This document shows positions 1 through 64,000 of a stretch of 64,000 nt of DNA, in pieces. Below the pieces are notes generated by a model that worked only from the letters and a program-made list of their open reading frames with translations, did no database searches and was not told where the DNA came from. Each line of letters opens with the position of its first letter. Position 1 is the first letter of the stretch. The DNA lies in assembly GCA_019058445.1 (NCBI GenBank), contig JAHPZA010000010.1, positions 320,001 through 384,000 on the forward strand, written 5' to 3'. The DNA comes from Promethearchaeota archaeon. GTDB taxonomy: Archaea; Asgardarchaeota; Lokiarchaeia; Sigyniarchaeales; SOKP01. The translations under genes were made by a program, and so were the position numbers.

Positions 1-814
1 TATTAGCAATGTTTTTCGAAAAAATTGATATCATTATTAGCGTTATTATATTAGGAATAATTGTTCTAAACACAGCAAGATGATCTCCTGCATAATAAAA
101 AGCTACTGCTTCTGATGAGATCCAAAATTCTATAAGAATGATACCAATATTGTCACTAATAAATGTAACAATAGTTGACAAAGTTAATGGATAAGTAAGA
201 TTTAGATATTTTTTTAAAAAGACTTTTGTTGGTTTTCCTATTTTATATGGTATGCAATATATTAATAATGAAATTGTATTTATTGATGTCCCAATCAAAT
301 AAATGAAAGCTAAGGAGAGTTCATTTCTTTGGAAAACAAATTGCGATAGTATTAAAACTATTATTTTAGAAGTTGTAGACACAATCCAAGGAAAAGAACC
401 TTTTATCATTTCGTTATCTGCAACTAAGATATGCCTTAATGAAGTATTGATACTTTGAATAATTTGCTCAAACATAAAAATTAATACAAGAATAATCACA
501 ATTGGCTCGAGAGTTATGAAACTTAGTAATAAAAAATAAAAAATCAATGAGAAAGAGATGAAAAGACCCTTAAAAAACATCAGAGTACCTATGCTTACTG
601 CTTTATCCTCTGTTTCTGGATATATCTTCAAATGTGCTACATCAAATTTCAAATTAAAAACAAAACTAAAAATCGCAACAAATGATATAGCAAATTGAAC
701 TTTACCAATCGCATATGGGTCATAAAAAAAAACCATAAGATAAAAAAAAATAAATGCTAAGACCGTATCGATTAATTTAAATGCTAAAACAAACAGAATT
801 TTCTGAGATTCCAT
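1..814 (-). CDS. Wzx/MOP-superfamily oligosaccharide flippase, partial (runs off window start)
   Basis: Not in ORF track. ATG at 814 reads MESQKILFVLAFKLIDTVLAFIFFYLMVFFYDPYAIGKVQFAISFVAIFSFVFNLKFDVAHLKIYP; multiple hydrophobic helices with the typical Wzx N-terminal pattern; glycan-locus context. Confidence 0.75.
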   Translation of the reverse strand, partial: MESQKILFVLAFKLIDTVLAFIFFYLMVFFYDPYAIGKVQFAISFVAIFSFVFNLKFDVAHLKIYPETEDKAVSIGTLMFFKGLFISFSLIFYFLLLSFITLEPIVIILVLIFMFEQIIQSINTSLRHILVADNEMIKGSFPWIVSTTSKIIVLILSQFVFQRNELSLAFIYLIGTSINTISLLIYCIPYKIGKPTKVFLKKYLNLTYPLTLSTIVTFISDNIGIILIEFWISSEAVAFYYAGDHLAVFRTIIPNIITLIMISIFSKNIAN

Positions 815-1131
815 AATATAGTAGCATACATTTGTTAATTTGTTTATTATTAAGTAAAAATCATAAAAGAATATTAAATCAATGAATTGTAATATTTTAA
901 ATCGAATAGTTGATAATATTTAAAAAATATTTCAAGATTTTAGATTTTAACGAATTAATTTAAAAAATTAAAAAATAACACCTTTATGTAAAATAATTAG
1001 GCAAAATGAGAAAAATTTCAATGAAAATATAATTAAAAAAACAAAAAGATAATAAAACTTAATTAATTAATCAATTATATTTAAAAGTCAGCTATAGAAT
1101 TTTAAAACTATTAAAACTGATATTAACACGT

Positions 1132-2112
1132 GTGAATATGTTTTACGAAAATAAGAAAGTAATAGTAACTGGAGCAGCTGGTTTTATAGGGAGTAATCTA
1201 ACAGATAAACTATTAGAATTAGGAGCAGGAGTTATAGGAATTGATAATTTATTTAATGGAAGAATAGAAAACTTGGATGATGCCATGAAGAATAAAAATT
1301 TTCAGTTTCACAAAGCGGATGTTAGAGATTTAAATTTTCTTTTAGAGATTTGTGAAGACGTTGATATTATTTTTCATGAAGCTGCATTTGCAAGTGTACC
1401 CCAATCAGTAAAAATGCCAGAAAACTGCAATGATGTTAATGTGAATGGAATTTTAAATGTATTAAATGCTGCTCGACGCATGGATGTTAAAAAAGTAGTC
1501 TTTGCTTCTAGTTCTTCTGTATATGGTGAAACTCCTGGACTAAAAAAAAATGAAGAAATGCGTAGAGTACCAATCTCTCCCTATGGTGCTGCTAAATTAG
1601 CATGTGAAGCATATATGTATGTATATTATCATGTTTATGGTTTAAAGACTACTTCACTAAGATATTTTAATGTATTTGGCCCAAGACAAAGAGATGATTC
1701 CCCCTATACGGGCGTAATAGCAATTTGGTTTAATAGAGCCCGCAATGATCAAAATTTAATAGTATTTGGAGATGGTGAACAGTCAAGAGATTTTACATAT
1801 GTAAAGGATGTGGTACAAGCTAATATATTGGTGGGTGAAAAGGATGCTGCTGGTGAGATTATTAATATTGGTGCTGGAAATCCTATTACTTTAAATAATC
1901 TTGGAAAATTAATTTTAAAACTTACTGGCAAAGAAAATTTAAAACTTGAATATACAGATCCAAGACCAGGAGATATTAAACATAGTTTTGCTGACCTTTC
2001 AAAAGCTAAAAATATGCTTGGTTTTCAACCAAAGTATAAACAGGAAGAAGGCTTGCGGGAATATTTTAAATGGTACGTTAAGATACACAACCTTAATCTG
2101 AAAATTAATTAA
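1132..2112 (+). CDS. NAD-dependent epimerase/dehydratase (extended SDR, UDP-Glc/GlcNAc 4-epimerase-like)
   Basis: GAAGFIG Rossmann motif, ASSSSVYG, YGAAK (YxxxK), RYFNVFGPRQ; start may be ATG 1138. Confidence 0.92.
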   Translation: MNMFYENKKVIVTGAAGFIGSNLTDKLLELGAGVIGIDNLFNGRIENLDDAMKNKNFQFHKADVRDLNFLLEICEDVDIIFHEAAFASVPQSVKMPENCNDVNVNGILNVLNAARRMDVKKVVFASSSSVYGETPGLKKNEEMRRVPISPYGAAKLACEAYMYVYYHVYGLKTTSLRYFNVFGPRQRDDSPYTGVIAIWFNRARNDQNLIVFGDGEQSRDFTYVKDVVQANILVGEKDAAGEIINIGAGNPITLNNLGKLILKLTGKENLKLEYTDPRPGDIKHSFADLSKAKNMLGFQPKYKQEEGLREYFKWYVKIHNLNLKIN

Positions 2113-2206
2113 GTTATTTAAAAAAATTCAGTAGACTGAATTAATCTTTTATATTTATTATGCCAATTTATGAAATTTATATTAATTTTAGGATATTCAA
2201 TAAAAA

Positions 2207-3403
2207 ATGAATATTTTATATATTGTAAATTATTTTCCTCCGAGTACTGGGGCAGCAGCTTTAAACGCTTTGGAAATTTCCAAATATCTAATTAAATTTG
2301 GTCATAACATAAATATATTGGCACCTGGTGATATGGGAAAAACTTTAAATTTAAAAAATTCATTGAATTTACAAAATAGTTACGGTTTAAATATTAGTTA
2401 TTCAAATTCTTATATTAAAACTCCTCTAAGTTGGGTTGTTTCACATTTTGAGAATTTTTTAAGATTTTTAATTCGAAAACAAAATTTTTTCAAACCAGAC
2501 TTAATTCTATCTCAATATCACCCCTTTCATTTTGCGAGTGTTTTTGGGGGATATTTATCTAAATTTTTAAATATTCCACATATAATTAGATCTCATGATA
2601 TTTTTCTTGATTTAGATTCACATTCTCGCTTATTTAATTCATATATTAAGCTAAATTATCCTCTTGTATATCGTTCCATCCAAAACTGTCATACTTTTTA
2701 CGTGACGGCATCAGAAATGATCGATTATTTCCATAATTTTAAAAATTTACATAACGTTAATTTCAAAATCCATCATAATGGGATAGATACTGATCTTTTT
2801 TTTCCTTTTAAAAACCAAGAAAAATTAAAAGATTTGTACGGATGCGAAATAATAATCTCGTTCATAGGATTAATGGCTCCTGATATAGGAATCCATAATT
2901 TAATCAACATATTTCCTGAAATTCTTAAAAAAACTAAAAAAGAAGTTCATATTGTGCTAATTGGAGAAGGAAGATCTAAAAATTATATCCTTAATCTAAT
3001 AAATAAATGGAATCTACATAAGTACATACATTTTTTAGGTATTATGCCTCATAATCAAATACCTTATTTTATCAATAATAGCGATCTTGGAATAGGAAGA
3101 ATAACTCATAAAAAAATGTGGAGATATATGGTTCCAATTAAATGTTTGGAATACATGGCTTGTCAAAAACCATTTATTTCCACCCCGATATCAATGGATG
3201 TTCTTAAAGATAATGATGTAGGATTATTATTACAAAAAGATTTTACTAATAAAGATCTTATCGATAAAATGTTGATGTTAATCGAAGATAAAAAACTCAG
3301 AAACAAACTTGGAGAACAAGGATTAAAAAAAGTCCATCAAGAATTTCGCTGGGAACTAATAATGAAAAATTTTAATCAAGATTTAAGAAATATTAAAAAA
3401 TAA
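2207..3403 (+). CDS. GT4 glycosyltransferase
   Basis: MNILYIVNYFPP, HNGID, PIKCLEYMACQKPFI. Confidence 0.9.
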   Translation: MNILYIVNYFPPSTGAAALNALEISKYLIKFGHNINILAPGDMGKTLNLKNSLNLQNSYGLNISYSNSYIKTPLSWVVSHFENFLRFLIRKQNFFKPDLILSQYHPFHFASVFGGYLSKFLNIPHIIRSHDIFLDLDSHSRLFNSYIKLNYPLVYRSIQNCHTFYVTASEMIDYFHNFKNLHNVNFKIHHNGIDTDLFFPFKNQEKLKDLYGCEIIISFIGLMAPDIGIHNLINIFPEILKKTKKEVHIVLIGEGRSKNYILNLINKWNLHKYIHFLGIMPHNQIPYFINNSDLGIGRITHKKMWRYMVPIKCLEYMACQKPFISTPISMDVLKDNDVGLLLQKDFTNKDLIDKMLMLIEDKKLRNKLGEQGLKKVHQEFRWELIMKNFNQDLRNIKK

Positions 3404-3581
3404 ACTAGTTTACCTTAAAATTGATTAAAAAGAATATTAGGATTTTTCTTAGCTTTATAATATTGAAAACCTTTACGAGATTCTTTTTAATTCAAAGAAG
3501 ATTGTTATTATAATCATGACACATTTTAAATTCTTATTAAAGAATTTCTGTACTCAATAGATAATTAGAAAAAAAGTTGGA

Positions 3582-4508
3582 TCACAAAAATTTCTTAGGC
3601 ATAATATCTTCACTATATATATTATCTAAAGAGAATTTTTCTACTATTTCTAATATCTGATTAATTTCGTCAGTCGATAATATATCTCTCCATGCTTTAA
3701 TCGGATTAGTCTTTTTTAATAAAGTACTATCTTTTTTTACCGTAAAGGAAAGGGTATTTTTAATCAGATTTTGGTTAAAATCAATATCAAACTTTAACTC
3801 TCTAAATATTTTTTTTAGTTCCATTTCTGGATTTAAATATAAATTCTCATAAGTGGTTATACACCAATCATTGTGTTCCATTGTATTTAAAGCTACTAAA
3901 TTTTCTGCTGCCCAAATACACGCATTTCTTTCTATTTGAGTTTTAGCTTGAGAAATAATATGATTTAATGAAGAGAGATGATCTTTCATTAGATTTTCTT
4001 GTTTTAATATAATATCAATGTCAGTTGTAGCCCAATTCAATCTTGTTCTGGATTCAACTACTGCACAAGGATGCCTCAAAATATATATAATCGGTATTTT
4101 GGGAAAATTATTTTTTAACCACTTTAAGAAAAAGCTAGCTCTTATTGTTTTAATAATACGACCTTGAGGTCTAAAATATTTATTGTCTTGATCCACCCAT
4201 AGACTTCTTATCTCTCCTTTAAGAATTTTGTTAAATAATTGGGAATAAGTAGAATTTATGCTATCTGGAGGGATATATTGTTTATTCAACAAGTTTTTAC
4301 AAATTTTAACTTTCCTAGGATTAAAAGGTTCAAAAATTATTCGATATTTGAAAATTTGAGTTAATAACTCTGCTAACCAAGTCGTCCCACTTCTACCAGT
4401 TCCTGAAACTAAAATAGTATTATTAAGAGAATGATTTTTCTCAAAGAAAAATATGTTGAATATTCTATTTTTATTTACTATTTTTGAAAATTTAGTTCCT
4501 TTTAACAT
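3582..4508 (-). CDS. PAPS-dependent sulfotransferase
   Basis: GTGRSGTTWL 5'-PSB loop, IFEP, LRHPCAVVES 3'-PB motif, YENL. Confidence 0.88.
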   Translation of the reverse strand: MLKGTKFSKIVNKNRIFNIFFFEKNHSLNNTILVSGTGRSGTTWLAELLTQIFKYRIIFEPFNPRKVKICKNLLNKQYIPPDSINSTYSQLFNKILKGEIRSLWVDQDNKYFRPQGRIIKTIRASFFLKWLKNNFPKIPIIYILRHPCAVVESRTRLNWATTDIDIILKQENLMKDHLSSLNHIISQAKTQIERNACIWAAENLVALNTMEHNDWCITTYENLYLNPEMELKKIFRELKFDIDFNQNLIKNTLSFTVKKDSTLLKKTNPIKAWRDILSTDEINQILEIVEKFSLDNIYSEDIMPKKFL

Positions 4509-4841
4509 CAGTAATATAAAATTTTTAATTAAAAATCTTAATATAGAAGGTATTGATTATTAGAATGGTTTTGTTTGTATTATTTTTTTTTAAAAATTGA
4601 ATTTATATTAAATTTAAAGAAAGTGCTTAAATTTATCCATCTATATTCAACATTATTCAGGATTTAATGTAAAGGTTGAGAATTATGCAAACTCTCTGAA
4701 ATCTGAAATAATTAAGAATTAGAGATTAAATACAGAAGAAGATATCTATTTTTGTACTAAACCAAAAGAATTTTCAATTTAGGATTTACATTTTATAGCT
4801 TTATATTGTTTTATAATAGCACAAATTTTTAATTTTTAATA

Positions 4842-6887
4842 TTACTGGATAAAACCATAGAAATCTTCAGTTTTGCCATTTATGATATTAAGCATATTTT
4901 GAATTCTGTCGATATAATTATGCTTTTCTCGTGCTAATTTCTCTGCGTTATTTCTTATTTTTTCCCTTAAATCATGATTAGGGATATATTTCTTTAAGAG
5001 ATTAAGGAGTTCTTCATGGCTATTAAACCATAATAGATGTTGCTCATTTTTAGCTAATTTTTCTAATCCCTCAAAATAATTTGTGATGAAACAACAACCA
5101 GATCCAAGAGCAATATACGGTCGATTTGAAGCATATAATTCTAAATCTTTTAATGCTGGTGTGCCACCAAAAATGATCTTACATTTAGAATAATATTCTG
5201 GAAGATTATTATAAATCCTTTTGAAAATCTTCACCTTAAAATGTTTACTTATCATTTGGAGTGCCTGTCTTCTCTCTTGATAATAAGGATAATCCTTTGT
5301 ATTAACCAATTGTCCAGCAAAGCCAACATCATACACTTCTTTTATAAATCTATTTCGATGAATGATCTCTGGCATTATAGCAACAGGCATATAATAGACT
5401 TTGTCTAAATTAAATTTTTTTTTATATAGAGGAACTTCTCCCTTACTTGTTATAAACATATAATCAATTAAATCCTTGAAATCATAGGATTCGAAAGTTG
5501 TAATATCCCACATCCAGTAGATAATCTTTATAGAAGATGATCTAAAATAATCTGCATTTTTTATTAAAAAATCATAAACTACTTTTCCCCCAATCCATAA
5601 AATATCTGGTTTAAATATCTTTATATACTTTAGAATATAATTAAATGAGTTATCCTTGATATCTAAAATCTGAGTGTTATAACCAAGTTTTTTAAAAGCC
5701 CGTGCTTGACTATCCCATCTCGCGTTAGCGAGAGATACATATCTAAGTGAATAAACTCCCAATAATAATACCCTTATATTATTTTTATTTACTGGAAAGC
5801 TAATTTGATTTTGAATTAAAACCTGAATCATTTTAAAAGATGAGCTTAAATTAATCCACTCAAAATTAAGATTATTATCATCTAATATTTTTACTATTAT
5901 TCCCTTTTCAAAAAGTTGAGCTACATCTTTAGTAAGATAGTTTTTACTTTCAGGAATAATAAGCAATATTTGTGAATCTTTTTTTACTATTTGTTTTAAG
6001 ATATTAAATAACTTTTGATTATCTGAATAATTTCTGAATTCTAGGAAATTAGCAATAATAGCCATATCAAATGAATTTTCGGAAATATTAGAAAGAGATT
6101 CAATAGAGTTGAAGTTTTGAACAGCTCTAATATAGGGATTTAACTGTTTTATAGCTTGTGCTAAAATTTCTATATGATGACCGATTATACATAAATTTCT
6201 GATATCAAAAAAGAGATTTTCATTTTGCTTTAAAATATTTAAAATATCATTTATTTTTTCTTGTGAAGTCTTGTCTGATAATGGTTTTATAATTTTAGAT
6301 TTTACAGCTGTTATGGTTATAGTTCCATTAATCTTTAAATCAGAATAATTTATATCTTTAATAAAGAATTGATTTTTACTTAATGAGATCTTTATTTTTT
6401 CTAATTTATCATTATTATTCCCAAATTTTATCTGAATCTTAAGGATACCACCGGGAATTAATTTCTTTTTCCAAGCTTTTAATATTTTATCGTATTTTTT
6501 ATTGGGAATGTATTTTAAAAAATGCTTAATATGAATCATTTGACATGATTCATTTTTTAAGGGTAAATTTTTTAAATTGGAACAGCAGAATGGATTGTTA
6601 GAGATATATGGATCTATTTTAATAAATAGTGTAAATTTAGACTTTCTAATAAACCCAATATGAATAGTCCAAAATTGATCCATTAATTTAAGAGAACTAC
6701 TTTTGTTTAAAAAGTAAAAAATTTGAAAATTAAGTTTAAATCTAAAGTAAATTCGCATAAGTGAAGAAAAAAATGAATTAGATATCTTGTATGTATGATT
6801 TCTCTTTAAAGCTTTGCTCCTTGCTTTTTTTATTGATCTGAATAAGAGTGATTTTCGTAATTTTTCAAATTTCACTTTAGATAACAT
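4842..6887 (-). CDS. Multidomain protein: degenerate methyltransferase-like region(s) plus C-terminal CgeB-like (Glyco_trans_1_2) glycosyltransferase
   Basis: LPLKNESCQMIHIKHFLKYI...LIPGGILKI (MTase-like C-half); C-terminal YDVGFAGQ, SNRPYIALGSGCCFIT, HNYIDRI. Confidence 0.7.
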   Translation of the reverse strand: MLSKVKFEKLRKSLLFRSIKKARSKALKRNHTYKISNSFFSSLMRIYFRFKLNFQIFYFLNKSSSLKLMDQFWTIHIGFIRKSKFTLFIKIDPYISNNPFCCSNLKNLPLKNESCQMIHIKHFLKYIPNKKYDKILKAWKKKLIPGGILKIQIKFGNNNDKLEKIKISLSKNQFFIKDINYSDLKINGTITITAVKSKIIKPLSDKTSQEKINDILNILKQNENLFFDIRNLCIIGHHIEILAQAIKQLNPYIRAVQNFNSIESLSNISENSFDMAIIANFLEFRNYSDNQKLFNILKQIVKKDSQILLIIPESKNYLTKDVAQLFEKGIIVKILDDNNLNFEWINLSSSFKMIQVLIQNQISFPVNKNNIRVLLLGVYSLRYVSLANARWDSQARAFKKLGYNTQILDIKDNSFNYILKYIKIFKPDILWIGGKVVYDFLIKNADYFRSSSIKIIYWMWDITTFESYDFKDLIDYMFITSKGEVPLYKKKFNLDKVYYMPVAIMPEIIHRNRFIKEVYDVGFAGQLVNTKDYPYYQERRQALQMISKHFKVKIFKRIYNNLPEYYSKCKIIFGGTPALKDLELYASNRPYIALGSGCCFITNYFEGLEKLAKNEQHLLWFNSHEELLNLLKKYIPNHDLREKIRNNAEKLAREKHNYIDRIQNMLNIINGKTEDFYGFIQ

Positions 6888-7182
6888 ATATATCTTAATA
6901 TATCTTAATTTTTCAAATTGAATGAATTTAAAATTATTGATTGTATTGGTTAAAATAGAGTTATTAATTTAATAATTTGTAAAATACTTAATTTACTAGT
7001 ATACTTATAAAAAAGAAATTTTAAGTTTAAAATAAATTTAATTACAGCAAGAAAACACATAAATTTCAAAAACATCCAATGCAAATTATATCATAAAAAC
7101 CTTAAGTTATTAAATACTAGATAAAAAATAAATGAATGAATATAATATTTTATCATAACCAATATAGGATCTATTAAAATTT

Positions 7183-9630
7183 ATGCTTAAGTTAACTTTA
7201 ACCTTTAACCGATTGTTGGACTTCATTTCAGACAAAATTGGAATGAATATTCGACATTTGTTTTCCTTTGGTTTGTCTAAATTATACTCAAATAAGGTAG
7301 ACGAAAACCTACTAGTTTTTGGGAGTACAAATGGAAATGCTTTTTCAGGAAATAGCAGAGATTTATTTCTTTACTTAACGAAAAATACTAATTATAAATG
7401 TGTATGGTTTACATCTTCAGAAAAGATTTTTAAAGATTTAAAAGAGAAAAATTATCATGTCGTCTCAAATAAAAAACTCTTTAAACCTGTAAAAATTCTT
7501 AAATCAGCTAAATATATTTTTATTACACATGGTTTTGGTGATATTTTACTTATCGACTTCTCTCCTAAAACAGAATTAATTCATCTGGATCATGGTAGCG
7601 CATTAAAATTAATTGGAAGAGGGCTTAAAGGTTCCTATTTGAATTTTTTCCAGAAAAAAGTAAATCAATATTTAAATAAATGTATTAGTTATTTAACAGT
7701 GACTTCAGAAGAAACCAAACGTACTAAAAGATTCAGCTATAATTTACCTCCCGAAAAAGTTATTATCACAGGCTATCCCAGAAATGAAATCCTTGTTAAC
7801 TATACTAATGAAATTAAAAATCAAATAAGACATAATTTAAATATAAAAAATAATCATGAAATAATTTTATATGCTCCTACTTTTCGAGAGTATAAACAAG
7901 AAAATCCTTTGAATAAGAGATTTCTAGAAGATTTAGACAATTATTTAATCAAAGAAAACAAAATATTACTATATAAGCCTCATCCTTTTGAAGAAAAAAT
8001 AGATTTGAGTAAATTTCAAAAGATAAAATCCATAGATCCAAATGTAGATATAAGTGATTTATTGGTGATTTCCGAGGTTTTAATTACTGATTATTCCGGA
8101 GTGTTTTATGATTATTTACTTACAATGAGACCAATAATCTTTTTTCCATATGATTTAGATAGATATACTGAAGGGCGAGATTTTTTCTATAATTATGAAA
8201 ATTTTGTCCCGGGGCCAATTGTAGAAAATGGAGAGGATTTAATCGAGAAATTAAAAACCATCCCAGTATGGAATCAAGATTTCTTGGAAGTAAGAAGAAG
8301 AGCACGGGATAAATTTAATAAATACAATGATGCTAATGCTACAAGGAGAATTGTCGATTTCTTCGATTTAAAATATAAAGAAATAGTAACTCCTCCAATA
8401 ACACATCCAAAGATTATATTAGAAAAACCAATAGGAATAATTAATAAAACATTCAATAGAGTTTTAGAATACATTTCAACAAAAATGGGAATGAACCTAA
8501 AACACATATTTTCCTATCTATTATCGAAATTGTATAGTGATAGTACCAATGAGAATTTACTAGTCTTCGGTAGTACGAATGGACAGGCATTTGCCGGTAA
8601 TAGTAAAGTACTCTTTGAATATCTTACCAAAAACTCATCATATCATTGTGTTTGGATAACTGCCTCAGAAAAAGTGTTTAATGATCTTAAGAAAAAAAAT
8701 TATCAAGTTGTTTTAAATAAAAATTTGATTCAAACAATCAAAATATTAAAAGCAGCAAAATTTATTTTCATCACTCATGGTTTTGGGGATATTTTCTTTA
8801 TTGATTTTTCATCAAATACGAAATTAATTCATTTAGGTCATGGTATTTCATTTAAAAAGGGTGGTCATGACTTAACAGACACTTTTATGCCTTTTACCGA
8901 AAAAATGATGAATCAAAGATTAGTTGAAAGCATGAACTTACTTATCGATTCTTCAGATGAAACAAAGAGACATAAAATGACAAGATTTGGTATAGAATCA
9001 AATAAAGTCGCTGTGACAGGATATCCTAGAAATGATATTTTAGCAAATCATACTCGAGAATTAGAATATCAAATTAAGGCGAGCTTAAATATAGAGAATT
9101 ATTCGGAAGTCATCCTTTACGCACCAACATTTAGAGATTATGAGTATCAATTTCCATTGAGAGAGGACTTTCTGAAAAAATTAGATAAATTTTTGATCGA
9201 AGAAAATAAAATATTAATTTATAAACCACATCCATTTACAGAAGATATTAACCTAAGACAATATAGAAATATAAGATCTGTCAAAAGAAATGTAGATATC
9301 AATGATTTATTAATTATTGCGGATATTTTGATAACTGATTATTCGAGTGTATTTTATGATTATTTATTGACTCTACGCCCGATAATATTTTTTGCTGATG
9401 ATTTAGAAAGATATACAGAAGTCAGAGATTTTTATTATGACTATAAAACTTTTGTGCCTGGTCCGTTAGTTTCAACGGGAGGTGAATTAATTCAAAAACT
9501 AAAAAAATTAAAAGAATGGAATTTGGAATATGTTGAAAAGAGAAAATTAATGCGCGATAAATTTAACAAATATGCTGATGGGAGGGCAACTGAAAGAATA
9601 ATTGAACTTCTTAATTTGAGTGTATACTAA
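7183..9630 (+). CDS. Tandem double-domain TagF/TagB-like CDP-glycerol glycerophosphotransferase-family protein
   Basis: Two full copies of FITHG..HG, GYPRN, LYAPTFR, KPHP, ITDYS, VPGP, joined by linker EIVTPPITHPKIILEKP. Confidence 0.9.
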   Translation: MLKLTLTFNRLLDFISDKIGMNIRHLFSFGLSKLYSNKVDENLLVFGSTNGNAFSGNSRDLFLYLTKNTNYKCVWFTSSEKIFKDLKEKNYHVVSNKKLFKPVKILKSAKYIFITHGFGDILLIDFSPKTELIHLDHGSALKLIGRGLKGSYLNFFQKKVNQYLNKCISYLTVTSEETKRTKRFSYNLPPEKVIITGYPRNEILVNYTNEIKNQIRHNLNIKNNHEIILYAPTFREYKQENPLNKRFLEDLDNYLIKENKILLYKPHPFEEKIDLSKFQKIKSIDPNVDISDLLVISEVLITDYSGVFYDYLLTMRPIIFFPYDLDRYTEGRDFFYNYENFVPGPIVENGEDLIEKLKTIPVWNQDFLEVRRRARDKFNKYNDANATRRIVDFFDLKYKEIVTPPITHPKIILEKPIGIINKTFNRVLEYISTKMGMNLKHIFSYLLSKLYSDSTNENLLVFGSTNGQAFAGNSKVLFEYLTKNSSYHCVWITASEKVFNDLKKKNYQVVLNKNLIQTIKILKAAKFIFITHGFGDIFFIDFSSNTKLIHLGHGISFKKGGHDLTDTFMPFTEKMMNQRLVESMNLLIDSSDETKRHKMTRFGIESNKVAVTGYPRNDILANHTRELEYQIKASLNIENYSEVILYAPTFRDYEYQFPLREDFLKKLDKFLIEENKILIYKPHPFTEDINLRQYRNIRSVKRNVDINDLLIIADILITDYSSVFYDYLLTLRPIIFFADDLERYTEVRDFYYDYKTFVPGPLVSTGGELIQKLKKLKEWNLEYVEKRKLMRDKFNKYADGRATERIIELLNLSVY

Positions 9631-10769
9631 ATTTTTCGTTTTATTTTCTTTTCAAATAAATAAATGAAAATCTTTTTCCATTTTATAATGGATTTTTCAA
9701 TATTCATTTCATTGTACACGTAGTTATAAGCATTCTTACTACAACTATTCCATAATTCTCGGTTATTAAGAAGTTGAGCTAAGTTCTTTTTTAATTCCTC
9801 AAAATCATTATGGCAGTAAAGCCCCACTTGATTCTTAGTAATAAAATTATCTGGATTTATATTTAAGCTTAAAAGTGGTGTCGAAGAATTCATAGCTTGG
9901 TTAAAAGAATTTGGAAATCCTTCTGCCAATGAAGTGTTTACAAAAACTTTAGCATCTTTATAATACTCTCCAACATCAGAAAAAGGGACACCAGGAATAA
10001 ATTTGAGATTATTGACCTTCTTCGCTTCCTTTTTTATCTTCTCAAAAAAGCGCTTATTTTTAGCTAAGGGCATTATCATCATAAATTTTTCATCAGGAAA
10101 TTCCCTTGCCAATTTAATAAAAATTTCTGGTCGTTTCCATACCTCACTTCTTGCAACCCATAGAATAGAATCTCTTTTGTTGTTATTTATTTTCTGTAAA
10201 AAGTATGAATTCCGAATGACTGTCGAGGGATAATTAAAAGTTTTTTTTAACATATCCCGGTCTTCTTCATTTTGTACTACAATATGGTCAACGTTTATAT
10301 ACCCTAATAAAAATAGCAAATATCTACTACTCAATCTTTTTATTATATGTTCTAAAATTATTTTTTTATTTACTTGATGCTGATGTTCAGTTCGGTGTAT
10401 ATGTATTTTTCCAGTTAATTTACAATAGAGATTTGTAAATCCAACGTATTTTGATAGATTAGCGGTAAAATAAATATCAGCATTAATCTGTACTAATCTA
10501 CGATAAAATTTTATAAAAGCATTAAAATAATTAACAAAAGATTTCTCTTGCGAATGTCCTTTAACTACTTTTATGTTATTATAAATTTCCAAGTCATCTT
10601 GACCGAAATCTGCAACTAAAAAATACACATCAAACTTTCTATCTTTGGATAATTCTATAGCAATATTACATAGATCTACTTCCGCGCCTCCTATTTTCGC
10701 GGAAGAATTTGGATTAAAAACCGCGTAGGCAAATGCTTGTACAAAACATATTTTTATTTTTCTTATCAT
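9627..10769 (-). CDS. GT4 glycosyltransferase
   Basis: IGGAEV, KRPEIF, NTSLAEGFPNSFNQAM. Confidence 0.9.
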   Translation of the reverse strand: MIRKIKICFVQAFAYAVFNPNSSAKIGGAEVDLCNIAIELSKDRKFDVYFLVADFGQDDLEIYNNIKVVKGHSQEKSFVNYFNAFIKFYRRLVQINADIYFTANLSKYVGFTNLYCKLTGKIHIHRTEHQHQVNKKIILEHIIKRLSSRYLLFLLGYINVDHIVVQNEEDRDMLKKTFNYPSTVIRNSYFLQKINNNKRDSILWVARSEVWKRPEIFIKLAREFPDEKFMMIMPLAKNKRFFEKIKKEAKKVNNLKFIPGVPFSDVGEYYKDAKVFVNTSLAEGFPNSFNQAMNSSTPLLSLNINPDNFITKNQVGLYCHNDFEELKKNLAQLLNNRELWNSCSKNAYNYVYNEMNIEKSIIKWKKIFIYLFEKKIKRKI

Positions 10770-10799
10770 GGTCTTACGATATAAGTATTTATAATTTAA

Positions 10800-11600
10800 T
10801 CATCTTTTTTTAAAGACAGCTTCAAAAGAATCAACATTATTCTTAAAGTATGTTTCGTAGAAAATGAGATCTAAGAGCATATTATCATCAATAAATTTGA
10901 ATGTTTCCCCCTTTTTATTTGCTAAAATTAACTCACTATCATCCACATAGATATCGAATTTATGCATCCCTGCCCATGAAGTTCTAGTTCCCTCTTTTAT
11001 ATTACTACAAACAAACAATAATCCTCCTTTTTTCAAAACAGAATAAGCATTTCTAAAACATTTAAGTGGGTCTTCTGTATGATCTAAAGAATTTTGAGCA
11101 AAAACAACATGAAATGTCTCTTCTTTGAATATATCTAAAAGATCTTCACCTTTTTGTTTTATTGGGGTAATAGGATATGTATAGTTCAATTGTTTCATAA
11201 TTTTTTTGTAAACATCCGCTAAGGGATCGATTGCGATAACTTCAAGTAATTTTTTATCAACCCAATACGATAGATTAGAATTGGGTCCAGATCCGATTTC
11301 TAAGGTATATAAAGAGTTTACTTTGAATACTTCATCTCTTAATTTATAGACCTCGTCTCTTATTCCTTCTGGGAAAACACTTTCATTTCTTCTACATGAT
11401 TCTAGAAACGCAACTGGATCCTCTAATTTTATAAAAAATAAGCTTTCGTAGCTATAAATCTCTGATGCTATATTTCTCTCTCTTCTAATATAAGCTTTAA
11501 TACTATAAAATAGAGATTTTAATAGTAGTTTGAAATTAATCAAACTTATTCTATTTTCCTTAAACGCAAATATAATAAATCGCTTTATCTTTTTTGACAT
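10800..11600 (-). CDS. Class I SAM-dependent methyltransferase
   Basis: LEIGSGP motif I, AIDP, FHVVFAQNSLDH, VLKKGG. Confidence 0.85.
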   Translation of the reverse strand: MSKKIKRFIIFAFKENRISLINFKLLLKSLFYSIKAYIRRERNIASEIYSYESLFFIKLEDPVAFLESCRRNESVFPEGIRDEVYKLRDEVFKVNSLYTLEIGSGPNSNLSYWVDKKLLEVIAIDPLADVYKKIMKQLNYTYPITPIKQKGEDLLDIFKEETFHVVFAQNSLDHTEDPLKCFRNAYSVLKKGGLLFVCSNIKEGTRTSWAGMHKFDIYVDDSELILANKKGETFKFIDDNMLLDLIFYETYFKNNVDSFEAVFKKR

Positions 11601-11614
11601 CTTATTTTTTGCTA

Positions 11615-12274
11615 TTATATAAGACCTATTTTATAAATTAAATTAAAAATATTGGCTCTGAATTTAAAAATAAATCCACGTTGTTTATATAAGCGAACAC
11701 GTTTTTTAATTGAGATTTCATATTCTTTTTTTAATTTATGCTTATTTAATACACCATATCCTAAAAAAAATCCTTTAGAACATAGTTCATATTTATAATA
11801 ATACCAGGGCCTTTTTAATTTATATAAATTTAGAGTTAACTTCATAGATACTAAATCATGAATATGATCTCTTTCATTGAAAAATGGAACGTCTGCGAAA
11901 AAAAACGTCTCATTTTTATAAATTACATCATGCACTTCAAGGTGACTATGAGAAAACCCTTTTTCATGAAAGATTCTTAATTTTTTTCCAAATTCATAAT
12001 ATACTTTTGGATCTAAAATATCAACCAACTTTTTACCATCAATGTATCTGCTAACAATAAATTGTTTGTTTTTTGAAAAATAGATTGGCTCTATAAGTTG
12101 GAAATTATCAACTTCTAATTTATTCCAATATCTTTTTAGGTAATTAAATTCCTTTTCCATCCATTCTTCTTTTCCTTTACAAACTTTAATGAAATAATTT
12201 TTATCTGCTGTGATATAATAGCTATTGGTTCCTCCGAACAAAGATCTCTTGATTTTTTTTAATGAACTCTTCAT
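11615..12274 (-). CDS. Protein-kinase-like fold (Kdo/WaaP/Bud32-like) with atypical catalytic loop
   Basis: YFIK (beta3 Lys), helix-C EKE, SRYIDGKKL, FGKKLRIFHEKGFSHSHLEVHDV, FFADVP. Confidence 0.6.
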   Translation of the reverse strand: MKSSLKKIKRSLFGGTNSYYITADKNYFIKVCKGKEEWMEKEFNYLKRYWNKLEVDNFQLIEPIYFSKNKQFIVSRYIDGKKLVDILDPKVYYEFGKKLRIFHEKGFSHSHLEVHDVIYKNETFFFADVPFFNERDHIHDLVSMKLTLNLYKLKRPWYYYKYELCSKGFFLGYGVLNKHKLKKEYEISIKKRVRLYKQRGFIFKFRANIFNLIYKIGLI

Positions 12275-12414
12275 TTTATTTTTAAATTTTTATAATCAAA
12301 TTTAGAAGTGATTATTCTTAGAATTATGGATGAAAAAAGAAATTTTCATATTATATTTATTAAAAAATCTTAATTTTTAATAGATTTATCATTTTGGCTA
12401 AATCAAGGTAAATC

Positions 12415-12975
12415 TCAAATTAGTTCATAATCATGCCAAAATTTCCAATAATAATTTATAATAAGACCATCTTTAATTACTGGTTTTTTACGAGGATTTT
12501 TGGTATAATCATAAATCCATTTGATTCCATATTTCTTGGCAAGTTCTATAGTATAATCATTGTATTGCCGCCATCCGGGAGCGCATTTTGTTGGATTAAT
12601 TCCCAACGAATTCAAAAACTTCATCGATTCTTCAAATTTTTCATCCTGAAGTTTATTATCAAAAAATGCCGGAACATTACATAAATGGATATGTAACTGT
12701 ATTTCTTCATTGTATTTTTTTAAAATTTCAATTCTTTTAGCTAAAATGTGGGTGAATTGAGCTTTATCTTGTTTTATATTGAAATAGCTCTTACAATATT
12801 CATAATTAGCAGGAGTTACAACAAACCATATATAACCCTTTCCAAGTAAATTTTGAAGTTTTTTCCACATGTCATCTCTTACTAGAGCTTCAGCATGAAG
12901 TGTTTTTTCTTTAACTTTTGCGAATTTCCGTAAAATCTTGAACATAAATTCGTCTAAAGATTTTTTTAATTTCAT
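12415..12975 (-). CDS. Small polysaccharide deacetylase-like (NodB/DUF2334-type) protein
   Basis: WFVVTP, EIQLHIH (HxH), CAPGW. Confidence 0.5.
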   Translation of the reverse strand: MKLKKSLDEFMFKILRKFAKVKEKTLHAEALVRDDMWKKLQNLLGKGYIWFVVTPANYEYCKSYFNIKQDKAQFTHILAKRIEILKKYNEEIQLHIHLCNVPAFFDNKLQDEKFEESMKFLNSLGINPTKCAPGWRQYNDYTIELAKKYGIKWIYDYTKNPRKKPVIKDGLIINYYWKFWHDYELI

Positions 12976-13213
12976 AGCCGGGAAAATATTCTTTAATTTA
13001 ATATGTCTAGTAATATTTGAGTTATTAAGTTAATTATATTTTAACCAAATAAAGAGATCCACTTCTCTTTAGGAAGTACTCAAATAAAAATTAACATTAA
13101 CCAAGTTTAATCTGCTTTAAATTACCTTAAATTTTTTTTAACCTTGTATATGCTTAAAATTCCATAGTTTTTGACGAAGAAAATTTGTTAGTTAAACGGA
13201 CTTTTCTAAAAGG

Positions 13214-13309
13214 ATGAAATTGAAGATTCTAAGCCAAATATTATGTAAAATTAAAATAACTGGAATTGTAAGAATTTTAAGAATAAATCCGGATTTTTTC
13301 TTCTATTAA
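13214..13309 (+). pseudogene. Truncated N-terminal relic of a TagF-like paralog (31 aa)
   Basis: MKLKILSQILCKIKITGIVRILRINPDFFFY* aligns without gaps to the N-terminus of 20171 (MLQRILNKMLMHVKIFKLAKVLKINPRFFFD). Confidence 0.7.
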
Positions 13310-13534
13310 AGAAATTAATCTATTGATATTTAATCACTCCATAGGACATTTAAAAGTATGATATAAGATTTTAGAATTAATTTAACAAGGTCTATTCGAT
13401 AAACTCAAATTATTTCAGAATGTAAATTAGATAGAAATTGATAAGAATGAAATACTAATCAGATCTAAAGAAAATATTTATCCTAAAAGAAAAGTTAAAG
13501 AAAAATATAATTAAACAAAATAAATAGAATATCA

Positions 13535-14773
13535 ATGATAACAAAATTTTTTGAAAAAATTTTATCCAAAGTTAAGTTCTATACAATAGCAAGGCTCTTA
13601 AGAATCCATCCACATTTCTTTTTTGACCTCGTGGTATATCACTTTTCAAAATTTTTTAGAGGAAATGTAGATGACAAGTTGATTATTTTAGGTGGTAATT
13701 ATGCCAAATATTTTGGAGGAAATACAAAATATCTTTATATATATTTAAAAGAAAACACAGATTATCAATTATTTTGGATGTCTAAATCTCTGGAGTTAAA
13801 CAAGAAATTAGAAAAACAAGGAATTAAAACTATATACGCATATACTTTAAAAGCAATCAAAATGTTGAGAAGAGCTCGAGCTGTTTTTGTTACGCATGGA
13901 ACTATTGATGTTCTTCCTATAAAATTCTCCCCAAGAACCGTACATGTTCAAACTTGGCATGGAGGAGATATTAAAATTATAGGCAATAATCCTTATGCTG
14001 CAAAATATATTTATTCTAAATGGGCAAAATTATTAAGATTAAAACTTCGAGATCATGAGTATGTTGATTTTCTCGTATCACAATCAAGAGCAAAAAGACC
14101 ATTAGAGATCTTATCAGAAGCATTTAGATATCCTTTAGAAAGGATAATACCTACTGGATATCCCAGAAATGATATATTTTTTTCTAAGGAAAAAGATTTA
14201 AAAGTTAAATTAAGAATGAAATATAATATTCCAAGTTACATAAATAAAATTCTCTTATATGCACCTACATTTCGACCAGATTTTGAAGCTAAATTTCCGC
14301 TTAATAATGAAAATTTAGTTAAATTAAATCAATATTTATTAGAAACGAAATATCTATTTTTAATGAAAGGGCATATCAAGGAGAGAACTATTTCATTTAA
14401 AGATTTAGAGAATATAAAGACTATAGGATTAGAAGCAGATACTCAAGAATTATTATATATCACGGATATCTTAATTACTGATTATTCCTCGATATACTGT
14501 GATTTTTTATTACTAAATCGACCAGTCCTTTTATTTACCTATGATTATAAAAAATATGAAAAAGAGCGAGGATTTTATTATGATCATTTAGAAGAAATTG
14601 CTCCTGGACCATTAATTTATACGGGAGAAGAATTAATTAATACTATCAAAAATATTCAAGTTTTAGAGAAACAATACGAATCAAAACGATTAGAATTAAG
14701 AGATTATTTTAATGCATACAATGATGGAAAATCTTCAGAAAGATTGTTAAGATTTCTTAAATTAATAGAATAA
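13535..14773 (+). CDS. TagF/TagB-like CDP-glycerol glycerophosphotransferase-family protein
   Basis: FVTHG, QTWHG, GYPRND, LYAPTFR, ITDYSS, APGP. Confidence 0.9.
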   Translation: MITKFFEKILSKVKFYTIARLLRIHPHFFFDLVVYHFSKFFRGNVDDKLIILGGNYAKYFGGNTKYLYIYLKENTDYQLFWMSKSLELNKKLEKQGIKTIYAYTLKAIKMLRRARAVFVTHGTIDVLPIKFSPRTVHVQTWHGGDIKIIGNNPYAAKYIYSKWAKLLRLKLRDHEYVDFLVSQSRAKRPLEILSEAFRYPLERIIPTGYPRNDIFFSKEKDLKVKLRMKYNIPSYINKILLYAPTFRPDFEAKFPLNNENLVKLNQYLLETKYLFLMKGHIKERTISFKDLENIKTIGLEADTQELLYITDILITDYSSIYCDFLLLNRPVLLFTYDYKKYEKERGFYYDHLEEIAPGPLIYTGEELINTIKNIQVLEKQYESKRLELRDYFNAYNDGKSSERLLRFLKLIE

Positions 14774-14809
14774 TTTATTTTAATTATAATGTGACATTAG
14801 TATATTAAA

Positions 14810-14875
14810 ATGCTAAGGTCTACGATTCATCCTATTGTAAAGGAACTTTTGATCTGTAAAGTAACCGATAATTAA
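14810..14875 (+). pseudogene. Relic of a CgeB-type glycosyltransferase N-terminus
   Basis: 19-nt exact match TCATCCTATTGTAAAGGAA (14827-14845 = 23695-23713); translates RSTIHPIVKEL vs WSTHHPIVKEF. Confidence 0.5.
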
Positions 14876-15151
14876 TTGAAAGATTATCGTGGCAAGAGAA
14901 TTAAAGGCAAATATCAAACCTGTTTGAAACCAATTTAAGTTAAATTCAAAATACAAACTTGCTATTCATACAGGCAAAACAAATGTTATAGGATCATTAT
15001 TAAAATAATAAACATATAACCTCTTTTGAATGTAAGAACTCTTTTCTTTAGGATTATTCAACAATATTTTAAGTATTTCATTTAATAAAAAAATCTTCTA
15101 TTACCTGAAAATAAGATTTTAATAATGAAAGTTAAAACGTTCTAAATATAA

Positions 15152-15176
15152 TTTATAAGCCTGCTTTTTTAGGCTT
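15152..15176 (+). promoter_or_regulatory. Candidate TATA box overlapped by palindrome AAGCCT-N8-AGGCTT upstream of pepM
   Basis: TTTATAA at 15152-15158; 6-bp inverted repeat at 15157-15162 and 15171-15176. Confidence 0.3.
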
Positions 15177-15231
15177 GAGAATTAAAAGAGAACAAATTTT
15201 TATATAACATGAAAATTTCTTATAATATGAT

Positions 15232-16926
15232 TTGACGCTTAAGAATAGAATTTCTCCAGAAAAAAGAAGAAAAAAATTAAAAGAATTATTAATTAGAAAA
15301 AATCCCCTACGATTTTTAGAAGCTCATGATGGAATTAGCGCGATAATTTCAAATAATACTAAAATTACAATAAATAATGGAGAAGTTCTTGAATTTGATG
15401 GACTTTGGGAAAGTAGTTTTACCGATAGCGCATCAAAAGGATATCCAGATGCTGATATTATAAGTTTTGATTCTAGATGTGAATCATTGAAATACATTTT
15501 AGATGCTACCAATAAGCCAATAATTTTTGATGGGGATACTGGAGGAGATCCTACTAATTTCGAATATCAAGTTAAGCGCTTAGAAGATCTGGGAGTATCA
15601 ATGATTATTATAGAAGACAAAGTTTATCCTAAACGAAATAGTTTAGATGAGACCGCTTCTCAGATACAAGAGGATCCTCAGATTTTTGCAATTAAATTAA
15701 AACGGGGTAAAGAAGCATTACACTCAGATGGCTTAATGATTGCTGCAAGAATTGAAAGCTTAATAACAGGGTCTGGATTAAAAGATGCCCTTTTAAGAGC
15801 CAAAATATATTTAAATGCGGGGGCAGATGCTATCATGATTCATTCAAAAGAAGAGGATCCGAAGGAAATTTTTGAATTTGCTAAAGAATATAATGAATTA
15901 TCTAAAAACATCAGTTTTCGAAAACCATTAATATGCGTTCCTACAACATATAATACTGTTACAGTAGACGAATTTGAAAAAGCAGGATTTAATATTATAA
16001 TCTATGCGAATCATCTAATAAGAGCTTCATTTAAAGCAATGAAAAAAGCTGCTGAACTAATTTTAAGAAATGGAAGAAGCTTTGAGGTTGAATCGATATG
16101 CACTCCAGTTAAAAAAATTTTTTCAGTAGTAGGATTTGAAGAGATCAAAAAGAAAGATAAAAAATTTCAAAAGGCACAAAGAGTTATTATACCCGCTGCT
16201 GGGTTTGATAATAATTTTGATATTCCTAAAGCAATGATAAAAATTAAAGGAAAACCAATTATTAAAAGGCAAATTGAGGTTTTAAAGAAATTTGGTTTTG
16301 CAAAAATAACAGTAATTAGAGGATGGAAGAAAGAGTTAGTAACTTTGGAGGGTATTAAATATTTCGATAATGATTTTTATGATAAAACTTACATAGCTCA
16401 TTCTTTATTTCATGCAGAGGAAGATTTTAAAAATGGATTCTTATACATTAATTCTGATATCCTTTTTACCGAAGAAGTCATCAATAAAATCATAAACACA
16501 CCATATGATATTGTATTAGCTGTAGATAGAACTTACCAATACCATAAACACGAAATTGATAAAAAACTTGATATGGTTTTAACTAAAAACAAACCTACAA
16601 ATCGAATTTGGAAATTAGGAAGGGAAGAAAATGAAGTTATAAGAATCGGTAAAAATATCAAGATTGAAATGGCTGATTATGAATATATCGGAATTGCTAA
16701 TTTCTCTGAGAATGGAGCAGAGATTTTAAGAAAAGTATATCATGATTGTAAAATGAATTGGCAAGGCAAATTTCATGAAGCTGATGATTTTTCTAAAGCT
16801 GATTTTATGGATTTAATACAAGAAATAATTAATCGAGGTTTTAAAGTAAATATTGTTGAGATTCATCAGGGTTGGATCGAAATTAATGATGAAAGGGACG
16901 TAAAATTAGCAGAAATGATGATTTAA
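15232..16926 (+). CDS. pepM: Phosphoenolpyruvate mutase fused to a C-terminal LicC-like nucleotidyltransferase domain
   Basis: Diagnostic EDKVYPKRNS (EDK-X5-NS), EAHDG, DGDTGG, ARIES, IHSK, YANH; C-terminal IIPAAG...PKAM...GKPII, NSDIL, WIEIND. Confidence 0.95.
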   Translation: MTLKNRISPEKRRKKLKELLIRKNPLRFLEAHDGISAIISNNTKITINNGEVLEFDGLWESSFTDSASKGYPDADIISFDSRCESLKYILDATNKPIIFDGDTGGDPTNFEYQVKRLEDLGVSMIIIEDKVYPKRNSLDETASQIQEDPQIFAIKLKRGKEALHSDGLMIAARIESLITGSGLKDALLRAKIYLNAGADAIMIHSKEEDPKEIFEFAKEYNELSKNISFRKPLICVPTTYNTVTVDEFEKAGFNIIIYANHLIRASFKAMKKAAELILRNGRSFEVESICTPVKKIFSVVGFEEIKKKDKKFQKAQRVIIPAAGFDNNFDIPKAMIKIKGKPIIKRQIEVLKKFGFAKITVIRGWKKELVTLEGIKYFDNDFYDKTYIAHSLFHAEEDFKNGFLYINSDILFTEEVINKIINTPYDIVLAVDRTYQYHKHEIDKKLDMVLTKNKPTNRIWKLGREENEVIRIGKNIKIEMADYEYIGIANFSENGAEILRKVYHDCKMNWQGKFHEADDFSKADFMDLIQEIINRGFKVNIVEIHQGWIEINDERDVKLAEMMI

Positions 16927-16928
16927 TT

Positions 16929-18065
16929 ATGATATCTTGCCAAGAATTTTTTACTATTTTAAAAGAAAAGGGATTTACTTTTTTTACAGGAATCCCTGAT
17001 TCGACTTTTAAACATTTTATAAAATTTATATCAGATAATAATGGAGAATTATTACAAAATATCGTTGCTTCTAATGAGTGTGAATCTATAGCAATAAGCG
17101 CTGGATATTATTTAGCGACAAGTAAGATAGGTGTTGTTTATATGCAAAATTCTGGTCTTGGTAAAACCGTCAATCCTTTAACTTCTTTGTGCGATCCTGA
17201 AATATATGCAATTCCGATATTACTTCTTATAGGTTGGCGTGGAGAACCTGGGAAAATTGATGCTCCTCAACATAGAAAAATGGGCAGAATTATGCTATCA
17301 TTATTAGATACTCTTGAAATACCATATAGTATACTTAAACCAGAAATAGAGGATATTAGATTAAACCTTAATTCTGCTATTAAATATTTCAATAAAATGA
17401 AAGGTCCCTACGCTTTTATTATCAAAAGAAATTTTTTTAAAGACTATAAATCGAATAATAAAGAAATCGTTAGTTATGAGCTTTCTCGTCAGCAAGCAAT
17501 AGATTTAATAATGGATAATCTTAACGAAAATAATATAGTAATTTCAACAACCGGATTTACTTCACGAGAGGTATATGAATATAGAGAAAAAACGAAAAAG
17601 GCCCATAACAGAAGTTTTTATAATATCGGAAGTATGGGGTGTGCTTCTTCAATTGGATTAACCATAGCTCTGCATAATTCAAATAAAAAAATATTCATTT
17701 TTGATGGAGATGGAGCCGCTATAATGCAAATGGGAGCTTTTACCACAATAGGTAAAAACTCTCCAAAAAATTTTATACATATAGTATTTGATAATCATAT
17801 GCATGAAACAACAGGAGGACAGCCTACTAATTCTAGTTCAGTTGATTTTGTTAAATTAGCTTTTGCTTGTAACTATAAATATGGTAAAGTTGTTATAACT
17901 AAAAATGAGCTGATTGAAACGATTTCAGATATTAAAAATAGAGACGGACCGATAATTATTGTTATTAAGGTAAAACCAAGTTTTAATGCTGAGCTAAAGA
18001 GACCTGAGAAAGAGCCAAAATATTATAAAGAAATTTTTCAAAATTATCTAATTAATTCAAAATGA
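16929..18065 (+). CDS. ppd: Phosphonopyruvate decarboxylase (ThDP-dependent)
   Basis: GIPDS, YMQNSGLG, GWRGEPG..DAPQH, GSMG, GDGAAIM...N ThDP motif; 2 nt after pepM. Confidence 0.93.
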   Translation: MISCQEFFTILKEKGFTFFTGIPDSTFKHFIKFISDNNGELLQNIVASNECESIAISAGYYLATSKIGVVYMQNSGLGKTVNPLTSLCDPEIYAIPILLLIGWRGEPGKIDAPQHRKMGRIMLSLLDTLEIPYSILKPEIEDIRLNLNSAIKYFNKMKGPYAFIIKRNFFKDYKSNNKEIVSYELSRQQAIDLIMDNLNENNIVISTTGFTSREVYEYREKTKKAHNRSFYNIGSMGCASSIGLTIALHNSNKKIFIFDGDGAAIMQMGAFTTIGKNSPKNFIHIVFDNHMHETTGGQPTNSSSVDFVKLAFACNYKYGKVVITKNELIETISDIKNRDGPIIIVIKVKPSFNAELKRPEKEPKYYKEIFQNYLINSK

Positions 18066-18805
18066 AAGCTGTAATATTAGCTGCTGGAATGGGTACGCGT
18101 CTTAAACCATTGACGGATGATATGCCAAAATCCTTTTTAAATATAGATGGTAAACCTTTAATCATTAGATCACTCGATAATTTAAACCAAGTAGGAATTC
18201 AAGACGTTATAATTGTAATAGGGTATTTACAAAATTTTTTTAAAAAGAACATAGGAAGTTATTATAAAAATCTAAAAATAACATTTGTATTTAATCCCTA
18301 TTATTCATATACCGGAAGTATGTATTCTCTATCTCAAACTGAGGGGATTGTAGATAATGATATACTTTTACTAGAGGGAGATTTACTGTATGAAAAAAGA
18401 GCTTTGGAATATTTAATTGATTCAATTGAACCAAATGAGATATTGATTGCTCCACTTAGTGGCTCGGGGGATGAGGTTTATATTTGTGTTAATGAACATA
18501 ATGAACTTATTAATTTAGGAAAAAATATTGTTAATAAATCTGAAGCGATAGGTGAATTGGTTGGAATATCTAAGCTTTCAATGGATTTCCTTCCTAAACT
18601 CTATCAGAAAGCTAAAGAAGATTATAATAATAAAGAATGCTTATATCACTACGAAGAAGTTATTTTTAAAGTATCTAAATCTTATCCTATTAAATGTAAG
18701 TTAATTTCGGATTTAAATTGGATAGAAATTGATAATGATAATGACCTGCGCAGAGCTATTGAATTAGTATATCCAAAAATAAAAAATAAAGAAAACACTA
18801 TATAG
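18062..18805 (+). CDS. LicC/PntC-like phosphonate (or phosphocholine) cytidylyltransferase
   Basis: ILAAGMGTRL..LT...PKS, EGDLLY, SGDE, GELVGI, WIEIDN; 4-nt overlap with ppd. Confidence 0.85.
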   Translation: MKAVILAAGMGTRLKPLTDDMPKSFLNIDGKPLIIRSLDNLNQVGIQDVIIVIGYLQNFFKKNIGSYYKNLKITFVFNPYYSYTGSMYSLSQTEGIVDNDILLLEGDLLYEKRALEYLIDSIEPNEILIAPLSGSGDEVYICVNEHNELINLGKNIVNKSEAIGELVGISKLSMDFLPKLYQKAKEDYNNKECLYHYEEVIFKVSKSYPIKCKLISDLNWIEIDNDNDLRRAIELVYPKIKNKENTI

Positions 18806-19001
18806 ATAAGTTCTTGATTTGATTAAAGTACTCCTTGTCTTTTAATTTTTTAGGAGAAGATTTTTTTCATATGAAAGAATAATATCAAAGAATTAGATAA
18901 GAATTATCCTTTTAAAAAACAATGGAATTAAAAGATTATTAAAATAATTAAAGGAAGATGAAGAATCATAACAAAGAAATTATAGTAAAATAATAATAAT
19001 T

Positions 19002-20117
19002 TTGATCAAAATGACAAGAAGAAATATACTATTAAATCCTGGTCCAGCAACTACGACTGATTCAGTGAAGAAAGCATTAATTGTTCCCGATATATGTCCA
19101 AGAGAAAAAGAATTTGGGGATTTGATGCAAGAAATAAGAAAAGACCTTGTTGAGATTGCTGGAGGTGATAAAAATTATACATCTGTGTTATTTGCTGGAT
19201 CTGGAACTGCCGTAATGGAAAGTACCATTAGTTCAGTTGTACCTCCAAACAAAAAAATTCTAATTTTAATTAATGGTGCTTATGGAATTCGTTTTGCAGA
19301 GATTGCACGAACATATAATATCGAAGTTGTCGAGCTTAATTTTGAATTTGGGAAAAGAATTGAATTAAAGCAAATAGAGTCTATTTTAAGGGCTGATGAA
19401 GAAATTGCGTGTGTGGCTGTTATCCATCATGAAACTACAGTGGGAATTTTAAATCCCATAAAAGAGATCGGAGAAATCACAAAAGCTTATCGAAAAACCT
19501 TTATAGTTGACACTATCTCTAGTTTTGCTGGGGTTCCTATTAATATAAAGGACTTTAATATTGACTTCATGATGTCTACCTCAAATAAATGTATCCAAGG
19601 AATGGCCGGAGTGGCTTTTATTATCTGTAAAAAATCTGCTTTGGAAAAGTTAAGATCATTTAAAGCAAGGAATTATTATCTCGATCTATTTAAGCAATAT
19701 GAATATCTTGAGAAAAATAATCAAACAAGATTTACCCCACCTGTACAGATTATATATGCTCTTAAACAAGCAATTTTAGAATTATATGAGGAAGGTGTGG
19801 AAAATAGAATTAATAGATATAAGGAAAATTATCGAATTTTGAAAGATGGGTTGAAGAAGTTGAATTTTAAATTTTTGATGAAAGTTGATGTAGAAGAATC
19901 TAACATTTTGACTACAATTCATTATTTAGATCATCCTAATTTTAATTTTGATATTTTACATGATAAATTATATAAGAAAGGATTTACAATTTATCCCGGT
20001 AAAATTACTGATCTTAATACTTTCAGAATTGCGGTTATGGGAGCAATTTACCCTGCTGATATTAAAAATTTCATAAAGACTCTAGGAAATGTTTTAAAGG
20101 AAATGGGCATAAATTAG
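19002..20117 (+). CDS. phnW: 2-aminoethylphosphonate aminotransferase (AepZ/PhnW family, PLP class V)
   Basis: LLNPGP, DICPRE, GSGT, NGAYG, HHETTVG, VDTISS, SNKCIQG (PLP Lys), RFTPP, IYPGK; start may be ATG 19011. Confidence 0.92.
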   Translation: MIKMTRRNILLNPGPATTTDSVKKALIVPDICPREKEFGDLMQEIRKDLVEIAGGDKNYTSVLFAGSGTAVMESTISSVVPPNKKILILINGAYGIRFAEIARTYNIEVVELNFEFGKRIELKQIESILRADEEIACVAVIHHETTVGILNPIKEIGEITKAYRKTFIVDTISSFAGVPINIKDFNIDFMMSTSNKCIQGMAGVAFIICKKSALEKLRSFKARNYYLDLFKQYEYLEKNNQTRFTPPVQIIYALKQAILELYEEGVENRINRYKENYRILKDGLKKLNFKFLMKVDVEESNILTTIHYLDHPNFNFDILHDKLYKKGFTIYPGKITDLNTFRIAVMGAIYPADIKNFIKTLGNVLKEMGIN

Positions 20118-20170
20118 ACAAAAAAAAATCTTATTTATTATTCATTAAAAAACTTAAAAGATCGATAAAA

Positions 20171-21406
20171 ATGCTTCAAAGAATTTTAAATAAAATGTTA
20201 ATGCATGTTAAGATTTTCAAATTAGCAAAAGTTTTAAAAATTAACCCTCGATTTTTTTTCGATTTAATAATATTTCATCTTTCTAAGTTATTTAGAGGAA
20301 ATGTAGATGATAAATTGATTGTTCTGGGGGGGGCAAGCGGGAAAGCATTTATGGGCAATACTAAATACTTGTATTATTATTTAAGAGATAATACAGATTA
20401 TAAAATACTTTACTATGTAAAATCTTATGAATTAAAACAAAAGTTAGAGAGGAATGGAATAAACACTATTTACGCATATAGTTTGGAAGCAATTAAAATT
20501 TTAAGAAAAGCGAGAGCTGTTTTTGTAACTCATGGCTATATTGATGTACTTCCTATAAAATTTTCATCTAGAACTATATTTGTTCAAACATGGCATGGAG
20601 CAGATATTAAAATTCTAAATTCCTCTCCCTATTTTAATAAGTATATCTATTCTAAATGGACAAAAATATTTAGATTAAAACTTCGAAATCATGAATTATA
20701 TGATTATGTTTTAAATCCTTCAGGAGAGAAAAAACCATTACAAATTTTATCTAATGCATTTAAATATCCAATTGAAAGAATTATTACAACAGGTTATCCA
20801 AGAAATGATATTTTTTTTTCAAAAGATCCCTACTTATCCCAGAAACTAAAAAAAAAATATGGAATTTCGAACAGTATCAAGACCATAGTATTATATGCAC
20901 CAACTTTTAGAGAGAAATTTTCTACAAAAAATCCCTTTTCTATGGAAGCTCAACATAAATTAAACGAGTTAGGTAAAAAATTAAAAACGATTTTTTTAAT
21001 GAAAACACATATAAGCGAAAGTCTGATTAAAATAGAAGAATCATCAAATATTAAATCAATCAGGAAAGATGATGACATCCAAGAGCTTTTATTTATTACT
21101 GATTTATTGATAACAGATTATTCGTCAGTATTTTGCGACTTTTTATTATTAAATAGACCGATTATATTATATGTTTATGATTATGAAGAATATATCAATA
21201 ACCGCGGAATTTATTATGATTCATTAGAAGACATAACTCCGGGACCAATTTTTTATTCTTCAGAAGACTTGTTAAATGCTATTGAAAATATTGAGGAATA
21301 TTATCAAAAATATGAATCAAAGCATGAAAAAATAAAAAAATATTTTAATAAATATAAGGATGGAAAATCTTCAGAAAGATTATTAAGGTTTTTAAAGCTA
21401 ATTTGA
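20171..21406 (+). CDS. TagF/TagB-like phosphotransferase, close paralog of 13535..14773
   Basis: Same motifs (FVTHG, QTWHG, GYPRND, YAPTFR, ITDYSS); shared FRGNVDDKLI and DGKSSERLLRFLKLI. Confidence 0.9.
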   Translation: MLQRILNKMLMHVKIFKLAKVLKINPRFFFDLIIFHLSKLFRGNVDDKLIVLGGASGKAFMGNTKYLYYYLRDNTDYKILYYVKSYELKQKLERNGINTIYAYSLEAIKILRKARAVFVTHGYIDVLPIKFSSRTIFVQTWHGADIKILNSSPYFNKYIYSKWTKIFRLKLRNHELYDYVLNPSGEKKPLQILSNAFKYPIERIITTGYPRNDIFFSKDPYLSQKLKKKYGISNSIKTIVLYAPTFREKFSTKNPFSMEAQHKLNELGKKLKTIFLMKTHISESLIKIEESSNIKSIRKDDDIQELLFITDLLITDYSSVFCDFLLLNRPIILYVYDYEEYINNRGIYYDSLEDITPGPIFYSSEDLLNAIENIEEYYQKYESKHEKIKKYFNKYKDGKSSERLLRFLKLI

Positions 21407-21518
21407 ATTAAAAATTTAAATTCAAATTAAATTAATTACTTTAAGAAGTAAGAATTATTGAAAAAACTAATATTACTAAACGTATTTACTAGAAAAAATA
21501 GTGTGAATCATAAAAAGG

Positions 21519-22658
21519 GTGCAGTTTATCAAAAATTTTATTAAGAGTTTCTGTAATATTTTCAATAGAAATATTTACCGGGGATTTACATTAATTAAAA
21601 GATTAACAGGTCGTAAATTCAACGCTGAGTTTTATGCTGATAAAATTACGATGAGGATTAATAGATTATTGCGAAATGAGTATATTCCAAATCCAAAAGA
21701 ACATTTATATGTGGAAGTTACAAATATATGTAATTTAAGATGCAGATTTTGTGCGTATAGCAAAGCTATTAATAAAAAAGTAATAATGTCTAATGAAATG
21801 TTTTATAATATAATAAATAATGCAACTAATTTTGGATATGACAAATTTGGATTAACTCCTATTACGGGTGAAGTTTTTATTGATAAAAATTTCATTAAAA
21901 AATTAAAATTTTTAGAAGACCATCCAAAAGTTAAAAGCTATAGCTTTTTTTCAAATTTTACACTTGCTGATGCAGAAATTATTAATTTTTTAATTAACGC
22001 GAAAAAGTTAAATGAATTATATATTAGTCTTTATGGACATGATTATGAATCATTTTCAAAATTTACGGGGGGGAATAAAAAAACATACCAAAAGCTATTA
22101 TCTAATCTAAGATATTTATGTGAACATAGCAATAACATACTTTTTAATCTAAGCTTTGGATTGAGAACATACATCTCTTTTGAGTCATTAACAAAATGCA
22201 ATAGTGATTTATGCCATACTGTCAAAGCAATTTTAAAAAATCCAAAAAGTAAAATCACAATAAATAAAGCCTATTATAATTGGGGCGGTTATATTACACA
22301 AAATGATGTAAAAGGGCTTGATATCATCATTAATGATCCTTCCAATTACTATAAATATGGTGCGTGTTCTTTAATTTTCTATAAAAATCAAGTTATGGCA
22401 GACGGCAGAGTTAACGCATGTGCTTGTAGAGATGTAAATGCTACCCTTCAGATTGGTGATTTAAAAAGACAAACTTTTGAAGAAATATATACATCTCAAA
22501 ATGTCAAGTATAGTAACATTGTTAAAAGCCACCAAAAGGGTGATTTCAATCCAGTATGCCAAAGCTGTGACTTTTACAGAAGTATCTATAAGAATTATAG
22601 AGTTTATAGGAAATATAAAAAAAACCCATTTACACTCAAAAAATTCTTCCAGAAGTAA
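21519..22658 (+). CDS. Radical SAM enzyme with SPASM/Twitch domain
   Basis: CNLRCRFC (CxxxCxxC), GE, C-terminal C...DGRVNACAC...GDL...CQSC. Confidence 0.88.
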   Translation: MQFIKNFIKSFCNIFNRNIYRGFTLIKRLTGRKFNAEFYADKITMRINRLLRNEYIPNPKEHLYVEVTNICNLRCRFCAYSKAINKKVIMSNEMFYNIINNATNFGYDKFGLTPITGEVFIDKNFIKKLKFLEDHPKVKSYSFFSNFTLADAEIINFLINAKKLNELYISLYGHDYESFSKFTGGNKKTYQKLLSNLRYLCEHSNNILFNLSFGLRTYISFESLTKCNSDLCHTVKAILKNPKSKITINKAYYNWGGYITQNDVKGLDIIINDPSNYYKYGACSLIFYKNQVMADGRVNACACRDVNATLQIGDLKRQTFEEIYTSQNVKYSNIVKSHQKGDFNPVCQSCDFYRSIYKNYRVYRKYKKNPFTLKKFFQK

Positions 22659-22759
22659 GTAAATAATCAGGTTAATTTATGATCATTGTTTAATTTAATC
22701 TACAATCAATTAAGAATAAAGTTCTAAATTTAATTTAAATTTAAATACTTATTAATAAA

Positions 22760-23557
22760 TTGAATTTTTTAATATTAGGAATGATTATTAAGATTATTAT
22801 TAGAGTCGATGATATCTGTGATCAATATGATTTTTATAATCTAAGAGACTGGTTCATAGAGAAGTTTCCTAAAATACCTATTTCATTTTATGCGATGGAT
22901 ACTCAATATCCTTATAGATGGGGAAAGAGAGCATGGAATCAAATTAAAAATGCAGTTATTAATTTTAATTGGGAGATAGGAGGTCATACAAGAAATCATT
23001 ATCATTTACCAGATTTATCTCAAACAATACTTTTTAATGAGATCGTGGGAAATATTGAAGATATTGAGAAAGGACTACAATCTGTAAAGTTAGAATATCA
23101 AATTACTAGTTTTGCATATCCCTATGGTGAATTCGATGAAAGAGTAAAAAAAATTCTCAAAGAATATGGAGTAAATTATGGATTAACCTATGATCCTAGC
23201 AAAAATTATAAAACTCAAATAACACTACCAACAGATAATTTTTATGAGATCGGAATAAGCTGCAATGCCACAAACTCTCTTGATGATTGGAATTTAAGAT
23301 TTAAAGAAGTATATGAAAGTGGTGATTGTTATATTTTATGTTTGCATACCTCTCATTGGATAAGAGGTAGCAATAGAGAAAATTTGAAAAGAATTTTTAA
23401 ATCAAGATCCTATAAAGAATTATATTGGGCAATAAAACGCTTTTGTATATTTATATTTAAAAAAAATTCATTGGAAATGTGGGATAAATTAAAGCAACAT
23501 TTAGAATTTATTTTGAAACATCAACATATTCAATTTATTACCTTTAAAGATTTATAA
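22760..23557 (+). CDS. Polysaccharide deacetylase (CE4/NodB)
   Basis: RVDD, WEIGGHTRNH (HxxxH), FAYPYG, LCLH. Confidence 0.88.
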   Translation: MNFLILGMIIKIIIRVDDICDQYDFYNLRDWFIEKFPKIPISFYAMDTQYPYRWGKRAWNQIKNAVINFNWEIGGHTRNHYHLPDLSQTILFNEIVGNIEDIEKGLQSVKLEYQITSFAYPYGEFDERVKKILKEYGVNYGLTYDPSKNYKTQITLPTDNFYEIGISCNATNSLDDWNLRFKEVYESGDCYILCLHTSHWIRGSNRENLKRIFKSRSYKELYWAIKRFCIFIFKKNSLEMWDKLKQHLEFILKHQHIQFITFKDL

Positions 23558-23647
23558 GAATAATTTTTTTAAGACAATCCCTTGAAAATATTAAAAATTT
23601 AACAAGATAATTTATTTATTATAATATAGAAAAAAATAAATGATTAA

Positions 23648-24679
23648 ATGAAAATTTTATTTGTTGGGGTCTTTAAGGAACCTTGGTCAACACATCATCC
23701 TATTGTAAAGGAATTCAAAAGGAAAAATCATGAAGTTATAAAATTTGATTTCCGCCAATTATCTTTAAAAAATATGCGAATTACTTTTCCTTTCTACAGG
23801 AATTTCTTAAAAGAGAAGTTTGAAAAATTCATTAGATATAGGCCCTACTTGCCTGAAAAAATCAGGAATCTAAAATTTTACTTATTTGGTAATTGGCTGA
23901 TGAATAGACAGCTTTTATATTTAATTAAGAAAAATTCATTCGATTTAGTGTTCCTTGCTAAATGCGATACTATAAATTACAATCTAATAAAGAAATTTAA
24001 CAAATACACAAAAACCTGGTTTTACTTCATGGATCCTCTTTATATTTCTTATGAAATGAGAGCTTATAAATATGCTCAGGAGAGTTCATGGAGTAGCGCG
24101 AGTACAATGGTTAACAATTTATGGTTTAAAAAAAATGGTGCAAATAGCTATTATATAACTCAAGGAGTTAATCTCGCAGTGTTTAATAATAGAGAAAGAA
24201 AACCTAATCATGAAATAGATGTTATTTTTGCTGGAACAAACACAATAAAGCGAAAGAACTATATTGAATACTTATTAAAAAATAATATTAATATTCGATG
24301 TTATGGAGAAGGATGGGATAATGGTCCTATTTATTTGGAGAAACTAGCTAAGGAATATAAAAATTCAAAAATTATTTTGAATTTCCATAAAGAAGATTCG
24401 GGATTCTCTATTAGAATTTTTCAGGCACTTGCTACACAATCATTTGTATTAAGTGAATATTGCTCAGATTTAGAGAGAATTTTTAAAAAGGGAGTTCATT
24501 TAGACTGGTTCAAAACTCCGGAAGAATGTGTGGTATTAATTAAAAAATATTTAGATAATCAAGAAAGCAGAGAAAAAATAGCTCAAGAGGGTTATATTTT
24601 TGTCTCTAAATATTATTCCTGGAAAAATATAATTGAGAAAATAATGCAAATTGTTGAAGTTCCAAAAAATAAGATATAA
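23648..24679 (+). CDS. CgeB-like glycosyltransferase (Glyco_trans_1_2)
   Basis: DVIFAGT..KR, YGEGW, SKIILNF, SIRIFQALA, YSW. Confidence 0.82.
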   Translation: MKILFVGVFKEPWSTHHPIVKEFKRKNHEVIKFDFRQLSLKNMRITFPFYRNFLKEKFEKFIRYRPYLPEKIRNLKFYLFGNWLMNRQLLYLIKKNSFDLVFLAKCDTINYNLIKKFNKYTKTWFYFMDPLYISYEMRAYKYAQESSWSSASTMVNNLWFKKNGANSYYITQGVNLAVFNNRERKPNHEIDVIFAGTNTIKRKNYIEYLLKNNINIRCYGEGWDNGPIYLEKLAKEYKNSKIILNFHKEDSGFSIRIFQALATQSFVLSEYCSDLERIFKKGVHLDWFKTPEECVVLIKKYLDNQESREKIAQEGYIFVSKYYSWKNIIEKIMQIVEVPKNKI

Positions 24680-24787
24680 AATAGAAATGAAAAAAAAATC
24701 CATCATTATTTAAAACTTCATATAATAAAAAACAGACATAAAATATTGCTTTTTGTAGGAAATAAGGATAAGTATTAGAATTTGTAT

Positions 24788-25711
24788 TCAAATTTTTGAG
24801 AGTTCTATAAAAATATCACCCAAAGTAGGTTCTACTTCTTGAATTTTCGTAATAGGATAAGTAGATAGAAGATGTAAAAGATCTGGATAATTATTTTTTG
24901 AATTCATATGAATAATACCCCCACGCTTCTCATCAAGAAATTCAATTATATAATCCAATGTGCTCAATTCTTGTTTTAATTTATTCAAATGCTCAAGAGG
25001 TAACTCTATACGAATATAAATAGTTTCCCTCATGAGTTTTTGAAAGTTTTCTTGAGTATCTACTTTTATAACATTTCCCTTATTTAAAAATGCCACACGA
25101 TCGCATACTTGTTGTATTACATGCATTTGGTGTGAGGTAATTAAAATCGTTTGATTTAAATCTAATAAAATATCAATCATTTGCTTAATTGTATTAGGAT
25201 CCAATCCCAACAAAGGTTCATCCAAAAATAAAATCTCAGGTTCAATTAACAAAACTCTACATAACGCTAACTTTAATTTCATTCCCCGAGAATACTTCTC
25301 AACATATTCTTCCAACCAATTTTCTATACCAAAAATAGTTGCAAGTTCTACAATTTTTTTATTAAAATTCTTAATGTTATAGATTCTAGCAAAAAATTTT
25401 AGATTATCCTTACCTGTCAATCTATAGTATATTATTTCGTGACCTAACATCAAACCTAATTTGTTTTTAATCTTATTTGCCTGTTTTAATACATTATAAC
25501 CTAAAATTTCAGCGTAACCGCTCGTCGGTTGTAATAGGGTTGTTAATATTTCTACTAAAGTTGTTTTACCTGCACCATTCGGTCCTAATAAACCAAAAAT
25601 CTCTCCCTCTTTAATCGAAATATTAACCTTATTCAGAGCTTGAACATATCCTCCTTTTTTCAACTTATATTTCTTCGATAGATCAAAAGTTTGAATTGCG
25701 AAGTCACTCAT
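24788..25711 (-). CDS. ABC-2 exporter ATP-binding protein (DrrA/NodI-like)
   Basis: GPNGAGKT, YSRGMK signature, LFLDEPLLGLD, TSH, C-terminal EPTLGDIF. Confidence 0.93.
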   Translation of the reverse strand: MSDFAIQTFDLSKKYKLKKGGYVQALNKVNISIKEGEIFGLLGPNGAGKTTLVEILTTLLQPTSGYAEILGYNVLKQANKIKNKLGLMLGHEIIYYRLTGKDNLKFFARIYNIKNFNKKIVELATIFGIENWLEEYVEKYSRGMKLKLALCRVLLIEPEILFLDEPLLGLDPNTIKQMIDILLDLNQTILITSHQMHVIQQVCDRVAFLNKGNVIKVDTQENFQKLMRETIYIRIELPLEHLNKLKQELSTLDYIIEFLDEKRGGIIHMNSKNNYPDLLHLLSTYPITKIQEVEPTLGDIFIELSKI

Positions 25712-25712
25712 T

Positions 25713-26567
25713 TTAATACCCCGTTATACCATATCGATTATAAATTCTCTCAAATGAACATAGAGCTATTATAGGAATTCCAATCGCCATCGTAAATAAC
25801 ACAAAATAATGTTGCCAAGAAATATATTTATACGCGTCAATTGGATCAATTCCCGCCCACCAGCTTAATTTTAATAGATCGAAAATATAATAAAAAGGAT
25901 TTAGTCTTATAAAAAATTGTAATATCCTTGGAAACAGTTTCAATGGATAGGTAACACAACTTAACCAAGATATAAATTTAGCTGAATACGATAATAAATT
26001 TGAGATATCTTCATTAACTATGTCAATAACACCAATAAGAACACCAATTCCCATGAATATAATAATAATCGCTAAAAATATTGAGCAAAAGTGTAGTAAA
26101 GAAATTAAAGGAATTGGAAATAATATATAACAAATCATAATAAAGATCGCTACTGTGGGGATAATGATAATCAATTCAGTTATCAATAACCCAACAATTA
26201 AATTGAATCTATTAAAGGGGGCTATTATTAATCCTTTTAAAGTTTGCCATATTTTTTCCCTTCGGAATGTTTCTTTATATAAGTCTAATATTCCAAACAT
26301 ATAATTTATACAATAAGCTATTAAGAGAAATAGCAAGAAATTATATTCGGTATAATAATCAAAGTAAAAAGCTTCAGAAAGAGAAAATATTTTTGCTAAA
26401 ATAATATAAGGAATGAAAATACTTACTAACGGTTTGATATATCGAAGTGCAAACTTGAATCCATATCTTAAATGTAATTTAAGCTCTTTTTCAGAAATAG
26501 CTAAAATTTGTTTAATATTAAGTTTAAGATCATTAGCTTTAAACATCACTATCAAGAAGAATGTCAA
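25713..26567 (-). CDS. ABC-2 type permease
   Basis: About 6 TM helices, EKIWQTL, YPL..FP, NPFYY, C-terminal YGITGY. Confidence 0.85.
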   Translation of the reverse strand: MTFFLIVMFKANDLKLNIKQILAISEKELKLHLRYGFKFALRYIKPLVSIFIPYIILAKIFSLSEAFYFDYYTEYNFLLFLLIAYCINYMFGILDLYKETFRREKIWQTLKGLIIAPFNRFNLIVGLLITELIIIIPTVAIFIMICYILFPIPLISLLHFCSIFLAIIIIFMGIGVLIGVIDIVNEDISNLLSYSAKFISWLSCVTYPLKLFPRILQFFIRLNPFYYIFDLLKLSWWAGIDPIDAYKYISWQHYFVLFTMAIGIPIIALCSFERIYNRYGITGY

Positions 26568-26681
26568 ATTTTATATAAACTTTAGGAAATCTGCAGAATT
26601 TCATACATGTTAGAACTCCTCTCTAAAAATTACTATTATATGAAAAAATTTTTAAACTTTAAAACATTTTAATGAAAAAGA

Positions 26682-27509
26682 ATGATTTTTGATCGATTAA
26701 TTAATAATTTCCAACAAACATATGCTATAGTCATTAAAAGTATTAAACTGAAATTAAGATTCAAGACGAAACTTTTTCTTAAATTAATTAGTCCCATTTG
26801 GTCTTTTGTTATGCCTTTAATAGTCTTAGGAAAAATATTTGAAATAACAAGTGGTAAATCTCTTGGGATATGGACTAGTGAAACATTATTATTTTTTATT
26901 CTGACAGGATTCTGTATTGGGCTTGCTGCTAGTTTAATCCACGAATATTATAAAATGTTGCGCGATGAAAAATACTGGAAAACACTCCCAGCAATTCTAC
27001 TCTCCCCATTTAATAGATATAACTTTTTAATGGCAGTTTTTATTGAAGAAATCATTTACTTCGCAGTTCCTATAATGATTGTATTTATAATTCTTCTATT
27101 TATTTATCCTACATCGATTATTTCTTTTTTGGTTGCTTTCTTAATTTTCTTTGCAGGATGTATCTTACTAGCTTCTTTAGGTTTAATCATAGGATCTTTC
27201 AGTCTTTCAGCAGAAAGTGCTATGACGTGGGTTGCCTTCTTAGTCCATTTTATACTAATGTTTAGTTGTTACAACTATCCACGAGAGATGTTTCCACCAG
27301 CTATAACTTTCTTTATTATAATTAATCCGTTTTACTACTATTGGGACTTGATGCGAATTGTATGGTTATTTGGTATCGAGTTTGTCTTATTCAATCCAGC
27401 TTATTTGGTTCACTTTATTATAATCATTGTCTTTTCTACTCTTTTCCCTATTATGAGTGTATATTTCTTTAACTATTTCTATAAAAAATATGGTATAGCG
27501 GGATATTAA
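26682..27509 (+). CDS. ABC-2 type permease (divergent partner)
   Basis: EKYWKTL, YPREMFP, NPFYYYWD, C-terminal YGIAGY. Confidence 0.85.
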   Translation: MIFDRLINNFQQTYAIVIKSIKLKLRFKTKLFLKLISPIWSFVMPLIVLGKIFEITSGKSLGIWTSETLLFFILTGFCIGLAASLIHEYYKMLRDEKYWKTLPAILLSPFNRYNFLMAVFIEEIIYFAVPIMIVFIILLFIYPTSIISFLVAFLIFFAGCILLASLGLIIGSFSLSAESAMTWVAFLVHFILMFSCYNYPREMFPPAITFFIIINPFYYYWDLMRIVWLFGIEFVLFNPAYLVHFIIIIVFSTLFPIMSVYFFNYFYKKYGIAGY

Positions 27510-28651
27510 TGATTCAAGTAGATTGTATATATTATGAAGGAGAAATTCCTTGTAAGTTTCATAAAAAATATCAAGTAGAATGTAATGAGTATTGCCAATA
27601 CTATAAAAAAATAGGAAAAAGAATTTTATTAATTAAGAAAGATGCACTCGGAGATGTTCTAAGAACAACTCCAATATTACATTCAATTAAAGAAAAATAT
27701 GGTGAGGATACTCATATCACTTGGTTGACGGCCCCGAATGCTGTATCTCTTTTAGAGAATAATATATTTATCCAAAAAGTGTACCAATTTGATTTTAAAT
27801 CAGTTTTACTGTTAGAAATTGAAGAATTTGATATTTTATTTAACTTAGATAAGGATAAACCCGCATTAGCATTAGCAAAAAAAGTGAAAGCAAAAGAAAA
27901 ATATGGTTTTACTTTAACTAAAATGGGAAATCTCACTACTTTTGATAAAAATGAGCAATATGCTCATAGATTGGGTATTTCTGATAAATTAAAAAAAAAG
28001 AACATTAAGTCTTATCAAGAAATAATTACCGATCTCTTAAAGTTGCCATACTCAAAAGAATATAAATATATTCTAAATATACCTCAAAAAGAAGAAATGA
28101 TTGAGTTTCTTTGTGAAAGGTATAATATAAATAGAAATTCTAAAATAATTGGGTATGTAACTGGAGCAGGTCCAAAATTTTTAACAAAAATATGGCCTAA
28201 AGATAATTTTATTGAACTTGGTTTGAGTTTAATAAAAAGTAAAAATTATACAGTCTTATTATTTGGAGCTGAGTCGGAAAGAGAGCTTAATCAAGAGATT
28301 TTCAACATATTTCAATCAAAATTAAATTCTTCATTAAAAACTAAAATAATTGATACTTGTTGTAATAATACTCTCTTAGAGTATGCAGCATTAATATCTT
28401 TATGTAATTTAATTATTACGGGCGATACCTTAGGACTTCATTTAGCGATTTCATTACAGATTCCCTCAATCTCTTTTTATGGACCAACTAGCGCTAGTGA
28501 AATTGATTTATATGAAACAGGTATTAAAATAATCGCTGATTCAGAATGTCTTTTATGTTATAAAAAAAACTGTGACAGAGAAGACTTTTGCTTATCAAGT
28601 ATCAAACCTGAAGAAGTATACAAAAAAATTTTGAAATTGCTTAAAGAATAG
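27509..28651 (+). CDS. GT9 (heptosyltransferase-like) glycosyltransferase
   Basis: ALGDVLRTTP, KIWP, GDTLGLHLA, FYGPT, CxxC...C...C tail, Cys-rich N-terminus. Confidence 0.88.
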   Translation: MIQVDCIYYEGEIPCKFHKKYQVECNEYCQYYKKIGKRILLIKKDALGDVLRTTPILHSIKEKYGEDTHITWLTAPNAVSLLENNIFIQKVYQFDFKSVLLLEIEEFDILFNLDKDKPALALAKKVKAKEKYGFTLTKMGNLTTFDKNEQYAHRLGISDKLKKKNIKSYQEIITDLLKLPYSKEYKYILNIPQKEEMIEFLCERYNINRNSKIIGYVTGAGPKFLTKIWPKDNFIELGLSLIKSKNYTVLLFGAESERELNQEIFNIFQSKLNSSLKTKIIDTCCNNTLLEYAALISLCNLIITGDTLGLHLAISLQIPSISFYGPTSASEIDLYETGIKIIADSECLLCYKKNCDREDFCLSSIKPEEVYKKILKLLKE

Positions 28652-28666
28652 GACTATAAAAAGTAA

Positions 28667-29602
28667 CTAAAATGAGTAATCTTTCATATATTCAGTAAAT
28701 TCTTTCTTTTTCATATAATCTTCAATAAGGTCCAAATCATCTTTTGTCCAATTTTCCTCATATCTGCGTTTATGCGGTTTTGTATTTATTATTGCATCAC
28801 AAACTTCAAGGTAATCTAATGGGACCTCAACTCCTAAAAAAGAGCATATTTCCTTTAATATACTCTTAGGATTTTCAAGAAGAGACTCGTGTTTATAAAA
28901 ATATGTTTGATCTTTATCCAATTTATTTCTAATCAGATGGAAAACTTTAATATTACAAAAATATCTTTTTATTACAGAGTTCATGGATAATTTATGTTTC
29001 AATACACTATACATAGCTGAAATATTATCATACGGGTTTCGTAGAACACATATGATTTTTAGATTTTTTTTTAATATCTCTACTATTTTTAGGAATAATT
29101 TAGGTTCGAATCTTATAAATTGAATGTTTCCCTCTCCTTGTTTATCGCCAATTATTGTTAGCTTATCATAATTCCCAGCGAATTTATATGGGATATTATA
29201 GTTATATCCTGTTTGAAATCTACTTTTGCGTTCACTTAATTTTCGAGAATTCGATAATATCATACTATAAATGCGTTTATAATCAAAATTGAGATATTCG
29301 AAATAATGCAGAACATTTAACTCATGAGAAACAACAATATTTGGATGTGCATCTAAGATAGATCCAATCAGACTATGCCCACTTCTTGGATTACACATAA
29401 ATAAAAGGAAATATTTAATATCGTCAAATATAGTATTTTCATATTTCTTACCACCATCAGAGAAATCAAATAAGTATTTTAGCTTCGCTTTTAAACGGGG
29501 CTGAGAATCATTCCCCAACAGAAAGGAAATATACTTTTTTAAGGTACCCAAAAAATTGGTCTTTAATTCACTAACAATTCTTTTGCGATCTCTTATTAAC
29601 AT
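28667..29602 (-). CDS. Sulfotransferase-family protein
   Basis: PRSGHSLIGSILDAHP, GDK, LRNPYDNISA, ICSFLGV; possible upstream ATA start at 29662. Confidence 0.8.
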   Translation of the reverse strand: MLIRDRKRIVSELKTNFLGTLKKYISFLLGNDSQPRLKAKLKYLFDFSDGGKKYENTIFDDIKYFLLFMCNPRSGHSLIGSILDAHPNIVVSHELNVLHYFEYLNFDYKRIYSMILSNSRKLSERKSRFQTGYNYNIPYKFAGNYDKLTIIGDKQGEGNIQFIRFEPKLFLKIVEILKKNLKIICVLRNPYDNISAMYSVLKHKLSMNSVIKRYFCNIKVFHLIRNKLDKDQTYFYKHESLLENPKSILKEICSFLGVEVPLDYLEVCDAIINTKPHKRRYEENWTKDDLDLIEDYMKKKEFTEYMKDYSF

Positions 29603-29696
29603 CCCACCAATGAATCTTTTTGATACTAGAAATTTAGTCTTTAAGTATTTTCTATCTAATATTATCTATCACCTCTATTTTAATGATACAACTGTT

Positions 29697-30491
29697 TTAA
29701 GGAGTCAATTGGTCCCTTACTCTCCTTATATGAAACATAATTTGTTCTTCTAAAAATTTATTTAAAATGGAAGCTAGTTTTGCTCTAATTTTGTAACTAG
29801 TAGAGATTTGTTTCCTATAGTCTTCTTTTATGATAATATTTTTACAATACCTTTCCCAGGGCGTTCCATATACTCTATTTTCAAGTTCGTCTTCTCTTTG
29901 ATAAATGAAATTACAATTTATCTTATTACTTAAAGCTACCATTGACATTAAACCAAAAAAGCCAATAAAATATTTCGAATTTTGAATAATACTAAAGGTA
30001 TCAAAAAGAGTAGTTTTATTAATCAAATTAATACAATTTTTTAAACCTTCAAACTTTTTAGATGTACCTATAAGAATTACCTTATATTTTGAGGTTTTAA
30101 TTATGTTTTCGATTACTTTAATAGGAATTTCTTTTTTCTGTTCTTCACGACCAGATTTCGGTTGAAGGACTATATAAGGAAAGTCAAAATGATAATTTGA
30201 ATTGAATTGGAAATTAGGGAAAAAATTCATTTCAATATCCTCAGGGTCTCCCGGACACCTTTTGGTAAAATGCATAAGAAATGGATATTTTTTATCACAT
30301 ATCCGATCTTTAGACCAACAAAATTTTATTTCGGATATATTTGGGATAAGTAAAAAAATTTCGCGAATTATACTATGCCATTCTGGATGACTAGTACTAT
30401 GAAGTAGTTTAATATTTTCTTTCACCGTACTAAATTTACAACAATAAATATAACTATCTCCTAATGTCCCGGTTGTATTTATTATTCTCAT
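29697..30491 (-). CDS. Divergent GT9-like glycosyltransferase
   Basis: TLGDS, YIVLQP, VILIG, NLINKTTLFDTFSIIQNSKYFIG. Confidence 0.6.
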   Translation of the reverse strand: MRIINTTGTLGDSYIYCCKFSTVKENIKLLHSTSHPEWHSIIREIFLLIPNISEIKFCWSKDRICDKKYPFLMHFTKRCPGDPEDIEMNFFPNFQFNSNYHFDFPYIVLQPKSGREEQKKEIPIKVIENIIKTSKYKVILIGTSKKFEGLKNCINLINKTTLFDTFSIIQNSKYFIGFFGLMSMVALSNKINCNFIYQREDELENRVYGTPWERYCKNIIIKEDYRKQISTSYKIRAKLASILNKFLEEQIMFHIRRVRDQLTP

Positions 30492-31530
30492 AAATATTTC
30501 GTTTTTTGACTTTATTTAATAATCTTTTTAATCTCCTATTTCTATCTAAGAAAATTTTAATTTTAACAAAATATTTTTGCCATATTATAAAATCCTTAAT
30601 AGAAGTAAGAATTCTTTGTAAATTAATTTCGTTTTTTTCAGCAATTATTTGGTTTACTACTTTTAAATAAATTTTATAATTTGGTTTTTCTTTCATATAT
30701 ATTCTATAATCGGAAATCTTCTTTAAAGGACTGCTTTCAATTAAATCTGGATGTTTTTCATTATAATGGAATAAACCATGACCATTTTTTTCTATTGCAT
30801 CTTCTTTTGTAATCCAGAATCCAAAATTACCAGTTAGTTCCTGATTTTTCTGCATCCAAATTTCTTCATTCTGTGGATCATAATTATTATATATTTTCCT
30901 ATACCACATAAATTTATAAATAAAGTCATCTAACAACCAGAGAATTCCCTTTAATTGTTCTCCTGTCAACATACTATAATGAAACATAGGATTTTCATGG
31001 AGTAAGGTAATAATCTTCTTTGGTCTTGGATTTATTTTCTGTGTGGGAGTAAAATAAGGATTATCATCTGTTATTTTCAAAATTCTACCATGAGTAAAGA
31101 GAATATAATAATTTAAATTTATACAAAAAAATCTAGCTACCACTTTAATTTCATCAAAATCCTTATTACTTTCGATGTAATCCATAATCTCTTCAATAGA
31201 TTCTTTTGAATAGAATTCATCAACATCTAAAATCCATAAAAGATTTCCCTTTTTTATATTTTCGCTTGCTTTGAGCATATGATTAAAAGTTTCAGCTCGA
31301 TTTTGTTTTCTACTGAGGGCTGGATTTCTGACTATTGAAACAACTTTAATTTTTTTATGATTTAGATATTTTCTTGCAATATCATAAGTTTTATCTTCAA
31401 TTCTTTGAAAATATTTATCGTAAGCTCCAATAGCTATAATTAATTCATCTACTAAATCTAGCGCTTGTTTAATACTTATTTCAATCCAATCCTCGCAAGC
31501 CCACGCAGTTAATAAACCTATAATTTTCAT
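30454..31530 (-). CDS. GT-A fold (GT2-like) glycosyltransferase
   Basis: EDWIEISIKQALDLVDELII, DKT, ILDVDEFY (DxD), FHYS. Confidence 0.72.
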   Translation of the reverse strand: MKIIGLLTAWACEDWIEISIKQALDLVDELIIAIGAYDKYFQRIEDKTYDIARKYLNHKKIKVVSIVRNPALSRKQNRAETFNHMLKASENIKKGNLLWILDVDEFYSKESIEEIMDYIESNKDFDEIKVVARFFCINLNYYILFTHGRILKITDDNPYFTPTQKINPRPKKIITLLHENPMFHYSMLTGEQLKGILWLLDDFIYKFMWYRKIYNNYDPQNEEIWMQKNQELTGNFGFWITKEDAIEKNGHGLFHYNEKHPDLIESSPLKKISDYRIYMKEKPNYKIYLKVVNQIIAEKNEINLQRILTSIKDFIIWQKYFVKIKIFLDRNRRLKRLLNKVKKRNIYENNKYNRDIRR

Positions 31531-31788
31531 TCATTAAAGGAGTATTTTATTACTAAACATTAATTACAATATTATAAAAGAATTAAAACGCTCTTAAATA
31601 GATTTTTCTGAACGCTTAAAGATGATAATGGTTAAGAGACAGTCTTGTCAACGACATCTTCAGTTATGAGTAAATTCGGTTGTTTTCAATATTATTGTTC
31701 AATAATGGGATGGTTATGAATAGATATAGGATAATTTAGACCTGTTGCAATTTTTACAAAAAAAACATAAACTAAAATTTGAATAGAT

Positions 31789-31926
31789 TTATGCTAATTC
31801 TATAAAAACATCCTCTAACGTAGGTTCAATTTCGTGTATTTTATTAAATGGGTATTTTCCTAAGCATGTAAGTAATTTAGGGTAATATATGAAATCAGAA
31901 TCCTTCGAAAACGTGGGATTATTCAA
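31789..31926 (-). pseudogene. Orphan C-terminal tail of a third ABC ATPase
   Basis: Translates ...SDFIYYPKLLTCLGKYPFNKIHEIEPTLEDVFIELA*, matching SDYKYYPTFLTCLGKYPVQRVQEIELTLDDVFVELS* of 31992..32912. Confidence 0.85.
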
Positions 31927-31991
31927 AAAAACATCAAGTTTTTTTTTAAACTTAGATATTAAATTTATAACTTTTAAGGATTTAATCTGAT

Positions 31992-32912
31992 TTATGATAA
32001 CTCAACAAATACATCATCAAGCGTGAGTTCAATTTCTTGTACTCTTTGGACAGGATATTTTCCTAAACAAGTTAAAAATGTAGGATAATATTTATAATCT
32101 GAAATTGAGACCACAAATCCATTCTTACTTTTTGAAATATTCTTAATATAATTTAAACTTCGTAATTCATTTTCCAATTCAAGTTTTTTAGCTCTATCGA
32201 AGATATTGAAACGGATCTTTATAAATTCAGACAATAATTTTATATAGTTATCATGTGTGTCAACTTTTATTACATTTCCTTTATTCAGAAAGGCAATTCG
32301 TTCACATAACTGTTGTACTACATGCATTTGATGAGAAGTCAATAAAATAGTTTTATTTAGATCTAGAAGAATTTTAATAAGTTCTCTTGTTGTTTTTGGA
32401 TCTAATCCTAATAGAGGTTCATCTAAAAATAGAAGATCTGCATCAATTAATAATACCCTCGAAAGAGCAATCCTTAACTTTTGACCTCTTGAGAAATTTG
32501 AAACATAATCGCCTAGCTTATTATAAATTCCTAAATTTGTAGTTATATCTTTGATTTTTTGTTTGGCATTTTTTATTCGGTAAATTCTTGCGAAAAATTT
32601 TAAATTATCTAATCCAGTCATACGATAGTATATCATTTCATCTCCTAACATCAAACCAATTTTACGTTTAATCCTTTTAGCATTTTTTTGAAGATCTAAT
32701 CCAAAGATTTTAGCGCTCCCACTTGTAGGTTGTAAAAGGGTTGACAATATCGATACCAATGTAGTTTTACCAGCGCCATTAGGACCAAGCAACCCAAAAA
32801 TTTCTCCCTCATTAATAGAAATATTTATTTTATTTAAAGCTAAAATTCTTTCTCCATTTTTCAACCTATATTCTTTAGTTAAATCAAAAGTTTCAATTAT
32901 TTTTTCACTCAT
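31992..32912 (-). CDS. ABC-2 exporter ATP-binding protein, paralog of 24788..25711
   Basis: GPNGAGKT, FSRGQK, LFLDEPLLGLDP, TSHQMHV. Confidence 0.93.
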   Translation of the reverse strand: MSEKIIETFDLTKEYRLKNGERILALNKINISINEGEIFGLLGPNGAGKTTLVSILSTLLQPTSGSAKIFGLDLQKNAKRIKRKIGLMLGDEMIYYRMTGLDNLKFFARIYRIKNAKQKIKDITTNLGIYNKLGDYVSNFSRGQKLRIALSRVLLIDADLLFLDEPLLGLDPKTTRELIKILLDLNKTILLTSHQMHVVQQLCERIAFLNKGNVIKVDTHDNYIKLLSEFIKIRFNIFDRAKKLELENELRSLNYIKNISKSKNGFVVSISDYKYYPTFLTCLGKYPVQRVQEIELTLDDVFVELS

Positions 32913-32915
32913 CCT

Positions 32916-33749
32916 TTAATAACCTGAAGAACCGTATTTACTATAAATTCTATAAAATAAATAGGAAGCTACAATTGGGGCAATAATTGTAAAAATGATT
33001 ACTATTATAATGTGATATATTGTAATGTAACTCAATGCTTCCTCATAATTTACACCAGCCCACCATGAAAGTCTTAGGAGATCAAAATAATAATATAATG
33101 GATTTATTCTAATGATAAAATGAATTTCTTTAGGAAATATCTCTATTGGATAAAAAACACAACTCACAAGTGAAATAAAGCTTATCCCTACTGCTAAAGA
33201 AGCAGATATATCCTCATTTACAATTTCAAATAAACCGAGGATAAATCCCATACTGGCAAATGTTAATGAAATACAAAATAAAATGATTAAAACTAGAAAT
33301 AAATTTATGAGAGGTATTGGATACAAGATAAAACATAATGCAATAATAAAAAGTAATGGAAAACTTTTTGAGATTAACCCAGATAATAAATATCCAACAA
33401 GAATATTGAATTTAGGAACTGGAGCAACAAATATAGCATTCAGTGTTTTCCATGTTTTTTCATCATAAAAAAGATCCTTATATGTCCAGAATAAAAAAAC
33501 TAAACATGAAATACAATAACCAAGTAATAAAAATAAGATATAATTTTTTGCTGAATAATAATTACTAAAAATATTTTCATTTATACTAAATAATGTTCTA
33601 AAAATTATATAAGGAAAAAATATAGATAATAATGGAGCAACAAATTCAACAACAAATTCTAATTTATATCTTGTATGTAATTTAATGTCCTTTACTGCTA
33701 AAGAATAAATTTGAATGAGATTTACTTTTAAATTTTCTCTTTTAAGCAT
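32916..33749 (-). CDS. ABC-2 type permease
   Basis: EKTWKTL, IVNEDIS (shared with 25713), NPLYY, C-terminal YGSSGY. Confidence 0.85.
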   Translation of the reverse strand: MLKRENLKVNLIQIYSLAVKDIKLHTRYKLEFVVEFVAPLLSIFFPYIIFRTLFSINENIFSNYYSAKNYILFLLLGYCISCLVFLFWTYKDLFYDEKTWKTLNAIFVAPVPKFNILVGYLLSGLISKSFPLLFIIALCFILYPIPLINLFLVLIILFCISLTFASMGFILGLFEIVNEDISASLAVGISFISLVSCVFYPIEIFPKEIHFIIRINPLYYYFDLLRLSWWAGVNYEEALSYITIYHIIIVIIFTIIAPIVASYLFYRIYSKYGSSGY

Positions 33750-33896
33750 ACTAATTGTTGTTAATCTTTTAGCGAAAATTAATTTTTCTATAGAATAGAA
33801 TCTTATATTATTGAATTAATTTTCTAATTTCTCAAAATTTTTTTTAGAGCTTAATTTTAAGCGCATTTTTTTAATTTAATGAGACTAGTTTATTGA

Positions 33897-35063
33897 TTAT
33901 TTAGGAGTTATAATTTCAATAAAATGTTCACAGAATTTAGTCCTTCCTTCTCTTGTCCATAGCTTTTTATAAGATTCTTGTCCATTTTTGGCTACTTCTA
34001 AAAGTAATTTGGAGTCAGCTAATATTTCTGGAAAAATATCTACCCAATCTTCTAATTTCCACGGAATAGATATATAAGTTTCATTTTTTTTATAGAGATT
34101 AGGCCAAGTTTCTAAATGATCCATATCTGGTTTTATTAAAGCTGCACCAGCTATATATGACTCAAAATCACGATAACAAATTTCCCCCCATCCATATGGA
34201 CTAACCACAGTCTTTGATGTTCTCATAGTTCTTAAATAATTCTTTTTAGGTATTTTACCTAAAGAAAAATTTTTATTTGAATTATATCTCTCTTTAAGAG
34301 TTTTTAATAACTGATTACGCTGAAAATATATTAAGCCATATGATGATTTAATTGTATAATTTGCTGCTAAAATGGTTTTACGATTGATGTTTGGTTTATA
34401 ATATTTTAAATTAACATTCCTAGAAAATCCATACAATATTCTTGTTAATAAATTTGAATATCGGTAATCTTTAAAAGCAAAATTCCATGATAAATCAATT
34501 TTATTCTTAAAAATAGAAATAGATTCAAAACCTTTTTTGGATTCTAAATTTGCATCAAGACTATAATTTCTTGCATAATAATCTGTAAATAATCTTTTTC
34601 CATAGAGAGGTTTTTTATATATCTCACGATCCTTTAGTAATTGCTTCTTGAAGTATTTATCAACATACGGGATTATATCATAGTGGAAATGTCCTGTACT
34701 GTCTGAATTATCAAAATATAATAAGTAATCAACTTTTTTCCTTAAGTGATCAAGTAATGGAATAATCTCTTTTTTTTGTGTTTCATTTAAATATCCATAC
34801 TTGAAAATTAAATTATTGATTATTCTCGAATCAATCCCCACAGTTTTTGATAATTTTTTATTATGCAGGTTTGTAAAATTAAGAAATCGAATTTTAAGTC
34901 CCATATTTTTAAAGGTTTTCAAATTAAGCCATACTGGAAACCAATTTCCAGACCAAAAAGGAAAAGGAATATGTTGAAATTTTTGAAATTTTTGAAATTT
35001 CTGAAGTTTCGGATATTTTTGGTAACTAATAAGAGAGGGAATTATTAAATCAATTTTAAACAT
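33897..35063 (-). CDS. GT-B-like glycosyltransferase (CgeB/exostosin-like C-terminus)
   Basis: SPYGWGEICYRDFESYIAGAALIKPDM, VAKNGQ. Confidence 0.6.
   Translation of the reverse strand: MFKIDLIIPSLISYQKYPKLQKFQKFQKFQHIPFPFWSGNWFPVWLNLKTFKNMGLKIRFLNFTNLHNKKLSKTVGIDSRIINNLIFKYGYLNETQKKEIIPLLDHLRKKVDYLLYFDNSDSTGHFHYDIIPYVDKYFKKQLLKDREIYKKPLYGKRLFTDYYARNYSLDANLESKKGFESISIFKNKIDLSWNFAFKDYRYSNLLTRILYGFSRNVNLKYYKPNINRKTILAANYTIKSSYGLIYFQRNQLLKTLKERYNSNKNFSLGKIPKKNYLRTMRTSKTVVSPYGWGEICYRDFESYIAGAALIKPDMDHLETWPNLYKKNETYISIPWKLEDWVDIFPEILADSKLLLEVAKNGQESYKKLWTREGRTKFCEHFIEIITPK
34974..35009. repeat. 9-bp tandem repeat (TTGAAATTT)x3 + CTGAAGTTT, in frame (KLQKFQKFQKFQ)
   Basis: Read directly; near 5' end of 33897..35063. 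Confidence 0.85.
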
Positions 35064-35246
35064 ATAAAATAACTAATTTCAGAAATAAATTTTTTTAATT
35101 TTTATTTTGTCACTTAAAATCAAACAAGCATGTTATTAAAATATTCTTTTTCAAGTTTCTTTATAAGAGTTTTAAACTATCATAATTTTTGTTTATAATT
35201 TCCATTAAAAAACCTTTAAAGTTTAATATCATTAGTATTTTTTAGA

Positions 35247-36086
35247 ATGAATTGGACTAAGATTTTACGGTTTGTTAAGGATTATTTATTTCAACTACAG
35301 GCATTAATTATCAAAGATCTAAAGCTAAAATCAAGATATAAGGTAAAATTTTTATTCTCTATAGTAGTTCCTTTCACAACATTCATAGTACCATTACTAG
35401 TTTTTAGGACTTTATTTAAAGCAATAGGAAATGAGTCATTTGGTATATGGAATCCGGAAAATTATATAATTTTCATTTTAAGTGGGATGTTTATTGTTAT
35501 ACTGGTACACTTACTACCTACATATGGAAAAAATTTTTTGAGAGAGAAATATTGGAAGACATTACCTATAATATTTATGTCGCCAATTAATGTGTATAAT
35601 TTATTATTAAGTAAATTATTAGCAGAACTAATTATATTTATTATTCCCTTAACTTTTATTTTTATTTTATGCTTTTTAATCACAAACTCATCAATTTTGA
35701 CTATATGTGCAGTAATATTTATTTATTTTTTAGCAGCACTCTTCATCGCTTCGATAGGATTGGCTATTGGTTCTTTTAGAATGTCGATTGAGGGAGGTTT
35801 TACGCTTTTGTTTAATTTAGTTAATCTTTTTTTGATTTTTAGTTGTTATAAATACCCAAGAGAATTTTTTCCAGAAATTTTTGAATATTTAATCGTGTGG
35901 AATCCATTCTATTATTATTGGGATTTAATAAGAGTTATTTTAGTATTTGGATTTGAGAATGTAATTTTCAATTCAAATTATATAATTCATTTTGTTATTA
36001 TTAGTTCATTATCTCTAATTGGGCCTATTTTAAGTGTATATTTTTTTAATTATGTTTATAAAAAATATGGGATTGTAGGATATTAA
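35247..36086 (+). CDS. ABC-2 type permease, paralog of 26682..27509
   Basis: EKYWKTLP, FSCYKYPREFFP, NPFYYYWD, C-terminal YGIVGY. Confidence 0.85.
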   Translation: MNWTKILRFVKDYLFQLQALIIKDLKLKSRYKVKFLFSIVVPFTTFIVPLLVFRTLFKAIGNESFGIWNPENYIIFILSGMFIVILVHLLPTYGKNFLREKYWKTLPIIFMSPINVYNLLLSKLLAELIIFIIPLTFIFILCFLITNSSILTICAVIFIYFLAALFIASIGLAIGSFRMSIEGGFTLLFNLVNLFLIFSCYKYPREFFPEIFEYLIVWNPFYYYWDLIRVILVFGFENVIFNSNYIIHFVIISSLSLIGPILSVYFFNYVYKKYGIVGY

Positions 36087-36139
36087 TAGATTTTATTCAT
36101 TTTTGCTTTAAAGATAGTTAAAGAAGAAAGTATTAAAAA

Positions 36140-38161
36140 ATGTTAACAGCGGGATTCTTTTTATTATCATCTGGAATTTTTTTTATTTTTACAATCTTAA
36201 TTACATTATTCGGTTATTTCATCCAATATCATTTATTTGGAGAATTCAAATCAAAGAAATTCTCATTAACTATTATGCTAGAATCTTTTGGAATTGGAAC
36301 GGGACTATTCATTTTTTATTCATATCTCATAATTGATTTTATCAAAATTTTTAATTTTTATACCGTTTATTTACCTTTAATTGTATTTGATGGTATTAAC
36401 ATGACATATCTCATTTATAAACATAGAAATCTTTTAAGAGAAAGTACAAACAAGTTTTTTACTGCAACAATTCAATTATTTTCTAATAAAAAGGCGAAAA
36501 GACAAATTAGTATACTATTTATTTCATTTCTGCTTTTTTTTTTTGTTCAGGGAGTAATTGAAACACATTTAAGTCTTCCAGCAATGGACCCATATACTTG
36601 GTTTGATATTGTTTTATATTTACATAGATATGGTGATTTGAATTATGATAATTATACAGTTCATGGAGTAGGTTTCGCGATTTTTGCTGCTGGGGCATTA
36701 TTAGTAACAAATGAATTCTATATTCAGTACTTTTTTATAAAATATATTTCCACTTTCTTTTTTTCAATAATAATTTTAACAGTTTACGATTTGGCATCCA
36801 AAATTTTTAATAAAGATTTTGAAATTTTATGTACTTTAATAATTTTATTATGCTTTAACTCTCTTTTATTTAGATTTTCTTTAGCAGTTCCATCCATTAT
36901 CGCCACAACATTAGGGATCATTTTTTTTAACACGCTAACTCAAAATGATAACTTGAGAATTTATATAATCAGAGGAATTCTCTTCGGTGGAATGTTTTTG
37001 ATTCATCCCTTATATTTTCTTTTTACGTTTGGATTTTATATTCTATTTGAGGCTCATCTTTTCATATTAGACATAAAAAGATCTCTTAAAACAAAAGAAT
37101 TTGAATTTAAAAAAAAGAATATTAATTTCTTAAAGAAAGTGGGAATTTTATTAGTAATTACAGGGATTTTTTCAATACCTTATTTCCTTAATCTGTATAT
37201 AAGCGGCAAAAGCCTATACAAAAACTTTACACGTTATTTATTCAGAGGTTATGAAGCAGATATTCATGACACAATATATATACCTGAACTCTTAATCTCT
37301 AGATTATTGATCCTAAGTAAAAATCCTTCAAGAACAGATGTGATATATAATCTAGTTTTTTTTGGATTTGATATTCCTGTTAATAAAACTCTAAATTGGG
37401 GGGTAATATTCCTTATATTAGGATTATTGTATAATTTTAAAGCTAAGAATCAACATATTGATTACTTAATTGAATTTGCGAAATTTACTTTTATAATCAC
37501 GTTTTTACTTTTTATCTTAAATTCTTTTCTTTTTGTAATCAATAATAATACTATATTATCTTTAGCAAGTTTTATAAATCAGTATGGTAAAAGGATTTTT
37601 GAATCATTCTCACCTATATGGGCGCTTCTGTTTGTATTTGGAATTAAAAGAGTTTTTGATTTTATTAAAAACCTCAAAACTAGAAAAATTCAAGGCAATC
37701 AGTTGATAAAGGAAGCCAAAATCGCTAAAACTGAGAAAAAACTTGAGAAAGCATACCTGATCTTTCTTATCGTATTAAGTACCTCGGTTTATGCCAGCCA
37801 TTTATATCTTCAATATAATGTAATATATTCAACTCATTATGAAGATGATTATTTATCAGAAGCCCTCCTTTTTATTGGCGATTACTTTAATGAACAGGAT
37901 ATTGAAGATAAGACAATTTTACTTCCGGATAATTTTGACTCGAAAGTAATTTATCGATTAATATACCATAGGGATTGCGATCGTGAATATTTAGAATTTG
38001 ACAATACAAATCATACTGAATTAATGGATTCGATAGAAGAAAATAATGCAGATTTTGTATTAATATATAAATTGGAAACTAAAGATTCTTGTTTAGAGAA
38101 AATTGATGATGATGAGGATATCTTATATGAGAATCCCCACTTTCTTTTTTACAAGGTTTAA
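36140..38161 (+). CDS. Large polytopic membrane protein, possibly GT-C fold
   Basis: More than 12 hydrophobic segments, loop PAMDPYTW, IHP motif, acidic soluble C-terminal domain. Confidence 0.55.
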   Translation: MLTAGFFLLSSGIFFIFTILITLFGYFIQYHLFGEFKSKKFSLTIMLESFGIGTGLFIFYSYLIIDFIKIFNFYTVYLPLIVFDGINMTYLIYKHRNLLRESTNKFFTATIQLFSNKKAKRQISILFISFLLFFFVQGVIETHLSLPAMDPYTWFDIVLYLHRYGDLNYDNYTVHGVGFAIFAAGALLVTNEFYIQYFFIKYISTFFFSIIILTVYDLASKIFNKDFEILCTLIILLCFNSLLFRFSLAVPSIIATTLGIIFFNTLTQNDNLRIYIIRGILFGGMFLIHPLYFLFTFGFYILFEAHLFILDIKRSLKTKEFEFKKKNINFLKKVGILLVITGIFSIPYFLNLYISGKSLYKNFTRYLFRGYEADIHDTIYIPELLISRLLILSKNPSRTDVIYNLVFFGFDIPVNKTLNWGVIFLILGLLYNFKAKNQHIDYLIEFAKFTFIITFLLFILNSFLFVINNNTILSLASFINQYGKRIFESFSPIWALLFVFGIKRVFDFIKNLKTRKIQGNQLIKEAKIAKTEKKLEKAYLIFLIVLSTSVYASHLYLQYNVIYSTHYEDDYLSEALLFIGDYFNEQDIEDKTILLPDNFDSKVIYRLIYHRDCDREYLEFDNTNHTELMDSIEENNADFVLIYKLETKDSCLEKIDDDEDILYENPHFLFYKV

Positions 38162-38195
38162 GTCTTTTTAATTATCATGTGAATGGAGATTTATC

Positions 38196-39488
38196 TTGAG
38201 AATTTTGTTTATTGACCAAAATTTTGATGCTAATAACATCGGTGGAGCCTTTAAGAGTAATTTTGCTATAATAAATGAATTTGTAAAGAATCCAGAATTT
38301 AGAGTTTCTGTATTAGCCTCGAGAACGGATTCCCAAATTAGAACTAAGGATTTTTCAGTTAAACCTATCTATCCAATCTTGAAAGCGCCTTTAAAAAAAC
38401 TTAATGATTTGATTAAAAACATTGGAATAAATCAATATATTAGTATAATTTCAATACTTAGAGAAATAAGTCAGTATAAACCCGATTTCATTATTGTACA
38501 AAGAGAGCTTACATTCACAGCAATTCTTGCGGGCTTACTTAAAAAAGTTCCTGTAATTAATATTATTAGAGATGGTATGGGATTTTGTCCAAAAGATATT
38601 GATACAAGAGGATTTAAAAATTGCTCGATAAATTTATCCAAAAAAGAATGTTGGGAGTGCATAAATAAGTGGCGATCGGTAAGAATTCTTTTAAAGGATA
38701 AACCTAAAGGCTCAAATAAAACTATTTTGTCAAGTTTCTATACAGTTTATTACAAATTTCACTATTATTTTACTAAGTTATATTTATATGTAATGAATTA
38801 TGCTTTTGTGAATATTGTAGCTTCGCCGTTAATGAAAAAATTAGTTGAAAAAAGATTAAAACATAAACGAGTTATAATTAGAAAAATAACGCCTATTGAC
38901 AAATCAGATATCAATAAAAGCACCGATAAGATTGATAAAGATGTTATAAATAAAATCGAGAATTCAAAGAATAAAATCCTTTTTGTGCTTCCTAGAAATG
39001 AAGGTGGGAGTAAAGGTTATCCGTTTGTGGAGAAATTAATTAATTTACTGCCGAAAGACTTTCTGTTAATCATAGCCGGAACCATCATTAATGACATAAT
39101 GATTTATGATAATGTTGTTAATATTGGAAAGATACCCACTAACAATCTTTATTATTTATACGAAAAAGCAGATTTAACAATAGTTCCATCAATATATACA
39201 GAAGCATTTGGGCGGATTGTTATTGAAAGTGTCGTAAATAAAACTCCTGTCATTGTGAGCCCCCAAACTGGTGCCAATTTTTTATTCAAAAACAAAAATT
39301 ATGTCAAAATATTGCCTTTAAGAGAAAACCTATGGATTGAAGAAATTAAAAAAGCTTTAAAAACCCCCATCAAGATATCTGATGAAGATGTGACATATTT
39401 TGAAAATATGTTTACACCTAAAGAATGTGCTAATGATCTTATGAATGTGATAAAATCTAAAATATCGTTAAAAGATTATAATGCTTGA
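38196..39488 (+). CDS. GT4 glycosyltransferase
   Basis: IGGAFKS, CP...C...C..C insert, SKG, PSIYTEAFGRIVIES. Confidence 0.88.
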   Translation: MRILFIDQNFDANNIGGAFKSNFAIINEFVKNPEFRVSVLASRTDSQIRTKDFSVKPIYPILKAPLKKLNDLIKNIGINQYISIISILREISQYKPDFIIVQRELTFTAILAGLLKKVPVINIIRDGMGFCPKDIDTRGFKNCSINLSKKECWECINKWRSVRILLKDKPKGSNKTILSSFYTVYYKFHYYFTKLYLYVMNYAFVNIVASPLMKKLVEKRLKHKRVIIRKITPIDKSDINKSTDKIDKDVINKIENSKNKILFVLPRNEGGSKGYPFVEKLINLLPKDFLLIIAGTIINDIMIYDNVVNIGKIPTNNLYYLYEKADLTIVPSIYTEAFGRIVIESVVNKTPVIVSPQTGANFLFKNKNYVKILPLRENLWIEEIKKALKTPIKISDEDVTYFENMFTPKECANDLMNVIKSKISLKDYNA

Positions 39489-40750
39489 AAATAATCATCA
39501 CAAAAAATAAGTCTATCGGGAATCCATTCAAATAAATTATCAATTGATTCTTCAAGCTTTTGTTTCCAATTATCTCCAAAAATGCCTTGATACCACATTT
39601 TTGCATCAATTTCTACTAGGGTTTTAATTTCTTCATATATTTCAGATAATATATTTAAAATAAATTCTTCAGTCCAAACCTCTTCTCTTAATTGAAACCA
39701 TCGGTTTTTGAGCTCAGTTCTAAATTCTGCATTGTGCAATAATCTATTATATAAATAATTTCTTGACATTATTTCATTGGTAGGATCCTCGCGAGAACTA
39801 TATTTTCTGCTGTAAAACTGTCCAAAACTAGAATCAAAGTCCCATGGGATAAGAATGAATTTATTTGGATATGAATTTCTGACTAAAAAATAGTTTTGAG
39901 ACCAAAAATCTTTATGTAATTGAAAAAAATTAAAAAGATAAAAGTCGATAAGATTTAATTTGTCAAATTTGGAATATATTCCTGAAGTGGAGTTAAAGAA
40001 TTGACTTTCATTAGAATTTCTTATAAATGAAGTTAAATCAATCATAACAGAATCCATAATAAAATATCCCTCATCTTCATTCGGCCAGTCTTGGTCCCAA
40101 TCACCTTGAGAGTAAGCTATAAAATTCATATCATGAGAGCCAGCTTGGAAAATTAAACTAGAATAGATATTATGTTGTGGATCACTTAATTCGAATAATC
40201 TTCTGTCATTTTTCTCAGCAAGCAAGTAAATGCCCTGAAATTTCCCATTTATATATAATATTACATATTCAGAATCAGGTAGCATTGCCGTAGGATTTGT
40301 TTGTTGAAGGCTCCGCCACAGATCAAAAGATAATTTTACTCTCATGTGGGGTAAATCCAAAAACAAAGCAAATAGTTGCCAGTCATCATCCTTTCTCATT
40401 CCTAGTAATGACTTTTGTTGAGATAGTTCAATCCTATATCCCTTTTTTGGCATTTGTGCATTAAATGATCCTCTAATTTTAATTTTAGATTTCATTGGAG
40501 AAACTGATTCGGACTCCTTTTTGCTAATTAACTCAAATGTACAACTTATATAATCCTCGTTATCTAACTCCTCCTCTTCGCAATCAATATTAATTTTAGG
40601 GATTTCTGTTTGATTAATAGGTGAATTCAAGTAATAAGTGAAATAAATAAGAAATGAAAATAGAAAAGCACCAATTATTAAAACTACAAATAATATTCTT
40701 CTATTTCGATTTATTGGAACATTTTTATTTAATTTATTAATCGGTATCAT
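39476..40750 (-). CDS. CotH-family kinase with N-terminal membrane anchor
   Basis: KIRGS...PKKGYRIEL, DDDWQL, YINGKFQGIYLLAE, HKDFWSQNY, IPWDFDSSFG. Confidence 0.9.
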   Translation of the reverse strand: MIPINKLNKNVPINRNRRILFVVLIIGAFLFSFLIYFTYYLNSPINQTEIPKINIDCEEEELDNEDYISCTFELISKKESESVSPMKSKIKIRGSFNAQMPKKGYRIELSQQKSLLGMRKDDDWQLFALFLDLPHMRVKLSFDLWRSLQQTNPTAMLPDSEYVILYINGKFQGIYLLAEKNDRRLFELSDPQHNIYSSLIFQAGSHDMNFIAYSQGDWDQDWPNEDEGYFIMDSVMIDLTSFIRNSNESQFFNSTSGIYSKFDKLNLIDFYLFNFFQLHKDFWSQNYFLVRNSYPNKFILIPWDFDSSFGQFYSRKYSSREDPTNEIMSRNYLYNRLLHNAEFRTELKNRWFQLREEVWTEEFILNILSEIYEEIKTLVEIDAKMWYQGIFGDNWKQKLEESIDNLFEWIPDRLIFCDDYFQAL

Positions 40751-40890
40751 GAAAAAAATCTTTCAATTTCTGAGATAATTTTGACAATAAAGATATATAA
40801 ATATTATTCCTAAATTTTATGAATGTTTAATTAGAAAATATTGATTATATGGAGTGTATGTGATAATTCTTAAATTTTTTCAAACTTTTC

Positions 40891-42249
40891 TTGAATAATA
40901 TGACTGATATTAGAAGTAGTCCTTTTGGTTCAAAAATCTATTATTATTTTCGAAATTTTAATCAGATATCGGATGATTTGATTCGGTTAATCAAAAATAA
41001 TGGATTTGATGGATTTTCAGCTCAAGGTATCTCTAGTTTTTTTACATTTCGTTTTCCTATAGGCAATTTGACGATGTTTAATGATTACTATAAAATTCCT
41101 TGTGGTTCTGAACTAAAAGAAAATAAAATTAATACATATTGGTGTCCAAAATTTGCTTCCATTAACATTTCTTTTGATGAAGCTCTAATGAGAGTAGAAC
41201 ATTTGCTTTTAACTTCAATTAAAGATTTAATAAGGGGAAAGAAAAAAATTGGATTTGCTATGAGTGGAGGTGTCGATAGTTCCCTCGTGGTAGCATTAGC
41301 TAGAAAATTACTACCTGACGATGAGTTATATACATATTCTGCTGGTTTTTATGGAGAGGATGAATTTGAATATTCTAGATTAGTTGCTGAAAAGCTTAAT
41401 ACTCAACATACAGAGAAAATACTAAATAAAGAGAACTATATTGGTAAGGATTCATTATTAGCACCATTAATTTGCCAAAAAGGAGAACCGCTACATCCAA
41501 ATGAAATCGCTTTGGCCAATATAGAACAATTTGCTAAAAAAGATGGATGTGATATTTTTTTGTGTGGTGAAGGAGCAGATGATATATTTGGAGGATATGG
41601 ACAAAATTTTAAAATGTATATGAATTATGAAAGAGATAAACCTTTTTTTAAATTTTTTTTGGATAATTATCGTTACTTTAGCATTGAAGATAGAAACAGC
41701 TTACTTCATAAAGATTATATCATTGATGACTATAAGATTTTAATGGATACCTTAGATGAATCTGAATTACCTAAAGACATCAAAAATTATGTCCCGTATT
41801 TTACTCAAAAAGTTCATACAATTGGATTAATTACTCGGGGATATAATGCAATGAGTTTTAATGGTTTGACTCCGGGATTTCCTTTCATAAATATGGAACT
41901 TGTTAATTTTGTAAATTCATTACCATTTAAATTTAAAGTAAATTGGAAAGATAAAAAATCAAAAAAAAAAGCCATTGGCTTAAATTTTAGAGATATAAGT
42001 GAAGTTTTTGACATTCCAAAGTATATATTGAAGAAATTAGCTGAAAAATATTTACCTAATAAGGTAATTTATAGACCAAAATATGGTTTTCCCGTACCTT
42101 TCGACTTTTGGTTCGAAGAATTAAAAGAATGGGACTTGAATGAAGAGATTTTTAAATCTAATAACTTAACCAACCTAAATGGTTGGAAAAAATTTATGAT
42201 AATAAATTTAAACACATTCCTGAATGAGTTTATTAAATATAGAAATTAA
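40891..42249 (+). CDS. Asparagine synthase-like ATP pyrophosphatase/amide ligase lacking an intact N-terminal glutaminase domain
   Basis: MSGGVDSS PP-loop, GEGADDIFGGY, PF, KYILK, RPKYGFPVP; no N-terminal Cys. Confidence 0.82.
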   Translation: MNNMTDIRSSPFGSKIYYYFRNFNQISDDLIRLIKNNGFDGFSAQGISSFFTFRFPIGNLTMFNDYYKIPCGSELKENKINTYWCPKFASINISFDEALMRVEHLLLTSIKDLIRGKKKIGFAMSGGVDSSLVVALARKLLPDDELYTYSAGFYGEDEFEYSRLVAEKLNTQHTEKILNKENYIGKDSLLAPLICQKGEPLHPNEIALANIEQFAKKDGCDIFLCGEGADDIFGGYGQNFKMYMNYERDKPFFKFFLDNYRYFSIEDRNSLLHKDYIIDDYKILMDTLDESELPKDIKNYVPYFTQKVHTIGLITRGYNAMSFNGLTPGFPFINMELVNFVNSLPFKFKVNWKDKKSKKKAIGLNFRDISEVFDIPKYILKKLAEKYLPNKVIYRPKYGFPVPFDFWFEELKEWDLNEEIFKSNNLTNLNGWKKFMIINLNTFLNEFIKYRN

Positions 42250-42278
42250 TTAATATAAATTAAAAATTACCAATAATA

Positions 42279-43016
42279 ATGAAGATTCTTATATTAGCAG
42301 CAGGGAAAGGAGAAAGATTATACCCATTGACAAAAAATACACCTAAACCTTTAATCGATCTTGGAGACGGAGAAACATTATTGGAGAAGCAATTAAAATC
42401 TTTATCTGAATCAAAAGTTATCGATGAAGTTGTAATTGTGATTGGTTATTTATGCGAACAAGTGGAATCGAAACTAAAGAATTTTAAAACAGATTTGAAG
42501 ATTAGGACACTTTATAATCCATTCTATGATATGTCTAATAATCTAATTACCCTATGGTTGAGTAAGTATGAAATGAACGAAGATTTTCTTATTAGTAACG
42601 GAGATAACTTGTATACATACGATGTGGTTAGGGATCTTGTAAATGAAACTAATGACGGAATTTATGTAACAATTTGTTATCGGGACAATTTAAAAGAAGA
42701 TGATATGAAAGTTCTATTAGATGAAAATAAAAAAATCTTAAAAGTTAGTAAAGAGATCAACGAAAGCAGCATTGAGTCCGTTGGCTTAGTAAAAGTAAAG
42801 GGTCAAAAATATAGAAAAATATATCAAGATGTATTGGAACAATTAGCTCGTAATAAAAAATATTTAAATAAATTTTGGTTAGAAACATTTAACACTTTAG
42901 CAGATAAAGGTGTAGAAATAAATTCTTTTGAAATTGAAAATAACAAATGGCGAGAAGTAGATTTTCACTTTGATTTAAAAGATTTAAAAGAATTGATTAA
43001 AGATTTTAAAATTTAA
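42279..43016 (+). CDS. LicC-like nucleotidyltransferase
   Basis: ILAAGKGERL..LT..TPKPL, YNPFY...NN, NGD, DDMKV, ESVG, WREVD. Confidence 0.85.
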   Translation: MKILILAAGKGERLYPLTKNTPKPLIDLGDGETLLEKQLKSLSESKVIDEVVIVIGYLCEQVESKLKNFKTDLKIRTLYNPFYDMSNNLITLWLSKYEMNEDFLISNGDNLYTYDVVRDLVNETNDGIYVTICYRDNLKEDDMKVLLDENKKILKVSKEINESSIESVGLVKVKGQKYRKIYQDVLEQLARNKKYLNKFWLETFNTLADKGVEINSFEIENNKWREVDFHFDLKDLKELIKDFKI

Positions 43017-43051
43017 TAATATACCTTGGAAATCTATTTCGATTAATAAAA

Positions 43052-44116
43052 ATGAGTCTAAAAACGCAGATTTTGGGAATTTTTAAATATTTGATTAAAT
43101 GGTTAAAAAAAATAATCGAACCAAAATATCTTACACCGGAAAATAAGTTCTCACCAAAAAATTATGGTATTATTAACCGCTTGAATAAAATAAATCCATT
43201 AGAAACCTTTTCTAATAGAGATGATTTAAAAAAAAAAATAATAAAGGTTTATGGAATCCAAGTTGAATATCCTTTAAAAATTAAAGAAAAATCTAAAGGA
43301 ATCAAAAAAATTAAAGCTAATATTCAATATAAGGGCATTTTTTATGATCTTTCATATTTCATGAGCTATGATAATATTAAAATTCCTTTAATTGTGATAT
43401 ATCCATCGAATTTTGATATTAAAAAGAAATATCCAACTATAATTCTTTTCTCTGGACATGGTACTGCTGTTCAGGTGGCTTTTGAAAAAACATCTTATCA
43501 ACATGGGTGCGGAATTAATTTAGCAGAAAGTGGTTTTCTTGTTTACATAATGGAAAATCGCGGAATGGGAAAATTATCTTATCTTGGAAATCATCTTCGT
43601 ATTGATGCAGTAGCCAGATTAGCTGGAGGGACTTGGTATGGCGAGCTAATTACTGATGCATTATGGTTAGTTGAAAATTTGCATCATGAGCCCCATGTCA
43701 ATATTTCCGCAATTGGTACAGCAGGAGTATCTACTGGGGGAGCATTAAGTATGATCGTATCTTCTTTAGATGAACGAATTGCTGCTACTTATGTGCAGGG
43801 ATTTTTAGGTTCCTATAAAACTTCTTTTGGAACTCGAGGTACTCATTGTTTATGTGGTCATATTCCGGGTATTTTAGAGATTGGTGATATGTCGGATATA
43901 GCTTCTCTTATAGCACCTCGTCCCGCTTTATTTGTCAATGGTACAAAAGATAGCTTTTATACGAAAGATGCTCAAATTGCTTTTAATAAAATATATCAAG
44001 TTTATGAAAATTTAGGAGCAGAAGAAAAATCTAAATTTTTAGCTCCAATTGGGATTGGGCATGAATTTTCTATTGGGACCGCAATCAGTTGGTTTTCTGA
44101 GCATTTTAGTACATAA
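43052..44116 (+). CDS. Alpha/beta hydrolase (esterase/deacetylase-like)
   Basis: GVSTGG nucleophile elbow, SGHG, APRPALFVNGTKD, GHEF. Confidence 0.82.
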   Translation: MSLKTQILGIFKYLIKWLKKIIEPKYLTPENKFSPKNYGIINRLNKINPLETFSNRDDLKKKIIKVYGIQVEYPLKIKEKSKGIKKIKANIQYKGIFYDLSYFMSYDNIKIPLIVIYPSNFDIKKKYPTIILFSGHGTAVQVAFEKTSYQHGCGINLAESGFLVYIMENRGMGKLSYLGNHLRIDAVARLAGGTWYGELITDALWLVENLHHEPHVNISAIGTAGVSTGGALSMIVSSLDERIAATYVQGFLGSYKTSFGTRGTHCLCGHIPGILEIGDMSDIASLIAPRPALFVNGTKDSFYTKDAQIAFNKIYQVYENLGAEEKSKFLAPIGIGHEFSIGTAISWFSEHFST

Positions 44117-44220
44117 ATGATATTATATTAATTATAATCCTTTTTGAGAGAATAAATTCCATTTCAAAAAGAGCTAAGACTTTTATAAGAGTTAATGATT
44201 TGAGTCTAAAAAAGGAAAAA

Positions 44221-45012
44221 TTATTTGAAATATTTAATTAAATCTGTGGCTTTATTTAATATGATATCTGGTTTAAATTCGGATTGTTGAATCATTTCTC
44301 TAGAAGTTTCACCAGTTAATACACAGATAGTTGTTACACCTGCTTCATTTCCCATCCTAATATCAGTATATAAACGATCTCCAATAAGAACTGCATCTTT
44401 GGGTGTTAAATTCAGTTCTCGTAATTTATATAAAAGCATTTCTTTATTAGGCTTACCAAAAATAATTGGGTTCTTTCCTGTACTTTCATAAAATAGGGCA
44501 ATCATAGACCCGGTATCGGGAATGTAGCCTTTTTTTGTAGGACAAACTTTATCTGGATGGGTCGCTATATATGGAAGACCATCTTGTAAAAAGTAAGCTG
44601 CTTTCTCCAGTTTTTCATAGGTTAATTCTTTATCAAAGGCCAAAACAACAATTTGAGGTTTTTTATCTGTAAGCTCAAATCCTTTTTCTATAAATTCTTT
44701 TTGTAAGGATTTGGTTCCTAAAAGATAAATTCGCTTAAAATTGTTATCTCTTAAATATTGAATAGTTGGATGAGTGGAAATAATTATATTCTCTTTGTTA
44801 ATCTCCAACCCTACATCTCTTAATTTATTATAATAATCAGTAGTAGAAATGCTCGAGTTATTTGATAGAAAAAAGAGTTGTTTCTTATTTTTTAATAAAT
44901 TGATAAGCTCTTTAATGTTGTCAAATAAAATGCCGTCTAAATAAATTGTACCATCTAAATCAAGAAAAAAAACTTTTTTCTCCTTTATTTTTTCCAAATT
45001 CGCATTGTTCAC
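44221..45012 (-). CDS. HAD-IIA (NagD-like) phosphatase
   Basis: DLDGT, LSNNS, GKPN, IGDRLYTDI, VLTG. Confidence 0.92.
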   Translation of the reverse strand: MNNANLEKIKEKKVFFLDLDGTIYLDGILFDNIKELINLLKNKKQLFFLSNNSSISTTDYYNKLRDVGLEINKENIIISTHPTIQYLRDNNFKRIYLLGTKSLQKEFIEKGFELTDKKPQIVVLAFDKELTYEKLEKAAYFLQDGLPYIATHPDKVCPTKKGYIPDTGSMIALFYESTGKNPIIFGKPNKEMLLYKLRELNLTPKDAVLIGDRLYTDIRMGNEAGVTTICVLTGETSREMIQQSEFKPDIILNKATDLIKYFK

Positions 45013-45134
45013 TTCGTCGATATTAATAACCTTATCACTGTTCTATATTTTATTCTTTTATTCTTAATTAGATTGAATAATTGATAATTTTAATAATCTT
45101 TCTGATAAAAAATGAACTAAAATCTTAGAGCAAA

Positions 45135-46406
45135 TTAGAATTGGTTAAAATACAAATCACAAAACTCTAATCGCTTAGGAATCCAATCAAATAGCCAATC
45201 AATGGATTCTTCAATACTTTCTTTCCAATCATCTCCAAAAAGCCATGGATACCATTTATTTGAATCAATTTCTAATACTTCTTTAATCTCATCATACATA
45301 TCAGATATCATATCCATAATAGTTTCTTCAGTCCAAAGGTCTATTCTGAGTTGATTCCATCTTATTTTACACTCTTCTCTAAATTCTTCATTTTTCAATA
45401 ATCTATTAAACAATTCATTATTATTCAATATGAAATCTTCATGACTTGTATCGGGGCTGCTATTTCTTTTCAACCATTGACCAAAACATCTGTCAAAATC
45501 CCATGGTACTAGAAAAAGTTTACTAGGATAGGTATTTCGTACAATAAAATAGTTATGATCCCAAAAATCGTCATGAAGTATGAAGAAATTATACACAAAA
45601 AAGTCAATTAAGTTCTGCTTATCGAATTTTGAAAAAATTCCCATTTCTTCATCAAAAAAAATATCATCAGGAGAATCCCTTATATATGACACTAATTCAC
45701 TCATTATAGCATCCATAATATAAATCCCTTCATCTTCATTAGGCCAATCTTGTTCCCACTCTTCACTTAAATATGTTATAAAATTTTTATGAAAATAAGA
45801 GGATTGAAAAATAAAACTAGAATAAATATTATTCTGAGCATCATCTAAACCGAATAGCCTTCTATCGTTCTTTTCCATTAAAAGGTAAAGACCTTGATAA
45901 TCTCCGTTTAAATATAAGCAAATAAATTCAGATTCAGGAAGGATAGCAGTGGGATTGGTTGGTTCAAGAGCACGATAAAGATCACAAGCAAGCTTAATTT
46001 GCATATGGTTTAAATCGCTATACATAGCCATTAATAACCAATCATCGTCCTTTCGCATATCAAGTAATGAGACTGCTTTTGATAGCTCTAATCGATATCC
46101 TTTTTTCGGTAAATCCGCATTATATCGCCCTCTGATTTTTATTTTTGATTTAATGCGCTCTATTGATTCTGATGATGATTTATCATCTAACTCAACTATG
46201 CAATCAATATAGTCCTTATTATCAATCTCCCCTTCAGTAATTATATTTATTGTAGGAAAATCAGAAGGAGTTGTAGGAGCATTTAAAATATATGTATAAC
46301 AAAAAATAAATGAAACGAGGAACACACCAACTATATTCATTACTATTAATTCTTTTCTGCGCCTATGTCTTGGAACATTTCCGTCAGTTTTTTTTAAGAG
46401 GGGCAT
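45135..46406 (-). CDS. CotH-family kinase with N-terminal membrane anchor, paralog of 39476..40750
   Basis: KIRG...PKKGYRLEL, DDDWLL, HDDFWDHNY, VPWDFD; shared QDWPNEDEG. Confidence 0.9.
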   Translation of the reverse strand: MPLLKKTDGNVPRHRRRKELIVMNIVGVFLVSFIFCYTYILNAPTTPSDFPTINIITEGEIDNKDYIDCIVELDDKSSSESIERIKSKIKIRGRYNADLPKKGYRLELSKAVSLLDMRKDDDWLLMAMYSDLNHMQIKLACDLYRALEPTNPTAILPESEFICLYLNGDYQGLYLLMEKNDRRLFGLDDAQNNIYSSFIFQSSYFHKNFITYLSEEWEQDWPNEDEGIYIMDAIMSELVSYIRDSPDDIFFDEEMGIFSKFDKQNLIDFFVYNFFILHDDFWDHNYFIVRNTYPSKLFLVPWDFDRCFGQWLKRNSSPDTSHEDFILNNNELFNRLLKNEEFREECKIRWNQLRIDLWTEETIMDMISDMYDEIKEVLEIDSNKWYPWLFGDDWKESIEESIDWLFDWIPKRLEFCDLYFNQF

Positions 46407-46613
46407 GCGTTAAAGAACTCTTTGTTTCTTGGATAATATGTTATCTAATAAATATAACAAGTATGGAATTAAAAATTTTTCCACACTACTCCAAACCTCA
46501 CTACTTAATTTTACGATTAAAATGCTTAAAACCTAATTCAGATTTGTCTTGAAAAGCAAATATGAAAGTTTTTTATGTAATTTACTATTTTATAAATAAA
46601 TATTTTAATAAGT

Positions 46614-48896
46614 TTGGTTGATCTTCAAATAAAATTTAATGAAATAGCTTTAAAATTAGAATCAAGAGATCAAGTTTTTTTATTTTTAATTTCATTATTA
46701 ACATTATTAGCTGTTTTTTGTCATATCATTAAATTAAATATTCTTATAGGCATACCTGAAATTGGCATCTTAGAATTCTTATTCCAGATAATAATTATTT
46801 TAAGCACAATATATATTATTATATTCTTACCTTCTTACCCCGTTTTTTTTATAATATTCAAAAATAGTGGATTTTCATCATTAGAAAAGTTGAATTTAAC
46901 TATAATTATTAATTTATCATTTTACATTCTAAGTGCCTATATAGGGTTTTTTATGGGAGCCCCTATTACAGCAATGTTTTTTTTCTTAACATTATTAATT
47001 ATATACCTCTCTATTGTTTCCTATATTATCCTTCAGGAATTTCGGACTAATAAATACAGATTTTTTAGGCTTAAAGAAGTGGACAAAACAAAATTTGAGA
47101 AATTCTCTTTTCCAAAATATGTCAAAAGAATACTCTCGACAAACGGGTTTCTTTTAATACTATTCCTTTTATTGATTTGTATCCTAAATGTGGTTAGATT
47201 CACTTATTTCTTCGGGACTGATCCATGGCTTCATATTTTTATAATTAAATTGATTGTCAGGATGAGATATTTACCGTTGGAAGAATATTATGGATCTGTT
47301 GGTTTACCTATATTTGGGGCAGTGATTCATTTCTTTTCCGGCGTTGATATAATTTTAATACCTAAATGGTTCGTATTTTATACTATTCTTGTATCTGCAT
47401 TAGTTTTTTACAATATTTTGATGAAAGTTTTTAATAATCAATCTTTAGCCATATTTGGCGTATTTATTATAGAATTTGCCGGATTAGGATTTGCTTATAT
47501 GATGTATCAGTTTTGGCCATCCCACTTAGTTATTATTCAATCACTAACTATTTTTTTTCTGCTTTACGACAGACTTTTGAATTTTTTACAAGAAGAAAGA
47601 CCTACGAAAGAAGAAGTCTTCTCTAAGATTTGGCTTTATTATATTATAATAACTCTAATTTTTATTACCGCAATACTTACGCATGCACTTACATCCATAA
47701 TCTTTTTAATCTCATTTATATGGATTTTTTTTATTTATTTCGTAAAGGATTATAGGAGGGGTTTTGATTTTATATTGCTATTATTATTAGGAGGAATTTA
47801 CCTCACTTTTTACGTGTTTGGTTTGAGCTCTGAGCATTTCTTTTTTTTAGATAACTCGAGCTTTTCTTTTTCATTCTTACTCATTTTCGCCTTTATCGGA
47901 ACTAGCATAATTGGAATAATAATTATCTGGAAAATCAAAAATACATTATTGTTTACCAAGGGAAGATTTAAGTTAGTGATAATGGGTAAAAAATATAGCT
48001 ATTATAAAACAATTGAGGATAAAATTATTATCCCCTTGGCTTTGAGTATAGTGGGGGGATTAACTATATTTTTCACAATTGGTAATGTTATATGGTTTAA
48101 TCTTCCATTAACCATAATATTTGCAGGAATGGAACTCATGTTATTTGTAGCTTTTGGTATATGGGGCATTTTAATATTTCAAAAAAAGCCTAGAGGTAAA
48201 TTGTTTTTTATATGGGCAATATTTTTCCTTTTCTTTTTCTCAGCAGTATTTCTTTTTGATGTACTTTCAACCAATTCAAAATACTGGGCAAGAGTGTTTT
48301 TTATAATGCCTCCATTGTTAGTTATTGGTTTTATTTCATACGTTTACAAGTTAATAAGAACTAACTCCATTACTAAAAGAAGAACGAAATATTTTATTTC
48401 ATTTTTAATTATTTTTTCTTTATCCACTTCTTATACCCATGAATTTTTCACGGTCCAATATGTCAGTTTAAATAAACGTCAAGTAGGGGGTGCTATTTGG
48501 TATTCAAAACATACCGAAGATAAAAATGTAATTATCACAGAATTTGGTTTTAATTATATGTTTATGTATTATGATTATCCCTATAGTGAGGGGGATACAG
48601 ACTTGAGGGGGAGACATATTCATAAGTTTATTGATGCTAGAGAAGATGATTTGTTTCAGCCAGAGGAACAAACTGATGAAGTTGATGGGGATGAATTGAA
48701 GGAAATAAAAGAAGAGGAAGAAACTGATGTGGTTCTTACACCGGATGATCAATATTATAAAAACGATGGATGGGATACATATGGATATTTAGATGAAGAA
48801 GACAAAGAAGAATATTATGAAGCTCATTATTTGAATAGGATATATTCAGCAAGATCAGAAGATGGTGAAGAAAATGCTTATTATTGGGTCGTTTAA
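46614..48896 (+). CDS. Large polytopic membrane protein, possibly GT-C fold, with acidic C-terminal domain
   Basis: More than 15 hydrophobic segments, GTDPWLH loop, LTHALT, D/E-rich C-terminus. Confidence 0.55.
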   Translation: MVDLQIKFNEIALKLESRDQVFLFLISLLTLLAVFCHIIKLNILIGIPEIGILEFLFQIIIILSTIYIIIFLPSYPVFFIIFKNSGFSSLEKLNLTIIINLSFYILSAYIGFFMGAPITAMFFFLTLLIIYLSIVSYIILQEFRTNKYRFFRLKEVDKTKFEKFSFPKYVKRILSTNGFLLILFLLLICILNVVRFTYFFGTDPWLHIFIIKLIVRMRYLPLEEYYGSVGLPIFGAVIHFFSGVDIILIPKWFVFYTILVSALVFYNILMKVFNNQSLAIFGVFIIEFAGLGFAYMMYQFWPSHLVIIQSLTIFFLLYDRLLNFLQEERPTKEEVFSKIWLYYIIITLIFITAILTHALTSIIFLISFIWIFFIYFVKDYRRGFDFILLLLLGGIYLTFYVFGLSSEHFFFLDNSSFSFSFLLIFAFIGTSIIGIIIIWKIKNTLLFTKGRFKLVIMGKKYSYYKTIEDKIIIPLALSIVGGLTIFFTIGNVIWFNLPLTIIFAGMELMLFVAFGIWGILIFQKKPRGKLFFIWAIFFLFFFSAVFLFDVLSTNSKYWARVFFIMPPLLVIGFISYVYKLIRTNSITKRRTKYFISFLIIFSLSTSYTHEFFTVQYVSLNKRQVGGAIWYSKHTEDKNVIITEFGFNYMFMYYDYPYSEGDTDLRGRHIHKFIDAREDDLFQPEEQTDEVDGDELKEIKEEEETDVVLTPDDQYYKNDGWDTYGYLDEEDKEEYYEAHYLNRIYSARSEDGEENAYYWVV

Positions 48897-48913
48897 ATAT
48901 CTGGTATGTAAGG

Positions 48914-49705
48914 TCATTTGAACACCTCATAATCTCCAGGAAACAAATCTTCAATCTTTTTTTTTAGTATTCCGTTTTTATACCCCTCGATTTTAATTAG
49001 CTGAGGAATTTTTCCTGCATGTCCAATTTTATTTTCTCTTGAAATAAATGCGCCATAAACCCCATCAATATCATCTATCGCATCCAATCCTTTTTTGATG
49101 GATTTTTCAATATCAGGACCTTTAACTAAATTGGCGATCTTAGTAGCAGCAGCATCTCCTAATGTGGCATTTTTTGCAAACACAGTAGCTGCGTCTGCCT
49201 GGCCTAAGCTTATCGCATGTCCAATTGTGGCGGAACTAGTTCCAAGTCCTATTGGACAATCTTTTTTCTGAATTAAAAACCCAATATTAAGATTTAATTG
49301 ATTTTCACCTGCATACAAAGCTATTTTCATATCCTTTTCAGAGTCTACGGCAATTTCTCCACCATTTTCTACTAATGCGATTTTTGCAGGTTGGAAATCA
49401 AGAATATTATCGGACTTCATCGCATCTAGCATAAGATCTGCTAATGCACCCGCAACTGCGGCCATTGGCCCCACTCCGCAGATTTCAGTAGCTTCTGCCA
49501 TTAGGTTTATTACACTTAAATCAGTTTTTACTTTAACTGGAGAAAATGATTTTAAAAAACGTTTATCTTTTAATACATATTGTTCTAATATCTTTCGATG
49601 ATGATAAAATTCTTTTCTAGCTCTAATAATGGCTTCTTTAGATTCAGAAAGAATGGTAATATCAGATTCTTTTTCCGTAAAATGAAATTTATATACCAAG
49701 TCCAA
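48914..49705 (-). CDS. UPF0280 / ApbE-like protein
   Basis: GVGPMAAVAGALAD, VENGGEI, TSSATIGHAISLGQADAA, DAAAT. Confidence 0.88.
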   Translation of the reverse strand: MDLVYKFHFTEKESDITILSESKEAIIRARKEFYHHRKILEQYVLKDKRFLKSFSPVKVKTDLSVINLMAEATEICGVGPMAAVAGALADLMLDAMKSDNILDFQPAKIALVENGGEIAVDSEKDMKIALYAGENQLNLNIGFLIQKKDCPIGLGTSSATIGHAISLGQADAATVFAKNATLGDAAATKIANLVKGPDIEKSIKKGLDAIDDIDGVYGAFISRENKIGHAGKIPQLIKIEGYKNGILKKKIEDLFPGDYEVFK

Positions 49706-49864
49706 TATTTTAATATGGGTTGATTTAATTCTAATATATTGAATTTAATATTTAATTAAATATAAATAAAAATTCTATTATTAATTTATAAAGTAATCAT
49801 AGATTCGTTATCTATCAATTCTAGAAATTTAACAGAAATGTGCTAAATAGAGGAGGTATGAGTT

Positions 49865-50368
49865 ATTTCTCAACCAAATTATGAAGAAGTCGTTTCCCAA
49901 TTAAAATCAGAATTAAATACTGATTGTGCCATTTCAAATCGTTATGGAATAATACTTGCGAGCTTAATAAAGGAGTTCGCAAAAGGAAAAATCATTCCTC
50001 AAAAAATATTAGAACTGATAAGTGAAAAGGAGCAAATTGCAGAGGAATTAAATTTAAAACAAATTAGTTCATTTGCATTAGAATCTAAAGATTATAATTA
50101 TTTATTTACTTTTAGTGAAGAATTAATTTTAATATCCCGAGTCCCATTAAACGTTAATCTAGCGAAATTCATGCCTAGTATCAGGACGTTAACTCTAAAA
50201 TTAAGCAAAAGCTACCAAGAACAAGAAGGAGGGGGAAAAATAAAAAAATTTTCTGTATTCGATTTTTCAAAGGATATTATAAAAATTGAATCTGCACTAG
50301 AAGAAGAGAATATTGATAAAGAAAGATATGCGATTATTAAAGATTTAATAAAATTCATTTCAAAATAA
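49865..50368 (+). CDS. Roadblock/profilin-like protein (~167 aa), probable ATT start; ORF track shows only the last 65 aa
   Basis: Frame open from 49862 to 50368; SQPNYEEVVSQLKSELNTDCAISNRYGIILAS...YLFTFSEELILISRV; GGAGGT ends 7 nt before ATT 49865. Confidence 0.65.
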   Translation: MSQPNYEEVVSQLKSELNTDCAISNRYGIILASLIKEFAKGKIIPQKILELISEKEQIAEELNLKQISSFALESKDYNYLFTFSEELILISRVPLNVNLAKFMPSIRTLTLKLSKSYQEQEGGGKIKKFSVFDFSKDIIKIESALEEENIDKERYAIIKDLIKFISK

Positions 50369-50386
50369 TAAAAAAGGTGGAAAAAA

Positions 50387-52720
50387 ATACTAAGACAAGT
50401 TTATATCTATAAAGGTGATGATCTTCTTTATTATAGGCATTTTGGTAAAGCATTAAAACAAGATATTTTTTCTAAGCTTGTGAAAGAGTTGATGGAAGAT
50501 GTTTTTGCGAGAAAGAGTATCACATCAATAGAATCACATGACTATTATAAATACAAAATATCGTATACAGCCTCAAAAGAACAAGAATTACTGTTTTTAT
50601 TTGTAACAGGGTTGACAGATTCAATTGATAGTATTAAGAAAGAGTTATTGAGATGTAAAAGAGAATTCCTTAATTTATTTTCAGAGATCCTACAACATAA
50701 ATTTGATGCTAAAACTTTCGAAGTATTTGATCCAACTATTGATACAATACATCGCAATTTAAGACCTAAAATTTCCTTAGTAGGATTTTCTGGAGTTGGA
50801 AAAACTACCATAACGAAATTGATAAAAGCAGAAGAAATTCCCATGAAACATGTTCCCACAATTACAGGAGATATCGCAACCATAAAGATTGGAAAACTAT
50901 ATTTTCATTTATGGGATTTTGCAGGACAAGAACAATTTAGTTATCTATGGAATAACTTTGTTAAAGGGAGTGATGCTGTACTTTTAATTACTGATTCCAC
51001 GCTAGAAAATATAGAGAAAAGCAAATTTTTTCTCGAATTGATAAGAGAAGAAGCACCCCAAGCACATACTGCGGTGATAGGGAATAAACAGGATTTACCT
51101 GAAGCATTAAAACCAATACAAATAGAGAAAATTGTTGGTCTAAAGACCTATTCAATGATTGCCAAAAATAGTCAAAATAGAAATAAAATGATTCAAATTA
51201 TTGCTGATGTTCTTGAGATGTCTGCTGAGGTTTCCCCCCTTCTGAAACCGTTATTAGAGAGAGATAGATTGACTGAAGAAGCTATGAATGCATTGGAAAA
51301 CGCAGAATTTAGCGAAGCATCTTTATTATTTGAAAAAATTTCAGACTTGTGTATTGAATTGGGAGACGACTCACTTGGGAGGGAATTTTATGAAAAATCT
51401 GAAAAAATAAGGCAAATGTTACAAAAAGTTGGAGCTCCAGAACAACCCCCCGTAGTAGCTGATCTTAAAGAACCGATTTCAAAACCTCCAAAAGTAGAAG
51501 CTGTACCAAAAATTGAAGAACCTATTACAAAACCACCAGAGGAAAAACAAGCAGTAGAGGTTGAAGAAGCTCCGATGGAATTGCCTATTGAAACACCTAC
51601 ACTTAAGCCACCTAAATCAGCCCCTAGTCCGGAGCCAGTAAAAGAAGAATCTTCATCTATATTTGAAGAGCTCGGAGAGCTTGAAAGCAAAGAAGAGACG
51701 ATTGAAAAGCCAGCAATACCAATCCAACCTGCAACGGAACTTGAAGCAATATCGACTGTTGAACAGATAGATGTTGTTGAAAAATTGATTGTGGAATCCA
51801 CAGAACCTGCTGAAGAAAAGCCCGAGAAAAAGAAAAAGAAAAAGAAGAAGAAGAAAAAGAAGAAGAAAAAAAAACAAAAAGAAGAACTTGAAGTTCAAGA
51901 AGTAAAATCAATCATTCAACAACCATCATTTCTAAAAAAGGTCGAAATTCCCAAACCAGCTCAAAAAGCTGAACCAATTGAAACCCCCAAACCAATAAAA
52001 ACAGTCCAGGATCAGTCTGAATCTGTACCACCATCGGAAGGAGATATGGAGTGGATACACCCAAAAGTAAGAGAAATAAAAAAAGAACAAAGATTTGAAA
52101 AAATAGCAGAAACTTTAAAAGCGGAAGAAGAAAAAGCAACAATTAAACTACCACGAGACAAAACTAGTCTCCCAATCAATATAGAGGAGTTCATGGTGAA
52201 ACAAAGACCTAAAACAATAACGACCGTTCCTAAAGATGCTAAAGCAAAGTTAAAAACTTCTGCATATGGACATGTTACAAATGTACCTCAAGCTACTGCA
52301 GAAAAACCTCCAGCTCCACCAAAATTAGAAAAAACAATACCGAAACCAGTTGCTCCAACTAAACTAATGGAACCGGAGATTACCAAGGTACTTGAAAAGC
52401 CAAAAATTCCTCCAGCTCCGGACATTTCTGAACTGTCTGAAGAATTGGAAGCTCCTGAAGTTCATGAGCCCGTAGTTGAAACTCAAGAGCCCAAAAAAGC
52501 TCCAATAAGTGCGCAGCGAAAAACGTTAGAAGATTCTCTGATGGATTTTAAAATTAAAAAAGCTAAGCTTCAAAAAATGGCATTAGATTTTGATATGCAG
52601 GAACTATCAGGAGAAATAACATCTGAAGAACTTAAAGAAAAGAAGATGAAATTAAGCGAGTTAGAGAAAAAAATCGAGGAACAAATTAACCAAGCCGAAA
52701 AAATGTTAGAAGATTTGTAA
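50387..52720 (+). CDS. Longin-like domain + Arf-like small GTPase + helical hairpin + Pro-rich/poly-Lys linker + C-terminal coiled coil; probable ATA start
   Basis: G1 GFSGVGKTT, G2 PTI, G3 WDFAGQ, G4 NKQD; frame open upstream of GTG 50480 to ATA 50387 (LRQVYIYKGDDLLYYRHFG), with AGGTGG ending 6 nt before. Confidence 0.8.
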   Translation: MLRQVYIYKGDDLLYYRHFGKALKQDIFSKLVKELMEDVFARKSITSIESHDYYKYKISYTASKEQELLFLFVTGLTDSIDSIKKELLRCKREFLNLFSEILQHKFDAKTFEVFDPTIDTIHRNLRPKISLVGFSGVGKTTITKLIKAEEIPMKHVPTITGDIATIKIGKLYFHLWDFAGQEQFSYLWNNFVKGSDAVLLITDSTLENIEKSKFFLELIREEAPQAHTAVIGNKQDLPEALKPIQIEKIVGLKTYSMIAKNSQNRNKMIQIIADVLEMSAEVSPLLKPLLERDRLTEEAMNALENAEFSEASLLFEKISDLCIELGDDSLGREFYEKSEKIRQMLQKVGAPEQPPVVADLKEPISKPPKVEAVPKIEEPITKPPEEKQAVEVEEAPMELPIETPTLKPPKSAPSPEPVKEESSSIFEELGELESKEETIEKPAIPIQPATELEAISTVEQIDVVEKLIVESTEPAEEKPEKKKKKKKKKKKKKKKKQKEELEVQEVKSIIQQPSFLKKVEIPKPAQKAEPIETPKPIKTVQDQSESVPPSEGDMEWIHPKVREIKKEQRFEKIAETLKAEEEKATIKLPRDKTSLPINIEEFMVKQRPKTITTVPKDAKAKLKTSAYGHVTNVPQATAEKPPAPPKLEKTIPKPVAPTKLMEPEITKVLEKPKIPPAPDISELSEELEAPEVHEPVVETQEPKKAPISAQRKTLEDSLMDFKIKKAKLQKMALDFDMQELSGEITSEELKEKKMKLSELEKKIEEQINQAEKMLEDL
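51827..51874 (+). repeat. 16 consecutive Lys codons (9 AAG, 7 AAA)
   Basis: Counted directly in frame. Confidence 0.9.
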
Positions 52721-52748
52721 TAAAGAACGAGTAATAACTCAAATCTAT

Positions 52749-53621
52749 TTATATAATATTTTTTAAATATATATCAGGAACAGCTACTTCTCCTATTTTT
52801 ATATTTTTCTTACCACCATGATAATCTGAACCGCCAGACTTAATTAAGTTATACCTTTCTGTTAAACTCGCATAATAAGTAGGAAAAAATGTTTGTGCCC
52901 ATTCTTTTTTATCTGAATTTTCCCAGGGTCTATTTTTTGCGTAAGGATACTCGATTTCAATTCCTCTTATACCGGCTGTTTTACAAAACTCAATAAATTT
53001 CGCTCTATCTGAAACATCATAAATTCCGGGATGCGCCAGTATTGGAATTCCTCCACTAGCTTCTATTAATTCAATAGATTCTTCTAAATTCAATTCAAAT
53101 TCTCTATCCACATACGCAATTCCTCCCAAACTAATCATTTTAAATAACTCATTCTTTGTTTTTCCTTTAACTTTAGTTGGGTTATTTTTTTCCATGATTT
53201 CAACAATATGGGGGCGACCAACTGTTTTTCCTTTTGCTACTGCCTTAACTTCTTCATAATTAATGATATATCCTAGCTCATCTCTCAGTCTTTTACAAAT
53301 ATCTTTTTTTTGGTTCAATCTCCCCTCTAATTGTCGATTGAGGATCTTAATTAATTCTGTGGATGTATAATCTATATTTAATCCCACAATATGAACATCC
53401 TCTAATTCTCTTTCTGGTTCATGCCTTATTGAGATTTCAATTCCTGGAATCGCAATTATTTCCCTTTCTTCTCCATAATTTAAAAACTCCTTAATACCAT
53501 CAATCGAATCATGATCCGTAAGCGCTATCGCTTTTAGATTTAGTTTAGAAGCTTTATCTATCAATTCAGAGGGAGTATCTAACCCATCAGAGCAAGTCGA
53601 ATGGAGATGCAAGTCTATCAT
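52749..53621 (-). CDS. PHP-domain phosphoesterase
   Basis: DLHLHSTCSDG, ALTDHD, GIEIS, GRPH, LAHP, GGSDYHG; ATG 53621 preferred over TTG 53672. Confidence 0.9.
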   Translation of the reverse strand: MIDLHLHSTCSDGLDTPSELIDKASKLNLKAIALTDHDSIDGIKEFLNYGEEREIIAIPGIEISIRHEPERELEDVHIVGLNIDYTSTELIKILNRQLEGRLNQKKDICKRLRDELGYIINYEEVKAVAKGKTVGRPHIVEIMEKNNPTKVKGKTKNELFKMISLGGIAYVDREFELNLEESIELIEASGGIPILAHPGIYDVSDRAKFIEFCKTAGIRGIEIEYPYAKNRPWENSDKKEWAQTFFPTYYASLTERYNLIKSGGSDYHGGKKNIKIGEVAVPDIYLKNII

Positions 53622-53743
53622 TAAGACATGAAATTCATGAAATAATAAGACTTTTACTATAAGCGATTCCAAAAAGTTTTTAGTTCATCGAGCCTTTTAG
53701 ATCTAAAAAAGATGATAAAAAATTAAGTTCTAAGGGGAATTAA

Positions 53744-55174
53744 TTGATTGTTGTAATGAAATTTGGAGGCAGTTGTTTAGTTGATGAGAAGGCGTTTAGT
53801 AAAATTCTTGATATCACTAATCTATATAAAAATGACCAAAAAATATATGTTGCTTCAGCATTTAATGGAATTACTGATTTATTATTGAATACAGCGAGTA
53901 ATTTAAAAGATTCCAAAAAGATTATTGACAATCTAGCCCTGATTGAAAAAAAACATTTTGATGTAATTGAACAGATATTTGATGAGAACTCCAGCCAACT
54001 TGAACGATCCAAAAATTGGGTTGAAAAACAATTAAGCGAATTAGAAGATGCGTTTGAAGATATGAAAGAATTTGGTCCTGAACCTTATTATATAGATTAC
54101 GTGTCAGGTTTTGGAGAAATAATATCAACCTATATATTGAGTGAATATTTGCGTAGTAACGGATTTGATTCAGTTTATATTCCGGCAAACAAGCTGATTA
54201 TCACAAATGACAATTACAATAATGCCTATCCATTGTATAAGTTAACAAACGCTCGTATGAAAAATAAAATTTTACCACTACTGGAAGGTTTTGATAAAAA
54301 CTTTATTTTTTGCATTACAGGTTTTATAGGAAGAAATAAAATGGGTTACACAACCACTCTTGGAAGGGGTGGTTCAGATTACACTGCAACTATAATTGCC
54401 CATTCACTATATGAAGTTGGTACAGTAAAGGATATTAAAGTTATCCTTTGGAAAGATGTTGATGGCTTACTCGCAATTAATCCTAAGTATGTTGCTGATG
54501 CTTCATTAATTAGAAGTTTAGATTATCGAGAAGCTAAAGAAATTGCAAACTTCGGTGTAAAAGTTCTTCATCCAAAATGTCTAGAAGCATTAGAACAAAA
54601 TCAAATCCCTCTCGAAATCAGAAATTTTGATAATCCCGTTGAAAATATAAACTTTACACGAATTTCAGATAAAACTGATAAAGAACAGATTAAAGGTATA
54701 TCTACTATAGAGGAAGCTACAATAATCAACGTAAGTTCTGGTAGTATGGTCGACGTTCCCGGAGTATTAGGCAAAATATTTAAAGTAATGGGAAAAAATA
54801 AGATAAGCGTGTCTTTAGTATCTCAAAGTGCTTCTGAAGTTAGCACATCTCTTGTCGTTAATCAAGAAGACGCCGATAAGGCAATTAATGCCCTCACTAA
54901 TTCAAAATACTTTAAAGAATTTTTCGAGATTGAATATGAAAAAGTTGCTATAATAAATATTACTGGACTTAAAATCTTAGAAAATAAAACCAAATCACAG
55001 ATTTTCAGTGCTTTAGATAAAAAAAATATTCATGTGAAAGCCCTTTCGCAAAGTTATGAAGAATTAAATCTCTCTCTAGTAATTGATAAAGAGAATTTAA
55101 TTGAAGCAATTAATTTGATCCATAATGAATTATGTGAAGACTTTGAATCAATTAAGTGTAAAGATAATAATTAA
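53744..55174 (+). CDS. lysC: Aspartate kinase with ACT domains
   Basis: VMKFGGS, TTLGRGGSDYTA, KDVDG, KVLHP, C-terminal ACT repeats. Confidence 0.92.
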   Translation: MIVVMKFGGSCLVDEKAFSKILDITNLYKNDQKIYVASAFNGITDLLLNTASNLKDSKKIIDNLALIEKKHFDVIEQIFDENSSQLERSKNWVEKQLSELEDAFEDMKEFGPEPYYIDYVSGFGEIISTYILSEYLRSNGFDSVYIPANKLIITNDNYNNAYPLYKLTNARMKNKILPLLEGFDKNFIFCITGFIGRNKMGYTTTLGRGGSDYTATIIAHSLYEVGTVKDIKVILWKDVDGLLAINPKYVADASLIRSLDYREAKEIANFGVKVLHPKCLEALEQNQIPLEIRNFDNPVENINFTRISDKTDKEQIKGISTIEEATIINVSSGSMVDVPGVLGKIFKVMGKNKISVSLVSQSASEVSTSLVVNQEDADKAINALTNSKYFKEFFEIEYEKVAIINITGLKILENKTKSQIFSALDKKNIHVKALSQSYEELNLSLVIDKENLIEAINLIHNELCEDFESIKCKDNN

Positions 55175-55275
55175 TTTCATCTATTTCTGTCTTTTTTTCA
55201 TAAAAAATAATCAAAATAGAATATTTATTAATTCTAAAGAAATTAATTAAGATAAAAAGAGTATTTTATTGAACT

Positions 55276-55800
55276 TTATGTTCTAGAGGCTATTATTCGA
55301 CGAGTAAGTTCTGTAAATGCTTCATCTACGTTTTCACCCGTTTTTGCTGAAGTCTCAATGTAAATACTACCCTCATTTTCAGCATAGGCCCGTGCCTCTG
55401 ATCGATCAATTACCTCCCCAACATCCTCAAGTAAATCAGCTTTGTTTCCAATTAATACAAAAGGAATATTTTCCCCGGCAAATTGTCTTATTTCAGTCAA
55501 CCATTTTCTAGTTTCTGTATAGGTTTGTTCTCTTGTAAGGTCAAAAACTAATAATGCTCCAGCAGCTCCTTTGTAAAAAGTACTTCTTATAAACTCAAAA
55601 CGTTGTTGTCCTCCTATGTCCCATATTGAGAGTGTAGCCATTTGTCCAGGAGTAAATTCCACATCCTTAGTGAGGATATCTACACCTACTGTAAGCTTGT
55701 AATTTGCTTGAAATCGATTTTTGATGAATCTCTGAACCAATGACGTCTTACCGACAGCAGCCGCTCCCGTTAAAAGAACTTTCAGTTTAAAACTACTCAT
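55276..55800 (-). CDS. Rab-like small GTPase, no C-terminal prenylation motif
   Basis: GAAAVGKTS, TVGVD, IWDIGGQQRF, FYKGA, NKAD, ETSAK. Confidence 0.93.
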   Translation of the reverse strand: MSSFKLKVLLTGAAAVGKTSLVQRFIKNRFQANYKLTVGVDILTKDVEFTPGQMATLSIWDIGGQQRFEFIRSTFYKGAAGALLVFDLTREQTYTETRKWLTEIRQFAGENIPFVLIGNKADLLEDVGEVIDRSEARAYAENEGSIYIETSAKTGENVDEAFTELTRRIIASRT

Positions 55801-56017
55801 CCAATTTCACTTTCGATTTTTAAAATTTTTAATTAGTTTAATAATTTAATAAATTTAATGCTATATAAAATATTATATAACCAATTTTATTTAAGAATTT
55901 ATTTATGAACGATATATTTATATACAAGGATTTCAATAGTATTTGAAATCCTATCAAAATAAATGGGATTGAAGAGAAAAGAGATCTAGACCTTAAAAAA
56001 GGTATTATTTCTTATTT

Positions 56018-57985
56018 TTATCTCTTGGGAATATTAGTATATTCTTTTAAGCTTGGAAAATATTCAAGGTTGAGATGGGGGAAGTACATTGCTTCGGCAT
56101 ACTCTCTCTGGAAAGTTTTATCTGTCGCAATTTCAACATATTTTATCCGATTTAGTAGATCCTGCGCAGTTTGTCTATAATCCTTATTAAGCAAGCAAAT
56201 TTGAGCTCCAGTTCCCGCAGCATTACCAATTTGAAAGATTTTTTCATTAGGGATATCAGGTATCATCCCGATAAATTTTGTATTTTCTTTATCAATGTAA
56301 TTTCCAAAAGCTCCAGCGAGAAATATTTGTTTTATGTCTAAATCCATACTATCATTAATGGATTTTAACTTCTTTAAGATTATTCTCATACCAGAATAGA
56401 AAGCTGCTTTTGCCATTTGCATTTGTCTTATATCATTTTGCGACAAGGAAATTTCTCTGCCGATAGAAGTTTCTTCTTTTTTAGCGATTACAAATTCTAA
56501 TTTATGATCTGTTCTTATGAGTCTTTCATTATCAATTGAATTTTTATTGAAATTACCGCTTCTCATAATTATTTTGGCTTTTAACATTTCAGCAATTGCA
56601 TCTACTAATCCAGAACCACAAATACCGATCGGTTTTTTATTTTTTATTGTTGCATAGGTTACATCTAATGTATCAGGTTCTATTTTAATTCTTTCAATGG
56701 CTCCTGCAGCAGCTCTCATTCCATCTTTAATATGTGCCCCTTCTAACGCAGAACCCGCAGCACAAGATCCCGTTGCCAATATATTTTGATTTCCGATAAC
56801 TAATTCTCCATTAGTCCCGATATCAATAGCTAAAGTTAATTCTTTTTCATCTTCAATTTTAGACGAGAGAATTACACCCATCGTATCGGCACCTACAAAA
56901 CCAGCGACCAATGGTGCGGAATACACATTTCCTCTATGACATATGTTTAAATCTAAGCCTTTAGCTTTATAATTTAATCCTTTTTGAACTAGGGGTACAT
57001 AAGGACTTAATCCAATATTAATTGGATTCAATCCTAAAAATATATGATGCATTACTGAGTTTCCTACAACCGTCGCTTCATAAATTTGGGAGGGTTGAAT
57101 TTTAGCTTTTTCACATGTCTTTACAATAATATCATTTAATCCTTCTAATACCGCAGCATTTAGTTTTTCAAGGCCATTCTCATGATTTCTAATATAAGTT
57201 ATTCGAGTAATTAGATCTTCCCCGTATGCAGTTTGTTGATTAAGTTTAGAAGCAAGAGAGTATATTTTACCGTTATTCAAATTCATTAAATATCCTACAA
57301 TAGTAGTTGTACCAATATCAAAAGCGATACCATAATTATGTTGAATAAGATCTCCTGTCTCAACATCAATAATTTCTTTTTCGTTCCAAATTGTAATTGT
57401 TATTTTATGATCACTTTCACGTAAAATCCTAGATAATTTGTTGAGCAGATTGATATCAATATATAAGGATTCATTACACATCTGAGTATTCTGATATGTT
57501 TTAATTGCATTTAATACTCTTTCAAAATCTGAAATCGGTTTTTCTAATGAAGGTTTCTCAACCTCTAAATAGATTTTTTTTACAGTTGGATTTAAGTTTA
57601 TTTCTTTTTGAGCTCCAGAGGTCAATATTTTAAAATCTTCTAATAAAAAATCTTCAGGTAAAAATATCCTAAATTGGGGCTTATCCTTTTTTTCTAATGA
57701 TTTTAAAAAAGTACTGTCAATTTTAGCTCTACATGCTAATCTCCATCCATTAGCAAGATCATTTTCGCTCAATAGCTTTTGTTCATCATTAGTTGGAGGA
57801 ATTAAATATTCGCTTCCTTTTTGAATTAAAATTTTGCATTTTCCACATGTTCCTGAGCCACCACATAGAGATTGAATAGGAACATTTATTTTTAATAAAA
57901 TTTCATAAAATGTTTTATCAAGATAATAAACCCTGCGTGAGATTGGTTCAAAGTCTATTAATATGTTCTTATTTTGGTTTTCCAT
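56018..57985 (-). CDS. RACo/ASKHA ATP-dependent corrinoid reductive activator with N-terminal [2Fe-2S] domain
   Basis: CGGSGTCGKC...RLAC, DIGTT, DIGTNGE, SCAAGSALEG, GICGSG, LAGAFG, GNAAG. Confidence 0.9.
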   Translation of the reverse strand: MENQNKNILIDFEPISRRVYYLDKTFYEILLKINVPIQSLCGGSGTCGKCKILIQKGSEYLIPPTNDEQKLLSENDLANGWRLACRAKIDSTFLKSLEKKDKPQFRIFLPEDFLLEDFKILTSGAQKEINLNPTVKKIYLEVEKPSLEKPISDFERVLNAIKTYQNTQMCNESLYIDINLLNKLSRILRESDHKITITIWNEKEIIDVETGDLIQHNYGIAFDIGTTTIVGYLMNLNNGKIYSLASKLNQQTAYGEDLITRITYIRNHENGLEKLNAAVLEGLNDIIVKTCEKAKIQPSQIYEATVVGNSVMHHIFLGLNPINIGLSPYVPLVQKGLNYKAKGLDLNICHRGNVYSAPLVAGFVGADTMGVILSSKIEDEKELTLAIDIGTNGELVIGNQNILATGSCAAGSALEGAHIKDGMRAAAGAIERIKIEPDTLDVTYATIKNKKPIGICGSGLVDAIAEMLKAKIIMRSGNFNKNSIDNERLIRTDHKLEFVIAKKEETSIGREISLSQNDIRQMQMAKAAFYSGMRIILKKLKSINDSMDLDIKQIFLAGAFGNYIDKENTKFIGMIPDIPNEKIFQIGNAAGTGAQICLLNKDYRQTAQDLLNRIKYVEIATDKTFQREYAEAMYFPHLNLEYFPSLKEYTNIPKR

Positions 57986-57997
57986 ATCAAACTCTCA

Positions 57998-58840
57998 CTA
58001 TAATTTTGCTAACTTCTTTACTTGTTCAATCATTTCAGTTTTTATATCCTCACGTTTTACATTTTCAAAGGAAACGTTATCTAAATTCTCCAATGTTGTC
58101 TCAATTATTCTTTTATAATCCTTTCCAGAATTATATTCTTCAATAAATCTCTCTTTAGCGTCCCTTAATGTTTTTTCAACCAAATCGTAGTTTTCATAAA
58201 TCACGCCTCTATATTTGTAATTAACTAAAACTGTAATGGCTGAATCATAAGCTCCGCCACGTGCTTTAGAATCTATAATTTGGAAGAGATACACAATTCC
58301 TAAAGAGTTTAGATCAATATAGGGCTGAAATGAAATCATTTCGCTACTTGCTCCAGAACTTTCGACAGAGAGAAGAAGTAAACTCTTCATAGAAATTTTA
58401 AATGCATCATTGTCATCAAAATCTTCTGGTAAATAGTAAATAGGAACTGGACCCTCATCCAATGCCATTGAAAATATTACTGAATTGATTTTTACTTTTT
58501 TAGTCCTTTTCTTTTTATCAAATTTATACATAATATCTGCTTTATAAGCTGCCGAGATCTCATTAAACTTATTTTTAAGAACGGTTCTTGGAACTTCTCC
58601 AACTAAGAATATAAAAAAATCAAAGGTTAGCCTAAAAATGATTAGATTTCTTACAATAATAACACTCCCGATTTCCATATCATTGATAACTGTCTTTAAA
58701 ATTCTTAAAATTTTAATTCTTCCAAAATTTTTATCGTCCAAACTTGTTTCAATTATCTTACCATTTGAGAGAATAAGTGCCCATTGAGAACAAATTGAAT
58801 TCAATATTTTCGAAATCTTTATAATCATGATATTATGCAA
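57998..58840 (-). CDS. Two-domain protein: roadblock/profilin-like N-terminus plus longin/uDENN-like C-terminus
   Basis: WALILSNGKIIETS; VIFSMALDEGPVP...YLFQIIDSKARGGAYDSAITVLV resembles the uDENN F-D-x3-GP...ARG pattern. Confidence 0.5.
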   Translation of the reverse strand: MHNIMIIKISKILNSICSQWALILSNGKIIETSLDDKNFGRIKILRILKTVINDMEIGSVIIVRNLIIFRLTFDFFIFLVGEVPRTVLKNKFNEISAAYKADIMYKFDKKKRTKKVKINSVIFSMALDEGPVPIYYLPEDFDDNDAFKISMKSLLLLSVESSGASSEMISFQPYIDLNSLGIVYLFQIIDSKARGGAYDSAITVLVNYKYRGVIYENYDLVEKTLRDAKERFIEEYNSGKDYKRIIETTLENLDNVSFENVKREDIKTEMIEQVKKLAKL

Positions 58841-59140
58841 TTTATATGATAATAATCTAAATTTAATTAAAGCTTTAAATTACTTAGATTTTTTAGTTTT
58901 GATTAATCATTATACGTCTTTTTTTCACATGTTTGTCGCTAATTAATTATTAGAGATTAAGAGCCTTTTTTTTCTAGTAGCAAGAACTCGAACTCCTCAA
59001 AATTTTGAATCCAAAATTAAAAATAATAAAACTTTCCTATGTATTATAATAGAATGTATATTTACATTCACAAATATAATTGTTTTTTTCAACACTTCTG
59101 ATTAATAAAGTAAAAATTTCGTAAGAGGGTTGATTTTAAA

Positions 59141-62100
59141 ATGGAAAAACAAGAATTGGCTCAAAAGGCCTTAGAATTATTAAATCAAACAGATAAACTT
59201 GAAGAAGAGCGAAATTGGGCTAAAGCTATTGAAAAGTATAAACAAGCTGCTGAATATCTAAAGCAATCTGGATTTTTACCCCATCGAATAGAAGATATTT
59301 ATAAAAGAATTACCGAAATCAACGATTTTTTAGAACAAGAAAAAAGATATCAAATGCAAACTCAACAAGTCCACCTTGAACAAATACAAGAACAAGCATT
59401 TGCAATATTAGACGGAGCTAAAAAATTCGAAACAGATGGCCATTTTGAGGATGCAATTCAACAGTATATGTCTGCTATTAAATTATTGGTGGAATCAGGA
59501 TGGACTGAGAGTCAACTTGAAAATCTTAAAGAAAAAATTATAGGTTTAACACAAAAGATCGAACAACAAAAAGATACGACGTATCTTCAACAACAAATCC
59601 AGATACCAAAGGACTTTAAGCCAAAAGAGATTAGTACAGAAGTAGGAAATTCTGCAATAGATTTAAAATCTGAACAAGTAAAAGCATTTGAAACAAAAAG
59701 AAAGAGAGAAGAACAAATTCAAAATGAATCTTTCGAATTGATAGATAAAGCAAAAATATTCGAGAGCGAAAAGAGATATGATAATGCGATTAATTGTTAT
59801 CAGGAAGCTATAAGATTATTAAAATCGATTGGCTGGACTGATCAGACAAGAAATTTAGAAATTTTAATTGGAAAGTTAAGAAAAGATAAGGATATATATG
59901 AAAGAGTTGAGGCTCAGAGAAAAAATAAAATACATTTTGATAATATCGAAGTTCAACTCACTCCAGACCAGTCTGAAACTCAATCTGAGGTGGAATTAAG
60001 AAAACAAAAAATTATAGAATTTGAAAATAAGAAGAAAAAAGAGGAAGAAATTCAAACTAAAGCATTTAATTTAATTGATATTGGAAAAAGACTTGAAAGA
60101 GAAAAAAAATATGATGATGCTATTGAAAATTTCCAAAATGCCATAGACCTTCTTAAATCTATCTCATGGGACTCTTATATTCAACCGGTTGCTAATTTTA
60201 TAAATGAAATAAATGAAAAGAGAAAACGTGAATTAAAGACGGAGCAACTTAAGAAAAAAAGGCAAGAAGATTTAACCACACTTCAAGAAACAATATATAA
60301 AAAGCAAAAAGAAAAAATAGTGCAAACGTCTCAAGATTTTGAAATACGTAAAAAGGATTTTGAACAAGAAAAACTAAAGCAAGCTGAAAGAGAGGAACAA
60401 TTCTTCGTCCAGTTAGATAAAGCTGATAAAATCTTAAAAGAAGAAAAAAATTATGATAAGGCAGTTAATGAATATCAAAAAGCCTTAGAAATGCTAAAAA
60501 GTTTAGGAGCTGGATGGGAATCTTATACTCCTACAATTCAAGCTACAATATCTAATATAAATAAGAGAAAAGAATATCAATCAGAGAAAGAAATAGAGAT
60601 TCTGAAGAAAAAGGACGAGCAAATTAAAAAGGAATTAGAATTTCAGCAACAGGTTGATAAACTATTAAAGAAGGAGCGTAAAAACCTACAACAAAAAGAG
60701 ATCGAATTAAAAGGACGTGAAGAAGAACTAAGATACAGAGAAGAAGCTAAGAAAAAAGCTTTTCAATATCTGGAAACTGCCGAAACTTATATTAAACAAG
60801 GTGATTTAGACAAGGCAATCTATGCATATCAAAACGCGGGTAATACTTTTGCAGAGATTCAATGGACTGATGAGCTTCCACTAATTGAAAAATCAATCTC
60901 TGAGCTTGAAAATAGAAAAAGGGAAATGTTTTTATCAAAACAAGAAGAAATGCATAAATTAATCGAAAGAGAGAAACAGGAACGAGATTTTCAATCACAG
61001 TTAGCGAACCAATTACACCTCGAGCGTGAAAAGTTGAAAGAAAAAGACATAGCATTAAGAGAGCATGAAAGAGAGGTAGAATATCGAGGAACCAGAAAAA
61101 ATGAAGCATTTAAATTATTAGATGAGGCACAAAATTACCTTAAGGAGGGAGATTTTGATAATGCAAGTGAATTATATCATCAAATAGCAAATATATTTGC
61201 TGAAATTCAATGGGATAGTGAAATAGATCTGATTCAAAATGCAATAATCGAGATTGAAAATAAAAAAAGAGAGACTCAAATTCAAAAGCAAAAAGATTTT
61301 CAAAAAGTATTAGAAAAAGAGCGTGAAGAACGCATTTTTCAAGAAGATATGTCAAGGGCAATTCAAAATCAAATGGAAAATCTAAAAGAAAAAGAAATTA
61401 AGATAAGAGAACAAGAAGATGAATTAAAGCATCGCGAAATTAAAAAAGAAGAAGCATTCGAATTGTTAGATAAAGCTATTTCTTTACTTTCTCTCAGAAA
61501 ATTCGATGAAGCTCTTAATGTTTATTATAATGTTGCTAACATTTTCGCTCAAATCCAATGGGATGACGAAATTCCAATTATCCAAAACGCTATTGAGGAA
61601 ATAAAAGAAAAGAAGAAAGAGACAGACCTTTGGAAACAAATGACAATGAAAAAAGGTATAGAAAAAGAAACTACTTATCAGGCTTTTATTGAACAAATGA
61701 AAACTCAAAGAGAAATAGAAAAATCAAAATTATTGGAAAAAAGCGAAATGATTAAAAAACAAAAAGAATTAAGTGCTCAAAATTTAGCTAAACAAGAAAA
61801 TGCTTTTAAAATTATTGATGAAGCAGATGAATTTCTGAAACAAGAAAATTTTGATGAAGCTATATCGAAATTTAAAGCTGCAGAATCAATTTTAACCGAA
61901 ATAGGCTGGGAACCAAGCTATTTAAGAACATTACAAGATAATCTTAGAACGATACAAATTAGGAAATCCGAAAAAGAAAAAGAAATAAGAAGAGAAAAAG
62001 AAATTAGAGAAAAAAGGCAATTAGAAGAATTGCAATTTCAAACAAGAATTACTGAAGGCATTCAAAAACAAAAGGAAAGAATGGAAGCAAAAAAAATAGA

Positions 62101-64000
62101 ACTTCAAAAACAAGAAGTGCTTAAAGCTAAAATGGAACAGCAGAAATCGAAGGCATTTACGTTAATAGACGAAGCAGAAAAATTCTTGAGTGAATGTCAA
62201 TATGACCAGTCATTAGAAAAATATCGCCAAGTAGATTTAATTTTTAGTGAAATTCAATTTCCTGCCCAAGTTATTAAAGAGGCAATTTTAAAAGTTGAGG
62301 AAAAAAAGAAAGTGGAATATTTGAATAAACAAAAAGAATTAGAAAGTCAACTTAAAAAGAACCAAGAAGAATTCTTATTTAAACAGCAGATTTCTGAAAA
62401 AATGGAGATTGAAAGACAAAAAATGAAATCGAAACAGATTGAAGTCAAAAAGAAAGAAGAACTTAAAGATTACATGGAAAATCGAAAAAAGGATGCATTT
62501 AAATTACTAGAGGATGCCGAAATGTTTATGAATCAATCTCAGTACGATAAAGCCTTAGAATTTTATCAGAGTGCTGAATTAATTTTAAATGAAATTCAGT
62601 ATCCCTCTGATGTTATCAGAGATATGATATATAAAGTGCGAGAAAAGAAAAAGAATTATGAAATAGATAAACAAAAAGAAATTGAATATAAGATTCAAAG
62701 AGAAAGACAAGACTATGAGTTTCAGAAAAAACTTACTGAAGATTTTAGGAAAGAAAAAGAAAGATTAAGCGTTAAAAAATTGGAATTAGAAGAAAAAGAA
62801 ATATTACAAGCAAAATTAGAAGAAAAAAGAAAGCAAGCTTTCACAATTTTGGAGGAGGCTCAAAACTTTACAAAACAATTAGATTATGATAATGCCGTTG
62901 AATATTATCGAAAGGCAGAATTAATTTTGAACGAGCTCCACTTTTCAACGGAATCAATTAAGGGGATGATTGCTCAGGTGATGAATCTAAAAAATGAAAA
63001 GGATAACCAAAAAGAACTAGAGCTTAAAAGAGAACTGGAGCGAGTAGAAGAGGAAAAGCAGCTAAGAGCATTAATAGAAGAGAGAAAAAGACAGGAGGAA
63101 GAGAAAAAATTAGCTCAACAAATTGCGCTCCAAGAAAGAGAAAAATTAATCCAAGAACAGATAAGCCAAAGAGAGGCAGCTTATACTATTTTAGAAGAGG
63201 CGAGCAGATATCTTAAAAGTCGTATACCAGACTATGATAAAGCAATCTCTTTATATCTTCAAGCGAAGAAAATCTTAGCAGAAAATGTCGGATGGGAACC
63301 GGAAATAAGAAATTTAGAAGGACTTATTAAAGATTTACAACAAGAAAAAGCTAATTTTCTAAAAAGACAGCAAATTGAAGCCCAAGCACAATTGAAACGT
63401 CAACAGGAATATGATCTATTTAAAGAGGAAATGAGAAGAAAAAGAGTGGATCATGAGAAACAAAAGGAAGAGCAGAAATCTAAATTAAAACAATTTGAAG
63501 AACGAAAAGAATTGGAATCAACTCTGAGAGACGAAGGGCTAAGATTAATAGGAGAGGGAAAACGAAATGCGGAGTTAAAAACATTTGCTAAAGCATATCA
63601 AATGTTTGATAGGGCTATATCCCATTTTAGAGAAATTGGATGGAATGAACAAATCAAATATATTGAAACTGAGATTAAAAATGCTAAAATTTTAGAAGAA
63701 AATTTCAAACATGAAGAATTAGAGCGAGAAAGAATACAACAAGAATTAGAAAAACAACGAGAGTTAGAAAGGGAAAAATGGAAACAAAAAGATTCCCAAA
63801 TGCGAACAACAATCGGAGAAGTTGGCAGTCTTACTGATGAAGTTGCAAGTCTTTTTAGAGCTCGCGAGGAGCAATTAAAATTAACAGAAGAGCAGAGAAA
63901 AATACAAATTAAAAACGAAGCAAAAGAATTTAGTCGAAATATGGGTAAGATGCTGCGCATAAAGCAAGAATTACTGGCAGAATTGAAGAAGACTGAAGAA
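59141..64000 (+). CDS. Giant helical repeat protein (TPR/MIT-like hairpins alternating with charged coiled coil), partial, at least 1,620 aa
   Basis: Not in ORF track. ATG 59141 (MEKQELAQKALELLNQ...); same frame checked at 14 repeat anchors and at the window end. Confidence 0.88.
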   Translation, partial: MEKQELAQKALELLNQTDKLEEERNWAKAIEKYKQAAEYLKQSGFLPHRIEDIYKRITEINDFLEQEKRYQMQTQQVHLEQIQEQAFAILDGAKKFETDGHFEDAIQQYMSAIKLLVESGWTESQLENLKEKIIGLTQKIEQQKDTTYLQQQIQIPKDFKPKEISTEVGNSAIDLKSEQVKAFETKRKREEQIQNESFELIDKAKIFESEKRYDNAINCYQEAIRLLKSIGWTDQTRNLEILIGKLRKDKDIYERVEAQRKNKIHFDNIEVQLTPDQSETQSEVELRKQKIIEFENKKKKEEEIQTKAFNLIDIGKRLEREKKYDDAIENFQNAIDLLKSISWDSYIQPVANFINEINEKRKRELKTEQLKKKRQEDLTTLQETIYKKQKEKIVQTSQDFEIRKKDFEQEKLKQAEREEQFFVQLDKADKILKEEKNYDKAVNEYQKALEMLKSLGAGWESYTPTIQATISNINKRKEYQSEKEIEILKKKDEQIKKELEFQQQVDKLLKKERKNLQQKEIELKGREEELRYREEAKKKAFQYLETAETYIKQGDLDKAIYAYQNAGNTFAEIQWTDELPLIEKSISELENRKREMFLSKQEEMHKLIEREKQERDFQSQLANQLHLEREKLKEKDIALREHEREVEYRGTRKNEAFKLLDEAQNYLKEGDFDNASELYHQIANIFAEIQWDSEIDLIQNAIIEIENKKRETQIQKQKDFQKVLEKEREERIFQEDMSRAIQNQMENLKEKEIKIREQEDELKHREIKKEEAFELLDKAISLLSLRKFDEALNVYYNVANIFAQIQWDDEIPIIQNAIEEIKEKKKETDLWKQMTMKKGIEKETTYQAFIEQMKTQREIEKSKLLEKSEMIKKQKELSAQNLAKQENAFKIIDEADEFLKQENFDEAISKFKAAESILTEIGWEPSYLRTLQDNLRTIQIRKSEKEKEIRREKEIREKRQLEELQFQTRITEGIQKQKERMEAKKIELQKQEVLKAKMEQQKSKAFTLIDEAEKFLSECQYDQSLEKYRQVDLIFSEIQFPAQVIKEAILKVEEKKKVEYLNKQKELESQLKKNQEEFLFKQQISEKMEIERQKMKSKQIEVKKKEELKDYMENRKKDAFKLLEDAEMFMNQSQYDKALEFYQSAELILNEIQYPSDVIRDMIYKVREKKKNYEIDKQKEIEYKIQRERQDYEFQKKLTEDFRKEKERLSVKKLELEEKEILQAKLEEKRKQAFTILEEAQNFTKQLDYDNAVEYYRKAELILNELHFSTESIKGMIAQVMNLKNEKDNQKELELKRELERVEEEKQLRALIEERKRQEEEKKLAQQIALQEREKLIQEQISQREAAYTILEEASRYLKSRIPDYDKAISLYLQAKKILAENVGWEPEIRNLEGLIKDLQQEKANFLKRQQIEAQAQLKRQQEYDLFKEEMRRKRVDHEKQKEEQKSKLKQFEERKELESTLRDEGLRLIGEGKRNAELKTFAKAYQMFDRAISHFREIGWNEQIKYIETEIKNAKILEENFKHEELERERIQQELEKQRELEREKWKQKDSQMRTTIGEVGSLTDEVASLFRAREEQLKLTEEQRKIQIKNEAKEFSRNMGKMLRIKQELLAELKKTEE

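Follow-up and report, generated by a model that had tools for sequence, protein, structure and literature searches.

An aminoethylphosphonate cassette flanked by TagF-like genes in a surface-glycan island of an Asgard archaeon

The 64,000-nt stretch of DNA analysed here (the window) comprises a variable surface-glycan island of ~50 kb with an accessory cassette for 2-aminoethylphosphonate (AEP) inside. The enzyme families, catalytic motifs, synteny and distribution can be read directly from the sequences. The explanation that best accounts for them, which we favour slightly, is a glycan island in which the cassette would make AEP and activate it as CMP-AEP, a TagF-like enzyme would transfer it, and the product would be exported. 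The initial annotation had described six co-oriented reading frames at 13535-21406 on the plus strand, and all six are found exactly there, in the order: TagF-like; PEP mutase (PepM) fused to a nucleotidyltransferase (NTase); phosphonopyruvate decarboxylase (Ppd); PntC-type cytidylyltransferase; AEP transaminase; second TagF-like (Table 1). The tight coupling described for pepM, ppd and the NTase gene is equally evident, with a 2-bp gap between PepM and Ppd and a 4-bp overlap between Ppd and the NTase.

Table 1. Features of the AEP cassette and its surroundings, in window coordinates
Feature	Coordinates	Strand	Family or match
815-aa protein, two complete TagF-like domains	7183..9630	+	PF04464, 525 bits, two stretches
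186-aa conserved companion protein	12415..12975	-	no Pfam match at E 0.001
TagFa, single-domain TagF-like	13535..14773	+	Glyphos_transf PF04464, 247 bits
PEP mutase (PepM) with C-terminal NTP_transf_3 domain	15232..16926	+	TIGR02320
Phosphonopyruvate decarboxylase (Ppd)	16929..18065	+	TIGR03297
PntC-type AEP cytidylyltransferase	18062..18805	+	best PDB match 6pd1/6pd2 (Tde-PntC)
2-Aminoethylphosphonate transaminase (AepZ/PhnW type)	19002..20117	+	TIGR03301
TagFb, second single-domain TagF-like	20171..21406	+	Glyphos_transf PF04464, 247 bits
Radical SAM/SPASM enzyme	21519..22658	+	PF04055 + PF13186
ABC-2 type exporter, first set: ATPase and two permeases	24788..27509	.	PF00005, PF01061
LicC-like NTase that may supply a third CDP-headgroup	42279..43016	+	PF00483/PF12804

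The core enzymes of the cassette exceed the cut-offs of their NCBIfam models. PepM scores 336.5 bits against TIGR02320 (cut-off 319.55; 338.8 bits in the genome search) and carries its catalytic motif as EDKVYPKRNS. The EDKxxxxxNS pattern, which sets PepM apart from other isocitrate-lyase superfamily members (PMC6697681), is kept in all 16 Asgard PepM fusion proteins aligned. Ppd reaches 416.7 bits against TIGR03297 (cut-off 312.5) and matches both TPP domains, PF02776 and PF02775; the transaminase reaches 437.3 bits against TIGR03301 (cut-off 360.8). By its context the transaminase is biosynthetic, and the phosphonatase PhnX was not found genome-wide (best score 50.8 bits, cut-off 220). Together with a full-length match to 6pd1, these scores bear out the earlier proposal of a complete route to AEP followed by a PntC-type activator.

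That match belongs to the stand-alone NTase, which aligns with the crystallised, AEP-specific Treponema denticola PntC domain over residues 2-244 (E 1e-37). PntC enzymes are defined by the consensus GxG(T/S)Rx4-8PK and equivalents of Arg15, Lys25 and Lys153, and their amine-contacting positions are Glu, not Asp (Glu104 and Glu196 of Tde-PntC; PMC6697681). In the 6pd1 alignment, the stand-alone enzyme carries GMGTRx8PK and conserves all five of these residues, with the LGKN lysine and the LEGD and YHYEE glutamates at matching positions. This makes a strong sequence case that it forms CMP-AEP. The NTP_transf_3 domain fused to PepM (residues 318-445) shares 23% identity with the stand-alone enzyme and does not fit the PntC consensus: it lacks the GxG(T/S)R arginine loop and keeps the PK alone. 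Where GxG(T/S)R...PK is expected it reads PAAGFDNNFDIPK, an atypical PPi loop that is conserved across 16 of the 16 Asgard PepM-NTase fusions examined.

The AEP core is a known bacterial design rather than an Asgard invention. Bacterial Pnt clusters, found in Treponema denticola, Atopobium rimae and Olsenella uli, combine a Ppm fused to PF12804 with Ppd, AEP transaminase and PntC (Rice et al. 2019, PMC6697681). The window shares this core, the pairing of a Ppm-fused PF12804 NTase with a second, stand-alone NTase homologous to Tde-PntC in its catalytic and amine-binding residues, and the cell-surface glycan context. It differs in its Asgard host, in the fused NTase without the GxG(T/S)R loop, and in the predicted transferase, which is of the LicD type in the Pnt clusters and putatively of the TagF family here, in a genome without LicD. 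The aepXYZ genes of Bacteroides fragilis are also among the closest known systems to the core.

If the cassette acts as its enzyme families predict, PepM would convert PEP to phosphonopyruvate, Ppd would decarboxylate this to phosphonoacetaldehyde, and the class-V transaminase would form AEP, which the stand-alone PntC-type enzyme would join with CTP to give CMP-AEP. A single-domain TagF-like GT-B enzyme, with TagFa as first candidate and TagFb as second, would then direct a glycan hydroxyl onto the phosphonate phosphorus of CMP-AEP, releasing CMP and leaving an AEP phosphonoester cap. AEP has no free hydroxyl; therefore, the TagF step would be decoration and not polymerisation. The protein with two TagF domains probably uses another donor, suspected to be CDP-inositol, which an inositol-1-phosphate-cytidylyltransferase-like (IPCT-like) NTase and inositol-1-phosphate synthase (MIPS) would most likely supply, and ABC-2 transporters would export the product. 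We hold TagF-mediated AEP transfer with moderate confidence, at somewhat better than even, and have moderate confidence as well in a glycan acceptor and in export.

The TagF-like proteins retain the hallmarks of their family. TagFa aligns with Staphylococcus epidermidis TagF (3l7i) over residues 43-403 (E 1.7e-33) and keeps both catalytic histidines and the GYPRN, YAPTFR and TDYS motifs; its QTWHG and K-x-H segments align to the TagF histidines (His444 and His584), including the position mutated in 3l7m. TagFb is 60% identical to TagFa and an ancient paralogue of it. The genome's four PF04464 domains are all located in the glycan island, and each keeps both catalytic histidines, including both halves of the double protein. 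With TagF, TarF and TarL (PF04464; 3l7i, 8va1), the CDP-glycerol/CDP-ribitol phosphotransferases of teichoic acid synthesis, the window's proteins share the GT-B catalytic region (~360 residues aligned), the family motifs and an ABC-transporter-dependent polymer context. Unlike those enzymes, they lie far below all NCBIfam equivalog cut-offs (158-164 bits for TarF, cut-off 550; none reaches the TarF, TarL or TarB threshold), in a genome without TagD, and the donors encoded here are CMP-AEP, which is not polymerisable through its AEP, and probably CDP-inositol.

Across relatives, TagF-like genes are linked to phosphonate cassettes non-randomly, a conclusion that the comparisons support. Four related contigs have the order PepM-Ppd-PntC-TagF-AEP transaminase, with TagF embedded, and in another the TagF gene overlaps the transaminase stop by 4 bp, placing TagF within the AEP operon or overlapping its end in five related contigs. 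A strong TagF-like match lies no more than ~10 kb from PepM in 12 of the 42 PepM-bearing Asgard genomes, and these PepM-adjacent proteins spread over at least three separate TagF clades. A PF04464 gene also lies inside the cluster in three of 13 PepM-bearing Bacillota, two of them with the order PepM:NT-Ppd-PntC-AEPT-PF04464. In other lineages, the slot after the AEP core is occupied by LicD (a Lokiarchaeia MAG), by LicD and a sulfatase-family gene (a Thermoplasmatota locus) or by a sulfatase-family gene (a deltaproteobacterial-type locus). The exchange of TagF, LicD and sulfatase-family genes in one slot suggests that a single function has undergone non-orthologous displacement. In the TagF tree, the TagFa subclade is AEP-linked in all four members, and the TagFb subclade contains three linked and three unlinked members. 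TagFa is the best candidate for a CMP-AEP:glycan phosphonyl transferase, with TagFb second.

The donor is where the main alternative arises. The initial annotation had proposed AEP transfer on the ground that no TagD- or TarIJ-like gene lies in the window. The absence itself stands, and for TagD it holds genome-wide (TIGR01518 best score 35.4 bits, cut-off 165.4; the three PF01467 proteins are a PPAT, an NMNAT and one without assignment); neither TagD nor TarI with TarJ was found in the genome as a supply of CDP-glycerol or CDP-ribitol. The step from that absence to AEP is weakened, however, by other donor routes that had been overlooked: a LicC-like NTase in the island (best PDB match LicC 1jyk, E 1e-14, residues 2-241), an IPCT-like NTase encoded 7 kb upstream of the window, and three MIPS genes on another contig. 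Through the IPCT-like NTase with MIPS, or through the LicC-like NTase, the four TagF domains, or a subset of them, could receive CDP-inositol or a different CDP-alcohol. The TagF-like proteins might then all use ordinary CDP-alcohols, assembling a polyol-phosphate glycan or decorating one; AEP would be attached by an unrecognised island enzyme or used elsewhere, and the adjacency would reflect only a shared island. This reading is unlikely, though it merits serious weight. G173, a genome of the same genus that is 98% complete, has no PepM match yet retains the syntenic island, including the double TagF and an orthologue of the TagFb type (58% identity); two related loci likewise lack the AEP cassette. 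The double-TagF orthologues in G173 and G171 adjoin two MIPS genes and an IPCT-like NTase whose PDB matches are solely inositol-1-phosphate cytidylyltransferases. The nearest extra-genus relatives of the TagFa/b clade, its sister clade, also adjoin MIPS and an IPCT-like NTase, and orthologues of this donor route are encoded in the window's genome. Moreover, AEP-linked TagFs have no alignment column that tells them apart from unlinked ones. Against it stand the embedding or translational coupling of TagF in five related operons, its replacement by LicD or a sulfatase-family gene in other lineages, the PF04464 genes of Bacillota clusters, and the lack of either substitute here: LicD (PF04991) has no match in the 92.6%-complete genome, and the island holds no sulfatase-type alternative.

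Instead of going to a glycan, CMP-AEP might supply the head group of an archaeal phosphonolipid, or a small-molecule or free phosphonate. CMP-AEP is the phosphonolipid donor in eukaryotes and is predicted to be so for Burkholderia clusters (PMC8942020), and five CDP-alcohol phosphatidyltransferase genes lie elsewhere in the genome. None of these is on the window's contig, however, and in this lineage the cassette always lies among glycosyltransferases, TagF-like genes and ABC-2 exporters, making this outcome improbable.

The source genome is that of an Asgard archaeon, as the initial annotation had supposed; the organism is a sediment archaeon of Lokiarchaeia type. The window encodes eukaryote-like proteins (Ras, 170 bits; Arf/Roc; MIT; longin/folliculin-like), the Ras/Arf GTPases lying 30 kb downstream. 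Two eukaryote-like actin homologues lie on the same 700-kb contig, one at 46 kb and the other at 653 kb; PF00022 matches in the genome reach 441 bits. Homologues at 63-81% identity are named as Promethearchaeota, Lokiarchaeia or Hermodarchaeota archaeon; 16S rRNA is absent from the assembly. An artefact, whether a bacterial or chimerically joined stretch or a catabolic PhnW mistaken for a biosynthetic transaminase, is very improbable. The architecture of the core is typical of bacteria (PMC6697681), and the Logan assembly of the run that is probably the source has a contig break at 14581-14608, within TagFa. The depth is nevertheless equal on either side of this break (26-28x), both contigs overlap there, two further samples hold identical short contigs, and a second study contributes a run that spans PntC and the transaminase. 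The cassette is also syntenic in other Asgard MAGs (ENA, JGI, NCBI), GC is flat along the window (0.25-0.29), and the lack of PhnX argues against catabolism.

Of 400 Asgard genomes, 42 encode PepM, in most cases together with an alcohol dehydrogenase of the hydroxyethylphosphonate type. This branch resembles the early steps of fosfomycin biosynthesis, in which a Fom1-type CyTase:PepM, Ppd and an Fe-ADH lead to hydroxyethylphosphonate. Most other Asgard PepM clusters follow it, including two closed genomes from the window's taxonomic order, and some carry an N-terminal PF01467 domain on PepM. The window's genus differs in taking the transaminase branch to AEP, and fosfomycin-type tailoring genes are absent. 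Nitrosopumilus, the archaeal precedent given in the initial annotation, makes methylphosphonate by a PepM/Ppd-based route, and the product is thought to decorate a surface polymer (cited in 10.1101/2020.11.04.368217). A surface polymer is the suspected target here as well, although Nitrosopumilus uses MpnS acting on hydroxyethylphosphonate in place of the transaminase. A transaminase above the TIGR03301 cut-off occurs in only four of the 400 genomes, three of them of the window's genus, and its closest non-Asgard relatives, from Thermoplasmatota and a deltaproteobacterium, are 67% identical. This distribution fits a mobile accessory cassette rather than an ancestral trait. The suggested bearing on the origin of eukaryotic AEP glycans and lipids is consequently weak, given also the bacterial architecture.

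As the enzyme that attaches phosphonate to glycans, the TagF-like proteins are good candidates, though unproven. The wider proposal, on which we are evenly divided, is that PF04464 enzymes form a second, unrecognised class of phosphonyl transferase, acting on CMP-AEP (CMP-hydroxyethylphosphonate in sister lineages) and not on CDP-glycerol; the searchable literature yielded no TagF-family enzyme acting on a CMP-phosphonate. If this is true, TagF-family enzymes would close the gap that the Pnt pathway has at its transfer step, and Asgard archaea would be coated with phosphonate-bearing, teichoic-acid-like glycans. The free hydroxyl in the hydroxyethylphosphonate lineages could even permit a poly(phosphonate-ester) chain.

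The genes around the cassette agree with the glycan-related setting described earlier: glycosyltransferases, sulfotransferases, a flippase and ABC-2 exporters. A second exporter set (31992-33749 and 35247-36086) complements the first; the exporter genes are syntenic in relatives and are likely the export route of the polymer. The gene for the 186-aa protein adjoins the transaminase or TagF in every related locus, and Atlas feature matches to DUF2334/Polysacc_deac clusters (0.89-0.93, a lead only) suggest that it is possibly DUF2334/polysaccharide-deacetylase-like. The radical SAM/SPASM gene is syntenic in G173, G174 and five related loci, where it accompanies the TagF gene with or without the AEP cassette.

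The initial annotation's six co-oriented open reading frames were recovered at identical coordinates (13535-21406), and the tight coupling it described for pepM, ppd and the following nucleotidyltransferase (NTase) gene corresponds to a 2-bp gap and then a 4-bp overlap. Each core enzyme exceeds its NCBI equivalog cut-off: PepM (TIGR02320, 336.5 bits versus 319.55), Ppd (TIGR03297, 416.7 versus 312.5) and the 2-aminoethylphosphonate (AEP) transaminase, AEPT (TIGR03301, 437.3 versus 360.8). PepM also shows its diagnostic EDKxxxxxNS motif, followed at the C terminus by an NTP_transf_3 domain. With no PhnX in the genome, the possibility that the transaminase is catabolic was rejected. The pathway very probably makes AEP. 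An exact sequence look-up of the Ppd returned nothing on record. The layout is that of the common bacterial Pnt design, in which a Ppm:PF12804 fusion is followed by Ppd, a second NTase and AEPT (PMC6697681; Li and Horsman, PMC8942020). For the AEP core, only the host is new; its chemistry is established.

The stand-alone NTase matches, over its whole length, the PntC domain of T. denticola Tde1415 (6pd1/6pd2; E 1e-37), which prefers AEP as substrate (Rice et al., PMC6697681). The catalytic residues of PntC (Arg15, Lys25 and Lys153) and its amine contacts (Glu104 and Glu196, Asp in LicC) were defined in the same study (PMC6697681); in an alignment to 6pd1, all five are conserved. The stand-alone enzyme is likely to CMP-activate AEP. 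The PepM-fused NTase reads PAAGFDNNFDIPK (window 15232-16926, residues about 318-345), retaining PK and lacking the GxG(T/S)R pyrophosphate loop. This loop variant is conserved in 16 of 16 Asgard fusion proteins aligned, and the fused domain is a putative NTase of a conserved variant type. In a relative, a 3.2-kb contig encodes P0146 (619 aa; transaminase identity 77%), a PntC:AEPT fusion like Tde1415.

The window (C10:320001-384000, on a 700-kb contig) belongs to a 4.61-Mb assembly of 10 contigs that is 92.6% complete. Consistent with the Asgard host originally proposed, genes in the window specify a Ras GTPase (170 bits), an Arf/Roc protein, an MIT-TPR giant protein and a longin/folliculin-like protein. 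Actin-family matches number six genome-wide, scoring up to 441 bits, and two of them lie on C10. NCBI gives homologues that share 63-81% identity the names Promethearchaeota, Lokiarchaeia or Hermodarchaeota archaeon. The assembly holds no SSU (16S) rRNA and the window no tRNA or Rfam match, so the taxonomy rests on proteins and the names of relatives. GC is flat (0.25-0.29) across the window. Two Logan contigs of the probable source run meet inside TagFa, overlapping and at equal depth (26-28x); identical pieces of the stretch occur in two other samples, and PntC-AEPT is spanned in a run of a second study. As far as these data go, the stretch is of neither bacterial nor chimeric origin. Two of the actin-family matches contain in-frame stops, which may reflect broken genes or errors in sequencing.

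Features of the island, its genome and the related loci compared
Locus	Position (strand)	Feature
Window	7183-9630 (+)	Double TagF, 815 aa, two TagF-like (PF04464) domains
Window	11615-12274 (-)	Small conserved companion, kinase-fold-like; weak RIO match alone (E 0.01)
Window	12415-12975 (-)	Conserved companion, 186 aa; DUF2334/deacetylase-like features in Atlas
Window	13535-14773 (+)	TagFa
Window	15232-16926 (+)	PepM:NTase
Window	16929-18065 (+)	Ppd
Window	18062-18805 (+)	PntC-type NTase
Window	19002-20117 (+)	AEPT
Window	20171-21406 (+)	TagFb
Window	36140-38161 (+)	673-aa protein, weak PMT_2 (GT-C) match; conserved next to the ABC-2 exporters in every locus of the genus
Window	39476-46406	Two CotH-family kinases, asparagine-synthase-like amidotransferase, LicC-like NTase (42279-43016), acetyl-xylan-esterase-like protein, HAD-IIA phosphatase
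Own genome, C10	312016-312786	IPCT-like NTase
Own genome, C10	653495-654577	Actin-family match, in-frame TAA
Own genome, C9	593898-595019	Actin-family match, in-frame TAA
L045 (G173:C2); also L057, L067, L076, L077	5684-11353 (L045)	TagF-like gene beside two MIPS paralogues and IPCT-like NTase
L099	6096-9236	TagFb-type gene divergent from 600-aa NTase fused to class I/II aminotransferase-fold domain; no PepM within 8 kb
L107 (Lokiarchaeia MAG)		Four-gene AEP core; neighbouring slot LicD
L106 (Thermoplasmatota)		Four-gene AEP core; neighbouring slot LicD and sulfatase-family gene
L109		Four-gene AEP core; neighbouring slot sulfatase-family gene
L038 (G138, closed, 6.04 Mb)	6496-13477	PF01467 cytidylyltransferase:PepM, Ppd, Fe-alcohol dehydrogenase, NTase; then second NTase and MFS transporter
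L039 (G143, closed, 4.32 Mb)		PF01467 cytidylyltransferase:PepM, Ppd, Fe-alcohol dehydrogenase, NTase (hydroxyethylphosphonate-type)
L027-L034 (genus g11)		Hydroxyethylphosphonate cluster, 509-aa sulfatase/alkaline-phosphatase-family protein, extra NTases, no TagF-like gene; MFS transporter also within the cluster in L028 (annotated in detail)

TagFa and TagFb are PF04464 members (247 bits each); their alignment to S. epidermidis TagF extends over some 360 residues, and both catalytic histidines are kept. This island contains every PF04464 domain in the genome, four in total. A recent TagFa/TagFb duplication was rejected, as the two share 60% identity and belong to separate subclades, each with orthologues elsewhere; they are old paralogues. 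In a focused tree, the TagFa subclade is AEP-linked in four of four cases, and the TagFb subclade in three, versus three unlinked. Scanning genome contigs with TagFa, own-genome records excluded, returned only two distant bacterial loci. The NTase:aminotransferase-fold protein of L099 may provide another amino-alcohol phosphate donor.

The proposal that the TagF-like proteins transfer AEP from CMP-AEP draws support from the confinement of PF04464 domains to this island, from the lack of LicD and TagD, from the different genes that fill the slot beside the AEP core in other lineages, and from gene order. On five contigs (ENA/NCBI/JGI), a TagF 57-82% identical to TagFa lies inside the operon or overlaps the AEPT stop codon, the embedded order being PepM-Ppd-PntC-TagF-AEPT. 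A strong TagF-like match occurs within about 10 kb of PepM in 12 of the 42 PepM-bearing Asgard genomes, across at least three separate TagF clades, against a chance expectation of roughly 1% per genome. PepM is also present in 13 of 401 sampled Bacillota genomes; three of these 13 clusters include a PF04464 gene, two in the order PepM:NT-Ppd-PntC-AEPT-PF04464. This adjacency is therefore a general, overlooked pattern and no Asgard peculiarity. Other observations argue the other way: G173, a 98% complete genome of the same genus with no PepM match, retains the syntenic island, including a double TagF at 66% and a single TagF at 58% identity; the TagFb subclade is evenly split; and no alignment column separates AEP-linked from unlinked TagFs. 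The balance tilts modestly towards a TagF-like enzyme transferring AEP. A phosphonyl transferase of the TagF family would be a novelty; in the literature searched, no paper links TagF or glycerophosphotransferase with AEP or CMP-AEP.

To our knowledge, no enzyme transferring AEP from CMP-AEP to glycan has been identified since PntC was described in 2019, LicD-like proteins being the sole suggestion. LicD is the class proposed by Rice et al. (PMC6697681); neither LicD nor TagD was found genome-wide in the window's genome (92.6% complete). Elsewhere LicD does occupy the slot beside the AEP core, and the sulfatase/alkaline-phosphatase-family protein of L027-L034 is another candidate head-group transferase class. 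One slot, filled by TagF-family, LicD or sulfatase-family genes according to lineage, yields a short list of candidate AEP transferases.

CMP-AEP is one of several conceivable TagF donors, and the others also count against AEP transfer. In G173, the double TagF adjoins two inositol-1-phosphate synthase (MIPS) genes and an NTase whose PDB matches are three inositol-1-phosphate cytidylyltransferases (IPCT) only. Several other Asgard TagF genes have the same MIPS/NTase neighbours, the TagF involved being the double-domain one in the window's genus. Such neighbourhoods suggest that Asgard archaea make a teichoic-acid-like polymer containing inositol phosphate. The window's own genome encodes the IPCT-like orthologue (58% identity), three MIPS genes on C9 and the LicC-like NTase, so the earlier argument that no other donor was at hand fails; its conclusion may still be right. 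The 39476-46406 sub-cluster may produce yet another activated head group.

Across the Asgard phylum, PepM exceeds the cut-off in 42 of 400 species genomes, in two architectures: one has the NTase at its C terminus (about 570 aa), the other a PF01467 cytidylyltransferase at its N terminus (about 435 aa). In almost all of 20 fetched loci, an iron alcohol dehydrogenase replaces the transaminase, indicating the hydroxyethylphosphonate branch; these include loci from two closed genomes (L038, L039) that belong to the window's order. AEPT exceeds the cut-off in just 4 of 400 genomes, three belonging to the window's genus, and the nearest non-Asgard transaminases (67% identity) carry the labels Thermoplasmatota and Deltaproteobacteria DG_8. 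Such a distribution is typical of an accessory cassette that can be exchanged. The AEP cassette is rare, patchily distributed and built to a bacterial plan, and it offers no support for tracing eukaryotic AEP glycans or lipids to Asgard archaea, a question on which it had been thought to bear. In a PDB search, Mytilus PepM and the PEP phosphomutase entry 5unc score alike (165 bits each). In the literature searched, Asgard archaea and phosphonates come together only in a survey of phnWX catabolism and in brief mentions of how many phosphonate clusters occur.

The island would be a multi-donor system, its four TagF domains set against three or four cytidylyltransferases. CDP-inositol is most likely the donor of the double TagF, and CMP-AEP would be used by TagFa, less surely by TagFb, to cap a glycan. 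The polymer would also be sulfated and methylated, and exit via ABC-2 exporters. This model predicts C-P bonds on the poorly known Asgard cell surface, probably with inositol phosphate and sulfate. The two minus-strand companions accompany the TagF gene with or without the AEP cassette, and the 36140-38161 protein is a possible glycan ligase or transferase acting outside the membrane.

Follow-up and report, generated by a model that had tools for sequence, protein, structure and literature searches.

In the 64,000-nucleotide (nt) stretch of DNA analyzed here (the window), a plus-strand reading frame begins at an ATG at position 59141 and continues without a stop codon up to the window end at position 64000. 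In the source contig, the frame ends at a TAA located 99 nt past this end and encodes a giant protein of 1653 amino acids (aa); residues 1–1620 are encoded by 59141–64000, and the remaining 33 codons with the TAA are outside the window. The frame was visible solely in the open-ended listing of open reading frames (ORFs), which explains why a track of closed ORFs missed it, as the original prediction had noted. An internal stop codon was looked for in the retrieved full gene and none was found, indicating a single open frame. The protein has no transmembrane segment or enzyme domain and is predicted to be soluble. Sequencing runs with a matching stretch were exclusively sediment and soil metagenome DNA; no RNA run containing it was listed, a result that is uninformative with regard to expression.

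Two small-GTPase genes are located nearby, as had been proposed: a Ras-family gene (174 aa) at 55276–55800 on the minus strand, and an Arf/Roc-like gene at 50480–52720 on the plus strand. The Ras-family gene is kept near the giant gene in three of four homologous loci, and the contig of the fourth ends before the corresponding position. Since the genome contains 78 Ras-family matches (approximately one per 59 kb), the proximity of a GTPase gene is a weak argument. A divergent upstream gene with weak similarity to folliculin/longin proteins (57998–58840, minus strand) was absent from this place in the three homologous loci with a readable upstream side. On the downstream side, a gene for a ThiF-type E1 (528 aa) lies 196 nt from the giant gene in the same orientation; a UQ_con E2 gene is located 2.5 kb away. 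In each of the four homologous loci, an E1 gene lies downstream, either next to the giant gene or with one S8 peptidase gene in between; an E2 gene follows further along in three. The region between the giant gene and the E1 gene is AT-rich, with a T-rich stretch immediately after the stop codon, and this composition suggests that the two genes are transcribed separately. Conservation of this gene order does not extend beyond the one family with the giant gene. In a sister family with the E1 and without the giant gene, the E1 gene occupies unrelated neighborhoods; the pairing is thus lineage-specific and may be inherited order. Unrelated housekeeping genes (aspartokinase, RACo and HAD) are also among the neighbors, so the synteny as a whole may be mere inherited gene order. 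A distant relative of the giant protein (DSAG12_01611; 2547 aa) is present in Promethearchaeum syntrophicum, where the gene neighborhood differs. The sister-family E1 contexts and the P. syntrophicum neighbors neither support nor exclude a functional link.

The giant protein is built from repeats. The original prediction listed 14 positions of a recurring motif and claimed at least 14 repeats; all of the positions are in frame 0, and they correspond to motif starts at aa 10, 86, 197, 308, 421, 540, 656, 772, 888, 1005, 1119, 1233, 1347 and 1466. The successive spacings are 76, 111, 111, 113, 119, 116, 116, 116, 117, 114, 114, 114 and 119 aa, in agreement with the predicted first interval of 228 nt followed by intervals of 333–357 nt that include runs of 348 and of 342 nt. 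A hidden Markov model (HMM) built from the units found exactly 14 copies, with E-values of 1e-20 to 1e-25 each. As this count is circular, greater weight is given to two independent lines of support: the whole protein matched Pfam MIT (E 9e-32) and TPR_2 (E 3e-16), and over 100 homologues have their units at the same positions. Tandem Repeats Finder reported no long-period array in the DNA, because the copies are too diverged at this level; pairwise identity among the whole units of the protein is 14–43%.

Using the boundaries given by the unit HMM, the units were placed on the plus strand as follows. Unit 1 (59159–59365; aa 7–75) is the most Vps4-MIT-like of all, with an MIT score of 29.4 bits, and is paired in tandem with unit 2 (59387–59593; aa 83–151), from which it is separated by a 76-aa spacing without a long spacer. 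These are followed by unit 3 (59720–59923; aa 194–261), unit 4 (60053–60259; aa 305–373) and unit 5 (60392–60610; aa 418–490). Unit 6 (60749–60958; aa 537–606) is the first of a 116-aa-spaced type marked by “...IFAEIQW”, and precedes unit 7 (61097–61309; aa 653–723), unit 8 (61445–61657; aa 769–839) and unit 9 (61793–61996; aa 885–952). Unit 10 (62144–62350; aa 1002–1070) is the first of a 114-aa-spaced type marked by “...EIQ(F/Y)P”, and is followed by unit 11 (62486–62692; aa 1116–1184), unit 12 (62828–63034; aa 1230–1298), unit 13 (63170–63391; aa 1344–1417) and unit 14 (63527–63730; aa 1463–1530). The remainder is a charged helical C-terminal tail (aa 1531–1653), which starts at 63731, reaches the window end at 64000 and continues past it. 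The tail ends in a conserved amphipathic helix and then a lysine run (own sequence ...DEIARMLRDLKKKEK).

Searches recovered over 200 full-length homologues, all of which are unnamed proteins from Asgard metagenome-assembled genomes labeled “hypothetical” or “TPR repeat protein” in the databases. Across the genomes searched, members were found in one GTDB family only, in the order that contains P. syntrophicum. No paper describing it was found in the literature searched, in which subscription journals were thinly covered. The members carry 9–25 units (counts of 9, 10, 14, 18, 20 and 25 are represented), and the spacings 116, 116, 116, 117, 114, 114, 114 and 119 aa are almost invariant at 30–50% identity; identical spacing strings were obtained for 42 homologues with 14 units and 51 homologues with 18 units. 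In an alignment of the 348-aa segment covering units 6–8 (116 sequences, median identity 50%), gaps occurred at 2 of the 348 query positions, in one sequence each. The linkers are conserved nearly as well as the bundles (mean column identity approximately 0.61 vs 0.68), and the spacer residues F81, Q82, L89, E92 and R93 (alignment numbering) are nearly invariant. The tail also has a fixed length (191–193 aa) and a conserved end. Copy number varies by whole units and by four-unit blocks, and units 7–10 of an 18-unit homologue share 43–47% identity with units 11–14; judging from these sequences, unit number grows by block duplication. The duplicated block comprises four units and 463 aa. The units have diverged from one another, yet each is conserved between species.

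A single copy of unit 7 modeled with AlphaFold2 gave a three-helix bundle (helices 2–17, 20–36 and 40–75; pLDDT 90.3), and not the hairpin that the original prediction had described. Its description of the unit as MIT/TPR/SNAP-like was fair, since Pfam MIT and TPR both match, and since MIT domains rank nearest in fold, on a par with a TPR plus capping helix. The whole protein scored 109.4 bits against Pfam MIT (PF04212; cut-off, 30), a sum over the units, none of which reaches the cut-off individually. Six of the 14 units matched MIT on their own at E ≤ 0.01 (best, 4.5e-7), and unit 2 aligned to positions 2–63 of the 66-position model, including all three helices. The TPR scores of the whole protein were 58.5 bits for TPR_2 (PF07719; cut-off, 27) and 44 bits for TPR_1 (PF00515; cut-off, 27.8), with individual matches in four of the 14 units. 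The unit motif A..L..A......YD.AI..Y..A agrees with the TPR A-turn-B consensus, the unit profile matched consensus TPR proteins over profile columns 13–34, and a phmmer search of residues 1–380 against PDB sequences returned a designed TPR protein as its sole match. In a profile comparison with hhalign, the MIT domain of Vps4 was matched with a probability of 89.9% and an E-value of 1.7e-6 over 34 columns only, corresponding to helices 1 and 2; the Vps4 profile was built from the same order, with three sequences from the same family and two of these from the same genus.

The nearest solved fold of the single-unit model was the NRBF2 MIT domain (Z 10.1, rmsd 1.1 Å, 68 residues), followed by the MIT domains of katanin p60 (Z 9.7) and Vps4 (Z 9.3, rmsd 1.7 Å, 68 residues). 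Z-scores near 10 are common among small helical bundles. The terminal TPR plus capping helix of CHIP and FKBP51 superimposed on the unit equally well (Z 9.0–9.3), and designed helical bundles were also within one Z unit of the MIT matches; fold comparison thus does not discriminate MIT from TPR. Foldseek with the 348-residue model produced meaningless global alignments (rmsd 30–80 Å), which made the single-unit model necessary. A feature search of the ESM Atlas gave a best score of 0.83, under the meaningful level, and the top row of a shape search was an unnamed 320-aa cluster (TM 0.54). SNAP membership was rejected, because the hairpins are non-contiguous and only one of the 14 units matched PF14938 (E 0.0093); gamma-SNAP aligned over 29 profile columns only. 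In sequence and predicted fold, the unit is intermediate between the MIT domain and a lone TPR that carries a capping helix.

The unit shares with the MIT domains of Vps4, katanin p60, NRBF2/Atg38 and MITD1 an asymmetric three-helix bundle of approximately 70 aa whose first hairpin is TPR-like and whose third helix is long, and NRBF2 also has its MIT domain joined to a long helix. Known MIT proteins contain a single MIT domain or a tandem of two or three, in most cases fused to an enzyme or adaptor domain, whereas the giant protein carries 14 bundles (9–25 in its relatives) on one predicted continuous helical backbone with no other domain. Units 1 and 2, 76 aa apart, resemble the tandem-MIT ESCRT cofactors Vta1/LIP5, calpain-7 and ULK3; calpain-7 tandem MIT (8uc6) was among the whole-model and profile matches, weakly in each (Foldseek E 0.085; profile E 0.0048). 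The other 12 units, in contrast to those of the cofactors, are each separated by spacers of approximately 55 residues. TPR proteins such as CHIP, FKBP51/52, Cpr7 and consensus CTPR share the A-turn-B motif and the terminal TPR plus cap, but form contiguous 34-aa arrays with a solenoid groove, whereas the hairpins here are isolated.

AlphaFold2 modeling of units 6–8 (116 homologues; pLDDT 84.8) yielded continuous helices at residues 43–133 and 156–248, each of approximately 91 residues and spanning the third helix of one unit, the spacer and the first helix of the next. The prediction of an extended rod with regularly spaced modules was thereby upheld at the level of a structural model. A compact TPR solenoid was looked for in the same model and was absent: the bundles are separate, and with hairpins 76–119 aa apart, this candidate was rejected. 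With a pTM of 0.36, the model gives no confident prediction of how the bundles are placed relative to one another, nor therefore of whether the rod is straight. The rod had also been called spectrin-like. This holds for connectivity, given the predicted continuity from the third helix to the next first helix, and not for family membership: no spectrin family was among the Pfam matches at E ≤ 1, and a plakin spectrin repeat reached only Z 7.9 against the unit model. Spectrin likewise forms long rods from a chain of three-helix bundles, with repeats of 106–116 aa and a last helix that runs into the next first helix. However, its helices are approximately 30 residues long and leave no exposed spacer, whereas the bundle helices of the giant protein are 16–17 residues and about half of each unit is predicted to be a single exposed helix.

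The spacers had been described as coiled coils, but they are probably not canonical ones: no 3.5-residue hydrophobic period was detected in the 116-aa units; the 114-aa type showed peaks at 5.7 and 3.5. The linkers are nearly free of Pro (0.2%) and Gly (0.4%). Opposite charges at i,i+4 occur at 0.15, compared with approximately 0.12 expected from composition, and from its sequence the spacer is not clearly an ER/K single alpha-helix. Approximately 25% of the spacer residues are hydrophobic. Such a helix is unlikely to exist alone in water, so that it probably packs against a partner or another copy of itself. A second giant protein, likewise periodic and related in design, is encoded by this genome.

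The assembly was also searched for ESCRT components. The only Snf7 gene is on another contig, among metabolic genes, and no linkage of the giant gene to ESCRT genes was found in this assembly. Vps4 was not found in it either, by a Vps4_C search or by inspection of the N-termini of candidate ORFs with AAA motifs; the only Vps4_C match, to a 745-aa frame carrying two AAA motifs, was sub-threshold (19.1 bits). Since Vps4 is present in 15 of the 15 family members checked, including both same-genus genomes, and assembly completeness is 92.6%, an assembly gap is the likely reason. ESCRT-III and Vps4 occur across the order, whereas the giant family is found in one family only. Two ESCRT-III classes occur in the lineage, one Vps20/32/60-like and one Vps2/24/46-like, the latter represented in a same-genus genome. 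The Vps20/32/60-like ESCRT-III of the genome (P0122) has a strongly conserved tail containing a terminal helix, KLQEEIEKL(K/R)KEL, with MIM1-like spacing, as well as an MPxVP stretch. Asgard Vps4 MIT domains have been reported to bind such ESCRT-III tail motifs (PMC7240154), and human MIT proteins read ESCRT-III tails through one to few MIT domains (PMC9477494). Co-folding of units 1 and 2 with the C-terminal 70 residues of ESCRT-III gave a score of 0.00 in a run without controls, which provides no answer and counts neither way.

The reading that we prefer, with middling confidence, is that the giant protein is a rigid periodic scaffold or ruler in which one segmented helical rod displays putative peptide-binding modules. 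In each unit, helices of 16 and 17 residues would form a TPR/MIT-type hairpin, on which the third helix would pack to give a small closed three-helix bundle; the third helix would then run approximately 55 residues further, unbroken, to become the first helix of the next bundle. The rise per 114–116-aa unit may be approximately 11 nm, which would give a length of approximately 150 nm for the giant protein and 100–275 nm for relatives with 9–25 units. We read the rod as rigid because the bundle distances are residue-exact and the spacers are conserved. Such a rod could serve as a multivalent adaptor or ruler, presenting its bundles with set distances and angles to some periodic structure, for example a polymer, a lattice or a membrane-bound array. 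The C-terminal amphipathic helix and lysine run might anchor it to an acidic surface, or might themselves constitute an MIM-like tail. MIT domains bind short peptide tails, either helical or proline-rich, and on the likely class of ligand, ESCRT-III subunit tails are the leading candidate for the bundles.

More specific readings are each less probable. In one, 14 true MIT domains each grip the C-terminal MIM tail of polymerized ESCRT-III, and the protein coats, cross-links, measures or stabilizes the filaments, or competes with or recruits Vps4. The Pfam MIT, hhalign Vps4 and fold matches, the presence of Vps4 in same-family and same-genus relatives, the conserved P0122 tail with its MPxVP stretch and MIM1-like helix, and the published binding of MIT domains to such motifs in Asgard archaea (PMC7240154) and humans (PMC9477494) all favor it. 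However, genomic linkage is lacking, with the sole Snf7 gene on another contig, the giant family is restricted to one Asgard family whereas ESCRT-III and Vps4 are order-wide, and TPR similarity about equals MIT similarity. In addition, units that are only 14–43% identical and individually conserved fit 14 roles better than one site copied, and we regard this reading, as well as the roles attached to it, as rather unlikely. Equally unlikely in our estimate is a self-assembling skeleton resembling spectrin or intermediate filaments, in which chains pair or form a lattice through the spacer helices, the bundles are structural knuckles, and the product would be a membrane skeleton or protrusion scaffold. 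The spacers are conserved nearly like the bundles and have near-invariant residues, their hydrophobic content (about a quarter) includes a 7-residue stripe in the second half, the predicted continuity of helices resembles spectrin, and a second protein of related design is encoded in the genome; against this, the 116-aa units have no canonical heptad signal, and the non-palindromic spacing string argues against a simple antiparallel in-register dimer.

Still less probable is a strict molecular ruler or template, in which 9–25 specialized MIT-like bundles dock every ~11 nm on a periodic polymer and unit number sets a dimension of 100–275 nm; candidates for the polymer are ESCRT-III filaments and other lattices of the cytoskeleton or membrane. 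The comparison with nebulin, titin A-band and CCDC39/CCDC40 is one of analogy: these rulers with super-repeats have the same strict spacing, individualized modules and growth by multi-unit blocks, but are not homologous to the giant protein, for which no templated polymer is known. Slightly lower again we place a golgin-like tether or small-GTPase effector, with its C-terminus on a membrane and GTPases or vesicles bound along the rod or at the N-terminal tandem pair. Ras-family and Arf-like genes are neighbors here and in homologous loci at 35–41% identity, the end of the tail resembles a membrane-targeting sequence, and a length of 100–275 nm would be within the golgin range. However, with 78 Ras-family matches, chance alone would place a GTPase gene within a few kb in about 1 case in 8, the housekeeping genes alongside leave room for inherited order, the P. 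syntrophicum relative has other neighbors, and golgins are dimeric coiled coils, whereas the giant protein lacks a heptad signal. We consider quite improbable, and the least probable of all, a scaffold that organizes the E1, E2 or substrates of ubiquitin-like conjugation, by analogy with eukaryotic MIT deubiquitinases and TPR E3 co-factors. The same-strand E1 gene and the nearby E2 gene, and their recurrence in the homologous loci, would be consistent with it, but the intergenic composition points to separate transcription and the sister-family contexts to a lineage-specific pairing.

Eukaryotic cells recruit enzymes to ESCRT-III polymers via MIT domains, and Asgard archaea are the closest known relatives of eukaryotes. 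No description of an architecture of 9–25 MIT-like bundles on one predicted helix with residue-exact spacing was found in the literature searched. Because the family is confined to one family-level lineage among the genomes searched, it is a lineage innovation and was not inherited by eukaryotes, which limits its wider importance. Whatever its ligand, the family is a striking case of protein design and evolution, with residue-exact spacers at 30–50% identity, growth only by blocks of whole units, and units that are individually conserved. Should the strict ruler reading be true, prokaryotes would have in this protein an equivalent of nebulin or CCDC39/40-type rulers, made from the domain with which eukaryotes read ESCRT-III. 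As a whole, binding of the bundles to ESCRT-III or another polymer would make the giant protein a natural multivalent scaffold or ruler, and one that offers a handle on the poorly understood cell architecture of these Asgard archaea.

When open-ended frames were included, the one opening at the ATG at position 59,141 of the forward strand met no stop before the window (G000:C10:320001-384000) ended and closed 99 nt farther on in the adjoining contig DNA, giving a giant protein of 1,653 aa. The original prediction of an open frame (59,141–64,000) carrying 14 periodic motif copies was thus borne out: no internal stop was found, and all 14 copies were in frame, starting at residues 10, 86, 197, 308, 421, 540, 656, 772, 888, 1005, 1119, 1233, 1347 and 1466, that is, at intervals of 76, 111, 111, 113, 119, 116, 116, 116, 117, 114, 114, 114 and 119 aa. 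A unit HMM recovered precisely these 14 copies (E = 1e-20 to 1e-25 apiece), a circular test, because the model was built from the same units; independent support came from Pfam matches and from the recurrence of the layout in homologues. Pfam matched the whole protein to MIT (E = 9e-32) and TPR_2 (E = 3e-16). Tandem Repeats Finder detected no long-period array in the DNA, the copies being too diverged; whole units shared just 14–43% pairwise identity.

A word-indexed search returned 226 proteins, the best 120 of which were all from Asgard MAGs and were unnamed or annotated as "hypothetical" or "TPR repeat protein". A literature search found no paper on this family. Family lengths were quantised at approximately 1,640–1,663 aa (14 units), 2,120 aa (18 units) and 2,335 aa (20 units), with rarer forms of 9, 10, 12, 16, 17, 19, 21 and 25 units (the last of 2,927 aa). 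The exact spacing string 116, 116, 116, 117, 114, 114, 114, 119 was common to 42 14-unit proteins, and the same string with an inserted block of 116, 116, 117, 114 was common to 51 18-unit proteins. Units 7–10 of an 18-unit member were 43–47% identical to its units 11–14, indicating duplication of a four-unit block. The segment comprising units 6–8 was exactly 348 aa long in 115 of 118 homologues with at least 14 units. When 116 of these were aligned over it, only 2 of its 348 positions in the query were gapped, each in a single sequence, although pairwise identity had a median of 50% and a minimum of 30%; the spacers were nearly as well conserved as the bundles (mean column identity 0.61 against 0.68). 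Variation in spacing was confined to the second and third intervals, close to the N-terminus. The C-terminal tail kept a length of 191–193 aa, counted from where the last unit begins, and ended in a conserved amphipathic helix and then a lysine run. Gain or loss of a single residue in a rigid helix would turn everything downstream by approximately 100 degrees. Residue-exact spacing is what would be expected were the distance and the angle between bundles both important.

The 151 genomes sampled across the phylum included 25 further genomes of the window's GTDB family, of which 24 had the gene, and 125 genomes of 26 other families, none of which had it at E ≤ 1e-20. A profile run exhaustively against 1.84 billion cluster representatives yielded only 273 proteins at E ≤ 0.001, the remoter of which were other periodic Asgard proteins. 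One of these, the distant relative DSAG12_01611 (2,547 aa; G162:C1:1136722-1144362, locus L033, reverse strand), shows some 116-aa spacings and comes from the cultured Promethearchaeum syntrophicum MK-D1, of the sister family in the same order; no other member of the wider group was found in culture. The window's own assembly encodes a second giant periodic protein of related design (2,267 aa; G000:C6:850077-856880, equal to L021:7078-13881, reverse strand), with about 17 units at a 121–126-aa period, a variant motif (GNFE..PPY..VIEIY......L.E.GW.EQA) together with a charged spacer, and no Pfam MIT match; its last five or so units resemble those of the target. Close to it are genes for a Ras GTPase and for a proteasome alpha subunit. 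The unit HMM also matched a third long ORF (1,613 aa; G000:C3, 531878-536716 in reverse-complement numbering) weakly at many places, with E = 8e-5 for the protein as a whole.

Each unit had been described as MIT/TPR/SNAP-like, within a hairpin-plus-coiled-coil repeat. Pfam, profile and fold matches upheld the likeness to MIT and TPR, and AlphaFold2 replaced the hairpin with a predicted three-helix bundle. Pfam MIT scored 109.4 bits on the giant protein against a cut-off of 30, a sum over units of which the best alone reached 29.4 bits; unit 2 aligned to positions 2–63 of the 66-position model. Scanned singly, 6 of the 14 units matched MIT (best E = 4.5e-7) and 4 matched TPR_1/TPR_2. Against the PDB, the unit profile matched consensus TPR proteins over a 22-residue core, and MIT domains (calpain-7, Sulfolobus Vps4-like, VPS4A and NRBF2) more weakly, over longer stretches. 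When the units were compared with the Vps4 MIT domain of six genomes in the order, two being congeneric with the window's, hhalign gave a probability of 90% (E = 1.7e-6) over helices 1 and 2 only. The model of unit 7 (pLDDT 90.3) had helices at 2–17, 20–36 and 40–75. MIT domains took most of its top Foldseek ranks, NRBF2 first (TM 0.75), none with a significant E-value, the domain being small. VIA-align gave NRBF2 MIT (Z 10.1; rmsd 1.1 Å over 68 residues), katanin p60 (Z 9.7) and Vps4 MIT (Z 9.3), scores tied with those of the final TPR and its capping helix in CHIP and FKBP51 (9.0–9.3) and with designed bundles. The honest label is therefore MIT/TPR-like three-helix bundle; sequence supports membership of the MIT family, and MIM binding, the defining activity of MIT domains, is putative here.

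Structure prediction supported the proposed rod with regularly spaced modules, as did evolutionary constraint of unusual strength. The AlphaFold2 model of units 6–8 (residues 537–884; 116 homologues in the input alignment; mean pLDDT 84.8) had helices at 2–17, 20–36, 43–133, 136–152, 156–248, 252–268 and 275–347, so that helix 3 of each bundle would run through the spacer into helix 1 of the next. The model comprised separate bundles on continuous helices, not the compact TPR solenoid that would have refuted the original proposal; its pTM of 0.36 leaves the mutual orientation of the bundles without confident prediction. The predicted helix-to-helix connectivity resembles that of spectrin repeats, from which the giant protein differs in its short bundles and exposed spacer of approximately 55 residues. 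The spacers, described originally as long E/K/Q/R coiled-coil helices, fitted that description in composition (family-wide 20% E, 17.5% K, 9% R and 11% Q, Pro and Gly nearly absent, approximately 25% hydrophobic) and predicted helicity. They showed no 3.5-residue periodicity in the 116-aa units and only slight enrichment (0.15) of i/i+4 opposite-charge pairs, and thus seem not to fit the textbook picture of a coiled coil or of an ER/K single helix. From helix geometry (1.5 Å per residue; net advance of 74 residues per 116-aa unit), we infer lengths of approximately 11 nm per unit and 150 nm for the whole protein.

Such a protein might be a specific ESCRT-III binder, which we consider unlikely. 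The giant gene was the sole Pfam MIT match in its assembly, and the single Snf7/ESCRT-III gene (L009:9548-10204; product P0122, which shares 64% identity with a homologue named Vps20/32/60-like) lies on another contig among metabolic genes, outside any ESCRT cluster. The very conserved C-terminal tail of P0122 has G.MP.VP (an MPxVP stretch) followed by YIS, then an acidic stretch, and closes with a terminal helix, KLQEEIEKL(K/R)KEL, of MIM1-like hydrophobic spacing; it thus unites a MIM2-like element rich in proline and a MIM1-like helix. Asgard Vps4 MIT domains have been reported to recognise MIM1- and MIM2-like motifs (PMC7240154). Vps4 was not found in this assembly (92.6% complete), probably because of an assembly gap, since all 15 family members checked, both same-genus genomes included, have it (approximately 400–420 aa). 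The lineage thus has candidate ESCRT-III ligands for MIT-like bundles. A self-assembling skeletal element is improbable to the same degree; the conserved hydrophobic residues of the spacers suggest either self-association or an unmodelled partner.

The gene neighbourhood bears on two further alternatives. A golgin-like tether or GTPase effector is a rather remote prospect. The noted proximity to small-GTPase genes was confirmed: upstream, RACo and a Ras-family GTPase are encoded on the opposite strand, and beyond them come an aspartokinase gene, a PHP gene and a gene for an Arf/Roc-like GTPase. With 78 Ras-family matches in the genome, a GTPase close by is unsurprising. A divergent, weakly folliculin/longin-like gene (57,998–58,840, reverse strand) was absent at the matching position in the three homologous loci with a readable upstream side (L010, L012 and L013), and is thus not a conserved neighbour. 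The least probable reading is a scaffold of a ubiquitin-like system. Just past the window, 196 AT-rich bases downstream of the giant gene, lies a ThiF-type E1 (528 aa; L002:5299-6885, forward strand), then a HAD hydrolase gene and a UQ_con E2 (171 aa; L002:7568-8083, reverse strand). Four homologous loci at 35–41% identity kept the gene order wholly or partly: Arf-like GTPase, aspartokinase, Ras, RACo, giant gene, E1, HAD and E2, with an S8 peptidase gene before E1 in three of them. In the sister family, which has E1 and lacks the giant gene, E1 occurs in unrelated contexts, and the neighbours of DSAG12_01611 differ from those of the giant gene. This synteny would fit a link to a ubiquitin-like system or to GTPases, and would fit inherited gene order equally well. 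As a curiosity beside these neighbours, a bacterial (Thermodesulfobacteriota) cluster in the ESM Atlas combining TPR_2 with UQ_con showed a likeness in shape to the three-unit model that is too weak to build on (TM 0.37). All four alternatives overlap with one another and with the reading that we favour at about an even chance, that the giant protein is a rigid periodic scaffold or ruler displaying MIT-like peptide-binding bundles.
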